Source: a virus. Taken from it: a stretch of 64,000 nt of DNA. The stretch lies in IMG/VR virus record IMGVR_UViG_3300032893_000017, positions 33,319 to 97,318 of that record; one strand, written 5' to 3'. The position numbers and the translations under genes are program-made. Positions 1 through 64,000 of the stretch are shown here, in pieces. Within the stretch, counting starts at the first letter, position 1; every line of letters begins with the position of its first letter. Below the pieces are notes generated by a model that saw only the letters and a program-made list of their open reading frames with translations, was not told where the DNA came from and searched no databases.

Positions 1-1873
1 TAATTTTTGTTCTTAGATTCTGTGCTTCTTTCTTTAAACCTTTTATCTTATCTAGTGCATTATTTTCTATATGTTCTACTTCACTTTCAAAATAGGATTC
101 TATATTATCAATGAATTTTTCATATTTGTTCTTATCTAGTGTATTTCTTAAGTGCATAGCCAATAGATTCATAGACTTCTCTAATCCTATTCCTTCTATA
201 AGTCGCTTGAAGTCCATGTTAATATCTAAGAATTTATTTGTCAGTGCATTTACTTGTCTTGTTCCTGCTTTATTGATAAGTAAGTTTATATTTGCTAAAG
301 AATCTCCATCACTGAGTTTTGATAATACAGTGTATAATGATTCTGAATTATTTTTATAGCTTATTTTATCAAACCGTTTTCCTATTTCCTCTACATCTTC
401 TTTTGAAACTTCTAAGCCTTCTATTTTAATGTTCATTAGGTTCTCATATTTTTCTTTGTTTACTTTTTTATATTCCTTTTCAAATGATTCTTTTTTAGCA
501 AGATTGTCTATATATTGTTTTGTTTTCTTTCTTATTTCACTTTTATTTTCTAATGCTTGTTTGTCTAATCCAGAATTGAATGTTATTTTTATTCCTTCTT
601 CATTATTAAGTTCATTCTTTACATCATTAACAAGTTCCAATCCATAATGATATTCATTTGGGATGTTTACATATAGTTCGTCCTTCTTATCTGTCTGTAC
701 TTCTTTGTAGTTTGCCAGTTTGTTGCAGTCTTTTATTTTACTTTGTTTCTTTCTTCTTAATACTTCTGATAATACTGTTTGTATAGTTTGTTCCTTTTGC
801 TCTTCAGATAGTTTATCATTCTTGTCTAGATTTGTTTTTAATTTTGTAGCAATGGATTCTAGTTCTTTATTTTCCTTTTCTTTGTTTGTTACTTCTTTTA
901 ACACTGCTCTTCTAGAGTCTTTTATTGATTTGTCTATTTCTTTTCTGGTTTCTTTTTTCTTTGTTTTTATCTCTTCTTTAATTCTTACTTTTTCTAATTG
1001 TCTTTCTGTAAGCTGTTTTTCTTCTTTGGGTTTTTCCAATTTGTCTTTCTTAGCATTTACTTTGAAAGTAAGATGTGATTTTGTTTTATCAAATTGAATA
1101 TTATAACCTGCATTTCTAGCTGCTTGAAAGTCTACTGCAAATTTCTCACTACTATATCTTGTAATAGGAATATGTCTTCCTTCAATTGTCACCCATACTG
1201 TTGCCCCTATTGGAATAGAATGAAAGTCTATTCTTCCTTCTGCTGTTAATTTAGGTTTAATAAAAGCTTTCAATAATGTCATTGATCTAGGGTTAAAGGA
1301 TTTCTTTATATTCTCTCTTGCTACATCATCAATCAATTTAAATCCACAAGCACAATTATTTCTCAGCATCTCTAAATAACTCTTGTCAATTATCATTCCT
1401 TCTATATACCATTTGAATATGGTTGCAAACACCTCTTTTATATTGCTGCTTGTATGCTCATTTAAAAATAAATGATTCTTTTCTTTTCTTATTTGTATTC
1501 TCAATTTATCCAGCTTAACTTTTACAATTGTATTGTTGTCTAATCCCCATTTATGAAACATCATGTGACCCAACTCATGTAAGCAGTCTGATCTAAAGTC
1601 TGGAGAGTGTTCATACAATATAATTATATTTTCATCCAACTGTGCTCTGTCTAATTTATTGTCTTCTTTATTCTTGTATAAGTGTATTATTATAGGTTGC
1701 TTTAAATTAAGAAATGATTTTATTTTTGTAAGTAAAGGTTCCAATTCTTGTTTTACTCTGTTACCTTCTTGCCGTTTCCATTCTATATTGTCTATGTGAA
1801 TGTTTTGAGATTTCTGCAATTTATTTTTATTTAATATTTTTATATCTTTTTCTTTCCAAAGAAATTTATTCAT
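1..1873 (-). CDS. Large head-associated polyvalent protein with N-terminal zincin metallopeptidase domain (runs off the window edge)
   Basis: Not in the ORF track. I translated it from ATG 1873 (GAGGT SD, overlapping the upstream stop) and found it open to the window end: MNKFLWKE...CLHELGHMM (1565-1579)...EVFATIF...WVTIEGRHIPI, then a Lys/Glu-rich coiled region. Confidence 0.8.
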   Translation of the reverse strand, partial: MNKFLWKEKDIKILNKNKLQKSQNIHIDNIEWKRQEGNRVKQELEPLLTKIKSFLNLKQPIIIHLYKNKEDNKLDRAQLDENIIILYEHSPDFRSDCLHELGHMMFHKWGLDNNTIVKVKLDKLRIQIRKEKNHLFLNEHTSSNIKEVFATIFKWYIEGMIIDKSYLEMLRNNCACGFKLIDDVARENIKKSFNPRSMTLLKAFIKPKLTAEGRIDFHSIPIGATVWVTIEGRHIPITRYSSEKFAVDFQAARNAGYNIQFDKTKSHLTFKVNAKKDKLEKPKEEKQLTERQLEKVRIKEEIKTKKKETRKEIDKSIKDSRRAVLKEVTNKEKENKELESIATKLKTNLDKNDKLSEEQKEQTIQTVLSEVLRRKKQSKIKDCNKLANYKEVQTDKKDELYVNIPNEYHYGLELVNDVKNELNNEEGIKITFNSGLDKQALENKSEIRKKTKQYIDNLAKKESFEKEYKKVNKEKYENLMNIKIEGLEVSKEDVEEIGKRFDKISYKNNSESLYTVLSKLSDGDSLANINLLINKAGTRQVNALTNKFLDINMDFKRLIEGIGLEKSMNLLAMHLRNTLDKNKYEKFIDNIESYFESEVEHIENNALDKIKGLKKEAQNLRTKI

Positions 1874-4274
1874 TAATTACCTCAACTTCCAATATTGTTC
1901 TTCCTTTTTTACTTTTATATTTTTTTTTAATTTTAAATTTCATTCCATCTATTGCTAAAAATTCCATTTCTATACTATTAAATCCCATTGAAACTATTCC
2001 ACTATCATTTATCCTTCTTAATGCAGGAGCAACTTTACTTCCTTTAGGAAAAGTAATCTCCATTAAAGCCCCATTTTCTGATTCATGTTTTGCAAAAGTA
2101 AAAGCAATAAATTTATCTCCTGTCCAAGAACTAAAAGATGGAGATTGAAAAATATCTCCCTCTTTTAAATCTTCTGTAAATAATTTTCCCATTACTCCTC
2201 TATAAACAATAATATTATTTTTTAGTGGGTTATTATTTATATAATTTCTAATATTTTTTATTTGTTTATCAACAATTTTATTTGTTTCTTCTAAATCTTT
2301 TCCTTTGAATAATTTTCTATCTTTTACATTTAAAAATCTTTCTCTTACATAATCATAAGAATTTCCAGAGTAAGAAGATACGTCTTCTAAAATCTCTTTA
2401 TTTTTAATATAAAATTCATCAATATACTTTTTATAATTTTCATTAACCCATTTATCATAATCTTCTTCAGTTCCTAAAAATACAGGTTCTTTTTTTATTT
2501 CTTTATAAATGTATTCTGCATTCTTGCCTTCACCTATCTTTTTGATATATTTGTGATTTAATCTGCTTGATTTTCTTAATTCTTTCTTCTTAAAATAGAA
2601 CTTCATCTCGTCTTTGAACTTCTTCAATGACATTGGTATTATTCCACCAAACATTTCTTTTGTCATTGTTTTTATGTATTTACTTTCAAATTCCTGTGCT
2701 GTCCCAAATCCTATTCCAAACTTTAATTCATCAAACTTTCCATCTAGCTTTTGAATAAGCATGTAGATTGTACTGTATTGCTTAATAGGTCTATTGATAC
2801 ATACATCTATATCTTCCCCGTCTGGACTGTCTGTGTTTTTGATATATCCATAATCATATTCCATTAAATTTTTATATGGACTGCCTGGATATTCCCTTGT
2901 TTCTCCTTTTCTCCATTCTATAGCAATATCTAATCCTTTGAAGTTTATTGTTTCTTTTGTTGAATCATTTTTTAATAGGTCTAATTTTTTATCTCTAAAA
3001 GACTTCTCTACTTTCCATTCTATTGCATTTATTTCTGGGTTGTATTGCTGAAACTCTGGATGAAACTCAGACCAAAAATGCGTGCAGTGAGGATGGCTGG
3101 GAATTGCTATCCATTTCTTGCCTATTGCATCCTTTCCTACCCATATATAGTATTCTGCAAATTCGTCATTTGCTATATCTGAGTTTCTAGACTTTGGAAC
3201 AAGTAAGCAAACCTTTCCTATCCACTTATTGCATGGCTGATCTGGCTTTTCTTGTTTGTTATATTCACCACTGTATATGAAGTATTTCTTTTCACCTGTT
3301 TTTAAGCTGTCCTGTAACCCTGCTGCTAAATAACCATTGTTCATTGCCATAGATGTTTCTGTTAAGATGATCCTTCTAAGATCCCTTTCATATGCCTGCT
3401 TTGTTTCGTTTGTTAAGTCTTTTCCTAACTCGTCTTCTAAGTCTACATGGTATAATCTACTTATCATTTCTTGTTTTGACAATCCATCTTCCAGCCCACT
3501 TACTATATTTTTTCTTACTATGTCTCTTATCTTTGTATAAGCATCTCCCTGTATTGATAGATACTTCGCTGCATTTTCTTTTGCGAACTTAATTGCTTGT
3601 GATAACTGTTCATTTCTATCTATTTCTTTTTTTATGTAGTTTTTGTCATTTATTCTCTCTCCATACTTGTCTACTATATTGTCATAAGACATTCTTTTCT
3701 GTTCTTCTTTGTCAATTCCTTCTTCATCCATCCATTTTAATAGTAATCCAAATAATCCTGCTCTTACTATTGTTTCATCCTCTAGATCAATATTGTCTTT
3801 AAAGTAGTTTACAACATCTTTATTGAAAGACTCCCACTCTGCATTGGTCATTAACTGTTTTGTCTCTGGGTTGTAGATTACTTTTCCTTTAAATTGAATT
3901 GGTTCTAACTTTTTCTTTTTTCCTATTCCAAAGGATTGAAACTTATCTATTGCTTTTTTATACTTGTCTCTAAGTTCTGTCCACAAGGATTTCATTAGCA
4001 ATGCTTCTTCTGTTATTTCACCTTGACTAGCTTTCAATAAATCATACATTGGAAAAGAATAAGACTTTCTTACTGACGAAGGATCTACTTCCAATTTTAA
4101 ACATAGTCCTATCATTATTCCTTCTGTAAGTTCATGAAGATATTCTAACAATGCTAATTGGTATTCTTGTATAAAACGAAATTGAGAGAATTCATATTCA
4201 TCTAGATTCTTTATTGCCTTCTCTAGAATATCAAAAAAGTTATTATTGTATTTTGTAGGAATTCTTAGTTTCAT
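1866..4274 (-). CDS. MuF/gp7-like minor head protein fused to a pyrophosphatase-like domain and a C-terminal VIP2/Alt-like ADP-ribosyltransferase
   Basis: RRIILTETSMAMNNG and IPSHPHC (MuF); YDYGYIKNTDSPDGEDIDV and DELK (PPase fold); VYRG, SFSSWT, EMEFL (R-S-ExE ART). Confidence 0.8.
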   Translation of the reverse strand: MKLRIPTKYNNNFFDILEKAIKNLDEYEFSQFRFIQEYQLALLEYLHELTEGIMIGLCLKLEVDPSSVRKSYSFPMYDLLKASQGEITEEALLMKSLWTELRDKYKKAIDKFQSFGIGKKKKLEPIQFKGKVIYNPETKQLMTNAEWESFNKDVVNYFKDNIDLEDETIVRAGLFGLLLKWMDEEGIDKEEQKRMSYDNIVDKYGERINDKNYIKKEIDRNEQLSQAIKFAKENAAKYLSIQGDAYTKIRDIVRKNIVSGLEDGLSKQEMISRLYHVDLEDELGKDLTNETKQAYERDLRRIILTETSMAMNNGYLAAGLQDSLKTGEKKYFIYSGEYNKQEKPDQPCNKWIGKVCLLVPKSRNSDIANDEFAEYYIWVGKDAIGKKWIAIPSHPHCTHFWSEFHPEFQQYNPEINAIEWKVEKSFRDKKLDLLKNDSTKETINFKGLDIAIEWRKGETREYPGSPYKNLMEYDYGYIKNTDSPDGEDIDVCINRPIKQYSTIYMLIQKLDGKFDELKFGIGFGTAQEFESKYIKTMTKEMFGGIIPMSLKKFKDEMKFYFKKKELRKSSRLNHKYIKKIGEGKNAEYIYKEIKKEPVFLGTEEDYDKWVNENYKKYIDEFYIKNKEILEDVSSYSGNSYDYVRERFLNVKDRKLFKGKDLEETNKIVDKQIKNIRNYINNNPLKNNIIVYRGVMGKLFTEDLKEGDIFQSPSFSSWTGDKFIAFTFAKHESENGALMEITFPKGSKVAPALRRINDSGIVSMGFNSIEMEFLAIDGMKFKIKKKYKSKKGRTILEVEVINE

Positions 4275-4281
4275 TGCTTTC

Positions 4282-4611
4282 CTAATATTGCATTATTGGT
4301 TGCATTAATCCATGATTTCTCATCCATACTTCCCTGAATTTTTTACTAAACAGTTTTATCCACTTATGATAGATTCCTTCACCTGGATCTGTACCTATTT
4401 TCTTTGCTATAGCTTCCCTGTATTGTTTCATAGCAGTAATTTGGTCTTGCATGAATCGATGGAAGGTTTCCTGATCCATATCTTTTTCTTTATAGATGTA
4501 TCTATTTCCTTCCTTCCTTAGATACTTATGTGATAGTGCTTTTAATAATCCATTATCTTCTAGAGTAAATGACTTAAAGAAATATTCATCGAATAAAAAA
4601 GGTTGATTCAT
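4282..4611 (-). CDS. Small head-module protein carrying the HKY tag
   Basis: YFFKS...LLKALSHKYLRKEGNRYIYKE motif shared with neighbouring genes. Confidence 0.6.
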   Translation of the reverse strand: MNQPFLFDEYFFKSFTLEDNGLLKALSHKYLRKEGNRYIYKEKDMDQETFHRFMQDQITAMKQYREAIAKKIGTDPGEGIYHKWIKLFSKKFREVWMRNHGLMQPIMQY

Positions 4612-4612
4612 T

Positions 4613-7246
4613 CTATTCTCCTTTTTCTATACACTGTAATAATTTATCATAATATTGCTGATCTTTAATTATCCCTTTCTTTACTTTATCTTCTGTGTCC
4701 CATCTTTTTTTTGTTATTTGTTTTCCCAAAACAAGTTCTTTATCTGAAGTAGACTTAAAAACTAAAGACTTTTGCATCTCCTGCTTAAATGCTCTCATAA
4801 ATATATCTTTTAATTTTTCTAAATCACTTTTTGTAAAGTCTGAAAGGCTACCTGTAGGAGCATCTGTTACTCTTACTTCTGTTTTTTTGTTTTTTAGCAA
4901 TACATCATGCAATAGCTGATTCCCAAATCTTGCTACCATTTCAGAATCATCCGCGTAATATTTACTATTACTGCTGCTTAAAAACTTTTGATAAGACTTT
5001 GTTTTCTTAACTTCTTTTACAAAAAGAACACGATCTTGATTCCAGATAGGGTTGCCGTCTTTATATCCTAATACTCTTTCTGTGTAGAACAAATGATGAA
5101 AGTATTCGTGAACAAAAGAATTCTTGAATTTAGATCCTATTGTTATACTTTTATTTGAGGGACTGTAAAAAGCTCGTGCTACCTTATTATAAGAAATCTG
5201 TGCATAATCTTTTTGAAAAGATATTGATAAATTAGTGTGATTTGCAAAACCTAAATCTTTTAAAAGTTCTAATTGATACATAATATTACACCATGCTTTT
5301 TTATTTTCAGGTGTAATATTATTTTGGATGCTTACTTTGAAGTTCTTATTAGCATAATCATACATTTCCTCTATTTTCATTTTCTCAAATTTTTTTATAG
5401 AAATCATTTTTTCAATATTCTCTAGAGTTTCATTTTCTTTCTTATCTGTCTCTTCATAAATATATTTTGCATTCTTGCCTTCACCTATCTTTTTAATATA
5501 CTTATGATTTATCTTTGATTTAAAGAATACTATTTGAGTTCCAATTGACTTAATTAGTATATCTATCTTTTCCATAATTGCATTTATTGGTTGATCACTC
5601 TTAATCATTTCTGAATACTTGCTTCCTATTTCTTTTATCTTTTTGAGTATTTTATGCACCATTACTGGAGATATTTTTATTGCTGTTGCTATTTCTTTTC
5701 CTGTTTGCTTCTTTGTTAAAAGATCTACTACTTTCTTTTCATTCTTTGTTTTTAATTCTGATTTTATTTTACTTAAAAAGTCTTTTACGTTTTTAGTTCT
5801 TTCCTTCTGTTCTTGTTCATACTGTTCATTTGTTTTGTATTCCTTTGATATTAAATCTATTTTATCAATATCACTTTCTACATTCTCGTCTAATGCAGGT
5901 GTATTAAGAATCTTTTCAAAACGTTTGTCTAGAATGTTGTCTCTGTCCACTCCCTGTATACCTACATACTCTCCAGTTTTAGGGTCTTTTATTTCTCCAT
6001 GCTTCATATATCCTTTTATGTAAGTGTATAAGTAAGTAGAAAAAGTATTTGGAGGATATTTTTTAAGATTGAAATTTCTTATTGCATGTATCATTCCCAA
6101 ATTGCCATTTTGATATGCATCCTCTACATCTATCTTTCCCGTTTCATAATCCATAAGAAGATTTTTATTACGCTGAATTACTGCTGTGATATATTTTTGA
6201 TTCTCTACAATAAAATTAGCTCTTGTTGCCCTATCTTCTTTTAACGTATTTATTTGTTCTGCTGATATATTGCCTATATTTATTCCTGTTCTAAGTGTAT
6301 ATGATTTTCCTTCCTTTGTTATTCCTTCTACTATCTTTCCACTTTCATCTCTATACCAATATCTGTAATTTCCTTTACCTCCCTGTCTACGAATGTATTT
6401 ATGTCCAGATTTCATTATTCCAGTAATATTTTTGATAAGATTGAAAAATCCTAGTTTAATTGACTTTGCCATCTCCAAAGCATGTTGTTTTACTACAAAC
6501 TCTTTTCCTGCTTCGTCTACTAATTTTACTATCCCGTCTTTTATTTCTTTTATTGTAGCAACTAATCCTCTTCCTTGGTGTTGATGAATACCTTCTTTTG
6601 ATTTTGCATCTGGTTTGATTCTAACTTTTGCTCCTATTTTAATTTCTGGTTTTTGTTCCCCGTCTTTCTTTTGTGTTGTTTTCTTTTCTGCATACTGTTT
6701 TGCTTTTTCATAGTCATTTGTGATTTTTGTTTTGCCATCCCAATAGAAACCATCTTTGAATTCCAATCCTTCTATTCGTTTGGGTTCTTGTTTAGCCTTA
6801 GGCTGGTCACCTTTAGCTTCTTCATAAATATATTTATCACCTTCCTTACGAAGATATTTATGAGACATTATATTTTTAAAAAAGACTAAATTAACTTTTT
6901 TTTTTAAGTCTGTTAAAGATTTTAAGAAGCCTATTATTACATTTGGTTTAGATTTTTTTGTTAGTCCTGCTTCTGAAAGTGCAATCGCAATAGCCTGCTT
7001 TCTATTCGTAACTTTATCACCACTTCCAGACCTTAGTTTCTTTCTTTTAAATTCCCCCATGACAACATGCACCTTGTCTTGTTTGTTTTTTAGCTTTTTT
7101 CTTTTCTTAGCTCCAGCACCTAATTTATCTGGGTGCTTGTATGCTTCTTCTACTGTCATTTTTTCTGCAGCATCTACAATATACTTTGGAAGTGCTTCCT
7201 GTTCGTTTCCTATTTTGGATTTAATTAAAAAAACTAATTTCGTCAT
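4613..7246 (-). CDS. Multidomain protein: DUF6496-like, KOW/SH3-like, sigma-70 regions 2 and 4, zincin peptidase
   Basis: KVHVVMGEFK..LRSGSG..VTNRKQAIAIALSEAG; IKIGAKVRI; VEDAYQNGNLGMIHAIRNF..FSTYLYTYIKG and TGKEIATAIKISPVMVHKI; FVHEYFHH..SEMVAR. Confidence 0.75.
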   Translation of the reverse strand: MTKLVFLIKSKIGNEQEALPKYIVDAAEKMTVEEAYKHPDKLGAGAKKRKKLKNKQDKVHVVMGEFKRKKLRSGSGDKVTNRKQAIAIALSEAGLTKKSKPNVIIGFLKSLTDLKKKVNLVFFKNIMSHKYLRKEGDKYIYEEAKGDQPKAKQEPKRIEGLEFKDGFYWDGKTKITNDYEKAKQYAEKKTTQKKDGEQKPEIKIGAKVRIKPDAKSKEGIHQHQGRGLVATIKEIKDGIVKLVDEAGKEFVVKQHALEMAKSIKLGFFNLIKNITGIMKSGHKYIRRQGGKGNYRYWYRDESGKIVEGITKEGKSYTLRTGINIGNISAEQINTLKEDRATRANFIVENQKYITAVIQRNKNLLMDYETGKIDVEDAYQNGNLGMIHAIRNFNLKKYPPNTFSTYLYTYIKGYMKHGEIKDPKTGEYVGIQGVDRDNILDKRFEKILNTPALDENVESDIDKIDLISKEYKTNEQYEQEQKERTKNVKDFLSKIKSELKTKNEKKVVDLLTKKQTGKEIATAIKISPVMVHKILKKIKEIGSKYSEMIKSDQPINAIMEKIDILIKSIGTQIVFFKSKINHKYIKKIGEGKNAKYIYEETDKKENETLENIEKMISIKKFEKMKIEEMYDYANKNFKVSIQNNITPENKKAWCNIMYQLELLKDLGFANHTNLSISFQKDYAQISYNKVARAFYSPSNKSITIGSKFKNSFVHEYFHHLFYTERVLGYKDGNPIWNQDRVLFVKEVKKTKSYQKFLSSSNSKYYADDSEMVARFGNQLLHDVLLKNKKTEVRVTDAPTGSLSDFTKSDLEKLKDIFMRAFKQEMQKSLVFKSTSDKELVLGKQITKKRWDTEDKVKKGIIKDQQYYDKLLQCIEKGE

Positions 7247-7258
7247 ATTGTTTTATCC

Positions 7259-7459
7259 TTAATTTATTTTTTCTGGTTCTTCTACTATCTCTTTAATTAG
7301 CACTTGGTTACGAATTAAATTATCTTCTATAATTGTTACTACACTAAATCTACAATTATATTTTTTCATCAATTCGTTTACCTTTTCGCAGCATTCCTTT
7401 GCATTAGGTTCTGCTGCTTCTTTGTTTTCTTTTGGATCTATGACCTGCATTTCATCCAT
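7259..7459 (-). CDS. Hypothetical protein
   Basis: ORF with AAGGAG SD, coupled to neighbours. Confidence 0.55.
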   Translation of the reverse strand: MDEMQVIDPKENKEAAEPNAKECCEKVNELMKKYNCRFSVVTIIEDNLIRNQVLIKEIVEEPEKIN

Positions 7460-7664
7460 GGTTTATCTCCTTGTCTTTCATATTTGAACTACAAGAAGGA
7501 CAATAGTTGTGCCATAAGTTATTTATCTTTTTGGCTGTCCATCCCTGCTTTTTTAGTTCCCTCATTAAAAAATTCCAATTGTTATCTGCCCAAATTTCTT
7601 TCCTGCATCCACAGTTATTGTCACAGATTATTTCATAATCGCCATCTCCAATATTTGTTATCAT
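7452..7664 (-). CDS. Small Cys-rich (zinc-ribbon-like) phage protein
   Basis: ICDNNC...KKQGW...HNYCPSC. Confidence 0.6.
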   Translation of the reverse strand: MITNIGDGDYEIICDNNCGCRKEIWADNNWNFLMRELKKQGWTAKKINNLWHNYCPSCSSNMKDKEINHG

Positions 7665-7673
7665 TTAACACTC

Positions 7674-7949
7674 CTATATTAAATGTTTAGTTACTTCTAG
7701 AAGTAAAGTTTCTATTTCTTCTGTTGTCTTTAATGAAAATACTTCTCTATACCAATACTTGCTCTCTACTGGAATATATGTCAATGTCAACAGATATCCA
7801 TTGCTTATCATTTCTAAGGTAAAACTGAACCAGTTTATTTTGATACTATCGTCTTTAAATACTTTTATTCCCATCTCCTCTATCATTTTTCTGTGCTTAG
7901 CTGGTATTTGTATTGGTTCTGGTTTTACTTCTATTTTCTTCTTTTCCAT
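7674..7949 (-). CDS. Hypothetical protein
   Basis: ORF in operon with AAGGA SD. Confidence 0.55.
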   Translation of the reverse strand: MEKKKIEVKPEPIQIPAKHRKMIEEMGIKVFKDDSIKINWFSFTLEMISNGYLLTLTYIPVESKYWYREVFSLKTTEEIETLLLEVTKHLI

Positions 7950-7958
7950 TGTAGTTCC

Positions 7959-8378
7959 TTAAAGCTTTAAAATGTTTTTTGTCTTTAGTATGATATATAT
8001 TTTCTCTTTTGCATTTGATTTGTCATGTGCTGGTTCATACTGTAATCCTTTTTCCATCATCTCATCTACTGCTTCAGTTGTCTCATGCAATAGAACATGA
8101 TAGTAAGTAACTGTTTGTAAGTTGTTGTCTATCCATACTTCATATTCTGGGATATATTTCTTTGCCATCCAGTTTCCAGCTTCATCAAAGTCCATATCAT
8201 GGTTTCTTTTTACATAAGTTCCATTTACTGTAAAGACTTTTATCTTTACTTTTTTGTAGACAAGTGTTCCTATAAAGAGTTTTTGTAAACTCCCATCCAT
8301 TTTTTCTTCATTGAATTTTTCTATGATATCTACTAGAGTTTTGAAGTCTTGCGCATCTTGTTTTAAATTATCTTCCAT
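7959..8378 (-). CDS. Putative zincin-like protein (HExxE variant)
   Basis: EVWID...LLHETTE...YEPAH. Confidence 0.5.
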   Translation of the reverse strand: MEDNLKQDAQDFKTLVDIIEKFNEEKMDGSLQKLFIGTLVYKKVKIKVFTVNGTYVKRNHDMDFDEAGNWMAKKYIPEYEVWIDNNLQTVTYYHVLLHETTEAVDEMMEKGLQYEPAHDKSNAKEKIYIILKTKNILKL

Positions 8379-8482
8379 TATTTTATCCTACTAGTAAAGA
8401 TCTGTTTTTGAATTCTTCTATTATGGCCTTGCAGAAAAGTATTTTTACATTCTTGACCACAATTACAGGCGCATAAGTTCAT
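8378..8482 (-). CDS. 34-aa CxCxCG..GHN mini-protein (not in ORF track)
   Basis: MNLCACNCGQECKNTFLQGHNRRIQKQIFTSRIK; AAGGA SD; TAATG overlap with the next gene. Confidence 0.55.
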   Translation of the reverse strand: MNLCACNCGQECKNTFLQGHNRRIQKQIFTSRIK

Positions 8483-8494
8483 ATAATTTCCTTC

Positions 8495-10072
8495 TTATAT
8501 TATAATAGTAATATATTCCTTTTTACTTTTTTCTAATTCTTCCTCATTTATTTCAAATTGAGGTTCTTCATTTTCTTCTTTTTTATCATTTCCAAATTGC
8601 TCTTGCTGGCTTTGTTGTTGGGACATTTGATCTTGTTGTATCTTCATCTGGCGTGCTTGTAGAAAAGTAGGGTCTAATATTATCTTTCCTTCTCCATCTG
8701 GAAGAGGAGGAAGATCTTTTTCTGCCCGTAATTCATCAATAAGTAAATAACTTTTTACTCGTTTATCGTCGATTGCAACTTCCTCAGTCTGATTCCTTGC
8801 TTCTAGTCCAGCAGGTTCTATAATGAATTTGTCCCATTCTTTATCTTTGTTTTGCTTTGCTAATACTTTATTATATACTTCACATAGATTTGACATTATA
8901 TATTTCAATCCACGATCATGACTAAATGCTATCTTCTTGTCTGCATTTTCATTCATAACATTTTGTGACTGTACTAGCCTTATTCCTAATTCTTGACTGT
9001 CTGTTCCATGTATTGCAAATATCCAACTTGCTAGCATCTGTATATATTGATTGAATTCCATGTCCCTGTTTGATGGAGCTATGCTTTGCCACTTTGCATT
9101 GTACTGCAAGAATGGAGTCTTCCACATTCCTTTTATCCCTCTAAACATGGATATCCATTCTCTTTGCAGTTCTTCTAAATCTTTTCTATCTAAATTCTGT
9201 CCATCAAATGTTAATATCCCTTTTGGCTGGCTTGAAGTATTAAAGAACTCTTTATTGTATGACATTCCAAATAGCCAGCTTGTTATTATGTCTATACACA
9301 TTTCTATAAAGCTGTATCCGTAATCTCTTTTCCTTATGTCTGCTCTCATATTTGAACAGTAAAATACCATTTCCTCTTCTGTAAATGTTTCTGTTATCTT
9401 ACTGTCTATCTCCTGAACATACTTTATTTCTTTATCACCCAGGTATCCTGTCTTCTTAACTGTCTTCTTTATTGTAGTTCCGTCTAACAGCCAGTAGTCT
9501 ATCATTTCTCCTTTTCTGTTTCTTCTAGGTGTAATTGCTACTTGATCTATTGTAAGTATTTCCCTTACCATCATCTCATTCATTCCAACTAAATGATCTT
9601 TCCTTTCTTCTGCTTCTGGAAAATCTATATAACCACTATATAGGATAAACTGTCCTATCTCTTCTGCTATTTTTTGTTCTTTCTTGTCTGGGGTTCTTTT
9701 TCTGTCTTTTAGTTTTACTACAAATCCTAATTCATCGTCGTTGTATGATATTCTTGCTGCATTTCTTATTTGCATACTTCTCAAGTTGTGAATAGATGCT
9801 ATAGGACCTACTTTCTGTGCTATGTCTCTTAATACTTCAAAACTTAAATTGAAGAATCTTTCTCTTATTCCTCTGGCATTGATGCTCCATCTAAAGAATG
9901 TTGGATCTGGTTCATAAATTCCCTGTGGTGGATTTATACTTCCTCCAGACTTAGACTTTCTTAGTATCTCTGTGTCTATACTTTTTTTGAATTCTTCTAA
10001 ATCCCTGTCTATATCTATTGGAGTTGGTTCTAAATAGTCTTTTAATTTGTTTAATTCGGAAAGGTTAGCCAT
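8495..10072 (-). CDS. Portal protein
   Basis: ILTIDQ..RNRKG..LDGTTI, YGYSFIE, YN..FF....PKGIL, W...F.G....K.P, RDMEF, DELRAEKDLPPLPDG; head-module context. Confidence 0.9.
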   Translation of the reverse strand: MANLSELNKLKDYLEPTPIDIDRDLEEFKKSIDTEILRKSKSGGSINPPQGIYEPDPTFFRWSINARGIRERFFNLSFEVLRDIAQKVGPIASIHNLRSMQIRNAARISYNDDELGFVVKLKDRKRTPDKKEQKIAEEIGQFILYSGYIDFPEAEERKDHLVGMNEMMVREILTIDQVAITPRRNRKGEMIDYWLLDGTTIKKTVKKTGYLGDKEIKYVQEIDSKITETFTEEEMVFYCSNMRADIRKRDYGYSFIEMCIDIITSWLFGMSYNKEFFNTSSQPKGILTFDGQNLDRKDLEELQREWISMFRGIKGMWKTPFLQYNAKWQSIAPSNRDMEFNQYIQMLASWIFAIHGTDSQELGIRLVQSQNVMNENADKKIAFSHDRGLKYIMSNLCEVYNKVLAKQNKDKEWDKFIIEPAGLEARNQTEEVAIDDKRVKSYLLIDELRAEKDLPPLPDGEGKIILDPTFLQARQMKIQQDQMSQQQSQQEQFGNDKKEENEEPQFEINEEELEKSKKEYITIII

Positions 10073-10108
10073 ATTTTATCCTCAAGGTTTGGACTTTAAT
10101 ATGACTAC

Positions 10109-10137
10109 ATTATAATATTTTTTTGATTGATTGTAAA
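10109..10137 (-). promoter_or_regulatory. Sigma70-like promoter upstream of portal
   Basis: TTTACA-N17-TATAAT on the minus strand. Confidence 0.6.
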
Positions 10138-10154
10138 TTAATATTTATAGATAA

Positions 10155-10790
10155 TTATTTCTTTTTGTCATCTATTACTCCAAAATATTTTAATAATCTT
10201 TCCACTATATTAAAATCATGTCCTGCTAAAACAGTTCTGGTATCCAATTTTTTATTTCCAAAAATTCTTTTCAGCCATTCAATTATATCATCATCTGGCT
10301 TTTGTGATTTCAATTTTTCTATTTCTTCAGCCTTTTCTTTTATTTCTTTTCTTAACTTCTTTCTATCATCAAAATATTCTCTTGATAAAGTTCTAATTGT
10401 ATCATAATTACAGTCCATTTGATTTTCAAACAAGTCTCTTTCTTTAATTATCTGTTCTATTGCTGATTCATAATTATCAACTGTCAAATTATAAATATCT
10501 ATACACATGTCATTATAATTTTCGTTTATTTTTTCAGCTTCTTTTCTTGCTTTATCCAGCATTTTTTCGCCTTTGCTTTTTTCTTTCCTATTATGAATTT
10601 CATCATAATCCTTTTTTAATTGCTCGTCTATTTCTGCTTTTGGTGGAATATAATCATTATATGAAGGGTGCATCAAATTTAAATTATTTAGCACTTCAAT
10701 TATTTCATTGATTTTATCCCATATTATAGCAAATTTTTCGATATTCCCTGGTCTTTTTCTATCATCTAATCTTTCAATCTGCTTGCTCAT
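10155..10790 (-). CDS. Hypothetical coiled-coil protein
   Basis: 211-aa ORF with SD. Confidence 0.55.
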   Translation of the reverse strand: MSKQIERLDDRKRPGNIEKFAIIWDKINEIIEVLNNLNLMHPSYNDYIPPKAEIDEQLKKDYDEIHNRKEKSKGEKMLDKARKEAEKINENYNDMCIDIYNLTVDNYESAIEQIIKERDLFENQMDCNYDTIRTLSREYFDDRKKLRKEIKEKAEEIEKLKSQKPDDDIIEWLKRIFGNKKLDTRTVLAGHDFNIVERLLKYFGVIDDKKK

Positions 10791-13142
10791 TTTTTATCTC
10801 CTTTATTTCTTTTATCATCTCATCTATTAACATAATACATCTTCCGTAGCCTTTTATTAACATATTATTACTTCCATAAGCGTGATCTATTAACTTTTTC
10901 TTATCTGCTAATATCCTTCTTTTAAGTTCTACAAGTATTGCTTTATCTGGAATTGAATTTCTAATCATTTGTATTCCTTTATTTAGTAAATCAATTTCTT
11001 CATTATATTTCTTATTAAAATTCATCTGTCATTTTATTTCCCTTCTAAATAATATTCTCTTTCATTAATCTGTGTACTATTACATTGTCTAATAAAAGAA
11101 TATTTAATTACACCTTTAACAAAGTATTTCTCTATATTCATTTCTTCATAAACTTGTTTGTCAATGTAGATCTTACTTGGGTTTTCCCAATCTTCTTTTT
11201 CTTTTATCTTTAAAAGCTTATTGTTCTTGTCTATCTTACAGTTATCAGCTATAAAGTAATATGCTTCTGGATAATCGTTTCTGTAATATCTGTATCCATC
11301 AAAAACATCTTCACATCGAGTTGTATAATATCCACTTCTACCTTTATATCCAGAAACATAAACTGGATAGCATTCTTGATGGTAATGATTCCTTTTTTCA
11401 TACTCTACCTTTTGTTTTTCTATTCCTTTCTTAATAATAAAATACCCATTGTAACAATTTAAAAATAATACTGTCATTAAAATTAAAATTAGTCTTTTCA
11501 TTTATTTACATCCTTTAATTTCTCAATTTCTTCTTCTTGTTTATCAAGGCACTCGTTACATATTCTTACACTCCAAACTTTTCCATTTATTTCTCTAAAT
11601 ACATCCCAGCCACTATCATTATCTTTATTGAATAATACATTACAATCAAAACATTTATTTAATTTCCATCTATTAGGTAATTTTAATTCTTCTGAAGATA
11701 AACCATATTTCAAATTATTTATAAACTTAATCAATTTATTATAAATCCTTTTCATAATTCCTCCATTTTTATTTTACAGCTTTCACATATCCCTTCTAAG
11801 TATTCATTGTTTTTTAATTCTCTTCCACAACTTTCACATCTTATCTCTTCGTAATTTTTCATGTCTTTCCCTTTTCCCACTTGTTTATTATTTATTATAT
11901 AACTTATTTACTTTACTTGTTCTTTTATTTCTCGTTCTAATTTTGCTCTCCTTTCGTCTGTAAGTATATAGGATTCATTTAATCTTATTTTACTCATATT
12001 CAGCATTCCACATTTATAACATTTTAATTTTGTCTGAGAATCGTCTATTTTTATTTCTTTAAAAAAGATATACTTTTCTGATGTGTTTGTCATTATTCTA
12101 AAAGGTATTGTATCTATTGTTATTGTATCTAATGCTTTCCATTTGATTCTTAATGAATCTTCCATTGCTAAATCTTTTGTTTCCCTGCTTATTTTAATTT
12201 GAGATGTCTTGCTGATTAAAATCATTTCTTTATCCCCTGTTCTTTCTGTATTTCAATGTCTATTTCGGATAAAATCCAATTTAATTCTTCTAGTTTTTCA
12301 GAATTATTACAAAACATAAGACCATCATGATATTTTGATCTTTCTTTAGTATCTTTATTTATTTCCTTTTTTCTATTTTCAATTTTTTCTTTTAAATTTT
12401 CAAGTGCTGTCATAGTATTATTATATTTATCTTTCCAGTAACAAACATCACATAACCTATCATCCTTGTCTATATTAATAGCATAACTTCCACATTTACA
12501 TACACTCTTCATTTATCTTCCTCCATGATGTTTCTCTTTTTACTATTTCATCTATTTTCTTTTTAACTTCATCTTTATTGAAAACATTTTCTACTGCTTT
12601 TCTCACAGCCTCATCAAAATGCTTTATATCACAGTAATGCTTAAATAGACTATTATCAAAATCCTTATTACATATTTCACAAATACCTTTATATCTTGTT
12701 AATATTTTGTCTTCTTTTTCTATTCTTTCTATTAGATTATAATAGTCTTTATTTGTCATCAATTTTATCCTCCTCTAAAGGAATAATTCCTAATATTACT
12801 ATCTCAATTGATTCGCGTAAATATCTTTCACTAAGAAGTGTTTTTTACATTCTTTTTCTAACCACTTCAATTCTGAAACCGTTTTTATAGAAGATATAGA
12901 CAATAATAAACTATTTATCCCTCCAACACCTTCTGAAAAACTTTTCCATATTTATTCCAGTCCGTTTTAGAATTTAACATCACATTAGTTATAATTTCTA
13001 ATCTTACTAAACCATTTATTTCTGCTTCCTTTTGTGTATCATATTGAAAATCATCATATATTCTTTTATCCTTTTCTTCTGTTGTTATTGCATAACTAAA
13101 TCTATGTCCGACTTTTATTATTTCTAATTTAATTACTTCCAT
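10774..13142 (-). other. Run of small hypothetical accessory genes (10774-11025, 11498-11755, 11908-12225, 12222-12512, 12496-12762, 12915-13142), several Cys-rich
   Basis: Tightly coupled short minus-strand ORFs; CxxC pairs in several. Confidence 0.5.
11034..11501 (-). CDS. Putative lipoprotein
   Basis: MKR + hydrophobic stretch + LNC lipobox-like motif. Confidence 0.5.
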   Translation of the reverse strand: MKRLILILMTVLFLNCYNGYFIIKKGIEKQKVEYEKRNHYHQECYPVYVSGYKGRSGYYTTRCEDVFDGYRYYRNDYPEAYYFIADNCKIDKNNKLLKIKEKEDWENPSKIYIDKQVYEEMNIEKYFVKGVIKYSFIRQCNSTQINEREYYLEGK

Positions 13143-13151
13143 TTTTTATTC

Positions 13152-14105
13152 CTATTTCACTTTATTTATATCTAGCAAAATAGAAAGCCCTTTGTCTGTT
13201 GCACAGTAAATGCTATCACCCAGCATAAATACTTTATTTACTTTATTTGATAATATATCACTATTAAATGTAGTAAAGTTTTTCCAAATTAAAGCACCTT
13301 CTGTTGCTATATATAACCCTGCATTTGTAGCTACACAGATTATATTTCCTGATACATATACTCCATTTATTATCCCTGTCAAGAAACTATCTGTTGTCAA
13401 TGATACAGGATTTATTAATGATGTTCTCAATCCTCCATTAGATGCCAGATATATTTTTGTTGCTGTAACAAACATTCCATTCAATTGATTTTCTATTCCA
13501 GAACACGTATAGCTATTCCATGTAGATCCATTATTTGATGAAGTTAATAATCCATTAGCTGTAGCCAGATAAATTATCCCTCCAGTCACATAAACATCTT
13601 TTACTTTCTGAGAAGTAACGTACGTATTATAACTTGTGTAATTATTGCTTGATATTGAAAGTCCGTATTCGCTTGCTACATAAATCATATTATTGACTGT
13701 AAAGACATTATTGCAAGTATATCCATATCCCGAATTCTGAAAGTTATAATTATTCCATGTAACTCCATCGTCAATAGAGATACTCACAACATAAAAATTA
13801 GCCAAATAAATATTATTTCCTACTGCACTGATTCCACTTATCTTCTTTCCACTTGAACCGTTATTAACAAAAGAACTTATCCATGTTTTTCCTTTGTCTT
13901 TCGAGATCGAATATCCACTATCTGTAGCAAGATAAATTCTATCCCCTGTAACATCTACAGAATTTACAGAATAACTATTTCCCAATTCATCTACTGTTGA
14001 ATAATTTTTCCATAAATTTTCTGTAATAATTTCTTTCTTATTGCTCTCTAATAAAGAACAACAGAATAAAATAAAAATAAATAATAAACAAAGTAATTTT
14101 TTCAT
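13152..14105 (-). CDS. Lipoprotein with beta-propeller/BNR (Asp-box) repeats
   Basis: Signal ending FCC; repeated IYLATxxGL and SxDxGxTW motifs. Confidence 0.7.
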   Translation of the reverse strand: MKKLLCLLFIFILFCCSLLESNKKEIITENLWKNYSTVDELGNSYSVNSVDVTGDRIYLATDSGYSISKDKGKTWISSFVNNGSSGKKISGISAVGNNIYLANFYVVSISIDDGVTWNNYNFQNSGYGYTCNNVFTVNNMIYVASEYGLSISSNNYTSYNTYVTSQKVKDVYVTGGIIYLATANGLLTSSNNGSTWNSYTCSGIENQLNGMFVTATKIYLASNGGLRTSLINPVSLTTDSFLTGIINGVYVSGNIICVATNAGLYIATEGALIWKNFTTFNSDILSNKVNKVFMLGDSIYCATDKGLSILLDINKVK

Positions 14106-14218
14106 TTTGCCCTCCTTCTGTATTTCAATTTATAAGCCAAATGTGCTATACCGCTTGCAGTCATCATTACTGCAAACATAATAGCTAAATGAATCAAAAA
14201 GCTTTTCATGTTACCTCC

Positions 14219-15070
14219 TTATATCTCAGTATTATCTTTTTTATATATTATCTTTCCATAACTAGAATCCTTAAATGGATTATAATATCTTTTATGTTTA
14301 TCTTCTATTTTAAATAATCCAAAATGCAAATGAGTGCCAGGTTTCCCTAATACAAAACCTGTATTGCCTACAATTCCTATTATCCCACCTCTTGCAGTTG
14401 CCTGCTTTTCTTTTATCAATATCTTTTTTAAATGCCCATAATAGCTATAAAAATATTTATGTTGAATTATAATATAATTTCCTTCATAACTATCATATCC
14501 AGTCTTTATTACTATTCCATCTTGGCAAGCATGTACTTTTTCATCTTTTGAATTTTCTTTCACATAAGCATCTACTCCCAAATGGAAATCTAATTTCCTT
14601 CTTATCCATCTATACCCAAATTCACTTGTTATTATTGCATTATTAACTGGAAAAGAATAATCAAAAGTAAAAGTATATTTACCTGGACTATGCTCTTTTC
14701 TCATATACTCATAATACAGATCTCCCCAGCTATCTGGTAGTTCTATCTCTTCACTTTGCTCATACTGTGCTAAAGCAAATAATGTTCTTTCTTTTATTCC
14801 AAACCAATTTGCATATTGATCTACTTTTAACTCTATTTTACTTATCTTCTGTTCTATCTTATTTACTTTTTTTAAATTCTCTTTTAAACATATATTCTGA
14901 TATTTTAATTTCTCATTTTGTATCTTTATTATAAACCAATCAATAACAAATAAAAATAGCATTATCATCACACATAAAATAAATACCTCTTTTTCTTTAG
15001 AAATACATTTAAATTTTTTCACGTTTATCCTCCTTTCAAAATCTATATTTTTTGAAAGTTTCATTGTCAC
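14219..15070 (-). CDS. Membrane-anchored M23 metallopeptidase
   Basis: TM + coiled coil; ITSEFG, HLGVD, YGHL, VGNTG..HLHF. Confidence 0.85.
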   Translation of the reverse strand: MTMKLSKNIDFERRINVKKFKCISKEKEVFILCVMIMLFLFVIDWFIIKIQNEKLKYQNICLKENLKKVNKIEQKISKIELKVDQYANWFGIKERTLFALAQYEQSEEIELPDSWGDLYYEYMRKEHSPGKYTFTFDYSFPVNNAIITSEFGYRWIRRKLDFHLGVDAYVKENSKDEKVHACQDGIVIKTGYDSYEGNYIIIQHKYFYSYYGHLKKILIKEKQATARGGIIGIVGNTGFVLGKPGTHLHFGLFKIEDKHKRYYNPFKDSSYGKIIYKKDNTEI

Positions 15071-16742
15071 ATGGTACTAATTCCCTAATTATCTCTTCTT
15101 TTGTAATCTTTGCACCATAATTAAGAGTATAATCTATGTCTTCAGATATTGAAAAATAAATAGCCCAATCTTGTATTCCTCCTTTTCTAGCTATCCAAAA
15201 TATTTCTTGTATAGAGCATAATTCACTTATATATTTCTTTCCTGAACAAAGTATAGCATAAGGTTTAATATAAGAAAATTCCTTTAATGTAAGAATATCA
15301 TTATGTATCCCTTTTAATTGTGATTCCAATTCCTGTATTAACTTAATATTTTCTAAAAAATGTTTCTTGGCTTGTTCTATGTCTTTATTTTCTTCGTTAT
15401 GAGATGCTAATATTATAGATGTTAAAATTGTATATCCACAAATACTGTTCTGTTTTATTTCATTTATTATTTTTTTCATTGTCATTCACTTCCTCCATCT
15501 AATAACTTTTTCTCTTTTTCTTTTATCTCTATTTCAGATTCTTCTAACTTTAAAAAAATATCTCTTGATTCTTCTAAAAGCTTTTTTGTTTTTCTTGGAA
15601 GTCTTTCTAATTTTGTTGTTGCTTTGTGTATCTGCTGACATTCTAAATTTTGACAAGTTTCTACGTCTGTAAATAAGGTAATGAAAGGTTTTTCACAGAC
15701 TTTGCATATTCTTTTGAATAGTTTTCTTTTCATATTCATTACTACTAATTATATTATATTTTTTGTTTCTTTTAAATCATTATTTTTATCGTTTTCTTCT
15801 TTGCACTTACACCAATAGGTTTTGTTATTTATATTTATCAATTTCACATCCTCTTTTTTACCATCAAAAGGCTTTCCACAAATAACACATCTATATTCAT
15901 TTATATTAATTTCCTCTTCTTTAAATAAATCACTTCCACAAAGTAAACAAGTTCTTCTTTTTGTTGAAGAACTATAATAAAAACAATTACCACTACAATT
16001 TATACAAACAATTATCTTCATATCTTTTTAACTAAGTAGAAATGAAAAATTAAACTGTCATCCATAAAACTTAATGTATTTAAGTATTCTAATTTATCAT
16101 ATTCATCATCATATATTGAATCTCCTGTTCTGACTATTCTAAATTCTACAATATCAAAAGTATTAGTCTTAGTTAAATCAACTTCATACCAAACACAAAC
16201 AGTATCTTTCTGCATTCCTATTTTTAGAATTTTAATAAATCCATACATATTTAAATAAACATAATCTCGAACTTCACTTATATTATCAAATATAATTTGT
16301 TTATGAACTGATTTCATTTTATATCTCCTTTTTCTATAAAAATAAGTAATTTTATTAAAATATCTAATTGTTTATTTCGTATCATCCCTTCATTTGATAT
16401 AGCTTCCATACGTATAGGTAAAGGTTTTCCTTTAATATCATCAATAAAAATTTTTATTTTTTCAATAATTTTTAATTTTACAAATTCTTTTTCTTGTTCT
16501 ACTGCTAATTCATATAAATCTATTTTATCTGTTACATCTTGGGTATCATATCCTATTTCATAACTTTGATTATCTCTTAATATATGTCCTCTTGCTTCTT
16601 CTAATTTAGTCTTTATTCTTTCTTCTACCACATAACCTTTATCTTTTAATATTTTCATTACTTCTTCTTCTTTATAACTTATTCTGCCAGGATGAATTAT
16701 TGCCTCACTGATATCTTTAACTATTTGATTTGTTATTATCAT
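15036..16742 (-). other. Five small hypothetical genes (15036-15485, 15482-15739, 15749-16021, 16018-16317, 16314-16742)
   Basis: Coupled ORFs, several with CxxC motifs. Confidence 0.5.
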
Positions 16743-16883
16743 TTGCTATCTCCTTTAATGCTTCTTTTAAAGTTTTTCTATTTACTCCAACATATTCTAT
16801 ATCACATATTGAATAGGAATATTTTTTTATTCCATCTATTAATCCTTGTCTATATCCTTTTTCATATTCACTTTTAATTTCCA

Positions 16884-17327
16884 TTATTCAACTCCTTGAC
16901 TTATTTGTTGGTCTAAAATAGCATCATAATCCAAGTCTCCATTTTTATTTTCTATCTTTCCTGTTTCAATACTTTTAATCTTAAAATTATTTTCTTTCTC
17001 TTCCTTAAATACCTCTACTTGTTCTTTTGGTCTTTGTATTACAGGAATCTCTCCACCTAAGGAACTTCCAATAATTGTTATATTCTTACCTGCATGTATC
17101 TTTAATAATCCAAATAGTTCTTTTTCCAAATTACTAAATTCTTCTCTACATGCCTGCTTTTCTTTTTCTTTATATACTTTATAGATATTCATTATTCTTT
17201 CTGTTCTGTCAAACTTGTTTATTCTTTTTAATATCTCATAAAGTTCTTTTTCTTGTTTATTTTTTAAATCAAAACTAAGAAATACTTTTCTTCTAATTAT
17301 TTTTTTCTTTTCCAATTTTTTATCCAA
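16884..17327 (-). CDS. Putative ParR-like partition adaptor / DNA-binding protein
   Basis: Basic N-terminus, RKVFLSFD..EKELYEIL (RHH-like), flexible tail; lies downstream of the ParM-like gene. Confidence 0.35.
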   Translation of the reverse strand: MDKKLEKKKIIRRKVFLSFDLKNKQEKELYEILKRINKFDRTERIMNIYKVYKEKEKQACREEFSNLEKELFGLLKIHAGKNITIIGSSLGGEIPVIQRPKEQVEVFKEEKENNFKIKSIETGKIENKNGDLDYDAILDQQISQGVE

Positions 17328-17640
17328 AATATTTCTTAATATTTAATAATTTATTTTTTAGAGTAACTACTTTTAATTCTAATTGATCTCCGGAATCTTT
17401 ATACACTTCTTTCAATATCATTTCACTTTTATTTTTAGCATCTAATATCTCTGTATCTGACATCTTTTTCATCTCTTCTGGACTTTTATAAAATGCTCCT
17501 AACATCATTCCAGTTATAGATAGCATTCTAAACTTTCTAGCTGATTCAATACCTTCCAAACCTTCCATCAACAAATCAAAATCTTCTTTAGTAAAATTTA
17601 AATCACCTGCCATATTAAAGTCCTTTTTTATTCCATACAA
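17320..17640 (-). CDS. Hypothetical protein
   Basis: ORF between ParM-like and ParR-like genes. Confidence 0.5.
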   Translation of the reverse strand: MYGIKKDFNMAGDLNFTKEDFDLLMEGLEGIESARKFRMLSITGMMLGAFYKSPEEMKKMSDTEILDAKNKSEMILKEVYKDSGDQLELKVVTLKNKLLNIKKYFG

Positions 17641-18664
17641 ACTTTCTCATAAGCAATTTTATTATTCCTCTAGCATTACTAAAAACTGGATCCTCAATTA
17701 CTTCTAGAGTAGAAAAAAGCTTTTTCATTGTTTCTCCAAACAAATAAGTTCCACCACCTGTATACAAAATCTTATCAGGAGTATAATCTCCAAAATCTTC
17801 CATTATCTTATTTTTCAAATTCTCTAATATCTTTACCAAGGCATCTTGAACAAGATAACTTAAATCTATATTCACTCCATTCTTATTTATTGATTTATTG
17901 TGCTGGATTATATCTTCTATCTCTAAAGTTGTTTTTTTTATATTGTATTGTCTATATAATTGCTCTTTAACATATTTATAGAATTTTTCTGTTCCTACTT
18001 CATAAGCATAGTTCTTAAGAATTCCTAATTGATTTATCAATAATGTATTTGTTGTCTTTCTCCCTGTTCCAACAATTAAGTATTGCAATTTTACTTTCTC
18101 TTTAATGATATCAAACTTATTGTCTATACAGCTATCCATTAGTGATACCCACTCTTGGTACCATATACCTACTTTTACTATTTCAAATTTCTTTGTTGAA
18201 ACTATTTTTCCAGCAGTATTATAAAAATCAACTGTCCATTTCTTTTTAAGTATATTTCTTATTTCTTCTTCTTTATGTATATTATCTGCTGTTAGATCTA
18301 ACCCTACTATTATTTCTTCATTCTCGTCTTTAACAAATCTAGCAACAGAAATTAAAGTATAATTTATACTATGCTCCAGATATACTTCATCTACAGTAGC
18401 ATATTGAATTTCTTCTGGAGGAAATAATTTATCACAACTTTCTCCATAAGCAATTGGTCTTCCTTTATTTATTGCTGCTATTATATCATCGTCTTTTATC
18501 CAATTTAATGTTGGTGAATATTTTAAGTATCTAAAATCCACATTTGCATATTTAGCATCAAATCTTTTTCTTTCTAATTTATCATTCAAATTTTTGCTCT
18601 TACAATTCTCATTATAATAAATAGATTTTATTCCATCTCGACCACAGTCTACAGCAATTAACAT
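17615..18664 (-). CDS. ParM/StbA-family actin-like ATPase
   Basis: IAVDCGRDGIK (phosphate 1), VGTGRKTTN (phosphate 2), YTGGGT, PVFSNARG. Confidence 0.8.
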   Translation of the reverse strand: MLIAVDCGRDGIKSIYYNENCKSKNLNDKLERKRFDAKYANVDFRYLKYSPTLNWIKDDDIIAAINKGRPIAYGESCDKLFPPEEIQYATVDEVYLEHSINYTLISVARFVKDENEEIIVGLDLTADNIHKEEEIRNILKKKWTVDFYNTAGKIVSTKKFEIVKVGIWYQEWVSLMDSCIDNKFDIIKEKVKLQYLIVGTGRKTTNTLLINQLGILKNYAYEVGTEKFYKYVKEQLYRQYNIKKTTLEIEDIIQHNKSINKNGVNIDLSYLVQDALVKILENLKNKIMEDFGDYTPDKILYTGGGTYLFGETMKKLFSTLEVIEDPVFSNARGIIKLLMRKFVWNKKGL

Positions 18665-18939
18665 TTTCTTTCTCTCCTTATCTTAACTAACAAATCAATA
18701 TTGTTTCCACAATTATCACATTCAATTTGTTTATCTAATTTATCCTTATCTAGTAAATTTCCTATCTCAGTATAGGATAAATCCAAAATTACTTTATGAT
18801 TTTCTGTTTTCTCAAAAAGTCTACATTCTTTCTGTGTAAGTAAACTACATGCTTTTCCACAAATAGTGCTTTCAATATTTGTGCAAATTCCATTTATTTC
18901 TTTTTCCCATTTACAATCATAGGATTTCATTTTAGCCAT
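18658..18939 (-). CDS. Cys-rich hypothetical protein
   Basis: Multiple Cys, ECDNCG. Confidence 0.5.
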   Translation of the reverse strand: MAKMKSYDCKWEKEINGICTNIESTICGKACSLLTQKECRLFEKTENHKVILDLSYTEIGNLLDKDKLDKQIECDNCGNNIDLLVKIRRERKC

Positions 18940-18956
18940 TTTATTCTCCTATTTAT

Positions 18957-19391
18957 TTAAAATAAAATCTTTTTTAATTTATCTTCTATCTTCGGAAAAG
19001 TTTTTAATATTAAATCTTTATATTCTTTGCTTGTTTCTTTTAGTTTATTTTTCATAATAAGTTCAACATCATTTTTATATTTTTCTGGAACTTTAAAGCT
19101 GAATGTACAATAAGTAGAATCAAAATCATCATCTATTCTACTTATACAATTTTCTTGATTCTCAATCTCATTTGCTTGACATGCAGGACAATCACATTCT
19201 GCTTTTGCTGCTTCCCAGCATTCTCTATTCCCACCACCCATTCTACTATAAACTTTAATTGTCTTTTCATCTTCACTCACAAAACAATCTCTGAATCTTG
19301 GAAAACTATCAGGGTGATTTTCAAATAATGTAGGATAAATTAAAAATGTAGCTATATTAGCTCCAAAAAGCATATTATACATATTTCCCAT
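18957..19391 (-). CDS. Phage hypothetical protein
   Basis: YNMLFG..RFRDC..SRMGGGNR..DDDFDSTY; AGGAG SD directly behind a repeated promoter. Confidence 0.6.
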   Translation of the reverse strand: MGNMYNMLFGANIATFLIYPTLFENHPDSFPRFRDCFVSEDEKTIKVYSRMGGGNRECWEAAKAECDCPACQANEIENQENCISRIDDDFDSTYCTFSFKVPEKYKNDVELIMKNKLKETSKEYKDLILKTFPKIEDKLKKILF

Positions 19392-19408
19392 TTTTATTCT
19401 CCTATTTA

Positions 19409-19440
19409 ATTATATAACCTTTATTAACAATTTGTAACAA
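19409..19440 (-). promoter_or_regulatory. Phage promoter motif TTGTTACA-N16-TATATAAT (copy 1)
   Basis: One of five intergenic copies with identical spacing. Confidence 0.75.
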
Positions 19441-19446
19441 GAAATT

Positions 19447-21378
19447 TTAATTATTATCAAGTCCATGGATATTTTTGTAAACATCCTCCAATAAATCCTC
19501 ATTAAAATTCTTCTCTGTATTATGTATAACTCCAGGGATTCTATCACTTATTGTATTAATCAATTTCTGGAATCCAATAAGGGAATAATTACAAGCATGT
19601 AAATAATGATCTGCTCCTGTCTTTCCTACTATTTCATATATTGCACCTGTAGTTTCATCTTCAAACTTTTCTATAACAATATTGCTTCCATGCTTTATGA
19701 ATTCTTCTATTTCTGGATCTAGTCTGGGTAATTCGAATCTCCTCTCTGCAAATTCTTGCAATACTGTTTTTATTGTTGATAGTCTGCTTACAGTTACTAC
19801 TCTTGCAGCCTCATTCCATTTTGGTATTATCAATTTCATTTTTCTTCTTTGCTTTTCATTCTCTCCTGTATCATAAAAACATCCATAACTCTTTGTTGGA
19901 AACCTTCTAGCTAAATAACTATTTCTATCTATTCCTATTCCATTAGCATCATTTATAATTATCTTAGCATTAAAAAATTCTGCTATCTGTTCCACTCTTT
20001 TTACATGATCTGTTTGGATACCTGGAAACCCATAAAGCTTTAATGAGGAGGAATCTATTCTTTCTATATAAAATATTTTTGCTTTATTCCTGTCTGTAAA
20101 ACTTCTGCACATACAAACAACCCAACTAACAACACCCCAATCCACTCCTATACTAACATTTCTCATTCCACCTATTTTCTGATATTGATTAACAAAAGAT
20201 AAATCTATACATTGTTCAAATATGTCTCTGCTTACTTCTGAATCCTTTGTAACATAAGCAACTCCGACTACCTCATTGAAGAATTGATTTATAAATCTAA
20301 ATGTATGATATTTATAAGTTATCTCTTTCCCTGTTTTCCAGGGAAGCATAAAATATGAAACTCTATAAGAACTTTTTATGGGTATTAAACTTTCTTTTCT
20401 TGCTATCCATCTAGAGGATTTTAAATAATGTTCACTTACTTTATTTATATAAGTCCCACAGTGTTTGCAACCTATATATACTTTATCCAATTTTTTATTG
20501 TAGTTCTCTGTTCCTATATCATTTGGACTACTTATCTCAAAGAAATTAATAAGATTATCTGGAAATGTCATTATTTGTTCTCTTTTACATTTTGGACAAG
20601 TTATATGCCATTCAAATTGACATCCTCTATTAAACATCAAATCAATTCCACTTCCTGGAAACTTTGGAGTAGATATTCTTGTTCTCCTACCCATTTCACT
20701 ATGCGAAGTTGATTCTGAAAATATTTCTTCTATTTGTGGATTCTGTGTTTCATATTCATCAAAAGTTAATTTATCTGAACTAGGTCCTCTTCCTTGATAG
20801 TCTGTCCAGCTAGAATCTATTGTATAAAAACTTCCATTTTTAAATTCCTTAGATCTTAAATTAAAAGGTCTAACTACATTCTCTACAATTTTTGGGCTTT
20901 GTTCTATTGCTGGACTTATTTTTTCTTTTGATATTTGATTTGCTAATCCTGCTGTTGGAAATATATGTCTGATATTTGTAAATGGTCTACTTACACAAAG
21001 ATATATATTTTCATTTATCTCGGATTCTGTAAATTCGCTCTGTCTGCATTTTATACACGTCTTCTCTTTTGCAACATCATTTATATATTGTCTCAAATAA
21101 ACTCTTGGAGCTTTTTTTAATTTTTCGTCTTTCTCTCCAAGCATCATTGCTACTTGAGCATCTTCATAACTAAATGGTCTTCCTTGTATTATTCTATTTT
21201 CACTTATCCATTTTTGAACATCGCTTATTCCCTTTTTAAAATTAAGATAAAAAGAAATTTGCTTTCTCATGCTATCAAAGATTTCGTATTCAGCTTCTTT
21301 TGTTTTATTTTCATATTCTAAAAGTCCCTGAATATCTGAAATTACTTTAGATACTTGATTCTTAGATATTTCTTTCAT
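19447..21378 (-). CDS. Terminase large subunit (lambda gpA-like)
   Basis: KCRQSEFTE Walker A variant, FDEYE, ISTP, CPKC/CKHC zinc ribbon, GVDWG, DHYLHA. Confidence 0.9.
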   Translation of the reverse strand: MKEISKNQVSKVISDIQGLLEYENKTKEAEYEIFDSMRKQISFYLNFKKGISDVQKWISENRIIQGRPFSYEDAQVAMMLGEKDEKLKKAPRVYLRQYINDVAKEKTCIKCRQSEFTESEINENIYLCVSRPFTNIRHIFPTAGLANQISKEKISPAIEQSPKIVENVVRPFNLRSKEFKNGSFYTIDSSWTDYQGRGPSSDKLTFDEYETQNPQIEEIFSESTSHSEMGRRTRISTPKFPGSGIDLMFNRGCQFEWHITCPKCKREQIMTFPDNLINFFEISSPNDIGTENYNKKLDKVYIGCKHCGTYINKVSEHYLKSSRWIARKESLIPIKSSYRVSYFMLPWKTGKEITYKYHTFRFINQFFNEVVGVAYVTKDSEVSRDIFEQCIDLSFVNQYQKIGGMRNVSIGVDWGVVSWVVCMCRSFTDRNKAKIFYIERIDSSSLKLYGFPGIQTDHVKRVEQIAEFFNAKIIINDANGIGIDRNSYLARRFPTKSYGCFYDTGENEKQRRKMKLIIPKWNEAARVVTVSRLSTIKTVLQEFAERRFELPRLDPEIEEFIKHGSNIVIEKFEDETTGAIYEIVGKTGADHYLHACNYSLIGFQKLINTISDRIPGVIHNTEKNFNEDLLEDVYKNIHGLDNN

Positions 21379-22085
21379 TTTCTCTCGTCGTGTTCTTTTT
21401 TTGTCTCTAATATAATTAGCTGAAGATCATCAGCAATTTGCTGTAATAACACATCATCTTTAATTCTTTTAATTAAAACATTTTTAAACTTTAAAAACAT
21501 TGTTTCAACTGCATCTCTTGAAAATACTACTTTAGGTGAATAAACTATATCATGGTGAGTTTTTTTCAACTGCATTAAACAAGATAATATTCCATCTCTT
21601 CCTACTAACAGCCATGGTTTCTTTTTTATTTCTCTATCTGAATAATTCTCAAGAACATATCTAAAATATGCTAGTATTACTTTTATTTCATCTTCTAAAG
21701 TTTCTAACTTCTCTCTAGGAAGTTGCTCCATTTGTTCTATTTCGTTTTTAAATAATTTTAAATTCTCTTTTCTTAGAATTCCAAATTGTTGATATAATTG
21801 AATCTCTTTTTCAACTTTTTTTTGAGGAGTATGTTTACCAAAATGTTTACCACAAAATAATTTACCTCTTATTGCTTCTTTTGAACATTGCTGATTTTTT
21901 TCTCCTACTTTTAAAATTGCCTGACATCTTATCCCTATACCTTTTTTATTAGATAATAATTTTTCCCATTTCATATTCTGCAATCTATAGATTATTTGTT
22001 CTTTAGATTGTTTATTATTCTCTAGTAGTTCATCAAATTCTTTTTCTTTTTGTTGAATCTTTTTTTTATTGTTTTTATCTGTCAT
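21375..22085 (-). CDS. Probable terminase small subunit
   Basis: RCQA..QCSKEA...FCGKHFG motif; directly upstream of and coupled to TerL. Confidence 0.6.
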   Translation of the reverse strand: MTDKNNKKKIQQKEKEFDELLENNKQSKEQIIYRLQNMKWEKLLSNKKGIGIRCQAILKVGEKNQQCSKEAIRGKLFCGKHFGKHTPQKKVEKEIQLYQQFGILRKENLKLFKNEIEQMEQLPREKLETLEDEIKVILAYFRYVLENYSDREIKKKPWLLVGRDGILSCLMQLKKTHHDIVYSPKVVFSRDAVETMFLKFKNVLIKRIKDDVLLQQIADDLQLIILETKKEHDERK

Positions 22086-22620
22086 TTCTCTTTTCTTTCT
22101 ATAGTTAATGTATAGAACTCTCTATTTTCAATTTTATCTACATTGTTATATATCGTTTTATAACATTTTTTATCATCACTTGAATTTTGTATAAAATAGA
22201 TATACTTCTTAGCTGAGTTAGTAACAATATCAAACATTTCATTATCAATATAAATATGTCCCAAATAAACCCATTTTATTTTTTTACTGGATTCCAATGT
22301 AGGTTTCTCAGAAGATTGTATTTTAATAAATATATTATTTCTATTTATTTTCATTTTTTGTTTTCTAACCAAAGAACATAATGAGGGATAAAATCAACAA
22401 TACATTTCAAACCTGCTTTTTCTTGAATGTAAGCATCTTGTCCTGTTTCTTTTTTGTACTGTTCTCTTTTATCCTGACTGTCTTTTGTTATTTTTTCAAA
22501 AATACAATCGGTAACATTACATCCTTTAATTTTATCTTTGCATACATATTCTTCTAGACTTTCATTGTTGTTTATTTTTATCATATTTTTGCATTTTAAT
22601 TTCTTCTTCTCTGTCATAAT

Positions 22621-23265
22621 TTACTCCTTTATTAATAAATTAAAATATGGTAACTTCTCAATATATTCACAAAATTGTGACCAATAGAACATTTTATGAT
22701 TTTTCCTTGTATTATAAATATTTCTTAATACCTCATAATTTGCTGTCCAATGAGATTCTAAAAGATAACCAGATGGAAGATTAGCATCTATAAGTTCAAA
22801 TAAAACTTTTATATCTCCAGCTTCATTTGGTAACTTATTATATTTTCTAATAAGCTCGTTTAGTTTATTCAACATTTCAGGCAATATATTTCTTTCAAAA
22901 TCATCCTGAGTAACCTCGCCTTTAGTTAGACAGTGCATAGTAGACTCAGAATTTCTAACTGTTCCTATTTTAAAAGTATCCATTTGAGCCCAAAACTTAA
23001 TAGATCCTTTAATATCCATTGAAACTAAAATCTGTCTAAGAAACTTTCTCTCTGCTGAAGTCTTCAATAATTTTTTAATAAGCTTTTCATCTTCTTCGCC
23101 TATTTCACAATGATTAAAAGATTCCCATAATATAGGTTCAGTTGCTATTTGACTAGAATAATATTTGGATTGAATACTATCACTTTTATCTTTTGATTTA
23201 AAACTATTCCTTATTCCCAGAATTGCTGGATACATATTATAGATAGCTATATTTTTTACCTGCAT
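22621..23265 (-). CDS. ThyX-like (flavin-dependent thymidylate synthase fold) phage protein
   Basis: GIRNS...RKFLRQI...FWAQMDT...SESTMH...LPSGY...NYEVLRNIY..RKNHK...W. Confidence 0.6.
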   Translation of the reverse strand: MQVKNIAIYNMYPAILGIRNSFKSKDKSDSIQSKYYSSQIATEPILWESFNHCEIGEEDEKLIKKLLKTSAERKFLRQILVSMDIKGSIKFWAQMDTFKIGTVRNSESTMHCLTKGEVTQDDFERNILPEMLNKLNELIRKYNKLPNEAGDIKVLFELIDANLPSGYLLESHWTANYEVLRNIYNTRKNHKMFYWSQFCEYIEKLPYFNLLIKE

Positions 23266-23636
23266 ATTTCCTCCTGTATTTCCACGTTATGTTCTTCCTG
23301 TTCTGCAGCTTTAAAATGTTTCTTGGGATGTTCTCCTTTCATAAATTCTAACAACATTAAATTAGCTACATCTACTAGATATTCTGTATTTCCTGTAAAT
23401 AAGTATTCTTGTAATTTACTTTTTGCATATTTCACATAATTATATTTCTTTGCTTTTCCATATCTAAAAAATCCCATTATCATTCTATTTTTCATAAGAG
23501 TTTCAAATTCAACAGACCAATTTTCTTTTAATATTTCTTTTAAAGATAAAGCTTTTAAATTATTTAATATTGATAATTCATTTTCTTTCATACTACATTT
23601 CCACTTCCATAAATTCTTATAAAATTCTCTTATCAT
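23256..23636 (-). CDS. MazG-like dNTP pyrophosphohydrolase (dATP/dGTP type)
   Basis: MKNRMIMGFFRYG...Y..TGNTEYLVDVANL.LLEF. Confidence 0.5.
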   Translation of the reverse strand: MIREFYKNLWKWKCSMKENELSILNNLKALSLKEILKENWSVEFETLMKNRMIMGFFRYGKAKKYNYVKYAKSKLQEYLFTGNTEYLVDVANLMLLEFMKGEHPKKHFKAAEQEEHNVEIQEEICR

Positions 23637-23741
23637 TTGCTTCTTTTAAATGTTGCTATAATAGGATTTTTCATCCATTCATTTATTCTTTTATGAAAAG
23701 CATTTAAAGATTGAAATATTTCTATCCATTCTTTGTCTGTT

Positions 23742-24260
23742 TTAATGTTTTTCTTCTTCTTCATATTTTATAAACCCACAGTTTCTCATAATTCTTTCTT
23801 CATGCTCATCTAATAAAGGAAGATTATCTACTAAACAATAATATATATCTATATCTACTTGTTCGTTTAAGAGTTTATTATATTCTTGTTGTTTTGTATC
23901 CCATTCTTCTTGAGTGGATACTATTCTAGTATCATTGATTTCTATTTTCTCTTCCTTTGCTTCTCCTACTGGAACAGCTTCTTCTTTTGATTCTGGCTTT
24001 TCGTCTTTCGGAATTTCTTTTACTTCTGTATCTTTTAATGTTGGATCTGCTAATTTATGAGTCTGTAACCAAAGACATAATTCTACAAAAGATTTATTGG
24101 CTCTTATTGCTCTAATTAAAACTTCCCTTGTTCTGTCTTTTGCATAAAAGAATTTTGAACTACATTTCCCCCAAGCAGGCATTCCTTTAGCGTGTGCTTC
24201 TGCTTCCCTTCTGTCAAAAACTTCTAGCAATAAAGTAATAGATAAAAAATTCAATTTCAT
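23742..24260 (-). CDS. Hypothetical protein
   Basis: ORF with AAGGAG SD. Confidence 0.55.
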   Translation of the reverse strand: MKLNFLSITLLLEVFDRREAEAHAKGMPAWGKCSSKFFYAKDRTREVLIRAIRANKSFVELCLWLQTHKLADPTLKDTEVKEIPKDEKPESKEEAVPVGEAKEEKIEINDTRIVSTQEEWDTKQQEYNKLLNEQVDIDIYYCLVDNLPLLDEHEERIMRNCGFIKYEEEEKH

Positions 24261-24278
24261 TTAAAACTCCTTATATAA

Positions 24279-24719
24279 TTATTTTTGTAATTCATTAAAT
24301 ATATTTTTCTCTTTTACTAATTCAAATGTTTCTGGTTGCCATTTTTTCTTTCTTCCACATTTCAAAGATTCCTTAATTAAATCATATCCTGAGTGTCCTT
24401 TAAATTTTATTTCTTCTTCTCTATTTATTTTATAAAACTCATGAGGATCCTTAATATTTATTGAAACAGCATACAATTCAAACTCGTCTATAATCCTTAC
24501 ATTCTTTTCTTTATGAAACTTTTTGATTATTCCTATACATTCCATTTTTATTTTATCTTTTAATTTTTTATTATAATAATCTCTTATCTGCTCTCTTATG
24601 AACCTATCAAAAATCATTTCTTGCTTTGTTTTGCATTCTTTATACAGTTCAAAAATAGCTTTAATAAAAAGAGATACAAAAATAACTACTAACATAAAAA
24701 TCAAAAAATTATTTAACAT
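24279..24719 (-). CDS. Hypothetical membrane protein
   Basis: N-terminal TM helix. Confidence 0.5.
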   Translation of the reverse strand: MLNNFLIFMLVVIFVSLFIKAIFELYKECKTKQEMIFDRFIREQIRDYYNKKLKDKIKMECIGIIKKFHKEKNVRIIDEFELYAVSINIKDPHEFYKINREEEIKFKGHSGYDLIKESLKCGRKKKWQPETFELVKEKNIFNELQK

Positions 24720-24731
24720 AATCTTATTTCC

Positions 24732-25139
24732 TTATACAAATTCTGGATTTTCATAAATATCTCCTATAATCTCTATTATTTCATTTTCAAAATTCCCAAA
24801 AGCTAATCCATTTCTATAATCCTCACCAATTGTAATATAACAAGCCATATTTTCATCATAAGATATATATCCTGTCATAATATAATCCAATTTATTTTTA
24901 CAAGTTTCACATTTACAATTTGGTTTATTATATCTTTTTATAATATCACCCTCATAAATCTCTTTCCCATTTTTATCTTTTAATCCGGTATATTGCATAA
25001 GTTCAAAATTTTCTTTTTTTAAATCATCATATTCATCCAAATCTAAAATATATAACCTTAATATTCTTAATAATTGAATATCAGAATACCACATAAATTT
25101 ATCTATTTTATTCCAAGCACGAAATTTAATTTCTCTCAT
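24732..25139 (-). CDS. YopX-family protein
   Basis: MREIKFRAW...LMQYTGLKDKNGKEIYEGDI...EIIGDIYENPE. Confidence 0.9.
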   Translation of the reverse strand: MREIKFRAWNKIDKFMWYSDIQLLRILRLYILDLDEYDDLKKENFELMQYTGLKDKNGKEIYEGDIIKRYNKPNCKCETCKNKLDYIMTGYISYDENMACYITIGEDYRNGLAFGNFENEIIEIIGDIYENPEFV

Positions 25140-25300
25140 ACCTCTTCCTTCTCAATAAAATCTATACATCCATATTCTTCATAAATACATGGACTTAAAA
25201 ATAATCTCCATCTCCATTTGCCCTTTATATGTCTTTGACATCTTTTGCAACGTTTACTTTTTTTACCATGACAATAAAATATTATCATTTTAATCACCTT

Positions 25301-26202
25301 TTATTTTTTAATATAAGCTAGCATTTCATTAATATTCTTTCTAAGAGTATTGTATATATGCCGGTTAAAAAGCCTCTCATTTATATCAATAAAATTAACA
25401 CAGAATCTTTCCATCTTTCCTTTATGATCACATTCTACTTGAAATTCTGATTTCTTTGAATCTTGTATTGGAACAATCTTTAATGCTGGAAAATCTTTTC
25501 TTAGTCTTTCTATATATACATTCATATTATTTTCCTAACAAATCATTCATCTTCTGCTCTAAATTCTCCGTTACCCTGGAGGTTCCTATAATTTGTTCAT
25601 CATATTTAATTTTGCATTTCAAATGAACAAATCCAGTAGGTAGATTTTTTGCTTCTATTGGAATATTTTGTTTTTCAACCTTATTTCCTTCTTTATCTAT
25701 TATAGTATAGATATCTGTAGGTAAAATGGGTTTCCAACAAACTGAACATTTATGATACATTCTTCTTTCCTTTTTTTGTTGCAAGATTCTTATGTTGTCT
25801 TTGATACCCGTTTAGATCCTCTTCTAATAAATCTTCATTTTCTTTAAGTTCTTGTAAATCAGGATCCAGTGGTTCTACTTGTTCTGGTTCTTCCATTTTC
25901 TCTTTTGTTACTTTATCTTCGATTTTCTGTTCTTGTATTACTTCTGATCCTTTTATTTCTCCTGCATTTGTCGCATCCAAATAACCTTTTTCATGTGCAG
26001 ACTTTTCTCTAATTACAAAATTATCCAATATTGTAGAAGCAAATCTTTCAAAGTTACTTCCTTTCCTGAAATCATATTCAGTAATTGGATCATTCGGATT
26101 GAAAGCTTTTCCATATTTAGCTATACCCAAAACTTTCATCAATTCAACTTTTAATAATTCTTCCCCGTCCATCAATTTTAAATCTTTGTCTAATTTTAAC
26201 AT
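25301..26202 (-). other. Three hypothetical genes (25301-25525, 25527-25784, 25750-26202)
   Basis: Coupled ORFs downstream of the RecA-like gene. Confidence 0.5.
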
Positions 26203-26215
26203 ATTTATTCTCCTT

Positions 26216-27304
26216 TCATTTTATTTGATTAACTATTTCTTCTTTTAAACTATTATTCTTTTCAAATAGTTCAAAAAAATCAACAGTATTATAAGCTTTC
26301 TTTTTATATTTTAATTTTGTTCTTTCTTTATTACTGTCTACTATTCCTTTTATAGCAAGAAAATTAGCTAAATCCCAGACTTCATCAAAACCAAATCCAT
26401 ACAATAATTTCAATTGGCAAGTCTTTTGTGGAATATAAAGTTTATTCTTAACTGTTTTGCAGTTTACTAAAATACCTACTTCTTCCTTTTCTTTTTTATT
26501 CTCTTCTTCGTCTTCTACGGTTTCCTCTTTTGACTCTACTACATCATCTAAAGTTTTAACTTTTGAAACTATTTTATTTGCTCTTAATGTTTTACATTGT
26601 ATTCTACACCACTCGAAGAATTTAAGCGATTTTCCCCCTTTCGTATCTTCTGTCTTTCCATATTGTCCTATCACAGAAGATAGCTGATTTATTAAAATAA
26701 AAGCAAATTGTTTTTTATCTGCAAGTTTTGAAAATCTTGTTGATACTTTTCCAAATAATCTAGAATGAACTCCCATATTTTCTTTACTGTAATTTCCTTC
26801 CATTTGACTTCGAGTTCTTGCCCCACCTACACTATCACAAATAAATAAATCAAAATTAAACTTATTTATAAGTTCCTCTGCCATATCAAAACCTTGTTCT
26901 CCAAAGTCCGGTTTAAAATAATAAAAGTATTCTGGATCTATATTCATTTGACTTGCATAGTATTGATTTAATCCTCTTTCAAAGTCACCATAAAGAACTC
27001 TTGCTCCATTTTTAGCAGCATGTTTTGATATTGATAAAGCTATTGAAGTCTTTCCTACAGATTCACTTCCAAAGAATTCTATCATCTTTCCTTTAGGAGC
27101 ACCACACATCATATCTCCTGTAATAATATAATTAAGATAATAAGAACCTGTATGAATAAAATCTAATGAACTGTATTTCTCATTTTTATCTGGGAGTTTA
27201 AAAACATAGTTACCAAACTTTTTCTTTGAGTATTCTAGAATGTCGTCTTTTTTCTTATTGGACTTTTTCTTTTTTTCATCTATCTCGTTTAAGTTCTTTT
27301 TCAT
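26216..27304 (-). CDS. recA: RecA/UvsX-like recombinase
   Basis: IHTGS..LN, PKGKMIEFFGSESVGKT, DFER, GEQ, DSV, INQL, GGKSLKF, KNKL. Confidence 0.9.
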   Translation of the reverse strand: MKKNLNEIDEKKKKSNKKKDDILEYSKKKFGNYVFKLPDKNEKYSSLDFIHTGSYYLNYIITGDMMCGAPKGKMIEFFGSESVGKTSIALSISKHAAKNGARVLYGDFERGLNQYYASQMNIDPEYFYYFKPDFGEQGFDMAEELINKFNFDLFICDSVGGARTRSQMEGNYSKENMGVHSRLFGKVSTRFSKLADKKQFAFILINQLSSVIGQYGKTEDTKGGKSLKFFEWCRIQCKTLRANKIVSKVKTLDDVVESKEETVEDEEENKKEKEEVGILVNCKTVKNKLYIPQKTCQLKLLYGFGFDEVWDLANFLAIKGIVDSNKERTKLKYKKKAYNTVDFFELFEKNNSLKEEIVNQIK

Positions 27305-27465
27305 TACTTTCTATTCTCCAATACTTTTTGAACTTCTTCTTGACTACATTCTTTCAAAAACTTCTTTCCTTTTCTCCTAAAATATTTTGGAGCCAAATCT
27401 TCTCCATTTTTATTTCTTCTTATTCCATATATATTTTGCTGTGATTTACTTTTTCCTGCTGCCAT
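27304..27465 (-). CDS. 53-aa basic protein (not in ORF track)
   Basis: MAAGKSKSQQNIYGIRRNKNGEDLAPKYFRRKGKK...; AAGGAG SD; TAATG overlap with recA. Confidence 0.55.
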   Translation of the reverse strand: MAAGKSKSQQNIYGIRRNKNGEDLAPKYFRRKGKKFLKECSQEEVQKVLENRK

Positions 27466-27477
27466 TTTATCTCCTTA

Positions 27478-27583
27478 ATAAAAAAATAGTGTAGATTGGA
27501 AGGTAAACAACCAATAACAATTAGTTTCTATTATTTTAAGACATTATAGCTAATTGCTTCTCATCCAACAAGACTACACTATT
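27478..27583 (-). ncRNA. Structured intergenic RNA / attenuator-like long hairpin with U-tract
   Basis: Nested inverted repeats 27485-27494/27574-27583, 27496-27500/27564-27568, 27518-27524/27550-27556, followed by a T-run on the minus strand. Confidence 0.45.
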
Positions 27584-27588
27584 AGATC

Positions 27589-28617
27589 TTAAAACTCATC
27601 GTCTTCTTCGTCTTTTTTCTTAGAACTTTTCTTTACTTTTCCTATAGGTTTCTTTTTTCCTTTATCTCTATTAACTTTCTTTCTTGGTTGCTCTTCTACT
27701 TCATCCTCAAATTCATCTTCTACAGAATCTGTTTCGCCATCGTCATCTTGTATTTCTTCTTCTGGCTCATCTTCAAAGTCATCGTCCTCAAAATCATTAT
27801 CCTGTTCTTCCTCAACTTCCTCATCTTCAAACTCTACTTCTCCAGATAAAAATTCCTTCATGATTTTTTTAACTTCAGCATCTGTTTTATAATAAAATGT
27901 TTTATCTATATCAGGTAAGTCTCCTTCTGCTTTAGGACTTTTACTTATCTTATCGCATGGAACAATTTCTACAGGTGTATTCTGTTTTGTCACTTCACCT
28001 TTTGGAGCTTCTTTAACAAACATCAAATTTCTATTAACCAAATCATCCGATGTTTTCATAAAGGAGTATTTCTCAAAGATACTTAATGTAAGCTTATCAA
28101 ACTGTATCTTTGATAACTGTAATATTTTAGGCTGTGTTTCCCATTCTGGAACATACTCTACAATAAAACCTTTCTTTGTTTTTATCTTTTCTTTTACTGC
28201 TTCTCCAGCAACAGCAACAAACTTTGTAGTTTGTTTTGTTATCAACATCTTTCCTTGCTTTTTCATTTCGTCAATTTCCATTTCAAGTTGCTTTGCTTTT
28301 TTAGCATCGTTTTTTTGCTTTAATATTTCTACTTTGTCTTTTAATTCCTTAATTGGATCCCAGAAATGTTCTTTTGCTACTTGACAAGCAGGACAAGAAT
28401 CTGGAGCATAACCTTTACTCTCCAATCCCCCTAAACAAACAAAAGAATAAAACTTCTTTCCTATTTCAAAAGAATGAAGAAATTCAGAAACAAACTCTTT
28501 TCCTAGAAGCCTTACAAAAATCCTTCCTTTTTTAAACTTAATATAGCTGTTCTTCCCTCGATCCCCTGCATGGGAAGTTGAATCTATATCTTTTTTATTA
28601 TCGATTGAACCTTTCAT
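27589..28617 (-). CDS. Single-stranded DNA-binding protein (gp32-like)
   Basis: H..C..CPAC zinc site, VRLL, long acidic C-terminal region; next to recA. Confidence 0.65.
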   Translation of the reverse strand: MKGSIDNKKDIDSTSHAGDRGKNSYIKFKKGRIFVRLLGKEFVSEFLHSFEIGKKFYSFVCLGGLESKGYAPDSCPACQVAKEHFWDPIKELKDKVEILKQKNDAKKAKQLEMEIDEMKKQGKMLITKQTTKFVAVAGEAVKEKIKTKKGFIVEYVPEWETQPKILQLSKIQFDKLTLSIFEKYSFMKTSDDLVNRNLMFVKEAPKGEVTKQNTPVEIVPCDKISKSPKAEGDLPDIDKTFYYKTDAEVKKIMKEFLSGEVEFEDEEVEEEQDNDFEDDDFEDEPEEEIQDDDGETDSVEDEFEDEVEEQPRKKVNRDKGKKKPIGKVKKSSKKKDEEDDEF

Positions 28618-28659
28618 AAATATATCCTCCTTTATTTTGGTTTCTTTCCTATATAAGTA

Positions 28660-28691
28660 ATTATATACTCTTTTATAAGATTTTGTAACAA
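28660..28691 (-). promoter_or_regulatory. Phage promoter motif TTGTTACA-N16-TATATAAT (copy 2)
   Basis: Intergenic, upstream of the SSB gene. Confidence 0.75.
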
Positions 28692-28695
28692 AAAT

Positions 28696-29208
28696 TTATA
28701 TATTTTTTCTTCTAAAGTATTCCCCCATCAATAAACTATCTCCATCTCCATGTTTCTCTATTTCTTTTTTATATTTTGGAAATAATCTACTTGCTATATC
28801 ACAACTAGCTTTTTTTAATTCTCCTTTTTCTAACCCCTTTGGGAGCATTCCTTTTTGCCATTCACGACTATCAACATAATTTAAAGAAAATCGCATTTGT
28901 TCAATTATAATTAGAGTTGCTTCCAACGCCCTTATAGCAGATACAGAAGCCTTCCACCTCATAGGATTTATCATAGGTCTTTCTAAATATACTTTTACAT
29001 TGAAATTGTTTTTAGATTCTACTGTTAATGTAAAAGCTGAAAATATAACTTTCAATCTATTTATATCTATTCTAGTAATAAATTGTTTCTGTTTCGTATA
29101 ACTTAATTCTTTTCTTACAGGAGTTAAATGAAAACTATATAACCCATCAAAGAAAATAGCTATACTACCTGAAATTCCGTTATCGATAGCAATTATCGTC
29201 TCTTTCAT
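28696..29208 (-). CDS. RuvC-like Holliday junction resolvase
   Basis: IAIDNGISG, YLERP, EWQK, DGDSLL. Confidence 0.75.
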   Translation of the reverse strand: MKETIIAIDNGISGSIAIFFDGLYSFHLTPVRKELSYTKQKQFITRIDINRLKVIFSAFTLTVESKNNFNVKVYLERPMINPMRWKASVSAIRALEATLIIIEQMRFSLNYVDSREWQKGMLPKGLEKGELKKASCDIASRLFPKYKKEIEKHGDGDSLLMGEYFRRKNI

Positions 29209-29849
29209 TTTTTATCCTTTGAATTTAAAACATATTTATTATTATCTATCCATTTTATTATTGGAATGCCTACTGGAAGAACACTTTTAAAGTATTTAAT
29301 ATTTTCCCAAATAAACCATGCATATACCATCATTCCTGTTTTATATTTTCCATCTTTCCTTCTTGTTTCTTCCAATAATGGATATCTTGTAAAAATATAA
29401 ATTTTTGTTAATGGATAACTTTCATCAAGAAATATTTTTTGTTCATATCTTTTTTGACCATGCAAATATGAAAGTGGAAGTAACATTGCAAATTTTTCTT
29501 TTGCTATTTCTTTTGATTTCTGAATAAATTCAAATGCTAACCTAAAAGGTGGATTCGTTATTATATAATCAACGGGTGTAATACAATCATTAGTTAAAAA
29601 ATTTTGATATTTATGATATAGAATATCACTTGAATAAATATTTTCTTCATTAAAAAATTTTTTTAATATTTTTCTTATTGCTCCTTTTCCACATGCAGGT
29701 TCTCTTATTTTTTTATTATAATCAAATTTTTCATTCTCTAATAATTGTTCTGTCATACTGTAAGGTGTTTGATAAAAATCTGATTTATGTCTTTGCCCTC
29801 TATTACAAGCACTAAAACATTTACCTTTCATTTTATTTCCTTTAAACAT
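29205..29849 (-). CDS. Amino (N6-adenine/N4-cytosine) DNA methyltransferase
   Basis: DFYQTP, EPACGKGAI, ITNPPF, YAWFIW. Confidence 0.85.
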   Translation of the reverse strand: MFKGNKMKGKCFSACNRGQRHKSDFYQTPYSMTEQLLENEKFDYNKKIREPACGKGAIRKILKKFFNEENIYSSDILYHKYQNFLTNDCITPVDYIITNPPFRLAFEFIQKSKEIAKEKFAMLLPLSYLHGQKRYEQKIFLDESYPLTKIYIFTRYPLLEETRRKDGKYKTGMMVYAWFIWENIKYFKSVLPVGIPIIKWIDNNKYVLNSKDKK

Positions 29850-30732
29850 ATTTCTTTATTTTTTCTATCAAATGTTTCATTTCGTAACTTTCTAATTTTT
29901 TAAAAAATTCCTTCTTGTTCTTTTTTCTTCTTATACTATTCATTTCGCCATTTAACTCTTGAAATTTAACTAGCTCATAATTTTCTCTTATCTTATCTAT
30001 ATTATCTATAATAAAATTCTTTAATAAAGATGTTCCATTTGAGAATCTTAAATTATCAATAAATAATAAATCTCCTTTTATTTCTTCTAGAATAGAAATT
30101 AACTCTTTTATTGTTTTCTTATTTTCTGTTTGCTTTGCTCTGAATATCCCATGTATATTATCGCAGGCATCTCCTATAATTGCTTTAAACAGTGGATAAT
30201 ATTTTATATCCATTCCCAAACTTTCTTCTATCTCCGATTTACAGTAGACTTTATCTTCTATTTGAATTAACTTTTTATCATTTATAATATTTATAAGCCA
30301 GTCATTATCTTTAGAAATAAATAATACATTCCTTTCTTTATATTGCTTAGCAAAATAATATGCTAAATCATCTGCTTCCATTCCTTCTTTATAATATTGT
30401 TCTACATCTAAATAAGATAATAAATTCTCGAGCTCTTTTACTTTTTGTATAAAACTATCTTCAGCAGTTTTTCTGTTTGCTTTGTATTCTTTTGATATTT
30501 TCTTTTTATTACTATTTCTATCCCATAAGAAAATTATTCTTACTTGTTCTCCATATTTCATTTTTAAACCACAATAGAAATTCAATATCCCATAAAAGAT
30601 CCCTGTATCTCTTCCTTTACTGTCTTTTAGGTTTCTCATACTCCAATTATAACGGTGTACTAAATTAAGAGCATCTATTATTATTACTTCTATTCTGTTT
30701 TTTATTACAAGATCTAAGTTTCCTTTTTGCAT
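29842..30732 (-). CDS. 5'-3' exonuclease / flap endonuclease
   Basis: IDALN, YKANR, EADD, SKDND, GDACDNIHG. Confidence 0.9.
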   Translation of the reverse strand: MQKGNLDLVIKNRIEVIIIDALNLVHRYNWSMRNLKDSKGRDTGIFYGILNFYCGLKMKYGEQVRIIFLWDRNSNKKKISKEYKANRKTAEDSFIQKVKELENLLSYLDVEQYYKEGMEADDLAYYFAKQYKERNVLFISKDNDWLINIINDKKLIQIEDKVYCKSEIEESLGMDIKYYPLFKAIIGDACDNIHGIFRAKQTENKKTIKELISILEEIKGDLLFIDNLRFSNGTSLLKNFIIDNIDKIRENYELVKFQELNGEMNSIRRKKNKKEFFKKLESYEMKHLIEKIKKYV

Positions 30733-30747
30733 TTTTCTCCCCTTTCT

Positions 30748-31338
30748 TTATTTTAAACTTTCTCTTAATTGTTTAATCCATAAATTCCTTTCGGCTGTTC
30801 TTTCAGCCTCTTCCTTCCATCTTTTCATATGATAATCCAAATCTTTCAATAATTCTTTTTCTTTTTCATATTTATATTGTTCTATTTGTAATTTAATTAT
30901 TTTTTTATTTTCATAATAACTATAATCACAATCAGAATAACTTATATTAATTTGATCTATCATAAAATTTTTTAATCCAATATGCTCTTTTGATGGAGGA
31001 TTCCATTCATTAACTTGATATAACATTTCATCGTATTTTTCTTTTAATGCTTTACATTCCAAAATTCTTTCTTGATTATCTTTTATTTTATTTTCATATT
31101 CTTTATCAATTATTATTTGCAATTCTGCATCTGATAATGATTTCAATTCTTGTAATTTTTCTTTAATGTTCTCAACTTTCTTTTTATAATAATCAGATTC
31201 TTCAAACTTTTCTGGAATAGGTTTATCAAAAGGTTCGTCTCTCATAGTGATACAAGCCCCAAAATTCCTTGCACATCGTAAAACATATTCTTCAAAACTT
31301 ATTCCATTTTTAATACCAGCAGTATATCCTGTAGACAT
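30748..31338 (-). CDS. Phage hypothetical protein
   Basis: MSTGYT..F..Y...CARNFG..MRDEP..WNPP..H..LK.FM. Confidence 0.6.
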   Translation of the reverse strand: MSTGYTAGIKNGISFEEYVLRCARNFGACITMRDEPFDKPIPEKFEESDYYKKKVENIKEKLQELKSLSDAELQIIIDKEYENKIKDNQERILECKALKEKYDEMLYQVNEWNPPSKEHIGLKNFMIDQINISYSDCDYSYYENKKIIKLQIEQYKYEKEKELLKDLDYHMKRWKEEAERTAERNLWIKQLRESLK

Positions 31339-31353
31339 AAAACTTCTCCTTAT

Positions 31354-31653
31354 TTAAATTATCTCTTCAAATTCCCCATTATTTTCTCTATATCCCATTG
31401 CAATCTTTTTTAATTCATTATAATTATACTCTCCAATATATTTAATTGCCAGCTGTTCTTCCTTCTCTGGATCTTCAAAAGCTCTATGTAAATTCCAGCA
31501 AGTTAATATTCCATTTATCACTATATACTTTGTTCTTAAATTTTCTCTCGGTATAATGTGGTGTCTACCACCTTCTGGCTTTCCACCACAGCAGGGACAT
31601 TTCCCAAACCATATATGATTTACTCTTTTATCCCATCTTGTTTGTCTACTCAT
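31354..31653 (-). CDS. HNH/NinG-like nuclease
   Basis: CPCCG...HHIIPR...NGILTC..LH. Confidence 0.6.
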   Translation of the reverse strand: MSRQTRWDKRVNHIWFGKCPCCGGKPEGGRHHIIPRENLRTKYIVINGILTCWNLHRAFEDPEKEEQLAIKYIGEYNYNELKKIAMGYRENNGEFEEII

Positions 31654-31934
31654 TGATCTTTCATTTTATTTAACCAATCTATATAATCCTTAGCTCTTTT
31701 CAATTCTTGTAAAATATCACTTCTAAAATCAATTTCTCTTTCATATATTACATTCTTAGTATCTTTATTTCTAATTTCTAAATGTTCAAAATAAGCAGTT
31801 TCTTTATTCCAAATAGATTCTTGCAAAACAAGAATTATTGTATATCCTTTATATTCTTCTTTTGAAATTTCTTTCTCAGAACAGCAAGTTATTAAAAAAA
31901 GAAACATTAAAAATATTATCATAACTCTCCTCAT
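31650..31934 (-). CDS. Putative lipoprotein
   Basis: MRR + hydrophobic stretch + TCC. Confidence 0.45.
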   Translation of the reverse strand: MRRVMIIFLMFLFLITCCSEKEISKEEYKGYTIILVLQESIWNKETAYFEHLEIRNKDTKNVIYEREIDFRSDILQELKRAKDYIDWLNKMKDQ

Positions 31935-33958
31935 TAATTTACCTCCACTATTCTGCTTATGCCTTTTTTATCTTTCTCTACAATTATTTGATTGATAAAA
32001 CTGTCCTTGATACTTGTATGACTAATTATAAATATTTGTTGAAAATAATTTTTTAGATAGTTTATTACTCTTATCAATTTCTCTGAGTTCCATTCATCAA
32101 TGGCAGAAAATATTTCATCTAGTACAATAAAATTAAATCTTACTTTATTTAACTTACTTAACAATTGACTTAATGACATTCTTATTGCAAAGTTAATTAT
32201 ACTTCTTTCCCCTCCACTAAAAGATTTATATCCTCTCCTTCCATTTTTTGTATTAACAAATATTTCCAAAGTATCCCTAAGATCAGCATTTTTATTTTTT
32301 AATTCTTTTAAAGTCTCAAATTCTATCTCAAATTCATTTCCCAAAATATCCTTTAAAATACTATTTGCATTATCCTGTATCTCTTCTATACTTTGTTTTA
32401 TTAACTGTGCTACTATTCCATTTTTTCCAAATACTTCTTTAAGAACTGAATAATTATTAACTTCTTCTCGCAGTTTTTTTGTTTCTGTTTCATATCCATC
32501 TTTTTCTTTTACTGTTTTTTCAAATATCTTCAATTGATTATTTTTCTCAGATAAAAAATATACTAAATCTTCTATTTGCTTTTCCATTTTCTCAATCAAC
32601 TTTTTATAATCTTTCAAATTGTCTATGTTATATTTATCTCCTTCTTTTTCTAGTTCTTTGATTTTCTCATTCAATACAGATATCTTTGTTCGTATCTTTT
32701 CTATAAAAGACTGAATATTTAATTTCTTCTCAATTAAAATATCTATTGAATTATTATCCTGTTCAGATTTTTTTAACAATTCTTTTTTCTCTTTATACTG
32801 TTTTCTTAGATCATCCAATTTAATTTCATGACTAATTATTACATTATTATTTTCCTGTAAAGAAGTTTCTAAAAATTCTATAGAAGCATGTATTTTATTG
32901 ATCAATTTACTCTTTTTATTTTTATCTTTTAAATCAGCTTCACAAGTAGGGCAAGTATCATTCTTAGATAAAGTCTCTATTCTTTCATTGTCCATTGATA
33001 TTCTACTTTTCAAATTAGCTGATGCAATTTTCAATTCATTTATTTTTTCCTTTAGTAATTCTCCTTTTGTTCTTATTTCTTCAACATCATCTTCACTGAA
33101 GTCTAACTCTATTTTCTTGGGTACTCTTATCTCTTTATCATTTGTCTGATATTGCTTTAATTCTTCTTTGTTGTCCTTTAATTGAGTTTCTAAATCATTT
33201 ATCTTGTCTAATATTCTGTTGTAATTAACTAATACCTCTCTTTCTTCTTTCTGTTTGTTTTTCAATTCAGATAGTTCTTCTTTAGATTTAACTAATCTTT
33301 TATTATTAGCTTCTATCTCTTTCTCAATACTTTTTACATCTATATCTTTTAACTTATTTTCTAAAAATGATTTTTTAGTTTCTGTGGAATCTAATTGAGT
33401 TTGTATTTGTTTCAGTTCTTTATTTACTTCTTCATAACAATTATCATATAAACCCAGATTTAATATATCTTTTAAATATGTCTTTCTGTCTGTGGGTGTT
33501 GCTGAGGAAAATGTATCCTGTTCAAACTGTTGAAAAAATATTGTAGCAATAAATATATAGTAATTTACTCCAATCTTTTTTTCGATCATCTCTTGAGTCT
33601 CATTTTTCCCTTCTGATTTATCTATTCCATTTATTCCAAAATATAAATATCCACCTTTGTTGTTTTTCCCCCTTGTTATTCTTATTGTTTCGTCTCCTAT
33701 CTCAAATAGCCAGCTTACTTCTACTATCTCTTCTCCTTGCATAAGAACATCTTCTTTTGATGTCTTACCAAATATACAATAAGTTAAAGACTCAAATATA
33801 GTTGATTTTCCAGTACCATTACTTCTTGCCCAATTATTAACAAATCTTCCTATAATAGAGGTTACAGATAATTTTCTGAAATCTATTTTTTGTCCTTGAT
33901 AAGACATAAAATTCTTTAATTCACATTCTAATAATTTCATATTCTTTCCTATATACAC
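31934..33958 (-). CDS. sbcC: SbcC/Rad50-like ATPase
   Basis: NFMSY, SNGTGKST, CPTC zinc hook, FSGGE, LDE, ISH. Confidence 0.9.
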   Translation of the reverse strand: MYIGKNMKLLECELKNFMSYQGQKIDFRKLSVTSIIGRFVNNWARSNGTGKSTIFESLTYCIFGKTSKEDVLMQGEEIVEVSWLFEIGDETIRITRGKNNKGGYLYFGINGIDKSEGKNETQEMIEKKIGVNYYIFIATIFFQQFEQDTFSSATPTDRKTYLKDILNLGLYDNCYEEVNKELKQIQTQLDSTETKKSFLENKLKDIDVKSIEKEIEANNKRLVKSKEELSELKNKQKEEREVLVNYNRILDKINDLETQLKDNKEELKQYQTNDKEIRVPKKIELDFSEDDVEEIRTKGELLKEKINELKIASANLKSRISMDNERIETLSKNDTCPTCEADLKDKNKKSKLINKIHASIEFLETSLQENNNVIISHEIKLDDLRKQYKEKKELLKKSEQDNNSIDILIEKKLNIQSFIEKIRTKISVLNEKIKELEKEGDKYNIDNLKDYKKLIEKMEKQIEDLVYFLSEKNNQLKIFEKTVKEKDGYETETKKLREEVNNYSVLKEVFGKNGIVAQLIKQSIEEIQDNANSILKDILGNEFEIEFETLKELKNKNADLRDTLEIFVNTKNGRRGYKSFSGGERSIINFAIRMSLSQLLSKLNKVRFNFIVLDEIFSAIDEWNSEKLIRVINYLKNYFQQIFIISHTSIKDSFINQIIVEKDKKGISRIVEVN

Positions 33959-34650
33959 AGAGCCAAATTAAACTTTCCATATTCCAGATGTTTCTTTATT
34001 GAGATAAAAGGAAATTCCGGTTTATCTATTCTTATAACTTTTCCAACATGAACAAACCCCCAGCATTTTAAAGGCACTTTTGGAACAATGTCATTTACAT
34101 TTTGAATATTTAGGAAACTATTATCTAAATTGCTTAGAGCAAAGAAATGTCCAAAATATTCATTTCCAACTCTAGGACTTCCAAAGACTATTCCCTCTAA
34201 AGGTATCCTAATATTGTCTTCAAAATAAATAGGAAAATTATATTCCAAATCTAACATACACAGAGTTGCTAAAGCTCCTCCTAATGAATGTCCTATTATT
34301 GTTATTTTTTTATACTGTTCTTTATTCTTTAACCCATATAAAACAAAAAGCAATAAATCTGTTCTTAATGTCATATACTGAGTTAGAAATCCTAAATGTA
34401 CTTTTATTTTTTTATCTACTTTATCGTAAGGAATAACCATTTTACCAAATAACAAATCTGTAAATATATCATTAAACTTTAATTCTGTTCCTTTAAAACT
34501 AATTATCAAAGTATCATTATTCTTTCCTATTCTGCAATAAGCTCCAGTCACACTATTCTGAATTATTTTTAATTCTTCCACATTATATTTATTTCTTATT
34601 TGTGGATCTTCCCAATTTCTTGTCAAATCCCAATATTCATTATTTGTCAT
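33949..34650 (-). CDS. Class 3 lipase
   Basis: SFKGT, VHLGF, GHSLGGALA, FGSPRVGN, DIVPKVP, H. Confidence 0.9.
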   Translation of the reverse strand: MTNNEYWDLTRNWEDPQIRNKYNVEELKIIQNSVTGAYCRIGKNNDTLIISFKGTELKFNDIFTDLLFGKMVIPYDKVDKKIKVHLGFLTQYMTLRTDLLLFVLYGLKNKEQYKKITIIGHSLGGALATLCMLDLEYNFPIYFEDNIRIPLEGIVFGSPRVGNEYFGHFFALSNLDNSFLNIQNVNDIVPKVPLKCWGFVHVGKVIRIDKPEFPFISIKKHLEYGKFNLALCI

Positions 34651-34831
34651 TTTTTCTCCTTCTTAAAAAATCTAAATATTCTTCATAAGTTTTTGGTTTT
34701 GGGCAATTCTCTTTAGGAATATTATCATACATAGAATATCCTAATGCACATTTATAAATGTAACAACCTGAGCGTATTGTAATTTCTCTTGCTCTACAAC
34801 TATTACAATTCTTTTTCATGTCTTTATTTCC

Positions 34832-35944
34832 TTATAAACATTTCTCTATTATTTCTTTTCCTTTACTTTTTAAAAACTTATTCAATTTTTTTTGTTCATA
34901 GTTTTCATCTACAAATCTATTAAGAATTTCTATTGGATTGTATTCATTTATTTCAATTCCTTTTTTTGCTTTCTTAACTGTATTTATTTCTATCTTTGCT
35001 ATATAATTATGCTCATTGAACATAGATTCTATCTCTGCTATATTTAAACTTTTTCTATCTTTTTCATTTACGTTTATTTTCAGTTTTAAAATACAGTTAT
35101 TATATTTTTCTGGTTTTACTGTTAATTTACCTGGATAATTTAATTCAATTATTTTATATTTTGTTGTATCAAGTTTTACAAAATCTACTTCGTCTGTTTT
35201 ATCATCATATACTAGAAATCCTTTATCTTCTTCACATTCTCCAAAATCATTTCTAGTAATAGAACCTGTATAAATTATTTCTGTATTATTTTTTTGAATT
35301 CTTTGATGTTTATGAATATGTCCCAAAAATATCTTTTTTATTTTTCTTGTATTTACTTCAGGAAAGAAGTTTATTCCACCTTTTAAATTATATTGCTCAT
35401 TTCCTATTACTGCACCATCATAATGTAGATGTCCAATTACTATATTTTTTCTTTCTGTATCCAAATATTCAAATATCATTTGTGTTATATGCTCAATAAT
35501 TTCTTCATTTTCCTTTAATTGATTTCTAACTACATGGGGAATAAAAATGTAATTTATGTTATTTATGATCTTAACTTGTATATCATCATATACAAGTATA
35601 TTCTCAAAATTAGCATTCCTTACAGGACTTATTGCACTTATTCCTGAATTTGACTTATCGTGATTTCCACTAATAAGAATTGTTTCGATCTCTTTCATAT
35701 TAAGAACTTTTAATCTTTCTAAAAACATATAATAATATTTTGCGGTTGGATTTTTCTCTTCGAATATGTCTCCTGCTATAATTATTGTTTTTATTTTATT
35801 CTTTATTGCATAATCTATAATGCAGTCTATTTGATTGAAAGTTTCGTTTACAGATCTTTCCATCCCGTTTTTTTCTATATAACTATCACTTAATTGTCCA
35901 ATATGAAAATCAGCTGTCATTATTAATTTCATATTATAATTCAT
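34832..35944 (-). CDS. sbcD: SbcD/Mre11-like nuclease
   Basis: ADFH, AGDIF, GNHD, GH, LGHIH, YTGS. Confidence 0.9.
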   Translation of the reverse strand: MNYNMKLIMTADFHIGQLSDSYIEKNGMERSVNETFNQIDCIIDYAIKNKIKTIIIAGDIFEEKNPTAKYYYMFLERLKVLNMKEIETILISGNHDKSNSGISAISPVRNANFENILVYDDIQVKIINNINYIFIPHVVRNQLKENEEIIEHITQMIFEYLDTERKNIVIGHLHYDGAVIGNEQYNLKGGINFFPEVNTRKIKKIFLGHIHKHQRIQKNNTEIIYTGSITRNDFGECEEDKGFLVYDDKTDEVDFVKLDTTKYKIIELNYPGKLTVKPEKYNNCILKLKINVNEKDRKSLNIAEIESMFNEHNYIAKIEINTVKKAKKGIEINEYNPIEILNRFVDENYEQKKLNKFLKSKGKEIIEKCL

Positions 35945-36452
35945 CTCCTATTGGTTCTGGAACTCTTGATTTGTTTACAGTTGAATTTATACTTCTAATA
36001 GATTCACAATGTTTTTCCATTGCATTCTTTGCTACGTTTGCTTGTTCTTTATAGTTGTTTAGTTTTCTTAGAAAATTCTTTTTTTCTGAATACTCTTTTG
36101 CTTTCTCAGCCATTAAACGACGTTCTTTTGCTTTTTCACTTGATTCTTCTTTATATTTAGCAGTTTCACTTGCAACCCATAAATCAAATTTTTCTTCTTC
36201 TTCAATAAGAGCATCTTCCAAATCTATTTTCATTCTACTAAAATAAAAGTAATGAGAAGCTGATTGATTCAATACATTTAAAACCTCTCCTTTATTTTCA
36301 GTATTCTTTACTTGCATCAATTCTGCAAGATTTGCTCTTATATTTCTTCCTTTAATTATTATGTCTATGAATTTATATTCTTCGGGAAGTTCAGGTCCTT
36401 TATACTCTTTTTCTCTCCTATGATCCATAGATCCTAAATTTTTCTTTGCCAT
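35934..36452 (-). CDS. Helical protein, possibly UvsY-like recombination mediator
   Basis: All-helical composition and position beside sbcD; weak. Confidence 0.35.
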   Translation of the reverse strand: MAKKNLGSMDHRREKEYKGPELPEEYKFIDIIIKGRNIRANLAELMQVKNTENKGEVLNVLNQSASHYFYFSRMKIDLEDALIEEEEKFDLWVASETAKYKEESSEKAKERRLMAEKAKEYSEKKNFLRKLNNYKEQANVAKNAMEKHCESIRSINSTVNKSRVPEPIGDEL

Positions 36453-36463
36453 ATTAAAACCTC

Positions 36464-36796
36464 CTAATGTATTTCTTTTATTCCTTCTATTGATTTAAGA
36501 TAATCTACAACATCTAGATTAGTTTGTGCATCTAATAATTCCTTAAAAGTTTCTATAGATAAATTATTAAACTTTGAAAACAAATAACTGATAAGACATT
36601 TTAGAGAACAAAAATCTTTTTCATTTTTTTTTAATTCTAAATCTTTATCAAAAAATAAAGTATTACTTACTCCATTTTCTTTTCTTCCGCCAAAGATAGA
36701 TAATCCATTACTATCAATATGGATCCAACCTATTTCATTATACATATCTTCTGTAACTACTTTACAGTTTTCACATTTATGAAATTCCACTTTCAT
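36464..36796 (-). CDS. Zinc-binding hypothetical protein
   Basis: CENC...DFCSLKC. Confidence 0.5.
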   Translation of the reverse strand: MKVEFHKCENCKVVTEDMYNEIGWIHIDSNGLSIFGGRKENGVSNTLFFDKDLELKKNEKDFCSLKCLISYLFSKFNNLSIETFKELLDAQTNLDVVDYLKSIEGIKEIH

Positions 36797-36811
36797 TTTA
36801 TTCTCCTTAAT

Positions 36812-37561
36812 CTATATGTAATAACTTTCCATTTCGTCAATTTCTTTTTGACTTGGATTTGTCTTTTTTAAAGTTTCCAATATATCAATTTTATATTTTT
36901 CTGGTCTATTCTCCCAATCCTGTAAAACTTTAACCACTTCCAAAGTTGATATTGTAAAACCTTTATTCACATATTTTGCTATTCTGTAAACCTCTGCAAT
37001 TGGACAATGAATATTCTTTATTACTAATTTATTTTTATCTTTAAAAAAATTCTCATCACAAATAGCTTTTAATTCATCATTTAATAAATAGATACCTGCT
37101 CTTACAATAGTAAAATCAAAATTATTTAGCACCTCTTCAATATTCTCGTCCGAAGTATGTACATAACCCTGATTTAATGGCTTAATTAACTGTATAGGAT
37201 ATTTGCCTGTAAAAGCACATTTGAAAGAAATGGCTATATCACTTGTTCTACTTTCAATATGTAAACTTTCTGCCAATAACCTTTTTCTTATTCTTTCAAA
37301 TGCTTCTACATTCTTACAATAAATATCTATATCTTGACATTCTTTAAAATCTTTTTCTTCAAGACAAACTCTTGCAAACCCTCCACATATAAATCCATCA
37401 TCTTGGATATAGTTTGAAAACAAATTCTTTATTAAATCTTGATATCTTTGTATTGTTACAATTTCATATTTACTTTTTCCGAGAGGAGTTGTTGATTTTG
37501 TTTCTCCTTCATCCTCTTCTTCTTTTTCATCATCTTCAAAAATATCATCATTTTCTTCCAT
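36812..37561 (-). CDS. Pol-beta superfamily nucleotidyltransferase (CCA/polyA polymerase head-like)
   Basis: FICGGFAR, DIDIY, IQLI, FDFTI, RIAKYVNKGF. Confidence 0.75.
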   Translation of the reverse strand: MEENDDIFEDDEKEEEDEGETKSTTPLGKSKYEIVTIQRYQDLIKNLFSNYIQDDGFICGGFARVCLEEKDFKECQDIDIYCKNVEAFERIRKRLLAESLHIESRTSDIAISFKCAFTGKYPIQLIKPLNQGYVHTSDENIEEVLNNFDFTIVRAGIYLLNDELKAICDENFFKDKNKLVIKNIHCPIAEVYRIAKYVNKGFTISTLEVVKVLQDWENRPEKYKIDILETLKKTNPSQKEIDEMESYYI

Positions 37562-37581
37562 GTTTATCTCCTTTTCATATA

Positions 37582-37613
37582 ATTATATAACCTTTATCAT
37601 GATTTTGTAACAA
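37582..37613 (-). promoter_or_regulatory. Phage promoter motif TTGTTACA-N16-TATATAAT (copy 3)
   Basis: Intergenic, upstream of the nucleotidyltransferase. Confidence 0.75.
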
Positions 37614-37627
37614 GAATTTTAATTATT

Positions 37628-37900
37628 TTATTCACTTATCTTTGTTATTATATCACATAATTCATTGTATATATTATTATGCCAAACAGACATCCTAAAT
37701 CTAAATTCTAAACTTATATAATTTTCGTTTTGCATTGGAATAAAATGTGTAGAAATATATTCTATCATAAAACCTATTAATATTTTTTCTGTCCATTTTA
37801 CTTTGGATACATCTTTATCATGTTCATCTTTCCATCCTTTTTCATCTACTTGTCCTTCTCCTTCAAATTGTTTACTCATCCATTCCCAAAACTTTTTCAT
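37628..37900 (-). CDS. Hypothetical protein
   Basis: Coupled ORF. Confidence 0.5.
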   Translation of the reverse strand: MKKFWEWMSKQFEGEGQVDEKGWKDEHDKDVSKVKWTEKILIGFMIEYISTHFIPMQNENYISLEFRFRMSVWHNNIYNELCDIITKISE

Positions 37901-38832
37901 TTTCTATACCTCTCATAGCAATTAGAAATCAATCCTGCTTTTCCTGTATCTATATAATTATTTTTAAATATTTTTATTATCATTAAAGCAATATCACTAT
38001 TATCTGTATATTCTGCATTTAGAATAACTGCACTCATATATCCTAATACTGCCCTTCTAATTCCTTCTGGTTCTTCTTCTATCTTTTTAATAATCTTTCT
38101 TACTTCTTCCCAATTATTATTCTTTAAAAGAGCTCTGCATAAGTTAATTACTAACTCACTATCATCAGAAATTATTGTTTTGTTGACTATCTGTATCTGT
38201 TTTTCTTCATTCTTTATATCTAATATCTTTTCTAGGAGTTTAAGTGCATCCCTCATATGTCCTTCACTTTTCTTAGTTATCTTCTTTAGAACTGTCTCTG
38301 ATACTTTCTTCTTTTCTATAATACATATTTTCTTTAGATATTCAAAAACAGTAACATTCTCCACTTTATCTAATTTTATAATAGTACATCTACTTCTTAT
38401 AGTGCTGATTATCTTTTCTGGATTAGTAGTACATAACATAAAATAAGAAAATGAAGGAGGATTCTCCAAAGTCTTTAGCATAGCATTTTGAAAGTCTCCT
38501 GTACTTTTATGCACCTCATCTAAGATAAATATTCTTACTTTCCTATGAAGGAATTGAGGATCACAATTACTTACTTCGATCAATTCTCTTGCAGTATCTA
38601 TTCCTCTGTTGTTACTACTATTGATTTCCAGTATATCTGTTTCTATTGCTCCTAATTCATAGGATAGTATTTTTGCTAAGCTTGTCTTTCCTACTCCATG
38701 ATCTCCTATAAATAAAAATGTATGAGGACAAGATTCTTTTTTCTTTAATAAATTCTTCAAAGTTAAAATAGAATCTTCATTACCTATAAAATCCTCAAAT
38801 GTCTTTGGACGGTATCTTTCTGTAAAAATCAT
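37897..38832 (-). CDS. Clamp loader AAA+ subunit (DnaX/RFC-like)
   Basis: YRPKTFEDFIG, GDHGVGKT, LDEVH, LKTLE, SRC, GHMRDAL. Confidence 0.9.
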   Translation of the reverse strand: MIFTERYRPKTFEDFIGNEDSILTLKNLLKKKESCPHTFLFIGDHGVGKTSLAKILSYELGAIETDILEINSSNNRGIDTARELIEVSNCDPQFLHRKVRIFILDEVHKSTGDFQNAMLKTLENPPSFSYFMLCTTNPEKIISTIRSRCTIIKLDKVENVTVFEYLKKICIIEKKKVSETVLKKITKKSEGHMRDALKLLEKILDIKNEEKQIQIVNKTIISDDSELVINLCRALLKNNNWEEVRKIIKKIEEEPEGIRRAVLGYMSAVILNAEYTDNSDIALMIIKIFKNNYIDTGKAGLISNCYERYRK

Positions 38833-41396
38833 ATATCTATTCTCCTTTTCTTATTCCAAGATTCATCTATATCTGTTATCTCCGCTTCAAATGAAAGAGG
38901 AACAATAATCCATTTCCAATACTCTCTAATATCTTGTTCTATTATTTGCTTAACTCTTTTTAAAATCATATTCTTTTCTTTTGGATATAAATCAAAAACA
39001 ATACTATCATGAATTTGTCCAATTATCTTTGTCTTAAGATTATTTTGCTTAATATACTTATTTATTTGAATTAAACTCCACAGCAAACAATGAAAAGCTG
39101 CTCCTTGTATAGGATAATTTAGAACATCATTTCTTCCCATTGGAGCATAGCATTTGAAACCTGTTTTTAATTCTACAAATCCATCTTCATTATATTGATT
39201 TAATATTTCGCTTTTCCATTCTGTATATCGAACAAATTTCTTATACCAGAAATTATTTTCTATCTTCTCTATATGTTTTTGAAACCTTTTAATATCTCCT
39301 AATTTCTTCTCCCTCAACATTTCCTTCTGTTCTTTATCTAACATTTCCCATATATTTTGGGTTACATCTCCTGCACCTATTTTCTCATGCTCTTCTTTAA
39401 ATATTCTACAAGTAGATCCATAGAATTCTGGAAACACAAAACCGTTTTTAGCAATATATCTTAATCTTTTTGTTACTTCCTTATCTTTCAATATAAATAT
39501 TTCTTTTGCCATATCCCTGTGCATATCTGTATTCTTATCAGTAACATATTTTATCATTACAGGATCTTTGTGGTAGCAAACAGAAATTGCAACTTCAATA
39601 GCTTTTAGATCAACCTCTAATAATTGATTCCCTCTACTAGGAAACAGAAGACCTCTTATTAGATTGTTTGCATATTCATTTCTTACGGGAATATTTTGAA
39701 AGTTTGGATCTGAAGAAGAACTACGAAAAGTTTTTACTGTATGTAAATTAAAATTTGGATATATATAATAATCTCCATTTTCTTTTCTTATTGCTTCTCT
39801 TTCAAATTGACCTAAAAATGTATCTCTTATCTTCATTAGATTTCTATATTCTAAAATGTTATTTGTTATTATAGAATTTATTTTTGCTAAAGAATGCTTA
39901 TCTGTACTTGCTTCTTTTGCCTTAGCTGTCTTTTTACCTACTTCTACTTTCATACTTTTTAATAATTCTCTCATTTGCTTTGATGAACTACTGTTGAAAT
40001 CCTTTTCTAACTTTAATGATTTTACTTCCTTTGCATTCTGAATCTTTTTATCTATCTCATCTATTTTCTTTGCCAATATTTTATATTGTTCTTCATATCC
40101 TTTATAATTGAATCTTATTCCATTTGTCTGCATCTCTGCAAACGCAATTATCCCATCTCTAAAGAATTTTATAGATTCCTTATCTGAAGATTGTATTTCC
40201 TTTCTTTGCTTTAAATATAATCTAAAAGTTAAATCACTATCCATTCCACAGTAGTAGAATAACTTCTCTTTAGGTGCTTGTTTTATATTATTAAAAGCAT
40301 TCGATGATTTCTCTTTTGATTTTAAATAAAAATTCATTTCTGAATCATATCCACATACACCAAAATAAATGTAACTTAGATATTTTAACCCATTACCTAT
40401 TCTATTATCTAATACATGGTTAGTAACCATTGTATCCCACCACCACCCATTGATATTTACTCCTAATATCTTATTTGACCATTGATGCTCGAATTTTAAA
40501 TTATGAGCTATCTTTTTTATCTCTGGATCTTCTAATATTCTTTTTAATTCTTTTTTAAATAATTTATCTTCAAATATCTCAAATACTTTTACTTCCTTAC
40601 CATTACAAATAGATATACATATAATTTCATGTCCTTCTTTATGGGGTTTAATACCTGTAGTCTCATAATCAAATACTATTGTATCCTTCTTTTTTATAGA
40701 AGAAAGAAATCTCATTGTTTGATTATAATCATTCTTTATATCTATTTCTTTTGGAATAAACATAGAAAATTCTGTTGAATAACTTACTGCTTGATATAAT
40801 GTAGAAGAAAAAAGTTCTTTTAGAATAACATCATTCTCATTTCTTAATATATAAGCTGGATGAAAATCTGGAAATATAAAACATTTAAAATCTTGATCTG
40901 GTATTACTTGCCCAAACCAATTATCAATTGTACCTATTTTTATTTTATTTCCAATTAATCCTTGTAATGCTGTTTTTCCAAGTGTTATTATTTTTTCTGG
41001 TTTTAATTCTTCTACTACTTTCATTAAATTAAATCTACAGTAGTTTATCTGAGCATTGGTTGGAGAAACATTGTTTTTAGGTCTACAAATACAGGTATTA
41101 GTAATCCAACAATCTTTCTCCATATCTATACCATAACTTGAAAGGGTAGTTCTTAATAATTGTCCACTTCTACCTATAAAAGGAATTCCTTGTTCATCTT
41201 CCTCTCTACCTGGTGCTTCTCCCACTATCAAAATCTTTTTCTTACCATAGCCATAAACTTTCATTTTAGGACTTAAACAGTTTTTATATAAACCACATTT
41301 TTCACAATCATCTTTAAGAACTTTTTTCTTTTTCTCTTTATCAGCTATTTTCTTTTTTTTGGGATTTTCTATAACATCAAAAAGAAATCCTTTCAT
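38829..41396 (-). CDS. polA: Family A DNA polymerase with N-terminal uracil-DNA glycosylase domain and 3'-5' exonuclease (SPO1-type architecture)
   Basis: CEKC..GEAPG..E..G.PF.G.SG..CRP..HPAY (family 4 UDG); DYETTG, HNLKF; RSSSSDPNFQN, DLKAIE, R..AK...F...YG, NYPIQG, QIHDS. Confidence 0.92.
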   Translation of the reverse strand: MKGFLFDVIENPKKKKIADKEKKKKVLKDDCEKCGLYKNCLSPKMKVYGYGKKKILIVGEAPGREEDEQGIPFIGRSGQLLRTTLSSYGIDMEKDCWITNTCICRPKNNVSPTNAQINYCRFNLMKVVEELKPEKIITLGKTALQGLIGNKIKIGTIDNWFGQVIPDQDFKCFIFPDFHPAYILRNENDVILKELFSSTLYQAVSYSTEFSMFIPKEIDIKNDYNQTMRFLSSIKKKDTIVFDYETTGIKPHKEGHEIICISICNGKEVKVFEIFEDKLFKKELKRILEDPEIKKIAHNLKFEHQWSNKILGVNINGWWWDTMVTNHVLDNRIGNGLKYLSYIYFGVCGYDSEMNFYLKSKEKSSNAFNNIKQAPKEKLFYYCGMDSDLTFRLYLKQRKEIQSSDKESIKFFRDGIIAFAEMQTNGIRFNYKGYEEQYKILAKKIDEIDKKIQNAKEVKSLKLEKDFNSSSSKQMRELLKSMKVEVGKKTAKAKEASTDKHSLAKINSIITNNILEYRNLMKIRDTFLGQFEREAIRKENGDYYIYPNFNLHTVKTFRSSSSDPNFQNIPVRNEYANNLIRGLLFPSRGNQLLEVDLKAIEVAISVCYHKDPVMIKYVTDKNTDMHRDMAKEIFILKDKEVTKRLRYIAKNGFVFPEFYGSTCRIFKEEHEKIGAGDVTQNIWEMLDKEQKEMLREKKLGDIKRFQKHIEKIENNFWYKKFVRYTEWKSEILNQYNEDGFVELKTGFKCYAPMGRNDVLNYPIQGAAFHCLLWSLIQINKYIKQNNLKTKIIGQIHDSIVFDLYPKEKNMILKRVKQIIEQDIREYWKWIIVPLSFEAEITDIDESWNKKRRIDI

Positions 41397-42430
41397 TATT
41401 CCTCCAACCTTTTCACAACAAACAGATGAAGAAAATTATCATTCCTAAAAATCATTAAATTATCTTCAATAAAAAACCTATTACATTTCTGCATTATCTC
41501 TGCAAAGAATACTGGATTAATAAAGAAACAAATTTCATTTTTAATTCCTTCAAAAGGAATCATATATTTAATAGTTCCTAATCTTCCTTCTCCTTCACAT
41601 TTTATACAATCATGAGATAATATTATTTTAATCTTCTTATCAAAAATAACTTCGTCATCTAAAATAAGAGAAGCAAAATCAATTCCTTTTATTATTTCTT
41701 TTGTCATTAAAATTGATTTTTTCTTTGCTTCAAAGAATGAAAAATATTTTCCATAATCTACTCCATCACTATTGGAATGAAGGAATGAGAAAAGAATGTC
41801 TTTTTCCTTATTTAAAAAACAAACAATATTATCTTTAATAAAATAATTTACTGCTTCCATTTTTACCAATTCTTTTGCTATTGAAAAAGGAATAATAAAA
41901 TTACCAAAACTTTTTTCTAATCTATATATACTCATTCTCAAAGAATCTGTAGAATAAATACAATCTTCTCTTATAAAGATATTATTTAATCCCTGTTTTG
42001 AATCATTACTACAAGTAAACAAACAAGAAGATATTGCTCCCTTAAACTCTTTAGGTAAATCTATTATTTCTACTTCTGTAAAATCTATATCAAAATCAAT
42101 ATCTTTTATTCTTTCCATTGGTTCTGTATTATTTGCTAATTCTATTTTCTTCCCTTTTGCTTTTATTACTATCTTATCTTCTACCATAGATATGTCTATG
42201 ATATCATTTTCTATTTTTTCTATAATTGAAATAAATTCTTTTCCCTTTACACAAAAAAACATATTATCTTTCTTCTGCATTTTTAGAATAATCTGAACAT
42301 TACCATTATATAATATAAACATATTATTCTTGAAAAAAAGATAATCCCCAAAATCTTTTATATCTTTATCTGTTAGAAATGTCTTAAAGATCTTTAAACT
42401 TTTTTGTAAATCTGCATTTTCTATTCTCAC
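41396..42430 (-). CDS. Sliding clamp (beta-clamp-like)
   Basis: About 340 aa with STDSLRMS and INPVFF motifs; next to the polymerase and clamp loader. Confidence 0.7.
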   Translation of the reverse strand: MRIENADLQKSLKIFKTFLTDKDIKDFGDYLFFKNNMFILYNGNVQIILKMQKKDNMFFCVKGKEFISIIEKIENDIIDISMVEDKIVIKAKGKKIELANNTEPMERIKDIDFDIDFTEVEIIDLPKEFKGAISSCLFTCSNDSKQGLNNIFIREDCIYSTDSLRMSIYRLEKSFGNFIIPFSIAKELVKMEAVNYFIKDNIVCFLNKEKDILFSFLHSNSDGVDYGKYFSFFEAKKKSILMTKEIIKGIDFASLILDDEVIFDKKIKIILSHDCIKCEGEGRLGTIKYMIPFEGIKNEICFFINPVFFAEIMQKCNRFFIEDNLMIFRNDNFLHLFVVKRLEE

Positions 42431-42439
42431 ATTCTCTCC

Positions 42440-43639
42440 TTAGAATAAACTTAATTCATGCTTATTATTTGTAATGTTATAACCTAGCAGTGTCCTGTTC
42501 TCTTCTATTATCTCTAAAGGATTGGAACTTTCAAAACACTTATCTATTAACTGAAATATCTTATATTGATTTTCTAAAATCTTTTTATAAAAAGATCCTT
42601 GTCCCATATTTATAAAATTCTCTATCTTTTCTTTGAATTGAATAAAAGTATATAAATTATGCATCCCTAAAAAATAATAAAATTCACTTTTATTTCCTTC
42701 ATGAAATATCTTGTATAAATCTTTTATTGTTAATAAACTACATACAGGGCATTTACAGGGCATTTCTGTATGATTCAAATCTGTTACTTTTATATCTCGA
42801 GTAAAACATATCCCTGACATTCCATTTAAACTCTGAAATAAATTATAATTTCCCATAGAAGCAGATAATGAATAACTACTGGAATCAAAAGAAATAGTCA
42901 AGTTAATATTATTCTCATTTAATTTCTTTTGAAGATAATAAATATACATTAAGGTATCTATAGTAGTAAGACCTAAGAAATGTAGTAACTTTACTTCTTT
43001 ATCTTTTCTGTTCGCATATTTCTTGAAAAGTCCTCTTTCTTTTAAAAAAAAGAAACTTAACAAACTGTTATAAACAGGCTGTCTTCCTACACTTCCTATT
43101 GCCAATCCACCCTCAAAATCAAAATCTTTTATTCCTTGCCACCATAATTTCAAATGCTTAATACTTCGACCTTGAAGAACATTCAGAAACTTTGTTTTTC
43201 CCATTTTATTTTTATAGAAGAATTCAAAATTCTTAAGACTAATCTCCAATTTTTTCTTAAAGTTATCATCACAGTGATTTCCTTCTTTTCCATAAGGAGG
43301 GAAATCTATATTAAGAGCATAGTTTGTATTATTTTCTAACCATTCAAATATTTCACTTACAATCTTATCTGAATATTTTAAAACATTAGTTGCTAACTGA
43401 TATCCTCCACTGTCTCCTAGCACTATGCTGGTCTTATAATTTATATCAAATCTTTTTCTTATATTCTTTTTATAAAAATGTCCAGCTGTAATTAAAAAAT
43501 AAGGATAATTAAAAATCTTTTCTCTTTTATCACTTGTACCATAAAACTTAAAAGATTTATCTTTATAACAAAAGTCATTCTCAAAAATTGCACAAACAAA
43601 TCCACTTATCGCAGGAAAAAAGATTGTCTTATTATTCAT
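42440..43639 (-). CDS. dpdA: DpdA-family guanine transglycosylase (TGT fold, 7-deazaguanine insertion into DNA)
   Basis: GDSGGYQ, IDFPP, NVLQG, LHFLG, SFDSSS, CxCxxC..HN zinc site; within the que cluster. Confidence 0.85.
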   Translation of the reverse strand: MNNKTIFFPAISGFVCAIFENDFCYKDKSFKFYGTSDKREKIFNYPYFLITAGHFYKKNIRKRFDINYKTSIVLGDSGGYQLATNVLKYSDKIVSEIFEWLENNTNYALNIDFPPYGKEGNHCDDNFKKKLEISLKNFEFFYKNKMGKTKFLNVLQGRSIKHLKLWWQGIKDFDFEGGLAIGSVGRQPVYNSLLSFFFLKERGLFKKYANRKDKEVKLLHFLGLTTIDTLMYIYYLQKKLNENNINLTISFDSSSYSLSASMGNYNLFQSLNGMSGICFTRDIKVTDLNHTEMPCKCPVCSLLTIKDLYKIFHEGNKSEFYYFLGMHNLYTFIQFKEKIENFINMGQGSFYKKILENQYKIFQLIDKCFESSNPLEIIEENRTLLGYNITNNKHELSLF

Positions 43640-44648
43640 TATTCACTTCCTTAAAAATATCATCAATTCTGCAATACTTCTCTTCTAAAAATATTTTATT
43701 ATTATTCATTTGAGGAATAAACATATCATAATTATTTAATCTGTATAAAATATATTCTATCAATTGATCTTTATACCTAGAATAATTATTAAAACTTATC
43801 GTCCAATCAGAAGGATATAAAAATGCTTCATTATACATTTCTGGATAGCTTAATCTATTAGGTACACATGGAATAGCATCTAAATATAATCCTTCGAATA
43901 TTCCTATTCCCCATGTTTCTTGAAGAGAAGCAGAAAATACTATTTTACTTCTTGCTAATATTTGATGATACCCTTGCTTTGTAAGTTGAGACTTTTGACA
44001 AAATATTACTTCTACATCTTGTAATCCTTTTGCTAAATCTTCTAATATTTCTGGTTGCTTTTCTTTTGATATCCTATGAGGAAAAACAATTGTATCTGTT
44101 TTTTTAGCATATCTAAATTCATCCAATTCTTTGAAGTAATAAGGTAACCCTGTTACTATTACTTTTTTACTTACTACTGAAGAAAAATATCTTAAAATCA
44201 ATTTCTGATGATAAACAGTTGCAACAAATGATTTATCTAAATTCTGAAGTAAAGCTTCTTCAAAAAAACGAAAATATTTAAAAGAATCTCCTAATAAATC
44301 ATTTACATCATAACTTCCAGCATGCCATATTCCATAGATCTTTATCTTTTTTTGATTTAACCGTGCCATATATCTTAATGCTATTATACCATAGTGCCAT
44401 GCATCTAGAAATAAAAACTTATCTCCATCATTTATCTTTCCCTCTTTAAACAAATTGGAAAGTTGAATTATTTGTTCTGATTTCCAAATATTAGTCTGGG
44501 ATGGATCTAAGAAATTTTTTCCATTTAATTCCTCTGTACTTTTTGTTCCTTCTATTTTTTTAGAATAAGGAAATACATCATAGAACCACCTTCTCCATTG
44601 TGAAGTATATCTAGTTTCTAACTCTTCTAAATAAACAATGTACAGCAT
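43632..44648 (-). CDS. GT-B glycosyltransferase (GTDC1/QTMAN-like motifs)
   Basis: WHAGSYD, FPHRISKEKQPE, QETWGIGIFEG, PNRLSYPEMY. Confidence 0.8.
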   Translation of the reverse strand: MLYIVYLEELETRYTSQWRRWFYDVFPYSKKIEGTKSTEELNGKNFLDPSQTNIWKSEQIIQLSNLFKEGKINDGDKFLFLDAWHYGIIALRYMARLNQKKIKIYGIWHAGSYDVNDLLGDSFKYFRFFEEALLQNLDKSFVATVYHQKLILRYFSSVVSKKVIVTGLPYYFKELDEFRYAKKTDTIVFPHRISKEKQPEILEDLAKGLQDVEVIFCQKSQLTKQGYHQILARSKIVFSASLQETWGIGIFEGLYLDAIPCVPNRLSYPEMYNEAFLYPSDWTISFNNYSRYKDQLIEYILYRLNNYDMFIPQMNNNKIFLEEKYCRIDDIFKEVNNE

Positions 44649-45593
44649 TTATAATCCCTTCTTAAACTTAACTAAATCTGCTAGGAAGGATTGCAATAAT
44701 AATATAGGACTTCTATAGTAACAACTCTTACACTTCCAAGAAAGCCCTTTTCCTTTCCTGTGTTTCTTTCTTAATTCTTGAATAGTTTTTGATTCCCATA
44801 TTTCCAGCAAATCTTGTTTATATAAATTCCCTAAAGGCAAATGTTTCATAAAATCAAAGCAGCATGGAACTACTGTTCCATCATTTTTTATAGAAACAGA
44901 TAAAAAAGGATTTAAACATATATCCCTTTCTCTTTTAAAATTTGATTTCTCATTCCTATTTTCTATAAAACAATCGTCAACATATCTTATAAAGATATTT
45001 TTTTTATCAAATCTTTTTATAAATAATTCTAATCTCTTTTTACTTGCAAAGAAAGTATTCTTTGTCCACTTTGTTAATAATAATTGAATATATACCATTA
45101 CCTCTTTATTTATATTCTCAAGGAAATAAGTAAGATTTAAAATAAAAGTATTCCATTTTTGAGGATACCTAGATATTTCATATTCTTTTTCATTAAAAGT
45201 ATCAAATGAAATTGTAATTGCATCAAGTATATTAAATACTCTCATATCTACAAGTGATAGATTTGTAGATAATCCTACCATTGTAGAAGTATTTTTTATT
45301 TTCTGTACAATTTTTTCAATATGAGCATCTAACATTGGTTCCCCTGCCATCTGCAACTCCACATAAGGAGTATTTCTTAAATAATTCTTTTCTATAATCA
45401 TATCTAAAAGTTTCATATCAATAAAACCTTTATTTTTTATATCCTTATTTAAACAAGCAGGGCATTTCAAATTACAAACATCTGTAACCTCTATTTGATA
45501 AATATATGGATAAGTAACATTATGCATAAAATTAAGTTTATCTTCAAAATATTTATTCATATTCCTTCCTACTTCCATTCTCATTATCCTCAC
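44649..45593 (-). CDS. Radical SAM / SPASM-domain protein
   Basis: CNLKCPAC, GEPML; CLNPF..DGTVVPCC..LGNL..IW..CKSC. Confidence 0.9.
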   Translation of the reverse strand: MRIMRMEVGRNMNKYFEDKLNFMHNVTYPYIYQIEVTDVCNLKCPACLNKDIKNKGFIDMKLLDMIIEKNYLRNTPYVELQMAGEPMLDAHIEKIVQKIKNTSTMVGLSTNLSLVDMRVFNILDAITISFDTFNEKEYEISRYPQKWNTFILNLTYFLENINKEVMVYIQLLLTKWTKNTFFASKKRLELFIKRFDKKNIFIRYVDDCFIENRNEKSNFKRERDICLNPFLSVSIKNDGTVVPCCFDFMKHLPLGNLYKQDLLEIWESKTIQELRKKHRKGKGLSWKCKSCYYRSPILLLQSFLADLVKFKKGL

Positions 45594-45882
45594 TTACCTC
45601 TATTATTATTTTTCTATTTGGATACTGTGTATGAATCTTTAGATGCAAATTATCGCTTATCATTTCACAGGACATATTATTAAAATTAGTTGTCTTAATA
45701 ACTCCTTCACAAAAATGCTTAAACTCAATAAATTCTATATCTCTATCCTCATGAAAGACTTCTAAATATACTTTTGCATGAAAAATATGTCGATGGGTAT
45801 ATCTTAAAAAAGAAACTTCTTCTGGAGCATAGGGATAGCAATGGAATCCTTCAAAGCTAAAAGTAATCCAAACATAATTCAT
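45553..45882 (-). CDS. dpdL: QueD paralogue, DpdL-like (predicted CDG decarboxylase)
   Basis: T-fold size; FEGFH, LRYTHRHIF (LxxxHRHxF in place of QueD CxxxHGH), SCEM, VSEDNENG. Confidence 0.65.
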   Translation of the reverse strand: MNYVWITFSFEGFHCYPYAPEEVSFLRYTHRHIFHAKVYLEVFHEDRDIEFIEFKHFCEGVIKTTNFNNMSCEMISDNLHLKIHTQYPNRKIIIEVSEDNENGSRKEYE

Positions 45883-45883
45883 T

Positions 45884-46810
45884 TTATCTCCTTATTAAGT
45901 TTAAAAATTCATTTCTTACTTCTGTTTTTTCAAAAACCCCTCTAATTGCTGAAGTTGTCATTTCTGCATCTTGGGATTTTATTCCTCTTGATATCATGCA
46001 GAGATGCTTTGCTTCTACTAAAACCATTACACCTTTTGGTTGCAAATATTCCATTAAACAGTCAGCTATTTGTGCTGTCATTTTTTCTTGTATCTGTAAC
46101 CTTCTAGCAAATATTTCAACAAGCCTCGCTAACTTACTCAAACCAATAACTCTTTTATCAGGTATATATCCTAAAAAGCATTGACCAAAGAAAGGCTGCA
46201 AGTGATGCTCGCAGTTAGAATAGAAATTTATGCTCTTCAAAACCACCATTTCATTACATGCACCCTCTTCAAAAGTTGTCATTATTTCTTTTGGATCCAT
46301 TTTATATCCTGCATACAATTCATTCCAACTCTTTATTATTCTTCTTGGAGTTTCTTTCAATCCCTCTCTATTTGGATCTTCTCCAATATACTCTAATTGT
46401 CTTATTATATTATCTTCTATATCATTTTCTTTTTCAAATGGAAACTGTATCCATCTATCTATCGTTTCGACATAATAATCAACTTTATCTATATTTTTAT
46501 TTTTTAAAAATAAAACTGCTTTATCGTAATCACGAAACATTCCTAAAGTCTTTCCTGAATCTATCACATCGTCTATTATTAAAACTTCATCTTTCGGAAA
46601 ATCTATAACTTTATTTAAATCATTTTCAATTTCCAATTCCAAATATTTATTCATCTCTTGTGCAACAAATAAACCATTCTTTGGAATTGGATACAAATAC
46701 TTATATTTATCTTTAGATATTTGAAAAGCCAATATCCTACATAATCTTTTAAACTCTGGATAATCTATCTCATATTTATTAACTTGTGACATTGTAAACC
46801 TAACCTCCAA
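45884..46810 (-). CDS. folE: Phosphoribosyltransferase - GTP cyclohydrolase I fusion
   Basis: N-term IIDDVIDSGKT and WIQFPFE (Gpt-like PRTase); C-term REGLKETPRR, CEHH, GLSKLAR, QE, HLCM..RG; start may be 46792. Confidence 0.9.
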   Translation of the reverse strand: MEVRFTMSQVNKYEIDYPEFKRLCRILAFQISKDKYKYLYPIPKNGLFVAQEMNKYLELEIENDLNKVIDFPKDEVLIIDDVIDSGKTLGMFRDYDKAVLFLKNKNIDKVDYYVETIDRWIQFPFEKENDIEDNIIRQLEYIGEDPNREGLKETPRRIIKSWNELYAGYKMDPKEIMTTFEEGACNEMVVLKSINFYSNCEHHLQPFFGQCFLGYIPDKRVIGLSKLARLVEIFARRLQIQEKMTAQIADCLMEYLQPKGVMVLVEAKHLCMISRGIKSQDAEMTTSAIRGVFEKTEVRNEFLNLIRR

Positions 46811-47349
46811 CCTTTTATATTCATAATCATATCAATAAATTCTTTTTTATTTGATTCTGGCTGTAAATAAAAATATTTTATTTTATAAAATTCTGAAACT
46901 TTATCTCTATAATAATTCAATTCTTTTATTTCTTGCCCATAATAAACCATTTTTAATTCATCACAAAATAACTGTTTGAAATCCCGATTTTTTGGACTTA
47001 ATGTTATCCAATCCAAATACTGCAAAAGATCATCTAACTTTTTATTTCCATTTGTTTCTAGAAATAAGTAATATTTATTTAATTTTAAAAATCTTAATAA
47101 ATCAACATCTATCTGTAATGTTGGTTCTCCTCCCGTTAAAACTATCTTGTCTGTTTCATATTTTTTAATTTCTTCCAAAATCATTTCCTTGGAGAACTGT
47201 GAACCTGCAAAATGGTCCGTATCACAATAACCACATTTCTCATCACATCCGGCAAATCTTAGAAATACACATTTTTCTCCAGTATTGGCACCTTCACCTT
47301 GAGCAGAAAAAAATATTTCATTTATTATATACATTAAATTACCCTCCAT
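46765..47349 (-). CDS. queE: 7-carboxy-7-deazaguanine synthase
   Basis: EIFFSAQGEG, FLRFAGCDEKCGYCDT, TGGEP, ETNG, SPK, LQP; start probably 47334. Confidence 0.9.
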   Translation of the reverse strand: MEGNLMYIINEIFFSAQGEGANTGEKCVFLRFAGCDEKCGYCDTDHFAGSQFSKEMILEEIKKYETDKIVLTGGEPTLQIDVDLLRFLKLNKYYLFLETNGNKKLDDLLQYLDWITLSPKNRDFKQLFCDELKMVYYGQEIKELNYYRDKVSEFYKIKYFYLQPESNKKEFIDMIMNIKGWRLGLQCHKLINMR

Positions 47350-47666
47350 TCTTCAAGTGATACAAATATTTGCTTTTCATATCCTTGAAACTTCATTACC
47401 ATTCCTTTCTCTATAATCTCTTCTTTTGTTAAAGTATAATTATCAAACATTACTATATCTTTGTCTCTAAGTTTTTCCAGAATTAATTCAGAAACTCCAA
47501 ACATCTCCTCTCCAGTTATTCTATTCGTAAAAGATTGAGGATTGTTTTTAACATAGTATTTTATTCCTTTTCTTTCAAAGAAACTTCCTATCTTTCTTTT
47601 TCTACCATTTTCGTTTTCTAATTCTAAAAAAACATTATTGTCTTTTATTGTTAGTTTATTTGACAT
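47334..47666 (-). CDS. Hypothetical protein
   Basis: Coupled ORF inside the que cluster. Confidence 0.5.
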   Translation of the reverse strand: MSNKLTIKDNNVFLELENENGRKRKIGSFFERKGIKYYVKNNPQSFTNRITGEEMFGVSELILEKLRDKDIVMFDNYTLTKEEIIEKGMVMKFQGYEKQIFVSLEEWRVI

Positions 47667-48046
47667 TAAAAATCTCCTACTTCTGCATAGGTCTTTTTTC
47701 CTACTGATGTCTCATAAAATCTAACTTTAAATTGAAGTTCAGAATTTCTATTTTTAAAAAACCTATATATATCCAAACATAAATTCTCTGCGGTTGGATT
47801 AATATTTTTATAATCTATATCCTTATTCGAACACTCATTCAAACATTTATGATCAAACTGTTCTTTTATTGATTTAATATTATTAAAATCAAAAAGCATT
47901 CCTGTTTCATTTAGCTGACTTTCATCTCCTTTAATCCAAAGTCTTATTAACCCTGAATGCCCATGGAGGTTTTTGCAATTCCCTTCATAGCCACGTAAAT
48001 AATGAGCATAGTCAATTACTGTCTCGGTGTAAACTGTTATTAGCAT
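47666..48046 (-). CDS. queD: 6-carboxytetrahydropterin synthase
   Basis: AH..CKNLHGH, DF, FDHKCLN, PTAEN, YET. Confidence 0.9.
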   Translation of the reverse strand: MLITVYTETVIDYAHYLRGYEGNCKNLHGHSGLIRLWIKGDESQLNETGMLFDFNNIKSIKEQFDHKCLNECSNKDIDYKNINPTAENLCLDIYRFFKNRNSELQFKVRFYETSVGKKTYAEVGDF

Positions 48047-48207
48047 CTTTATCTCCTTGTATAATACCTTTGTATTCTACACATCTGTCACATCTTTTGC
48101 ATATTTCTTTCCTATAACATTTCATCTCTGTTATACTACAAATATTTTCCCTTGGTACTCTTGCTTCTACTCTATTAAACTTTCGCATTGTTTTTCCTAT
48201 TTAACAA

Positions 48208-48438
48208 TTATAACTCTTCCTCTATCTTTTCAAATAAATCTATTGAATATGAAAATTTTATATTCTTATCATCCATAACATTAATTGAATACATATTTCC
48301 TAAATAAGAATAAAGACATTCCTTAGATATTATATTATATATCTTTCCATAAGTTAATTGTCCTTCATAATTTTTATTTATACATCTTACTTTATCACCT
48401 TGATTTAAACTTTCAAAACTTTTTATATTATCTTCCAT
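48208..48438 (-). CDS. Small SH3/KOW-like protein, apparently leaderless
   Basis: GDKVRCI..LTYGKIY; ATG lies 5 nt after the TATAAT of a repeated promoter. Confidence 0.6.
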   Translation of the reverse strand: MEDNIKSFESLNQGDKVRCINKNYEGQLTYGKIYNIISKECLYSYLGNMYSINVMDDKNIKFSYSIDLFEKIEEEL

Positions 48439-48443
48439 ATTTA

Positions 48444-48475
48444 ATTATATAACCTTTATTAACAATTTGTAACAA
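48444..48475 (-). promoter_or_regulatory. Phage promoter motif (copy 4), upstream of the que/dpd operon
   Basis: 48438-48484 is identical over 47 bp to 19403-19449. Confidence 0.75.
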
Positions 48476-48481
48476 GAAATT

Positions 48482-49027
48482 TTAGAATTCCAAATCAATT
48501 AATGGACGAATCTTTCTTCTTATTATGTTATGGACGCCTTGTGAACTAATTTCTAGACTTTCTGCTATATCATTTATCTCTTCGTTTTGCATTAACTTTT
48601 CAAACACTACCTTGGAATTCCCTTCCAATTTTTCTTTTATTCCATTCAAAAGCTGCATTGTTATTACCCTGTTTTCAAAATCTACATCGGACAGTAAGAT
48701 TGTATTATACCATGAATGCTTTTCTGTTTTTCCAGATTCGTCATTCTTTGATGTAAAATAGCAATCACTTAAATATAAACATTTCAGGTTTATTCTCTTT
48801 TGTCTATATTCTTTTTTAATCATACTTCTAGCAGAATTCTTTACAACAGTGATAAAGAAAGTATTTTCTTGTCCTCTATTCTTATCATACTTGTCTTTCT
48901 CTAGAAAACATCTAAGCAATAATTCTTGCTTAGCATCGTCTGCTTCTATTCCACATTTCCTCTCAACATCCCTGGAATAGTAGTCCACATTTTTTTTAAT
49001 TCTTTCCATTACCCTCACAAATTCCAT
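48482..49027 (-). CDS. Sigma-70 family (ECF-size) sigma factor
   Basis: EADDAKQE...YDKNRG...F region 2; DIAESLEISSQGVHNI region 4 HTH. Confidence 0.75.
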   Translation of the reverse strand: MEFVRVMERIKKNVDYYSRDVERKCGIEADDAKQELLLRCFLEKDKYDKNRGQENTFFITVVKNSARSMIKKEYRQKRINLKCLYLSDCYFTSKNDESGKTEKHSWYNTILLSDVDFENRVITMQLLNGIKEKLEGNSKVVFEKLMQNEEINDIAESLEISSQGVHNIIRRKIRPLIDLEF

Positions 49028-49066
49028 AAATAACTCCTTTAATTTATTTAAATGTTAAAAACATTT

Positions 49067-50017
49067 CTACAGTTTCCTTCTTATATAATCTTTAAATATT
49101 TCTTTCACTTCTTTTTCTGTTAAATCATTTGGGTCTTTATCTTCTGGGAGATATATTATCTCCGTTTTTAAATAGCCATTGATTCTTTTCTTTAATCCTT
49201 CTATCTCATTTTTAGATACATCTCCATCCAAACAAATAATTACTTTCTCACAAGTATTGATTAACTTATTTAATTGCCAATCACTTGGATGCTTTCCCGT
49301 CATTACAGCCGGAATATTAAACTGCTGGAGAAATATTGTATCTATTTCTCCCTCAACTATTATTAATTCTTTTTTATTCATAATATGTTTCAATCCAAAA
49401 AGAACTTTACCCACATCACTTCCTTTAACCTTCCTGACTTTGTCAATTTTATCACATTCTCCAGCATACCGAGCTGTTACTCCTATCAATTTTCCTGCTT
49501 CATCCTCTATTGGAATTATTATACGTCCTTCCCAATAATGCTCTATATCATTACAACACAATATTCCAAACTTCTCAATTGACTGTTTTGTTATTTTTCT
49601 ATTTAATAAATATTGAAGATACTGTCCTTGTGGTTTTACAAAATCTTTTAGAAAATCTCTTTTCATAGCTTTTGGCTTACCTATTTTGGTTTGTTCTTTG
49701 TTACTTAATTTTTCTAGCATCTTCTTCTTCAATTCTGGAACTTTAATTATCTTTTCTATTTTATCTTCATATAATTTTTCTGCCTGCTTGTATTTTATTT
49801 TATCTAGGAAAGAAATTAAAGTGAAAAAGTTTCCTACTTCTCCACAAGACAGACATTGATATAATCCACTATCTATATTTATACCCATAGAAGGATTTTC
49901 CTCATTATGGAAAACACAACAGACCATTAAATTGTCTCCCGATACTTTACCTGTTATATTTCTTTTTTCTAATTCCTCTTGAATATTTATTGTTTTAAGA
50001 ATATCACTATATCTCAA
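49067..50017 (-). CDS. dnaG: DNA primase (CHC2 zinc finger + TOPRIM)
   Basis: CVFHNEENPS..CLSC, RIIIPI, VEGEID, LDGD, KDPND. Confidence 0.9.
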   Translation of the reverse strand: MRYSDILKTINIQEELEKRNITGKVSGDNLMVCCVFHNEENPSMGINIDSGLYQCLSCGEVGNFFTLISFLDKIKYKQAEKLYEDKIEKIIKVPELKKKMLEKLSNKEQTKIGKPKAMKRDFLKDFVKPQGQYLQYLLNRKITKQSIEKFGILCCNDIEHYWEGRIIIPIEDEAGKLIGVTARYAGECDKIDKVRKVKGSDVGKVLFGLKHIMNKKELIIVEGEIDTIFLQQFNIPAVMTGKHPSDWQLNKLINTCEKVIICLDGDVSKNEIEGLKKRINGYLKTEIIYLPEDKDPNDLTEKEVKEIFKDYIRRKL

Positions 50018-50177
50018 AATAACCTCTTTCTTGTTTCAATAGAATTTAAAAGAATACTACAAATCTTCTTTTCTCTTTTTGTCATTGGTTTCTCTTCCTC
50101 TTTCAATAGTTCCTGATTAATATAATCAAATATCTTTTCATAGTTAAGAGATATACTTATATTTTTCTTTAAACTAT

Positions 50178-51554
50178 TCATTCTTCCTCCTCTTTAAATC
50201 TCTTTCCTTTATCGTCAATGCGCATATATGAAAAGTTTGGATGCAGGATAATTGATTTCTTTGGTATCTCTACATCCCTGCACTTTACTATCCATAATCC
50301 AAGCAAACTGTCTAATCCAGTTCCATCAATATCTGTTATTCCTAACAGTATTGGAAACACTTCTGAGATTCCTCTACTGTATTTCAAATGATATGCTTCT
50401 AGCTTTTTTACTTTGGAACCTTCATCTGTTAATTGGTTACAAGTTATCAATGCAAGTCCTTTCTTATCATCCCAATCCATTGTCATTCCTTTAAGCTCCC
50501 ATGCTATCTCAACTTGATTTTCCCATGCCTTAGAACTTTCCTTTGAAATTTTGTTTTGAGTCATTAGGTTAAGATAATCTACAAGCAATAGATCAACTGA
50601 TTGTTTCTTTTCATCTTGTATTCTCATCAATGCTGTTTCTATATCATTTGCTGTACAACCTCTTGGAAGTGAGATTGTTATAAAGTAGTTCTGTCTTTCT
50701 TCTCTTAACTGTTTTATTTTCTTTTCCCATTTTTCATATTCAAATATTCCCAATTCTCCTTTCCTGAATTTTTGGTGTTCTATGTCTGATAAATTACTGT
50801 CCATTCTTATTTCACTTTGCATCTTTGTCATTTCAAGATTAATATAAACAACATTGTAATTTAATTGCCAAGCATGTATCCCATTATTCATCAAGGCTAT
50901 ACTTTTACCCCCTCCTGTCTTTCTCATTATGCTTGCCATCTCCCCTTTATATATTCCCCCTCCCAGTTTATTGAATTCTTCAAAACAAGTCGGTATTATA
51001 ATTCTGCTTTTATTTTTCTTGAGTTCCTTCATATATTCTTTTCTTTTTTCATAGCCCTCAAGATACTCACCTTCTTCTCCACTTAAATGTGATCTCCTTT
51101 CCATAAAGAAATAATTAAACTTTTTTGATGTTTCTTCTAGATTAAATGTTTCTACATTATCCAAACATTCGTCTATTAGATTAAATAATTTTCTGCTATC
51201 GCATTTCTCTCTAAGCTTTTTGATCAGTGCTGATATATTTTTTGTTGTAATACTTTTTAAATCAATTTCGTAAACTTTGATAATATATGATTTGTATATT
51301 TCTAATTCTTGTTTTAATTCTTTTTTATTTTTAATTTCTCCATAAAAGATATCTTTTGGAAATTCCATTCTTTTTTCTTTAACTATATCTACAAACTTTC
51401 TAAATGGTTGGACAGTAAAATATTCTTCTTTTAGCTGCTCACTTGCTCTCCAATCTTTTCTAAGACAGTAAGCTATAATACTTGTTTCTAACTTAATAGA
51501 ACGAAATTGTCTCTCAATTAAATTCTCTACATTTTCTTTTTCTTGTCTTTCCAT
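50178..51554 (-). CDS. dnaB: DnaB-like replicative helicase
   Basis: TGGGKS, NLEM, VDYLNL, NQ, KCR. Confidence 0.88.
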   Translation of the reverse strand: MERQEKENVENLIERQFRSIKLETSIIAYCLRKDWRASEQLKEEYFTVQPFRKFVDIVKEKRMEFPKDIFYGEIKNKKELKQELEIYKSYIIKVYEIDLKSITTKNISALIKKLREKCDSRKLFNLIDECLDNVETFNLEETSKKFNYFFMERRSHLSGEEGEYLEGYEKRKEYMKELKKNKSRIIIPTCFEEFNKLGGGIYKGEMASIMRKTGGGKSIALMNNGIHAWQLNYNVVYINLEMTKMQSEIRMDSNLSDIEHQKFRKGELGIFEYEKWEKKIKQLREERQNYFITISLPRGCTANDIETALMRIQDEKKQSVDLLLVDYLNLMTQNKISKESSKAWENQVEIAWELKGMTMDWDDKKGLALITCNQLTDEGSKVKKLEAYHLKYSRGISEVFPILLGITDIDGTGLDSLLGLWIVKCRDVEIPKKSIILHPNFSYMRIDDKGKRFKEEEE

Positions 51555-51702
51555 GTTTTGATCCTCATATTCTCAGTAGAATAATAAATATCATCTTCTC
51601 CATAAACTACATACAACTTTTTTGATATCTTCTTACATAATATTTTATCCATACGATAGAACTTATCCCCTTTTTTTAATTCCCCAAATATGTGCATCTT
51701 GT

Positions 51703-52536
51703 TTACTCATATATCTTAAAATGTTCATTGTACAATCTCTCTTGATCTATATATTCGTTCTTATAATATTCCTTCGCCATGTTTACAATATTTGGATGGA
51801 AATAATTATATCCTTGTTGAATTTGCTTATCTATCTCTTCGTTCTTTTTACCTGAATAATCTGTTCCTTCAAATTCTATTATTTTTAAATATCTTCTTAA
51901 CAATGAACCTAACTGCATTTCTTTTTCTATTTCTTCTAGAGTAGAATTGGAACAAACAATTATAGTTTTACCAAGAGGAAGAAGGCTTCTAAAAAAAGAA
52001 TCTATTTTCTTTTTAAGTGGTGAATTTTCTTTCATCATTATCTTGTCTAGTTCATCCACAATTATAACATCTGAATTTTTTATCCTTTCAATTATTTGCT
52101 TATCGTCTGTAAAAGAATTATCTATAATGTTAGAAAGAAGATCGTAATAAACTTCTAGTCTTAATGTAATTGCTTTCTTTGCTAACTCACAAGCTACTGA
52201 AGTCTTTCCTACCCCTCTTGTTGCAGAAGCCAAAAATAAACCTTTACCATTTTCTATAGCGTTTTTAAAGTTATCATAATAAAGGTTTATTATAATTCTC
52301 ACTTTCTCATTTAAAGCTAGATTCTTTAAACTTAACTGCCAGTAATCTAAAGGAATGTTGGAATAGATTAAATTAGCTACATACCCCAATACTTGCATGC
52401 ACATACAGTGCATAAGACTGTGGTCCTTAGTATAGATATATCCTTCTCCATTACACTGCTTATGACTAAGAACTATTTTTTGCTTGATACCTTTCAGTTT
52501 AGCAATCTGTTTTTCACTCAATTCAAAATTAAACAT
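51703..52536 (-). CDS. DnaC/IstB-like helicase loader ATPase
   Basis: HKQCNGEG..HCMC zinc site, GVGKT, VDELDK, CSN. Confidence 0.85.
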   Translation of the reverse strand: MFNFELSEKQIAKLKGIKQKIVLSHKQCNGEGYIYTKDHSLMHCMCMQVLGYVANLIYSNIPLDYWQLSLKNLALNEKVRIIINLYYDNFKNAIENGKGLFLASATRGVGKTSVACELAKKAITLRLEVYYDLLSNIIDNSFTDDKQIIERIKNSDVIIVDELDKIMMKENSPLKKKIDSFFRSLLPLGKTIIVCSNSTLEEIEKEMQLGSLLRRYLKIIEFEGTDYSGKKNEEIDKQIQQGYNYFHPNIVNMAKEYYKNEYIDQERLYNEHFKIYE

Positions 52537-53770
52537 TATTCCCCTCCGTCTCTTTTATCAATCTAAGCTTAACATTTTTTAAATATTCTTTTTTATTATT
52601 TGTTATAATCATAATTTTATTTTTGTCATCAAAACTAAATGCTCCATCTTCTGTATATTCTTTAAAAAATTTGTAAGTCTCATCATCTATTTTTTCTGAA
52701 CCTGTATTATTGCTTTTTAAACTTTTGTAAGCTAATTTTAAAGAAGGAATTCGTTCTTTATCTGAATAAAATTTCATATCATCATCATACATTCTTTCTT
52801 TTCTACGAAGTCCTAATTTTATCCATTCTTCATCTGTCATATCTTTTCCATTTGAACGGTATTTCTTTTTTGAGGAATCTAAAGAGGATTTAAATCCTTT
52901 TAAAAAATCATTAAGACAAAAATGAAGGAATCCTAAATTAAAATTATCACACGGTCTTATTTTGTTTTTTAAAAACCATTTTATAAAACTATCTAACTCT
53001 AAATTATTATTCTTTAATTCATCTAGCAAATCAAGAACATAATTTTGATCTTTTAAAGTATATATTATTTCTCTACGATTTATTCCTTTTGTATGTGACA
53101 TCCATCTAGGATGGGCTAAACAAACTTGATATATATATTTCCATTTTTCTATAGCTTCTTTATTTATGTTAAATTCTATATTAGACTTTTTAAAATTCAA
53201 TTCTTTTTTTGTTTCTAGAGGAATATAGTTCTTTTTATATTCAACGATATTGAAATCTTTTATTTTTTCTAAAATAGAGTTTTTCTTATTAACTGAGTTA
53301 ATGTCGTTTACTGTATCAATACTTATATTATTCTTTACTATACTATCTTTATTTATATTAGTTTCTTTATTAGTATTAGTATTAGTATTAGTATTAGTAT
53401 TAGTATTGTTAGGGTAAACGTCGTTAACTGAGTTAATGCAGTTTACTCGGTTTTTAATATTCAATAAAGTGTATTGATTGCTCACATATTTTTGATGGTT
53501 TTTGGTTTTAATTTTATCTATTTTAATTATATTCTTTTCTACTAGATCTTTTAAAGAAGAAACTACTTTTGGTTTTGAAGTTTTACATTTTTCACATATA
53601 TACTTTAAAGAAGGAAAGCAAACACTTTTATCAGACATTCTAACCAATAAACAATATATTTGAAATGTATAACAATCTAATTTAAAATCAAAAATCTCAT
53701 TATCAATTATAAAAAAATTCTGTTTTCTTTCGTCTTTTACAACTATAACACTATCTAAATTTCCTCTCAT
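52529..53770 (-). CDS. Phage replication initiator (N-terminal winged HTH)
   Basis: FFIIDN..CFPSLKYI..SKPKVVSSLKDL..SNQY; NT-repeat linker; upstream of the loader. Confidence 0.75.
   Translation of the reverse strand: MRGNLDSVIVVKDERKQNFFIIDNEIFDFKLDCYTFQIYCLLVRMSDKSVCFPSLKYICEKCKTSKPKVVSSLKDLVEKNIIKIDKIKTKNHQKYVSNQYTLLNIKNRVNCINSVNDVYPNNTNTNTNTNTNTNKETNINKDSIVKNNISIDTVNDINSVNKKNSILEKIKDFNIVEYKKNYIPLETKKELNFKKSNIEFNINKEAIEKWKYIYQVCLAHPRWMSHTKGINRREIIYTLKDQNYVLDLLDELKNNNLELDSFIKWFLKNKIRPCDNFNLGFLHFCLNDFLKGFKSSLDSSKKKYRSNGKDMTDEEWIKLGLRRKERMYDDDMKFYSDKERIPSLKLAYKSLKSNNTGSEKIDDETYKFFKEYTEDGAFSFDDKNKIMIITNNKKEYLKNVKLRLIKETEGNNV
53289..53447. repeat. Putative replication origin inside the initiator gene
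   Basis: TTAACTGAGTTAATGnnGTTTACT at 53289-53312 and 53424-53447 flanking (TATTAG)6 at 53368-53403. Confidence 0.55.
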
Positions 53771-53788
53771 ATATTTTCCTCTAGAAAA

Positions 53789-53930
53789 TAAAAAAGCACT
53801 ATTTAAGACCGTTTATCAATACAATTTTGCATTCTTGTTCGGGGAGGAACAATATGACGGACTGTATTGGGCGGTCTTAAATAGTGCCTCTAATATAATT
53901 TAGCCGTCATTTGTTATTCCCTCCCCCCAA
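53789..53930 (-). ncRNA. CI/C4-like structured leader RNA with an internal antisense target
   Basis: 16-bp perfect inverted repeat 53796-53811/53872-53887 plus U-tract; segment 53841-53860 complementary to 53904-53926. Confidence 0.6.
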
Positions 53931-53939
53931 GATATTTCA

Positions 53940-53968
53940 AATATAAAATATTGCAAAATAAAAGTAAA
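53940..53968 (-). promoter_or_regulatory. Sigma70-like promoter of the replication operon leader
   Basis: TTTACT-N17-TATATT. Confidence 0.45.
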
Positions 53969-54012
53969 CAAAAATATATAAAAATGTTTATAAATGCTGT
54001 ATAGAACAATAT

Positions 54013-54444
54013 TTAGATAGGATTTTTATTAAAGAATTTATTGTAATAATTAAAGTCTTTTTTCAATAATAATTGTTGGTGTTTTGTACAAAATTCTTCT
54101 GTTAAATGCTCAGGTATCCAATTTTCATCTAGTGAAATAAATAAAACATGCCATTTATCAAAGTATTTAAATAATCTCTGACATTTGTGTTCTTTGTTTT
54201 TTCTTTTTTTATATTCATAAAGAATAAAAAATAAATAATCAACTAAATATAGTAAGCCTTTGTAGTCATAATATAATTTTGTTGTAGGATGATTATAAAT
54301 ATATTTTGGAATTTTCCATCCAACATCTACCTTAGTATTTGCTGATAATATCTGTATCACTTCAATAATTTGTTTTGCGAGTCTGCGATTATCTAAGCAA
54401 CGAGCAGTTTTATATGGTTGAACGTAAGGTACAAAAATTTGCAT
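54013..54444 (-). CDS. Pyrimidine dimer DNA glycosylase (DenV/endonuclease V-like)
   Basis: MQIFVPY..ARCLDNRRLAKQIIE..NHP..H...LLKKD..YY; likely start 54444 with AAGGA SD (track starts at 54495). Confidence 0.8.
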   Translation of the reverse strand: MQIFVPYVQPYKTARCLDNRRLAKQIIEVIQILSANTKVDVGWKIPKYIYNHPTTKLYYDYKGLLYLVDYLFFILYEYKKRKNKEHKCQRLFKYFDKWHVLFISLDENWIPEHLTEEFCTKHQQLLLKKDFNYYNKFFNKNPI

Positions 54445-54454
54445 CTGATCCTTC

Positions 54455-55288
54455 TTATATTTTGATGGATAGATGACCTCTTCTATTATGGCCACGATAA
54501 AATAATTTATTGCATTTTAATCCACAACCACATAAACATGCATCTTGCATTTTTCCAATCCTATTCCATTTTTGTTGTTTAGTTACATATATCCTACCAC
54601 GTATTTTTAACATTCTTTTTTCTATATGTTCTCGTGATTGGGATTTACCTAACTTTGCTTTTCTTAATTTTTGTCTATGCTCTTCACTTTTTTGTTTACC
54701 TTTATGCAAGTTGCTTAATTTCAGCTTATGTTCCTCTGAAAATTTTTTCCCTTTATGAGATTTACTCATTTTTTGTCTAGTTGATTTTGATACTTTAGTA
54801 TTTAATAACGCAGATATTCTTTCCCCTGTTTTATATTTTTCTTTTAATGTTTTACTGATTTTGTTTTTAAAATCTTCTGATCTTTTCCTGTTTTTTAGTT
54901 TTTGTCTTATTTTTTCTTTTGTATCTTCTGTTAATTTTTTACCTTTATTTTGGCCACCGTTATTGCCTAGTCCACCAAGACCTATATTATATAATATGTG
55001 TCCATTTTGTTTAAAATATTGAATCCAGAATCTTTCTAAAAAATTTAAATTATATCTATATGAAATATTTAAAATTTCTTTTATAAAATATTTATTCCCA
55101 TACTTTTTAATTGCTCTCTTTATAATTTTTCCTGAACCATAATACTCTTTAGTTTTAAGAGGTAGCCTTTTTCTTTGTCCTATATAGATTTTATTATTAA
55201 TTAAATTTGTAATTTTATAAATGTAACCTAACTTATCGGAATTTGCATAAGGCATAAACACTTGCATATTCTTTTCCTGTAAATACAT
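54455..55288 (-). CDS. GIY-YIG homing endonuclease with NUMOD3 repeats
   Basis: GYIYKITN..KIYIGQ, YYGSG, E..WI, YN; SEEHKLKLS-type repeats; C-terminal CLCGCG..GHN; likely start 55267. Confidence 0.9.
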   Translation of the reverse strand: MYLQEKNMQVFMPYANSDKLGYIYKITNLINNKIYIGQRKRLPLKTKEYYGSGKIIKRAIKKYGNKYFIKEILNISYRYNLNFLERFWIQYFKQNGHILYNIGLGGLGNNGGQNKGKKLTEDTKEKIRQKLKNRKRSEDFKNKISKTLKEKYKTGERISALLNTKVSKSTRQKMSKSHKGKKFSEEHKLKLSNLHKGKQKSEEHRQKLRKAKLGKSQSREHIEKRMLKIRGRIYVTKQQKWNRIGKMQDACLCGCGLKCNKLFYRGHNRRGHLSIKI

Positions 55289-55923
55289 TAAAATCCTGTG
55301 GTTGTGGTTGTTGAGCTTGTTCCACCTAAAAATTGAAAATTAGTCCATTGAGTATTTAAATCTTTATCTATTCTGTATTTGTATTCTTTTAGGATTTCTA
55401 ATGCTTCTTCATGATGTTTTATTTTCTTTTCTAGCATTGAAATAGAATTCTTATTTATGTCTACTTTTTGGTTTAGGCTGATTGTAAATATGTTATCTTT
55501 TTCTTTGTGTTGTATTCTACAAATCATTTCTTGGATATTACTGTTTGATTTTCTTATCTTGTCTATTTCATTTTTGAAGTTTTTTGTTGCTGTTTCTATT
55601 GTATCTTTCATCAGCTTAAATACATCTCTTGTTTTGACATTATCCACAGACATTAAAACTGCTTCAAATATATTTGCTAATATTTCTAATGGAATTGACT
55701 GTTCACTTCTTGCTGACTCGTCTATCTTTCCAGTTTCGTCGTATATTTTCCGTGTTATTGGATTGATTAAAGTTTTGTAGTATTTATTTGCTTTTTCAAA
55801 TTCTTCTCTATTTCCATTTGCATCCGGATGTGACTTTTTTGCTTTTCTACGATAAGCTTTTTTAATATCCTTTTCAGTTGCATTTTTCTTTAGTTCAAAA
55901 AAATTATATATCTCGTCTTTCAT
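55288..55923 (-). CDS. DnaJ (J-domain) protein
   Basis: IKKAYRRKAKKSHPD...R..YD. Confidence 0.88.
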   Translation of the reverse strand: MKDEIYNFFELKKNATEKDIKKAYRRKAKKSHPDANGNREEFEKANKYYKTLINPITRKIYDETGKIDESARSEQSIPLEILANIFEAVLMSVDNVKTRDVFKLMKDTIETATKNFKNEIDKIRKSNSNIQEMICRIQHKEKDNIFTISLNQKVDINKNSISMLEKKIKHHEEALEILKEYKYRIDKDLNTQWTNFQFLGGTSSTTTTTGF

Positions 55924-56088
55924 TTTATTTTCCTTAATTCTTTATCTAGTTTATCCAAAACTTCTTTAACTGAAGTTACAACCATAATTATTTTTTCTTT
56001 TATTTTTACAGTAACAAGTTTCTTTTCTTCATGTGTAATATAAAAAGAAATACTTCCTTGGTGCTTGGAAAGGTATCTTAATAATCTT

Positions 56089-56301
56089 TCATATTTTTCC
56101 ATTGTCTTTTTCTCCTTTCAATAAATAGTTGTATTTTCTAAAGTGGTCTTCACAAGCATATTTAATGAATGCGGACATTGATATTCCTCTAAGTTCTGAA
56201 AGTTCTTTTAGTTGTTTTTTGAAGTTTGTTGAGATGGCAATCAAAATACGTTGTTCTGTTGAATTCTTTAAATAATTTCTATACCACTTTCTCTTTTCCA
56301 T
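56089..56301 (-). CDS. Ribbon-helix-helix (CopG-like) regulator
   Basis: RILIAIS..FKKQLKELS..RGISMSAFIKYA. Confidence 0.65.
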   Translation of the reverse strand: MEKRKWYRNYLKNSTEQRILIAISTNFKKQLKELSELRGISMSAFIKYACEDHFRKYNYLLKGEKDNGKI

Positions 56302-56379
56302 AATTTAAATAAAGAGGGAAGGAAAAAGGAGTTATCTATTTCCAAAACCTTCCCTTGAAACAAAAATTTTACTAATTAA

Positions 56380-56411
56380 ATTATATAACTTTTCTATTGA
56401 TTTTGTAACAA
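56380..56411 (-). promoter_or_regulatory. Phage promoter motif (copy 5)
   Basis: TTGTTACA-N16-TATATAAT at the head of the replication block. Confidence 0.75.
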
Positions 56412-56547
56412 AAAACAGCTCTTTTTTAAAGATTTTTGGTTAAATAGTATAGTTTATACTGTTTCTGGATTTATCGTTTAAAAAAGCCTATTTATAAGGG
56501 GATTTAGAGGGTATTTTTTGGGTGGTTTTGACTACTGTTTTGAGGAT

Positions 56548-56574
56548 AAAAAAAGAGGAACTAAAAAGTTCCTC
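56548..56574 (-). terminator. Rho-independent terminator
   Basis: GAGGAACT-TTTT-AGTTCCTC followed by T7 on the minus strand. Confidence 0.8.
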
Positions 56575-56584
56575 CAATTTGTTG

Positions 56585-57088
56585 TTAATAATAATGATAT
56601 TCTGAAATTAACCATCCAATTTGATCGTAATCAATTATTTCTATAATACTTTTTACTTTTTCTTTTGCATAGTCATTTCCATTAACTCTAGGATAAGAAT
56701 GGGTTTTGCCACTTTCCATAGTAGCTATAACTAATTGTCCTTTATCATGGAAAAGTTTTCTATATAATGCTAAAAATAATACTGCCTGATCTGTACATAT
56801 TCCACTTCCTTTTTCTATTGTTTCTTCAGGCAACTGAATTCCCTGATTAAACCAAACATAACTTCTGTCTTGTATTTCATTTTTCTCTGTATTGTAAACA
56901 ATACCATTTGGAATATTTCCATATATATAATTTTCTAATCCATAAACATCTGTTATAGTAAAAGGAATTTTATTTAAATTGACATGATCCCAATTGTTAA
57001 TTTGATCCATTGTTAATGAACATGATACAGAAAATAAAATCAATAGTGCCATGATTACCCTCAATGTCAATGATTTTAATTTCTTCAT
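56585..57088 (-). CDS. Lipoprotein with transglutaminase/papain-like Cys-His-Asp domain
   Basis: LFSVSC lipobox; GSGICTDQA, THSY, NDY. Confidence 0.65.
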   Translation of the reverse strand: MKKLKSLTLRVIMALLILFSVSCSLTMDQINNWDHVNLNKIPFTITDVYGLENYIYGNIPNGIVYNTEKNEIQDRSYVWFNQGIQLPEETIEKGSGICTDQAVLFLALYRKLFHDKGQLVIATMESGKTHSYPRVNGNDYAKEKVKSIIEIIDYDQIGWLISEYHYY

Positions 57089-57103
57089 TTTGTTTCTCCT
57101 TAA

Positions 57104-57143
57104 ATAAAAAATACTGTAAGGAAGTTATTTCCCTTACAGTATT
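57104..57143 (-). terminator. Rho-independent terminator ending the lysis cassette
   Basis: AATACTGTAAGG...CCTTACAGTATT stem plus T-run. Confidence 0.75.
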
Positions 57144-57184
57144 ATTATACAAATGAGATTGGATTAATTAACCAGAATGTTAAA

Positions 57185-57568
57185 TTATTTTTTAGCTAAA
57201 TTATAGCACATTATTCCTAAAGCTGCTGCTAATAGACTTGTCCCTACATCAAAACTTATTGTTATTCCCAAAACTGTTTTTAATTGGAAGTTTGTTATTT
57301 CTAGCTTTTCTAACTGTTTAATCTTCTCATCTTTTATTGTCAGCAAGTCTTGATAATAGATATAGTCATTCAAGTCAAGCATCAATTGGGTATATCCAGA
57401 GTATGGTATAAAGAATCCCTCTACACCTTGATAGGTTATCTTTTGAAGTTGAAATGTTGTAATGTAAGAATTTAGTCTTTCTTTTTGCTTGTCTGGGAGT
57501 TTGTCTTCACTTGATAGTCCCATCGTTATTATAGTCATTATAATGAGAATCATTAATAATTTTTTCAT
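57185..57568 (-). CDS. Secreted/membrane coiled-coil protein (spanin-like lysis accessory)
   Basis: Signal peptide, coiled coil, C-terminal TM; overlaps the upstream TM gene. Confidence 0.4.
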   Translation of the reverse strand: MKKLLMILIIMTIITMGLSSEDKLPDKQKERLNSYITTFQLQKITYQGVEGFFIPYSGYTQLMLDLNDYIYYQDLLTIKDEKIKQLEKLEITNFQLKTVLGITISFDVGTSLLAAALGIMCYNLAKK

Positions 57569-57737
57569 CTTTTGCTTTCTCCTTGTTTAATTCTGCTATT
57601 TTAGCATCTTCATTTTTTGTGTTTATCTTTCCTGAGTTCAAAAAGAATAAAGCTGCTAATCCACCTGCTATAAAAGTCACTAATCCAATTAAAGCTTCTA
57701 CAAGCAGTTTCCAATGATCTTTAATCCATTGTTTCAT
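57507..57737 (-). CDS. Single-TM protein (i-spanin-like)
   Basis: N-terminal TM and short coil in the lysis cassette. Confidence 0.4.
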   Translation of the reverse strand: MKQWIKDHWKLLVEALIGLVTFIAGGLAALFFLNSGKINTKNEDAKIAELNKEKAKDEKIINDSHYNDYNNDGTIK

Positions 57738-57845
57738 AGTTTACCTCCAAATGAATAATAAATCCAATAGAAAAGAAAAATAGATATCATAAAGAAAATC
57801 GATACGCATATTGCACAGAAAATAATAAGTACATAAAATAGAACA

Positions 57846-58286
57846 CTAGATTGGCTTTTGCGTCTGTGCCTCTTTTTCATCTTCTCTCCTGTCTCTATCA
57901 TCATCTACTCTCAATTTTCTTTTTATGTAATCTGTGATCCATAAAAATAATCCAGCCTTGGTAAGAGCATCAAATATAGCTGTTATAAAGCCAGATATAA
58001 CCCAACACATTAAAGAAAGAACAATATAGAGTAATACATTGAATCCTACAAGAAGACAAATTAAAAGATTCATTCCAAAGCTTGCAATTAAACTTATTAC
58101 TAGAGTAAAAAGTTGTCTCATATCTCCTGTAAGCAATAAGTCTCCATTCTTCTTTTTAAGATTCTTAATTAGGTGGGTTACAATGATTATCAAGAATAGA
58201 ACTACTAAATAAGGAACTGTATACAGCCAATTCTTTTGCAGCCATTGCCATAGCAAGTCTACAAGATGGGTTTTATCTACTGGCAT
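57846..58286 (-). CDS. Holin-like 3-TM protein
   Basis: Three TM segments, charged C-terminus, near the M23 lysin. Confidence 0.55.
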   Translation of the reverse strand: MPVDKTHLVDLLWQWLQKNWLYTVPYLVVLFLIIIVTHLIKNLKKKNGDLLLTGDMRQLFTLVISLIASFGMNLLICLLVGFNVLLYIVLSLMCWVISGFITAIFDALTKAGLFLWITDYIKRKLRVDDDRDRREDEKEAQTQKPI

Positions 58287-58296
58287 ATTTTGCTCC

Positions 58297-58485
58297 TTAT
58301 TTTACTTTCTTTATTCTTAACTTGTCTACAATATCCATGATTACTTCTCTTATTTTGTCTGCAATACCTACGAACTGGGTAGGAAAGATACAGTACAAAA
58401 CAATAAGAGTAATTACTGCTCCTATAAAGCCATAGACATTAAGAGCTCCTAGAAGTTTTAAAATAAAAATTAAAATCTTTAACAT
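58297..58485 (-). CDS. Small membrane protein (holin/antiholin-like)
   Basis: Hydrophobic, AGGAGG SD. Confidence 0.45.
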   Translation of the reverse strand: MLKILIFILKLLGALNVYGFIGAVITLIVLYCIFPTQFVGIADKIREVIMDIVDKLRIKKVK

Positions 58486-58504
58486 ATCTTTATCCTCCTG
58501 ATAT

Positions 58505-58533
58505 ATTATATAATTTTTTACTGTAAAAGTAAA
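58505..58533 (-). promoter_or_regulatory. Sigma70-like promoter
   Basis: TTTACT-N17-TATAAT. Confidence 0.5.
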
Positions 58534-59061
58534 TTAAATTAATCCATGGTCTGTAAGGTACTGGATTGGGTCTATATATCCATGAATGCATTCTAAGTCA
58601 TTTCTGTCTTGATTAAGCAATCCACCTCTAACATCCACTAATCCAATTTGATAATGCAAATGGTCCCCAAACCCAACTCCAGTATGTCCCATCTTTCCTA
58701 AAATATTTCCTTTTGTTCCAAGTATCATTCCTCTTGTAATTGATGGATGGATATATTCTAGGTGATTGTATGTATCAATTATGTTTAGTTCCTGATTCCA
58801 TATTACTATTCTGTTTCCATAGCTGGGTTTGTCTGGGTTTAGTCCTGCCCAAGTAACCAAACCTTTGAACATATTGAAGATCATTTTGTTGTCTCCAGTA
58901 GGCAGCAAGTCTGCTCCATTATGTCCAGCCAATCCATAATTACTTTGATAGTAAGATTTTCCTGTTTGTGGGTCTGGGAAGTCTACTCCAAACTTTGCTA
59001 CATAATCTCCAATTATAGATACTTTGAATGGGGTATCAAAAGGGCTTAGTGTCTCAAACAT
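58534..59061 (-). CDS. M23 peptidase endolysin
   Basis: GHNGAD, YGN, YNHL, MGHTG..DHLH, IDP. Confidence 0.85.
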   Translation of the reverse strand: MFETLSPFDTPFKVSIIGDYVAKFGVDFPDPQTGKSYYQSNYGLAGHNGADLLPTGDNKMIFNMFKGLVTWAGLNPDKPSYGNRIVIWNQELNIIDTYNHLEYIHPSITRGMILGTKGNILGKMGHTGVGFGDHLHYQIGLVDVRGGLLNQDRNDLECIHGYIDPIQYLTDHGLI

Positions 59062-59411
59062 TATTTTCCTCCTATTTTAACCAAAAAATAAATTAAAGTT
59101 ATTATTTCAAAAAAAGATAAAATACCGTAAATTAAGATTGTTATCCATAATCTTTTTATACTACGATCTTGATTGCTTAGTCTACTTTCTACTTCCTCTC
59201 TTTCCTTTTTAAGATCATCTCGTAAATTCTTAATATCCTTACTAACTAAATCAAAACTTGTTTGTATATTGGTAGATAAAGCATTTAAACCCATTAAGTA
59301 AACATCTTGATTTCTTTTTTGAGTTTTTATTTTACTTCTTACATCTTTTAGTAATTTTGTATTTTGTAATTTTTTATTTACATCTTTTTCAAGTTCTTTA
59401 TTTTTTGTCAT
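59061..59411 (-). CDS. Coiled-coil protein with C-terminal TM
   Basis: Heptad pattern plus hydrophobic C-terminus. Confidence 0.5.
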   Translation of the reverse strand: MTKNKELEKDVNKKLQNTKLLKDVRSKIKTQKRNQDVYLMGLNALSTNIQTSFDLVSKDIKNLRDDLKKEREEVESRLSNQDRSIKRLWITILIYGILSFFEIITLIYFLVKIGGK

Positions 59412-60124
59412 TTCTTTTCCTCTGTATAATATCTAACAATTCCTTTTAATTCATTTTCAAGATACTCTCTTTCTGATTTGTTTTCTAATGCAAACTTTCT
59501 TGTTTTATCTGCAATGTCTTCTACTATTGGGGCAAAATCATTTTTAAAGTTATCCCTGAATTTTTCCATTAGTCTAGCAAATAATCTATTGCTAAGTATA
59601 TGAACACTAGGTAAACTATTCTTGACAATTTCTGGAATAGACAAAACAGTCTCCCTTCTAAAAATTAAAAAATGCTCTTCATCTGCATTTTCATAATCAA
59701 ACAGTTCTATATCTTCTTCATATCTTTCTTTAATATCACCTATTACATTCTTAAGAGATATTGTAAAAAATAATTCTCCTTTGTCTGAAGGAGATTCTTT
59801 TAGTTCTTGCTTAGCTTCTTCTAATAAAAGGATTACTTTTCTTTTTATTTCTTCAAATCTTGACTTGGCATATTTTTTTTGTCTGGATAATGTTTTATTA
59901 GCTAACCCCATAATCTTCATTCTATTATCGTTTGTTTGAAGCATAAAGCCAAGCAGTTTGTTTTCAGAACATGGATGATCTTCACATCTTCTGTCTTTTG
60001 ATAGCTCTATTCCTCCTGTTTTGGAGACTTTAATGTTTGAGAAAATACTTCTAGTAATAAAAAGAAGAACGATTAAAAATAATCCTATTAAAGAAATTAT
60101 TATAACACCCCAAAATGAAAACAT
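59408..60124 (-). CDS. Membrane-anchored hypothetical protein
   Basis: N-terminal TM. Confidence 0.5.
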   Translation of the reverse strand: MFSFWGVIIISLIGLFLIVLLFITRSIFSNIKVSKTGGIELSKDRRCEDHPCSENKLLGFMLQTNDNRMKIMGLANKTLSRQKKYAKSRFEEIKRKVILLLEEAKQELKESPSDKGELFFTISLKNVIGDIKERYEEDIELFDYENADEEHFLIFRRETVLSIPEIVKNSLPSVHILSNRLFARLMEKFRDNFKNDFAPIVEDIADKTRKFALENKSEREYLENELKGIVRYYTEEKK

Positions 60125-60142
60125 AGTTATCTCCTTTTTATT

Positions 60143-61501
60143 TTAATAAAATAAATAATCCTTATCTTGATCATATAGAGTTTGAAATCTTTCTAATAAC
60201 CATGTTTTATTAGCTGCAACTAAATTTTTATAAATTGTAACAAAAGGAGAACTTCCTCCATTAGCAACAACTAAATAAACCATATCATTACTAAATGTAC
60301 AATTCCATCCTTGACCAGTAGGCAGAGTACCTGGATTAGCTAATTTTGTAAATGTATCTCCTGATCGCTTATAAATTGTAACAAAAGGTGTAGTTGTATG
60401 AGCTACAGCTAAATAAGTTCCATCATAAGAAAATGAACAACCACCTCCTGTACCAGCAGGTAAAGTACCTGGATCAGCTAATTTAGTAAATGTATCTCCT
60501 GATCGTTTTAAAATACTTATAAAAGGTGTAGTTGTATGAGCTACAGCTAAATAAGTTCCATCATAAGAAAATGAACATTTATTTGCAATACCAGCTAATG
60601 CTGTTGGACTTGTAAGTTTTGTAAATACATCCCCATTTCTTTTATATATATTTATATAAGGTGTTGTTCCTACAGATACCGCTAAATAATTCATATCATA
60701 ACTAAATGAACAGCCTTTACCATCACCATCAGGCAGAGTTCCTGGATTAGCTAACTTCGTAAAGGTATCTCCTGATCGTTTGTAGATTGTTATAAAAGGT
60801 GTAGTTGCATGAGCTACAGCTAAATAAGTTCCATCAGGACTAAATGAACATTCATACCCTTGACCAGCAGGTAAAGTACCTGGATCAGCTAATTTAGTAA
60901 ATGTATCTCCTGATCGCTTATATATAAGAATATATGGAGTTGCATCAGAAGTAACAGCTAAATAAGTTCCATCAGGACTAAATGAACACCCCTCACAGAT
61001 ACCAGTAGGTAAAGTTAATGGATTAGATAACTTAGTAAATGTATCTCCTGATCTCTTATAGATAGAAAAACAAGGTGTATTATTATGACAAATAACTAAA
61101 TAAACCATATCGTTACTAAATACACATGAAAATCCTATTGAAGGTGGTGGGGTTCCAGGATCGGATAATTTTGTTCCAGGTAAAACTATTGAACCACTAA
61201 CACCTTTATAAACTAATCTTGCAGATGATTTGCTTGGCAGCATCAAATATCCTGCTGTTCCCTTTGTGGTAAACCATTTATTTATAAACCCCATTACATT
61301 TTCTGCATCCCCTTGCAATATTTGACATGCATTTTCTGCAAACAATTCCATTGCATCCCCTTCGTTTGCAGTAACTGGCAAAGTAAGTTGCAGCTGAGCC
61401 CCTCTAACATTATATTTTTTATTAACTGTTAAAGTAGTGCTGCTATCAAGAAAATCTGTTGTCTTTATTACTGCTTCTTTTGAAACTAAACTTCCACTCA
61501 T
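60143..61501 (-). CDS. Tail-associated WD40-like seven-blade beta-propeller protein
   Basis: About seven 46-aa repeats FTKLADPGTLP..G.GCSFSPDGTYLAV....PFITIYKRSGDT; 138-bp DNA periodicity. Confidence 0.8.
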   Translation of the reverse strand: MSGSLVSKEAVIKTTDFLDSSTTLTVNKKYNVRGAQLQLTLPVTANEGDAMELFAENACQILQGDAENVMGFINKWFTTKGTAGYLMLPSKSSARLVYKGVSGSIVLPGTKLSDPGTPPPSIGFSCVFSNDMVYLVICHNNTPCFSIYKRSGDTFTKLSNPLTLPTGICEGCSFSPDGTYLAVTSDATPYILIYKRSGDTFTKLADPGTLPAGQGYECSFSPDGTYLAVAHATTPFITIYKRSGDTFTKLANPGTLPDGDGKGCSFSYDMNYLAVSVGTTPYINIYKRNGDVFTKLTSPTALAGIANKCSFSYDGTYLAVAHTTTPFISILKRSGDTFTKLADPGTLPAGTGGGCSFSYDGTYLAVAHTTTPFVTIYKRSGDTFTKLANPGTLPTGQGWNCTFSNDMVYLVVANGGSSPFVTIYKNLVAANKTWLLERFQTLYDQDKDYLFY

Positions 61502-61513
61502 ATTTTTTCTCCT

Positions 61514-63598
61514 TTATTTTTCAATTATTGATTCTATCGTCCATTCTATTCCACGAGGAAAATAAACAGTTGTCAAAGCACCTTTTGTATTTGCTCCATA
61601 ATTAGCATGATATGCTCCGGTACTATTACTTGTTTTATATTGATATTGAAGAGTCTCAGCAGCACCAAGACTAAATTCAGAAGTTCTTGAACCTTCTAAT
61701 TGGGCATTAGCAATACCTTGTGCAGAATCTACTAACGCAAATATTTTGCTATTTCTTACTATAGTGCCAAAAGTATTATATGTATTAGTGCTATTAGAAA
61801 CATAAATATTTAGTCTTGAAAAAGACTTAACTGTCCTTGTATAAAGTGCTGTATATAATCTTGCATTGTAAGCTCCTGAAATTTCTGAAAGTAAATCAAT
61901 ATCTATATTTTCATAATTTAATACACCATAATTAGACCCTAATGCTAATTGATAACCTGAATGTATTCTAATTAATGTTTGAGGTCTTTTATATATTTGA
62001 GTTTGTGTTTGAATATCTGCTGCAATTACTGTAGATGTTGGAGAGCCTGTCACTGGAACATTTACAGCAAAATGAGTAGCATCTACTATTTCTACTACTT
62101 GAGTATTAGCAGCATAATTAGTACCACTCAAGGACATACCTATACTGTATTTTGTTGAATCCCCACAAGTTATCAAATAATAACCCGAAGTTGAAGATGT
62201 GGTCCCATCTGTAAAACCATTGATAACTTTAGCAACATAAAATATTCTATATATATTTCCACCGTATGTATCCCTTACATATCCATAAGTATTACTATAA
62301 GCAGCCCCTAGATTAAGTTGATTATTTGCTTCTGACCATCCACTACCGGAAATAAGAGTACAATTTTTTAAAAGAAATATTCCCATTGTTCCATCTGATT
62401 CCTTTATTCCTATACCCACATAATTAAAATAACTTATTGATAGAAGAGAAACAACATTTGTAAAAGTAGTATCTGAAGGAAAAGAATACAATACTCCTGA
62501 AGCAACTATTTTCAATCCCCCCTTTACAGTAATATTTGTTGTAGTATTAGTCACATTTAGCCCATCTATATAATTGCTGAATATTCCAAAAGCATCTGCT
62601 AAAGTAGTTTTCTTTCCTGTAAAACTAGAAGCACTATCACTTAAAGCAATCTCATCAGCCAATATAGGAGATGCTTTTAAAGTAAGAGCATCCAAACCTC
62701 CAAACAATGTTGGAACTGTAATTTTCTTTGCTACAAAACTGGCTGCACTGTCATTTATAAGAAATTCGTCTGTTGTTGCAAGAGAGCTCTTAGCTGACAG
62801 TATATCTACTATACCTAACAGAGTAGATAATAATACATAAGCACCTTTCTGACTATTAGCACTGTCTCCAATCAATATCCTATCGGCAGCTACTATTGAA
62901 CTTTTTACAGTGCCTGTTGCTACCAATTTGTCTACCGTCACACTGTTATTTGGATGATCTAAAGTAGAGGCATTTCTGTGGTCATTTATTGTCTTTAATA
63001 GGATTGTTGCAGTTGTTTCTGCTGTCCATCCTGTATTTGCCTCGCCATACTGCGATGTTACATTGTAGATGTTTGCATTTGCTATCCCCCCTACCAAAGG
63101 GACATATATCTCGCATATTTTTGCATATCCCGCATCTGCTGTAGGTGCAACCCCTGCTCCTTCTGACCCTGCTTTTCTAGTTATCAGCATGTCTATCAGA
63201 AATTCTGTATAGGTTAAAGCAACAGTTACCTCACCTGATGCTGGATCTACAAATTGTCTTGATAATTGATTTTGATCGGTATATTTAAAAGTTACCTCTA
63301 ATATATCTATTCTTGCTGACGATGCTGGTGTTGGTATGTTTATTATCTGTTCTGCTGGATTGATTAAAATAGTCCCATCTGACTTTACTACCAAACATTG
63401 CTCTACCTTTACATTGTAATCAGAACCTGTATTTTGTAATACTGGATTTCCTGACAATGATATAATAGCAGCCTGACTTCTAGAAAAGCAATATGTTGCT
63501 ATATCCTTCAGTATTGTCTCATAAACGAATTTTGATATATTATTGAGGTCGGTATAGGCTATGCGCTGATATAACCCCATTTGAACAATTTTACTCAT
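61514..63598 (-). CDS. Tail fibre / baseplate-associated protein
   Basis: RIDIL..GVAP.AD.G.AKICEIYV attachment-like domain, repeated DxxxIxDSA motifs, beta-rich C-terminus. Confidence 0.7.
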   Translation of the reverse strand: MSKIVQMGLYQRIAYTDLNNISKFVYETILKDIATYCFSRSQAAIISLSGNPVLQNTGSDYNVKVEQCLVVKSDGTILINPAEQIINIPTPASSARIDILEVTFKYTDQNQLSRQFVDPASGEVTVALTYTEFLIDMLITRKAGSEGAGVAPTADAGYAKICEIYVPLVGGIANANIYNVTSQYGEANTGWTAETTATILLKTINDHRNASTLDHPNNSVTVDKLVATGTVKSSIVAADRILIGDSANSQKGAYVLLSTLLGIVDILSAKSSLATTDEFLINDSAASFVAKKITVPTLFGGLDALTLKASPILADEIALSDSASSFTGKKTTLADAFGIFSNYIDGLNVTNTTTNITVKGGLKIVASGVLYSFPSDTTFTNVVSLLSISYFNYVGIGIKESDGTMGIFLLKNCTLISGSGWSEANNQLNLGAAYSNTYGYVRDTYGGNIYRIFYVAKVINGFTDGTTSSTSGYYLITCGDSTKYSIGMSLSGTNYAANTQVVEIVDATHFAVNVPVTGSPTSTVIAADIQTQTQIYKRPQTLIRIHSGYQLALGSNYGVLNYENIDIDLLSEISGAYNARLYTALYTRTVKSFSRLNIYVSNSTNTYNTFGTIVRNSKIFALVDSAQGIANAQLEGSRTSEFSLGAAETLQYQYKTSNSTGAYHANYGANTKGALTTVYFPRGIEWTIESIIEK

Positions 63599-63608
63599 TG
63601 CTGTCTCC

Positions 63609-63983
63609 TTATGTTATAGTATATACAAACCAACCAGTAACCTCTTGATCTGAAGTCAGATTGTTTGTTAATCTTACCTGAACTACTATATTTTGAGCAA
63701 AAGTGTTGTTTGTACTCAAATATGTATTTCTCTGGTAAGTAGAATTTAACTGACTGAATACTGCCCCTGCATAATTGCCTATTTCTATTATCGCCCCAGA
63801 ATTAGGAGTCCCATTATTTATAATACTTATACCCAAACCATAAACAGTTAAGGTCTTCCCTGCTGGGACTGTTATTTCTTGTACTGAAGTGCTTGTTCCT
63901 GCAACAAGATATATGGCAGGTGTATTTACAGTTCTAATATCCTGAATTGATGCATTTGCCAATTTAGCAATAGTAACACTCAA
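63609..63983 (-). CDS. Putative tail-associated beta-rich protein
   Basis: Thr/Asn/Val-rich, beside the tail fibre. Confidence 0.45.
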   Translation of the reverse strand: MSVTIAKLANASIQDIRTVNTPAIYLVAGTSTSVQEITVPAGKTLTVYGLGISIINNGTPNSGAIIEIGNYAGAVFSQLNSTYQRNTYLSTNNTFAQNIVVQVRLTNNLTSDQEVTGWFVYTIT

Positions 63984-64000
63984 ATTAGGATGATCTAGAG

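Follow-up and report, generated by a model that had tools for sequence, protein, structure and literature searches.

Polyvalent proteins, described by Iyer, Burroughs, Anand, de Souza and Aravind in 2017, are very common in phages and conjugative elements and are predicted to be packaged and injected. For the way in which one giant chain gives rise to several enzymes, active at distinct locations in the host, there has so far been a proposal, namely MPTase (zincin) autoprocessing, with assemblin-like peptidases occurring only as rare C-terminal fusions, and the polyvalent virion RNA polymerase of N4 is packaged unprocessed (PMC5512222). The Dar proteins of P1 (DarA/DarB/DdrB) are large helicase-containing proteins that are packaged in the head and injected, some of them being proteolytically processed (PMC5512222). 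Prohead proteases cut head cargo in T4, where gp21 cleaves internal proteins and Alt at I/L-x-E (PMC9026906), and in SPN3US, where gp245 cleaves ejection proteins (PMC10052503).

We analysed a locus in a phage genome of 97 kb (IMG/VR record IMGVR_UViG_3300032893_000017), within a window of 64,000 nt (33,319 to 97,318 of that record) to which coordinates refer unless stated otherwise. The locus offers a concrete and testable alternative to zincin self-cleavage, in which the capsid maturation protease would cut linkers that bear the signal of the scaffold and the capsid leader. The head module follows the order portal ... protease-scaffold-capsid protein, the latter three lying outside the window. 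The cargo genes, all on one strand, are flanked by the portal gene and the protease-scaffold-capsid genes, and ~9 kb of cargo genes and ~17 small ORFs separate portal from protease. The portal protein (525 aa; 8495..10072, minus strand; PF04860, E = 1e-18; phrog_12, E = 1e-35) carries hydrophobic-x-Lys-Ser sites near both ends (FKK↓S 28, LRK↓S 37 and LEK↓S 513; the arrow marks the putative cut).

The 877-aa cargo polyprotein (4613..7246, minus strand; Pfam DUF6496 and Sigma70_r2) has ten such sites, with motif starts at LIKS 7, FLKS 107, MAKS 259, IMKS 277, MIKS 547, LIKS 564, FFKS 574, FTKS 804, MQKS 824 and VFKS 829. The predicted products are a leader (1-9), DUF6496 (10-109), tag plus barrel (110-261), a spacer, tag plus sigma (280-549), two spacers, tag plus zincin (577-826/831) and a tail (832-877). 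LIK↓S and FLK↓S border the DUF6496 module (6920..7219, minus strand; PF20106, E = 2e-8). Residues ~24-100 of the protein are matched by more than 100 homologs that stand alone at 60-130 aa, and in other proteins the module comes after K↓S or K↓A, among them a portal, at its C-terminus. IMK↓S and MIK↓S delimit the tag and sigma-70-like module (5600..6409, minus strand), in which Sigma70_r2 (region 2) reaches 25.1 bits (cutoff 24) and region 4 yields only a weak match to HTH_11 (E = 0.06); a relative encodes a stand-alone 337-aa homolog of this module (L007:420-1433). The spacers MIK↓S...LIK↓S...FFK↓S come before the tag and zincin-like metallopeptidase module (4769..5518, minus strand), and MQK↓SLVFK↓S comes after it. 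A homology-coverage profile of the whole protein built from 629 matches places nine of the ten sites in valleys. In the AF2 model the zincin core (611-823) is predicted at pLDDT 72-96, and five of six sites (549, 566, 576, 826 and 831) fall in linkers of pLDDT < 50 that flank this core. The sixth, site 806 (FTKS 804), sits at a helix N-cap within the confident core and is probably not a cleavage site.

The 802-aa cargo polyprotein (1866..4274, minus strand), with InPase, ART-like and MuF-like regions, has motif starts at LEKA 17, VRKS 68, LLKA 79, LMKS 93, VPKS 359, VEKS 422 and LRKS 566. We predict from these a four-site propeptide (1-95), a MuF-like body (96-424), InPase (425-568) and a tag plus ADP-ribosyltransferase (569-802). 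The Pfam match to InPase is strong (E = 1.5e-21). The MuF match, which would tie the protein to the portal, is not significant (PF04233; E = 0.012; 16.8 bits, cutoff 29.6), and three orthologs of the protein yield no MuF match. In three orthologs at 41-46% identity K19, K70, K81 and K95 are invariant within an N-terminus that is otherwise variable around them. In one ortholog the ORF stops at the boundary marked by VEK↓S 424. VPKS 359 lacks conservation and is probably not cleaved.

The 109-aa small cargo protein (4282..4611, minus strand) consists of a conserved leader (FFK↓S 11 and LLK↓A 22), an HKY tag and an 85-aa payload, and its leader is shared by an 80-aa paralog (genome 18087-18329) and, ahead of different payloads, by three proteins encoded by relatives. 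The 1244-aa cargo protein (2..1873, minus strand; full ORF genome 31457-35191) comprises a leader (1-21, ending in LQK↓S), a zincin-like module (22-164, HELGH; Peptidase_M78 weak, E = 0.016), further modules and an SNF2 helicase (742-1232; SNF2-rel_dom, E = 1.4e-20) that lies outside the window. Its motifs are LQKS 19, IKKS 189, LLKA 200 and four more in ORF 2-1873, as well as LQKA 1174, which falls inside the helicase and is probably not a cleavage site. Residues 17-131 are fused behind a MuF-like body in a relative.

An earlier note on this DNA had listed recurrent tetrapeptides of the form [LIFMV]-x-K-[SA] at domain boundaries, and all of them are found in the genes it named; of the motifs as a whole, a minority (FTKS 804, VPKS 359, LQKA 1174) are probably not sites. 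Its assignments of DUF6496, a sigma factor and a pyrophosphatase have Pfam support. The ADP-ribosyltransferase (ART) that it proposed shows the R / S-x-S / E-x-E residues in the sequence (YRG 691, SFS in SPSFSS 711 and EME 769), while PF03496 scores 21.8 bits, just under the Pfam gathering cutoff of 23.4. For the zincin module of the 877-aa protein, HExxHH is invariant in an alignment and the fold match to zincins is weak. What it had read as ORF 1-1873 does contain the motifs, yet represents only the N-terminal 624 aa of the 1244-aa protein, the remainder including the SNF2 helicase.

By domain content, the 877-, 802- and 1244-aa proteins belong to the described class of polyvalent proteins, with at least two unrelated effector-type domains per chain (877 aa, DUF6496, sigma-like and zincin; 802 aa, InPase and putative ART; 1244 aa, zincin-like and SNF2). 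The repertoire held in common includes InPase, putative ART, zincin MPTase, SNF2 helicase and possibly MuF; a homolog gives a weak LPD1 match, and the genes likewise lie amid head genes. The difference is that the linkers here bear the motif of the free-standing prohead protease, together with a leader and a tag. For the sigma-70-like module, the word 'sigma' has 0 occurrences in the text of PMC5512222.

We compared motif counts with composition-preserving shuffles. The motif, chosen in the earlier note after looking at the sequences, is ~3-fold enriched in head-module proteins (50 sites versus 16.2 ± 3.9), and the 122 other proteins of the genome show no enrichment (63 versus 72.6). Among the cargo, the 877-aa protein has 10 sites versus 3.9 expected (p = 0.005), the 802-aa protein 7 versus 2.7 (p = 0.018), the 1244-aa protein 9 versus 4.4 (p = 0.03) and the 109-aa protein 2 versus 0.25 (p = 0.02), several of these sites sharing a duplicated spacer and tag cassette, so that they are not independent counts. 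The portal alone is not significant (3 versus 1.3), and the scaffold-like protein and the capsid protease reach 10 versus 1.2 and 7 versus 1.1, respectively. Per-protein enrichment in the cargo is moderate (p 0.005-0.03). When the full set of 400 [LIFMV]-x-X-Y patterns is scanned without bias and ranked against the family-wise maximum, K-S comes first in the cargo proteins (22 versus 6.7, z = 6.1), with a score between the 95th and 99th percentile of that maximum. It is again first of 400 in scaffold plus protease (13 versus 1.5, z = 9.9) and is absent from the top patterns of the remaining proteins. A site lies within the first 40 residues of all eight head proteins and of 11 of 122 others. 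In its fuller form the site approximates (D/E)-L-x-K↓S-(L/F/I)-x-(E/D), and an LVF-like strand often comes shortly before it.

The prohead protease (322 aa; L002:4164-5132, minus strand) has its gene beyond the window, a short way upstream of those for the scaffold and an SPO1-type major capsid protein. Its AF2 model finds T4 gp21 (5jbl) as the top PDB match (probability 1.0, E = 3e-4), and hhalign relates it to the SPO1 head maturation protease gp3.2 (probability 96.9%, E = 1.9e-10) with three motif sites aligned. H67 and S129 are invariant across 24 homologs, as are the sites K17 and L177-x-K179-S180; several of its motif sites fall in predicted strands or helices. Judged by model and profile comparison, it is a serine protease of the T4 gp21/assemblin fold and a homolog of the SPO1 enzyme. 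The major capsid protein (phrog_752, E = 3e-88) is 28-30% identical over 93-95% of its length to those of SPO1, CP-51 and others (tblastn). The motif that the earlier note had suggested looking for at its N-terminus is present as IVK↓A at 30-33, at the maturation junction after a variable 32-residue leader, and the junction K32-A33-L34 is invariant in relatives and SPO1, with conserved sequence downstream. Homologous capsid protein and protease and the order protease-scaffold-capsid protein characterise this as an SPO1-type (Herelleviridae-like) capsid module.

SPO1 and phage K (Herelleviridae) share with this phage the gene order, a homologous protease, a related capsid protein and hydrophobic-x-K↓S/A in scaffold, protease and capsid leader. 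SPO1 has 11 scaffold sites, with ILK↓S at residue 15 of its protease and LNK↓A in the capsid protein; phage K has seven sites in the scaffold-like protein and VVK↓S in the capsid protein. The putative K↓S cutting by K/A511-type myoviruses that the earlier note invokes fits these sequences. In the stretches examined, from portal to protease, SPO1 and phage K have no polyvalent cargo genes. In IMG/VR relatives of our phage, scaffolds have 10-12 sites versus 1.3-1.8 expected, proteases 7-8 versus 1.5 and cargo proteins 6-13 versus 1.4-5.9, and the motif count in their tail genes is at expectation. Relatives also shuffle modules at motif boundaries. Within the cargo, 3 of 26 sites fall inside domain envelopes versus 12.5 expected (P ~ 1e-4), the envelopes having been drawn partly after the sites were known. 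A repeated HKY...G.Y.Y tag comes after many of the sites.

Could this pattern arise without cleavage? The proteins contain 12-17% Lys and the motif was picked once the sequences had been seen, so that a chance or composition artefact of Lys-/Ser-rich, helix-rich proteins was considered. Shuffles and the family-wise scan contradict it, equally Lys-rich non-head proteins are unenriched, and the pattern is replicated in unseen genes and in other phages; we regard such an artefact as extremely improbable, and the enrichment over a Lys-rich background that the earlier note wished to see tested is real. Alternatively, the cargo motif may be a by-product of a duplicated linker and tag cassette that serves domain shuffling or folding, with the cargo remaining uncleaved and full-length, and scaffold, capsid protein and protease as the sole substrates. 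Five cargo sites directly precede paralogous HKY tags with several spacers alike, enrichment per cargo protein is moderate, and the N4 polymerase provides a precedent for unprocessed packaging. However, enrichment and conservation extend to sites that no tag accompanies, such as K19, K70, K81 and K95 in the 802-aa protein. The linkers that hold the sites are predicted to be flexible, and a protease of this specificity in the same compartment would be expected to cut there. Pairs of sites spaced by 10-20 residues are reminiscent of the SPN3US propeptides, which are cut several times. We hold a pure by-product to be unlikely.

If the cargo is cleaved, its own zincin modules might cut the linkers, in the capsid or after injection, leaving only scaffold and capsid protein to the prohead protease. 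Two HExxH modules are present (577-826 of the 877-aa and 22-164 of the 1244-aa protein), in line with the autoprocessing proposed in PMC5512222. Against this, the linker motif matches that of the scaffold, the capsid junction, the protease and the head modules of SPO1 and phage K, which lack such zincin genes in the stretch examined; proteins of relatives carry the same sites with no Pfam-detectable peptidase domain, and a zincin that matched the P3/P1/P1' preference of an unrelated serine protease would be a coincidence. The pattern of sites favours the prohead protease as the enzyme that dissects the cargo, in parallel to the ejection proteins of SPN3US or to Alt and the internal proteins of T4. 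We rate cutting by the zincins as quite improbable. Another possibility is that packaged and cleaved pieces act inside the capsid, in core or inner-body scaffolding, DNA organisation or portal plugging, and are not injected. T4 IPIII and phiKZ inner-body proteins play structural roles, and no enzymatic activity is known for several modules, among them DUF6496, the small barrel and the stretch 203-657 of the 1244-aa protein. A putative ADP-ribosyltransferase, a pyrophosphatase, a sigma-like factor and an SNF2 helicase, in contrast, have no obvious substrate in the capsid, and the activities match those of injected proteins, T4 Alt and P1 DarB-type helicases (PMC5512222). We give a purely capsid-internal role little credence.

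The reading we prefer, with a probability of about 0.7, is that the cargo proteins are packaged, dissected at their linkers by the prohead protease and injected as modules with the DNA; the earlier proposal of packaged polyproteins cut by this protease gains support from the enrichment, the scaffold and protease sites, the capsid junction and the coincidence of sites with module boundaries and low-pLDDT segments, from which we infer cleavage, capsid residence and ejection. Hydrophobic-x-Lys↓Ser/Ala would be the recognition site of the prohead (capsid maturation) protease. The 877-, 109-, 802- and 1244-aa proteins and the 80-aa paralog would be late-made cargo that co-assembles into the prohead, entering probably via short N-terminal leaders and/or the repeated HKY...G.Y.Y hairpin tag. 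Once activated, the protease would shred the scaffold into pieces of 10-41 residues, strip the 32-residue capsid-protein leader, trim itself and cut the cargo at inter-domain linkers, the short spacer peptides between double sites being lost. The modules set free would comprise DUF6496, the small barrel, the sigma-like factor, two zincins, the MuF-like body, the pyrophosphatase, the ADP-ribosyltransferase and the SNF2 helicase; when the phage next infects, they would exit together with the DNA and act on the host ahead of phage gene expression.

Such a system would resemble T4 in several respects: late-made cargo goes into the prohead core, the protease motif closes a short leader at the N-terminus, a single motif serves for scaffold, capsid protein and protease alike, the cargo includes a (here putative) ADP-ribosyltransferase and the protease has the gp21 fold. 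It would differ in its site, Lys↓Ser/Ala here versus I/L-x-Glu↓ in T4, and in its products: T4 strips terminal propeptides only, whereas the cargo here is a multi-domain chain with many internal sites that would release several enzymes, and the mature modules, unlike those of T4, would keep a repeated tag. In phiKZ, 201phi2-1 and SPN3US, too, the motif of the prohead protease (gp175 / gp245) occurs in many proteins inside the head, propeptides have more than one cut site, and portal and protease are also processed. These are, however, jumbo phages of the T4-like capsid lineage with an A/S/G-x-Glu↓ site and long N-terminal propeptides that are removed, and segmentation into enzyme domains is not described for them. 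The Dar proteins of P1 are alike in packaging, injection and partial processing, but belong to another capsid lineage with no common cleavage grammar known.

If the preferred reading is true, (i) the boundaries of mature effectors would be predictable from sequence alone, (ii) the sigma-like factor, ADP-ribosyltransferase, pyrophosphatase and SNF2 helicase would be pre-made, injected tools for take-over or anti-defence, and (iii) leader, site and tag would form a toolkit to load foreign proteins into SPO1-type capsids, comparable to the T4 capsid targeting sequence. A wider and more tentative reading, which we consider possible although the odds are against it, is that a portable three-part grammar in SPO1 / HK97-protease-type capsids loads, releases and delivers arbitrary enzyme modules. 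Its parts would be an N-terminal leader of the form M-x-QPFL...FFK↓S...LLK↓A or M-x-KLVFFK↓S, spacers between modules that end in hydrophobic-x-K↓S/A, and a post-cleavage HKY-x-R...G.Y.Y.Y beta-hairpin tag. In this speculative form, polyvalent proteins of many phages, cultured as well as uncultured, would follow the grammar, the prohead protease rather than their own zincins would generally split them into working units, and the tag would act as a capsid-retention or ejection signal usable for packaging foreign proteins. In distant polyvalent proteins, the HKY tag occurs at most 14 residues after [LIFMV]xK[SAGT] in 20 of 22 instances, a MuF-PBECR2-MuF_C protein among them.

The record is a single 97,318-bp contig of ~27% G+C, with nearly all genes on the (−) strand; the window covers its bases 33319–97318. 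In order of transcription, the head module runs from the portal gene (window 8495–10072, (−); PF04860, phrog_12) through four small ORFs to the genes of an 877-aa protein (DUF6496, Sigma70_r2), a 109-aa protein, an 802-aa protein (InPase and a sub-threshold ADP-ribosyltransferase match) and a 1244-aa protein, which extends beyond the window after residue 624 and has a SNF2 helicase as its C-terminal half; these four are hereafter called cargo proteins. About 17 small ORFs follow, and then a GIY-YIG homing endonuclease gene (L002:5116–6000, (−), where L002 is an upstream locus of the same genome; phrog_314, E=1e-28), which overlaps the start of the gene for a 322-aa protein (L002:4164–5132, (−)), the prohead protease. 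The genes of a 255-aa acidic protein, the scaffold, and of the 497-aa major capsid protein (phrog_752, E=3e-88) come last. The capsid protein is 28–30% identical to those of SPO1, CP-51, Leptospira LE1 and hundreds of Herelleviridae. At the nucleotide level, megablast with this region found no match in the phage collection. The small-ORF stretch separating the cargo genes from the protease gene also holds a type II hammerhead ribozyme (L002:9838–9903, (−), genome 27838–27903; 42.6 bits), the only one in that stretch to score above the Rfam gathering threshold.

The tetrapeptides [LIFMV]-x-K-[SA] that the earlier note listed in these proteins are all present where it placed them, together with a few additional matches to the pattern. 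Expected counts were derived from composition-preserving shuffles. The motif occurs 10 times in the 877-aa protein (3.9 expected, p 0.005), 7 times in the 802-aa protein (2.7 expected, p 0.018), 9 times in the 1244-aa protein (4.4 expected, p 0.03) and twice in the 109-aa protein (0.25 expected, p 0.02), although these sites are not all independent because a cassette of spacer and tag is duplicated among them. The genome's other 122 proteins, which do not belong to the head set and are in many cases just as rich in Lys, contain 63 matches against 72.6 expected; the enrichment thus exceeds a Lys-rich background. To guard against the bias of a motif picked post hoc, we scanned all 400 [LIFMV]-x-X-Y patterns. 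K-S is the strongest outlier both in the cargo proteins (22 vs 6.7, z=6.1, a score between the 95th and 99th percentile of the family-wise maximum) and in scaffold and protease (13 vs 1.5, z=9.9), and it is not among the leading patterns in the rest of the genome. A site falls within the first 40 residues in 8/8 head proteins vs 11/122 others.

In sequence libraries the 322-aa protein matched phrog_3698, of unknown function, and, weakly, a head-maturation-protease phrog; sequence searches of Pfam and PDB gave no identifying match, so that its identification required fold and profile–profile comparison. The N-terminal domain (residues 13–170) is confident in the AF2 model, for which the only significant PDB matches are three chains of the T4 prohead protease gp21 (5jbl; probability 1.0, E=3e-4, TM 0.61 on target). 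When profiles were compared, the protein matched gp3.2, the annotated head maturation protease of SPO1, with a probability of 96.9% (E=1.9e-10), and the alignment pairs three K|S motifs of the two families, one N-terminal, one in the middle and one C-terminal (the bar marks the predicted cut bond). Invariant across 23 homologs of 38–58% identity are H67, S129 (in G-A-S-V/L-G-G), K17, L177-x-K179-S180 and K221. The protease itself carries 7 sites vs 1.1 expected, and K179|S180 lies in a low-confidence linker right after the catalytic domain, the place at which T4-type and HK97-type proteases cleave themselves.

The earlier note had suggested looking for the motif at the N-terminus of the major capsid protein, and IVK|A is indeed found there, at residues 30–33. 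When the protein is aligned with those of three uncultured relatives and of SPO1, K-A-L does not vary, the 22–32 residues preceding it differ in both length and sequence, and what follows it is strongly conserved, a combination that is the signature of a putatively removed propeptide. HK97 gp5 is cut after Lys103. The scaffold contains 10 sites vs 1.2 expected, which would divide it into pieces of 10–41 residues; from its sites we derived a fuller consensus of roughly (D/E)-L-x-K|S-(L/F/I)-x-(E/D). Residues 219–254 of the protease (L002:4371–4478, (−)) copy the capsid protein's N-arm and maturation junction (residues 30–66; L002:3203–3313, (−)), with 15/37 positions identical (E=1e-4) between the protease sequence ILK|TLEAG...GGQNIQTQSLEG and the capsid-protein sequence IVK|ALQAQ...GGALQPQSLE. 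The mimicry is visible in SPO1 too and may be a way to recruit the protease into the prohead and then to release it.

The same arrangement recurs in other phages. An IMG/VR scan with the single protease sequence found nothing; an alignment-based scan returned six loci, in which (i) scaffolds carry 10–12 sites vs 1.3–1.8 expected, (ii) proteases 7–8 vs 1.5, (iii) capsid proteins a site at residues 22–26 and (iv) large cargo proteins 6–13 sites vs 1.4–5.9, with the downstream tail genes at the expected motif count. In SPO1 the scaffold gp3.3 carries 11 sites, with ILK|S at protease residue 15 and LNK|A in the capsid protein. In phage K, V-[SE]-K|S occurs 7 times in the protein encoded between the protease and capsid-protein genes; LKK|S stands at protease residue 14 and VVK|S at residues 22–25 of the capsid protein. 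This recurrence marks the motif as a general signature of SPO1-type head modules that is not peculiar to this phage. Cleavage of K|S by prohead proteases of K/A511-type phages had been taken as established: the sequences agree with it, but we found no support in the literature searched. A511 Cps reportedly loses about 23 residues.

If the cargo proteins are substrates as well, their sites should be accessible, and the claim that these mark domain boundaries holds for most of them along four lines: homology coverage, an AF2 model, domain envelopes, and module shuffling with conservation. HMMER, run in full with the 877-aa protein as query, returned 629 relatives, and their homology-coverage profile was used in place of HSP end-points against relatives, which were too fuzzy for a formal breakpoint statistic. 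The profile resolves modules at about 21–100, 120–261, 311–549 and 601–830, and 9/10 sites lie in the valleys, FTKS 804 being the only one within a module. Whole-protein MAFFT alignments with the module homologs misplaced modules, so only the C-terminal third (540–877) was folded, from a clean alignment of nine zincin homologs in which HExxHH is invariant. Sites 549, 566, 576, 826 and 831 flank its confident core (611–823) at pLDDT <50, and site 806, the Lys of FTKS 804, caps the N-terminal end of the last helix. Across the three large proteins, 3/26 sites lie inside Pfam, AF2 or homology domain envelopes, which were partly defined post hoc, vs 12.5 expected (P about 1e-4).

Among relatives, modules are shuffled at site positions. 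In one relative, the 802-aa protein's MuF-like body is fused to the zincin that here heads the 1244-aa protein, and InPase is a separate 208-aa gene in one relative. An ortholog of the 802-aa N-terminal half is a separate gene in another relative's locus L003 (222–1514, (+)), with its stop codon exactly at the VEK|S 424 boundary (window 3003–3005, (−)). A stand-alone 337-aa sigma-like protein with C-terminal DUF5661 (relative's locus L007:420–1433, (+)), homologous to residues 322–551 of the 877-aa protein, carries 6 sites vs 1.8 expected. K19|A, K70|S, K81|A and K95|S of the 802-aa protein are invariant in orthologs of 41–46% identity within an otherwise less conserved N-terminus; VPKS 359 is not conserved among orthologs and is probably not a site. 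Instances 804, 359 and 1174 and some within the protease fold are probably not cut. As to the domains themselves, the ART match is just below the Pfam threshold, with R, S-x-S and E-x-E residues visible, and fold comparison matches the zincin module weakly to anthrax lethal factor and to zincins of the PPEP type (E=3.5e-3); a KOW domain, proposed earlier, and a MuF assignment of the 802-aa protein were looked for and found no confirmation. A metagenomic portal (P0007, 535 aa; Phage_portal_3) has a C-terminal DUF6496 module with VTK|A just before it, so that the same small module is deliverable as a portal appendage.

By domain content and position, the cargo proteins are polyvalent proteins in the sense of Iyer et al. 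2017, who predicted such proteins to be packaged and injected, put forward the proteins' own zincin (MPTase) domains as what divides them into functional units, and mentioned assemblin-like peptidases only as rare C-terminal fusions (PMC5512222). The cargo proteins do contain zincin-like modules, but the motif they share with scaffold, protease and capsid protein points to the free-standing prohead protease as the more plausible cutter. The system would then work like those of T4, where gp21 cuts internal proteins and Alt at I/L-x-E (PMC9026906), and of SPN3US/phiKZ, where gp245 cuts ejection proteins at A/S/G-x-E (PMC10052503). Whereas both T4 and SPN3US/phiKZ only remove propeptides, this phage would cut one chain into several enzymes. 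We infer cleavage, capsid residence and ejection of the cargo proteins, and consider it fairly likely (probability about 0.72) that the prohead protease cuts them, once packaged, at a substantial fraction of the marked sites. The observation of the earlier note is confirmed, and its interpretation is supported within the limits of sequence analysis. The kind of system is known; new is the proposed segmentation of polyvalent proteins by a capsid protease, combined with a leader and a tag that follows the cut, and our literature search found no paper linking polyvalent proteins to prohead-protease cleavage.

Modules are often separated by two sites 10–20 residues apart, and these short spacers are rich in LVF-like strand. 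Within a few residues after many sites follows a repeated tag, HKY-[IL]-x-K/R...G...Y-x-Y-x-E, with five copies across the 877-, 109- and 802-aa proteins (approximately window 5441–5518, 6332–6409, 6788–6865, 2499–2570 and 4468–4539, all (−)) and one in an 80-aa paralog (genome 18087–18329). AF2 models it as a low-confidence beta-hairpin. Among distant polyvalent proteins from a deep search, including a MuF-PBECR2-MuF_C protein with four copies, 20/22 tags have [LIFMV]-x-K-[SAGT] ≤14 residues upstream; a retention, ejection or protease exosite signal are candidate roles. The 109-aa and 80-aa proteins and three relatives' proteins, five proteins with unrelated payloads from four phages, share an N-terminal leader M-x-QPFL...FFK|S...LLK|A/S (window 4540–4611, (−); L001:18255–18329, (−), upstream in the same genome; and, in relatives' loci, L005:4655, L007:4320 and L008:9676, (+)), which resembles the T4 capsid targeting sequence.

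Follow-up and report, generated by a model that had tools for sequence, protein, structure and literature searches.

Phages are known to take over transcription at entry in one of three manners: they rely on the host sigma factor, inject an RNA polymerase, as in the N4 type, or inject polymerase-modifying enzymes, as with T4 Alt. In phage T4, as described in the available text of PMC9026906, gp21 cleaves a 10-residue capsid-targeting sequence at L/I-x-E, Alt is processed at both termini and the scaffold is cleaved many times. For polyvalent proteins, injection and a jump-start of transcription have been predicted (PMC5512222, in the text available). We analyzed a 64,000-nt window (positions 33,319 to 97,318 of IMG/VR record IMGVR_UViG_3300032893_000017) from the 97-kb genome of an uncultured phage, in which an 877-aa protein of the head module, here P0001, carries sigma-70 regions 2 and 4 (Table 1). 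With a probability of roughly 0.55, we read P0001 as T4-style capsid cargo, from which a 31-kDa tagged sigma would be excised, injected and set to redirect host RNA polymerase.

Table 1. Features of the P0001 locus and of related elements, in window coordinates; h-x-K-S stands for [LIVMF]-x-K-S
Feature	Position	Strand	Basis or remark
P0001, 877-aa ORF	4613..7246	minus	ORF list and translation; polyvalent head-module protein
N-terminal leader MTKLVFLIKS, 10 residues	7217..7246	minus	ends in first h-x-K-S site
DUF6496 module, aa 53–93	6968..7090	minus	Pfam PF20106, 34.7 bits, cut-off 24
Tag copy 1, HKYLRKEGDKYIY, aa 129–141	6824..6862	minus	
Beta-rich small module, aa 144–258	6473..6817	minus	homologous to P0011 module (alignment)
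Junction 2: sites MAKS and IMKS, then tag copy 2 (HKYIRRQGGKGNYRYWY)	6353..6472	minus	
Sigma-70-family module, aa 344–539: sigma-2, disordered linker, sigma-4	5630..6217	minus	TIGR02937, AF2, fold matches
Sigma region 2, aa 361–415	6002..6166	minus	Pfam Sigma70_r2
Sigma region 4 helix-turn-helix, aa 505–541	5624..5734	minus	sigma-F alignment, fold matches
Junction 3: sites MIKS, LIKS, FFKS, then tag copy 3	5456..5608	minus	
LPD1-like / zincin-like module, aa 612–839	4730..5413	minus	ESM Atlas
HEYFH (HExxH), aa 713–717	5096–5110	minus	read in P0001 sequence
P0003, 109 aa: leader, tag, short tail	4282..4611	minus	
P0002, 802 aa, MuF-like + InPase + ADP-ribosyltransferase-like	1866..4274	minus	one tag copy, aa 574
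SNF2-helicase protein, N-terminal ∼620 residues of 1244	2..1873	minus	Pfam SNF2-rel_dom, 72.8 bits
Portal protein, upstream of cargo genes	8495..10072	minus	Pfam Phage_portal, 68.1 bits; PHROG portal families
Free-standing ECF-like sigma, replication module	48482..49027	minus	Sigma70_r2, TIGR02937, phrog_1740
Promoter-like element, 5 copies	19409–19440, 28660–28691, 37582–37613, 48444–48475, 56380–56411	minus	

The sequence-only reading had placed the two sigma regions at 5600–6420 (aa 276–549), between a GIMKS-HKY tag and EMIKS. The module is genuine, and the flanking strings GIMKS-GHKY and EMIKS are present in P0001, at aa 275–284 and 546–550, respectively. NCBIfam model TIGR02937 (sigma70-ECF superfamily) matched P0001 with 54.4 bits against a cut-off of 42.9 (E = 1.1e-14), with profile positions 5–159 of 165 aligned and the match reaching aa 539. 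Pfam Sigma70_r2 barely passed its gathering cut-off of 24 (25.1 bits, E = 1.5e-5), and in a six-frame scan of the genome it scored 29.7 bits at this module. Thus the HMM check proposed from the sequence held for region 2 and for the superfamily model, but not for region 4, where no Pfam region-4 model reached threshold and HTH_11 was the sole match (E = 0.06). Nonetheless, the helix-turn-helix could be aligned both to sigma-F region 4 (1l0o_C) and to its counterpart in the phage's own free-standing sigma, the latter at 32% identity over 47 aa (E = 0.011). Sigma-F is also the closest sequence in the PDB; its regions 2 and 4 are collinear with the P0001 module, and FSTY of P0001 region 2.3 is aligned to it.

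Predicted structure gave the same picture. In a Foldseek search with an AF2 model of the module (mean pLDDT 69), all matches listed were sigma-containing entries (top E = 2.2e-3, prob 0.99). VIA fold matches included SigB (8x6g_H, Z 9.5), RpoS region 2 (5h6x_B; Z 8.5, rmsd 3.6, 95 residues) and several sigma-4 domains, namely sigma-H (3mzy_A; Z 9.2, rmsd 3.9, 74 residues), 4cxf_A (Z 8.1) and another with Z 7.9. Both marks of the sigma-70 family are present, a sigma-2 domain (Pfam, TIGR02937, VIA) and, collinear with it, a sigma-4 helix-turn-helix (TIGR02937, VIA). P0001 holds a real, divergent two-domain (sigma-2 plus sigma-4) sigma-70-family module. In joining sigma-2 to sigma-4 via a linker it resembles group 3/4 sigma factors (SigF/SigB/SigG, FliA, ECF), and its top subfamily HMMs were SigF, SigB/F/G and FliA, yet at 24–30 bits against cut-offs of 190–320. 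Unlike those factors, it sits inside an 877-aa protein; a sigma-3 domain was looked for, and none was detected. Sigmas of the P0001 type further differ from group 3/4 in that a leader and tag are conserved at the N-terminus and a helix comes after the K-S at the C-terminus.

Homologues of the module were found in 16 representative clusters out of 1.84 billion representatives (best E = 8.6e-9), and 12 of the 16 have the region-2 match. Twelve also entered our alignment A1, from which we dropped P0013, a fragment, along with P0010, P0017 and P0018, which resemble common sigmas of cellular type. Across A1, the K-S after sigma-4 is almost invariant, and a Gln and a Gly in region 2.2 are invariant. 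Searches with P0001 by tblastn against 50,697 deposited phages gave no match, a word-indexed protein search returned P0001 itself alone, and PHROGs held no family for it. A related-locus search of IMG/VR with P0001 and P0011 returned no relatives, and profile searches (1 and 4 matches) added nothing new. Loci of relatives were sought with a degenerate region-2.2 DNA pattern.

In the co-folding check proposed from the sequence, modeled with B. subtilis as stand-in host, the region 2.2 helix is predicted to lie on the β′ clamp helices. For P0001 sigma-2 with β′ residues 215–345, the median ipSAE was 0.78 (best of three controls, 0.00), a pass that, for a textbook pair with many solved structures and a stand-in host, speaks for likeness to solved complexes and not for binding. 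The same ipSAE mark was attained in 116 of 157 solved complexes and in 2 of 215 mismatched pairs. In the three runs, contacts agreed to at least 88% and partner pLDDT was at least 80; in the modeled interface, β′ 260–287 faces the region 2.2 helix with its family-invariant Gln. These results bear on the idea that the module is packaged without initiating transcription, serving instead as a decoy for host core polymerase or an anti-sigma, or as a DNA-binding internal head protein. We consider this quite improbable: sigma-2 and sigma-4 are both kept family-wide, the Gln and Gly of region 2.2 do not vary, FSTY aligns with sigma-F, and region 2.2 co-folds on the clamp helices in the models. What speaks for it is the strong divergence of the module, with so few matches and such a modest best E-value, together with marginal Pfam scores and a count of none for promoters assigned to it.

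The modules of P0001 follow one another in the order DUF6496, small beta domain, sigma, LPD1/HExxH peptidase-like module (Pfam, NCBIfam, ESM Atlas). The beta-rich module has no Pfam match. For the last module, assigned to LPD1 from Atlas look-alikes, 24 of 30 feature matches fell in LPD1 clusters (score 0.96) and structure matches had TM 0.61–0.63; a Pfam scan of it gave no match. Gene order runs portal, four small ORFs, P0001. Among the neighboring genes, P0002 matched Pfam InPase with 77.1 bits and, below their cut-offs, ADPrib_exo_Tox (21.8 bits; cut-off 23.4) and Phage_Mu_F (16.8; 29.6). P0003 has an 80-aa paralogue at genome positions 18087–18329, and the SNF2-helicase ORF continues past the left edge of the window, being complete at genome positions 31457–35191. 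P0001 thus has the hallmarks of a polyvalent protein: at least two unrelated domains with architectures shuffled in relatives, and a head neighborhood with MuF, InPase, ART and SNF2. The shuffling is seen in two other fusions with different module order, L020 (sigma, DUF5661, DUF6496, so that DUF6496 is C-terminal) and P0011 (beta domain, sigma). Free-standing relatives start with a leader (MKLVFFKS and similar) and the tag. In all four lineages with upstream DNA (G000, L012/13/21, L014/24 and L033), the gene immediately upstream of the sigma encodes the portal, and portals of the relatives are 47–50% identical to that of the source phage.

Module borders in P0001 are marked by a short motif. 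In a genome-wide test of 112 ORFs, [LIVMF]-x-K-S exceeded its count in 300 of 300 shuffles in only three: P0001 (10 sites versus 2.11 expected), the ORF at the scaffold position (8 versus 0.85) and a 322-aa ORF at genome positions 22164–23132 (5 versus 0.70). Among the 400 possible h-x-X-Y dipeptides, KS ranked first in scaffold plus probable protease (13 versus 1.08 expected) and, independently, first in P0001 (10 versus 1.64). The 322-aa ORF is probably an HK97-type prohead protease, judging from language-model and predicted-structure look-alikes: 17 of its 30 feature matches in the Atlas fell in Peptidase_S78 clusters and the structure matches ranked 4–9 concur, while the Pfam Peptidase_S78 HMM gave no match and a PDB sequence search was empty. 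Within P0001, the sites cluster at the borders of modules, and none of the ten lies within the DUF6496 or sigma match. Its longest site-free stretch, aa 281–546, encloses the entire sigma module. As a motif pattern, the leader resembles that of T4-type cargo in ending in a motif common to scaffold and probable prohead protease, which makes MTKLVFLIKS a candidate capsid-targeting propeptide.

The motif is enriched in relatives too. No shuffle out of 300 matched the counts in the L014 sigma (5 versus 1.09), the L014 MuF protein (5 versus 0.81), the L020 MuF protein (6 versus 1.42) or the L033 portal (4 versus 0.64). Enrichment was weak in L012 and L021, where the sigma has 3 sites versus 1.25 expected, matched in 35 of 300 shuffles. 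In some relatives the motif also turns up inside the folded core of the sigma (e.g. 'KKS' in P0005, P0006 and P0016), so the four residues alone are insufficient to define a site. A search of the major capsid protein found no site.

The leader also calls to mind a different enzyme. Prp, a cysteine protease, cuts the propeptide of L27 in Firmicutes and Fusobacteria, and the leader KLVFF'KS would mimic that propeptide: it resembles both the L27 motif MLxx(D/N)LQ(F/L)F'A(S/H)KK and the start of F. nucleatum L27 (PMC9405229, available text). Host Prp cleaves capsid and scaffold proteins of phage 80alpha (PMC5744158, available text), and the closest deposited relatives of the portal belong to Firmicutes myoviruses, at 26–30% identity. 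Alternatively, the LPD1/HExxH module of P0001 might do the processing itself, zincin peptidases having been proposed as processors of polyvalent proteins (PMC5512222). We regard processing by a host Prp-type protease or by this module as very improbable. P0001-type leaders depart from the L27-type substrate, in that Lys and not Ala follows FF and LQ is absent; most sites (MAKS, IMKS, MIKS, LIKS, MQKS) have no FF; and a search of the phage for a Prp gene found none. The K-S motif also fills both the scaffold and the probable prohead protease, and this argues for a head protease of the phage itself and against Prp. As to the host, neither the portal alignment nor the tag pattern found a relative when searched against 185,579 species (one genome each).

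Every large module of P0001 opens with a ∼30-residue tag, HKYIKR.G..Y.Y. The genome has six copies, versus 0.014 expected, confined to four proteins: three that neighbor one another in the head module, and one of 80 aa encoded in the tail-gene region. At the DNA level, the junction 3 tag (5442–5511) is 86% identical to the P0002 tag (2491–2560). AF2 predicted a three-stranded beta meander for the junction 2 tag (core pLDDT 73–76; model pLDDT 59.6), which had no meaningful match in the PDB (top Z 2.7), and no Pfam family covers the region. A WW-like fold was unsupported at that best PDB Z of 2.7. The same tag adjoins portal genes in unrelated viral contigs.

A bona fide sigma bracketed by the motif that fills the scaffold and the probable head protease suggests that this phage probably packages and injects a promoter-recognition subunit. 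In the mechanism we favor, P0001 would be made late as a phage-type polyvalent protein serving as capsid cargo, and its leader, its tag or both would bring it into the procapsid, in the way that the internal proteins and Alt of T4 are loaded by their capsid-targeting sequence. The probable prohead protease would then cleave at h-x-K-S sites, freeing a tagged sigma of ∼270 aa (31 kDa, aa 281–550) along with pieces that hold DUF6496, the beta domain and the peptidase-like module. All of these would leave the capsid with the DNA. The sigma piece would use region 2.2 to dock on the β′ clamp helices of the host core RNA polymerase and, at the onset of infection, steer the polymerase to phage promoters, beside the ART, InPase and SNF2 proteins. 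The sequence-only reading had already suggested a virion-packaged sigma; a genuine sigma, a polyvalent context, a motif common with scaffold and probable protease, and portal-adjacent relatives fit this, and the packaging and injection steps are what we infer from them.

Such a sigma could also act where it is made. The second sigma that the sequence-only reading had noted at 48482–49027 is real, though weaker than the P0001 module: Sigma70_r2 scored 24.0 bits, equal to its cut-off, TIGR02937 reached 34.1 of the 42.9 bits set as its cut-off (E = 1.9e-8), and phrog_1740 ('RNA polymerase sigma factor') matched with E = 4e-6. In contrast to P0001, a check of it for leader, tag and h-x-K-S found none. 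That an untagged sigma already resides in the replication module weighs against the possibility, in our view unlikely, that the P0001 sigma acts late in the cell and is not cargo, for example by positive feedback on late promoters, with the motifs as linker features that play no part in packaging. Known phage sigmas as a rule act within the same cycle, e.g. gp36 of phiEco32/SU10 (PMC4281155, available text), and a sigma gene in a late operon could do so without packaging; moreover, packaging is our inference, the motif recurs in the sigma cores of relatives, and the major capsid protein lacks it. Yet a sigma for switching on late genes would come too late if its own gene belongs to the portal operon. 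Further, KS is the leading h-x-X-Y motif in scaffold plus probable protease and, counted separately, in P0001; the module is joined to, or has as neighbors, domains that are characteristic of injected polyvalent proteins; and the N-terminal leader was kept at internal junctions after fusion.

The packaged sigma had been imagined as reading a five-copy motif. This motif is real: TTGTTACA-N(14–18)-TATAAT occurs five times, all on the minus strand, versus 0.02 expected (100 shuffles), and the whole genome has no further full copies. Laid out as TTGTTACA-N16-TATATAAT, it comprises TTACAA, a 17-bp spacer and TATAAT, and from its letters it reads as an ordinary primary-sigma type promoter, which the host sigma or the free-standing phage sigma could equally read. 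The copies are confined to 19409–56411 of the window, where the genes of replication and nucleotide metabolism lie; one copy immediately follows the terminase gene. A consensus promoter/terminator scan of window positions 1–13000 gave 74 sites versus 70.3 expected in shuffles, hence no excess, and the window contains no tRNA genes. Pfam and PHROG scans of the submitted ORFs revealed no phage RNA polymerase.

Cargo status for P0001 raises the question of how far the arrangement extends. We put at somewhat short of even odds the broader claim that a clade of uncultured 90–120-kb myoviruses, perhaps many more phages, packages a processed sigma, with the tag as a general head-cargo address. Loading in that clade would use the leader, the beta-meander tag and trimming by the head protease, followed by injection of the sigma. 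The entering genome would then come with a promoter-recognition subunit of its own, a third means of starting immediate-early transcription next to host-sigma promoters and virion RNA polymerases. If this is true, tag plus leader could form a portable address by which capsids in this group of phages are loaded with foreign proteins. An injected sigma would be a cheap fourth takeover route beside the three known, and the search strategy for 'early' promoters of uncultured phages would change. The reading is directly testable, with a small module, explicit predicted cut sites, a predicted fragment (aa 281–550) and a named candidate protease.

Our literature searches on packaged or injected phage sigma factors, polyvalent proteins with sigma, and virion proteomics found no published description; those on packaged or injected sigma returned reovirus sigma proteins alone. 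In proteomics of an SU10 virion preparation, the ECF sigma of that phage is represented by one peptide and grouped under 'middle gene products' (PMC4281155, available text). We do not take this as evidence for packaging.

Compared with known systems, P0001 comes closest to the polyvalent proteins of PMC5512222, as far as the available text goes. Like them, it joins several unrelated modules in one polypeptide, lies in a head neighborhood with MuF, InPase, ART and SNF2, has a putative LPD1-like/HExxH module and shows shuffled module order in relatives. The main text of that paper contains 'sigma' and 'HKY' zero times, and the junction motifs and tag are not described there. Its transcription module is an N4-type virion RNA polymerase, whereas the P0001 sigma would have to use the host core polymerase. 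With N4-type virion RNA polymerases, P0001 would share the proposed purpose, a capsid-borne protein that has phage DNA transcribed on entry; unlike them, this route would carry the specificity subunit alone (31 kDa) and no polymerase. The likeness to T4 IPI–III and Alt, as these are presented in the available text of PMC9026906, lies in a short N-terminal leader that ends in a protease motif also studding the scaffold and the protease, here a probable one. P0001 differs in its motif, h-x-K-S and not L/I-x-E, in its probable protease, which is HK97-type, in having its cargo joined as a polyprotein, and in the extra beta-meander tag after the leader. Finally, T4 Alt acts on host RNA polymerase after injection as a polymerase-modifying enzyme, whereas the cargo of P0001 is a sigma.

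The 877-aa head-module protein P0001 contains a genuine sigma-70-family module. The sequence-only reading had placed sigma regions 2 and 4 inside this protein, and profile searches bear it out: Pfam Sigma70_r2 matched aa 361–415 at 25.1 bits, barely above its cut-off of 24, and NCBIfam TIGR02937, a model covering regions 2 to 4, matched aa 344–539 at 54.4 bits (cut-off 42.9, E 1.1e-14). The top sequence match among solved structures was sigma-F (1l0o_C), with regions 2 and 4 collinear and the FSTY of region 2.3 kept. An AlphaFold2 model of aa 300–560, based on an alignment of 13 rows, had a mean pLDDT of 69 and comprised a pair of helical domains joined by a disordered linker (model residues 130–174). 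All Foldseek matches listed for this model were sigma-containing entries (best E 2.2e-3, probability 0.99); their global TM was low because the two sigma domains are free to move. The best 30 VIA-align rows were all sigma factors, sigma domains or sigma-containing transcription complexes, with Z 9.5 for SigB, 9.2 for sigma-H region 4 (rmsd 3.9, 74 residues) and 8.5 for RpoS region 1.2-2 (rmsd 3.6, 95 residues). A second, free-standing sigma had also been proposed. Both models score this ORF lower than the embedded module, Sigma70_r2 at 24.0 bits and TIGR02937 at 34.1 bits (below cut-off).

Co-folding is compatible with the idea that the module engages host polymerase. For the sigma-2 part of P0001 paired with residues 215–345 of β′ from B. 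subtilis, a stand-in host, median ipSAE was 0.78, versus 0.00 for the best of three controls; of 157 solved complexes 116 attain that mark, and of 215 mismatched pairs 2 do. Runs agreed in at least 88% of contacts (partner pLDDT at least 80), with the region 2.2 helix, including its family-invariant Gln, set against β′ 260–287 in the clamp segment. The core-binding surface of sigma-2 looks intact in these models, but the pair is a textbook one and the host a stand-in, so the result shows likeness to solved complexes and is no proof of binding. That the module is instead a packaged decoy or DNA binder seems improbable.

The complete virus record (97,318 bp, of which the window is bases 33319–97318) has direct terminal repeats of 127 bp and a G+C content of 25–35%. 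The minus strand carries 65 of the 71 listed window ORFs of at least 100 aa, and the six on the plus strand each overlap longer minus-strand ORFs. The phage is a myovirus, judging from its tail sheath, baseplate wedge, major head protein and large terminase. Its portal is 26–30% identical to Firmicutes myovirus portals of deposited phages, among which the search matched 779 records (343 from Staphylococcus and 243 from Bacillus phages). Transcription runs from the portal through four small ORFs to P0001, its neighbours P0003 and P0002, and an SNF2 helicase protein (Table). An actin-like (ParM/MreB-like) ORF, scoring under Pfam cut-offs, is located between the terminase region and that of the portal. 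Two ORFs with similar N-termini, one near the right end and one at the left end of the genome, look like paralogous fibre-like proteins flanking the terminal repeat.

P0001 is a polyvalent protein. Besides the sigma module it has DUF6496 (aa 53–93, 34.7 bits), a small beta-rich module (aa 144–258) found also in the sigma-related fusion P0011, and a C-terminal module (~aa 612–839) whose Atlas look-alikes are LPD1 clusters. These hold 24 of its 30 feature hits (score 0.96); structure look-alikes had TM 0.61–0.63, one row being IrrE-N-like, and HEYFH occurs within the module at aa 713–717. According to Iyer et al. 2017 (PMC5512222), InPase, ART, MuF, SNF2 and LPD domains are the usual repertoire of phage-type polyvalent proteins, which are predicted to go into the host with the DNA and ‘jump-start transcription’; the word ‘sigma’ is absent from that main text.

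Large modules start with a tag of ~30 residues. Its pattern, H[KR]Y..[RK].{4,12}Y.[YW], has six genome copies versus 0.014 expected from 500 shuffles: three in P0001 and one each in P0002, P0003 and an 80-aa P0003 paralogue in the tail region. The tags of P0002 and of P0001 junction 3 are encoded by the two copies of a direct repeat of 70 nt (86% identity), a sign that one cargo gene may recently have been duplicated in part or converted by the other. The AlphaFold2 model of junction 2 is a three-stranded beta meander (pLDDT 73–76 in the core, 59.6 overall) with no structural match in the PDB (best Z 2.7).

We scanned 112 minus-strand ORFs for a cut-site-like motif, [LIVMF]-x-K-S (h-x-K-S), and in only three did it exceed all 300 shuffles. 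Sites numbered 10 in P0001 (2.11 expected), 8 in the 255-aa ORF at the scaffold position (0.85) and 5 in the 322-aa ORF just upstream (0.70). The last resembles HK97-type prohead proteases, both in predicted structure and in having 17 of 30 Atlas feature hits in Peptidase_S78 clusters; the Pfam Peptidase_S78 HMM did not match it. When all 400 residue pairs following hydrophobic-x were ranked without bias, KS came first in scaffold plus protease (13 versus 1.08) and, independently, in P0001 (10 versus 1.64). The motif scan found no site in the major capsid protein or the free-standing sigma, the latter also having no tag copy. None of the ten P0001 sites falls inside the DUF6496 or sigma match, and predicted cuts after each would free aa 281–550 (270 aa, 31.3 kDa), a fragment that begins with a tag (GHKY...) and holds the entire sigma module. 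That host Prp or the peptidase module of P0001 itself does the processing, rather than the head protease, is quite improbable; the sites do not fit the Prp motif as published in PMC9405229. One of two GIY-YIG homing-endonuclease-like ORFs immediately precedes the gene for the probable prohead protease.

Relatives of the module are few. When aa 300–560 were compared exhaustively by phmmer with 1.84 billion representatives, no more than 16 proteins matched at E up to 1e-3 (best 8.6e-9), mostly of 230–265 aa; 12 of them match Sigma70_r2 at E up to 0.01. P0008, P0016, P0011 and P0014 begin with MKLxFFxKS and then the tag, and P0004–7, P0012 and P0019 with an interchangeable second tag, P-[IV]-G-T...G-K-W. 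A K-S right behind sigma-4 is near-invariant in the 13-row alignment. A degenerate region-2.2 DNA pattern recovered three loci in IMG/VR and 22 in metagenome contigs, nine of these 22 with family members above 90 bits (local HMM). In all four lineages with upstream sequence (G000, L012/L013/L021, L014/L024 and L033; the contigs of L019, L020 and L036 end too early), a portal gene, 47–50% identical in product to that of the P0001 phage, directly precedes the sigma gene. MuF and InPase genes lie downstream in related loci. Between portal and sigma genes, L033 has three tandem paralogues, each with a leader and tag B (MxQPFLNDxDFFKS...P[IV]GT..KG.KK.AEGKW), one weakly matching PPPDE/C97 peptidases (22.7 bits, under cut-off).

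Fusion has occurred elsewhere. L020, 47% identical over aa 280–602, reads tag, sigma, DUF5661, DUF6496, and P0011, a third fusion, reads tag, beta domain, tag, sigma. KLVFKS precedes every L020 module, and the same string starts the free-standing 73-aa DUF5661 gene of L012 (MKLIFKS). Retention of this leader after fusion argues for a signal, not merely a translation start. Enrichment of h-x-K-S to a count that none of 300 shuffles attained was seen in each of L014 sigma, L014 MuF, L020 MuF and L033 portal, and was weak in L012 and L021. A tag-only search also found seven unrelated viral contigs, in five of which the tagged ORF has a portal homologue (27–31% identity) at a distance of 0 to 2.3 kb; the tag may be a widespread head-cargo address. 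In IMG/VR loci L005, L007, L008, L010 and L011, viral proteins that are unrelated apart from the tag, and partly high in G+C, contain K-Y-I-K-R-T-G-x-P-G-N-Y-K-Y-x-Y and are encoded 0–2.3 kb from portals.

The five-copy element that, it was suggested, the embedded sigma might read is sound as a motif, with 5 matches versus 0.02 expected and no additional full copy in the whole genome. The nearly identical 32–34 bp copies (TTACAA, 17 bp, TATAAT) read as a near-consensus primary-sigma promoter and stand ahead of replication, nucleotide-metabolism and post-terminase genes; no result links them to the embedded sigma. Conservation extends beyond both hexamers to a near-palindromic TTGTTACAA, which hints at an extra regulator site. 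A role for the module as a late, in-cell sigma is conceivable though unlikely. Elsewhere in the window, one gene set suggests 7-deazaguanine DNA modification, an 855-aa ORF joins an N-terminal uracil-DNA-glycosylase-superfamily domain to a family A DNA polymerase, and a class-3 lipase ORF (84.2 bits) sits between Rad50-like and Mre11-like genes.

Features and their coordinates (window positions unless stated)
Feature	Position	Strand	Remarks
P0001	4613..7246	minus	877 aa, sigma-bearing ORF
P0003			109-aa ORF directly after P0001
P0002			802 aa; weak MuF, InPase (77 bits), ART-like domain
SNF2 helicase protein			1244 aa; after P0002
Portal	8495-10072		first in transcription order of cargo region
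h-x-K-S site starts, P0001	aa 7, 107, 259, 277, 547, 564, 574, 804, 824, 829		
70-nt direct repeat	2491-2560, 5442-5511		
Five-copy element	19409-19440, 28660-28691, 37582-37613, 48444-48475, 56380-56411	coding	
Free-standing sigma	48482-49027		
Actin-like ORF	17615-18664		349 aa
Rad50-like	31934-33958		
Class-3 lipase	33949-34650		
Mre11-like	34832-35944		
Glycosylase/polymerase ORF	38829-41396		
DNA-modification gene set	42440-48046		
TGT/DpdA-like	42440-43639		
Radical-SAM SPASM	44649-45593		
GTP cyclohydrolase I	45884-46810		236.8 bits
QueE-like radical SAM	46765-47349		
PTPS/QueD	47666-48046		
GIY-YIG-like ORFs	genome 23116-24000 (L004 7117-8001); 54455-55288		
Fibre-like ORFs	61514-63598; genome 3-767		694 aa; 255 aa
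L033 tandem paralogues	L033 2023-3945		

We favor, at slightly better than even odds (roughly 0.55), a reading of P0001 as a cargo polyprotein. On this reading the procapsid would take up the polyprotein, the head protease would cleave it at h-x-K-S sites, and the pieces would be ejected along with the DNA; the sigma piece would then bring host core polymerase to promoters of the phage. Beyond the sequence patterns, the fold and the in silico interface, we infer these steps. New here are a sigma factor as payload of polyvalent or CTS-type cargo, the cut motif and the tag; literature searches, which took in the main text of PMC5512222, found no published description of sigma as head cargo. The reading follows from a match to T4. 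There, as described in PMC9026906, internal proteins and Alt bear a short capsid-targeting propeptide ending in the gp21 motif, which also occurs throughout the scaffold and protease, and Alt, processed at its two termini, targets host RNA polymerase after injection. The pattern of leader and h-x-K-S sites in P0001 resembles that of T4 head cargo.
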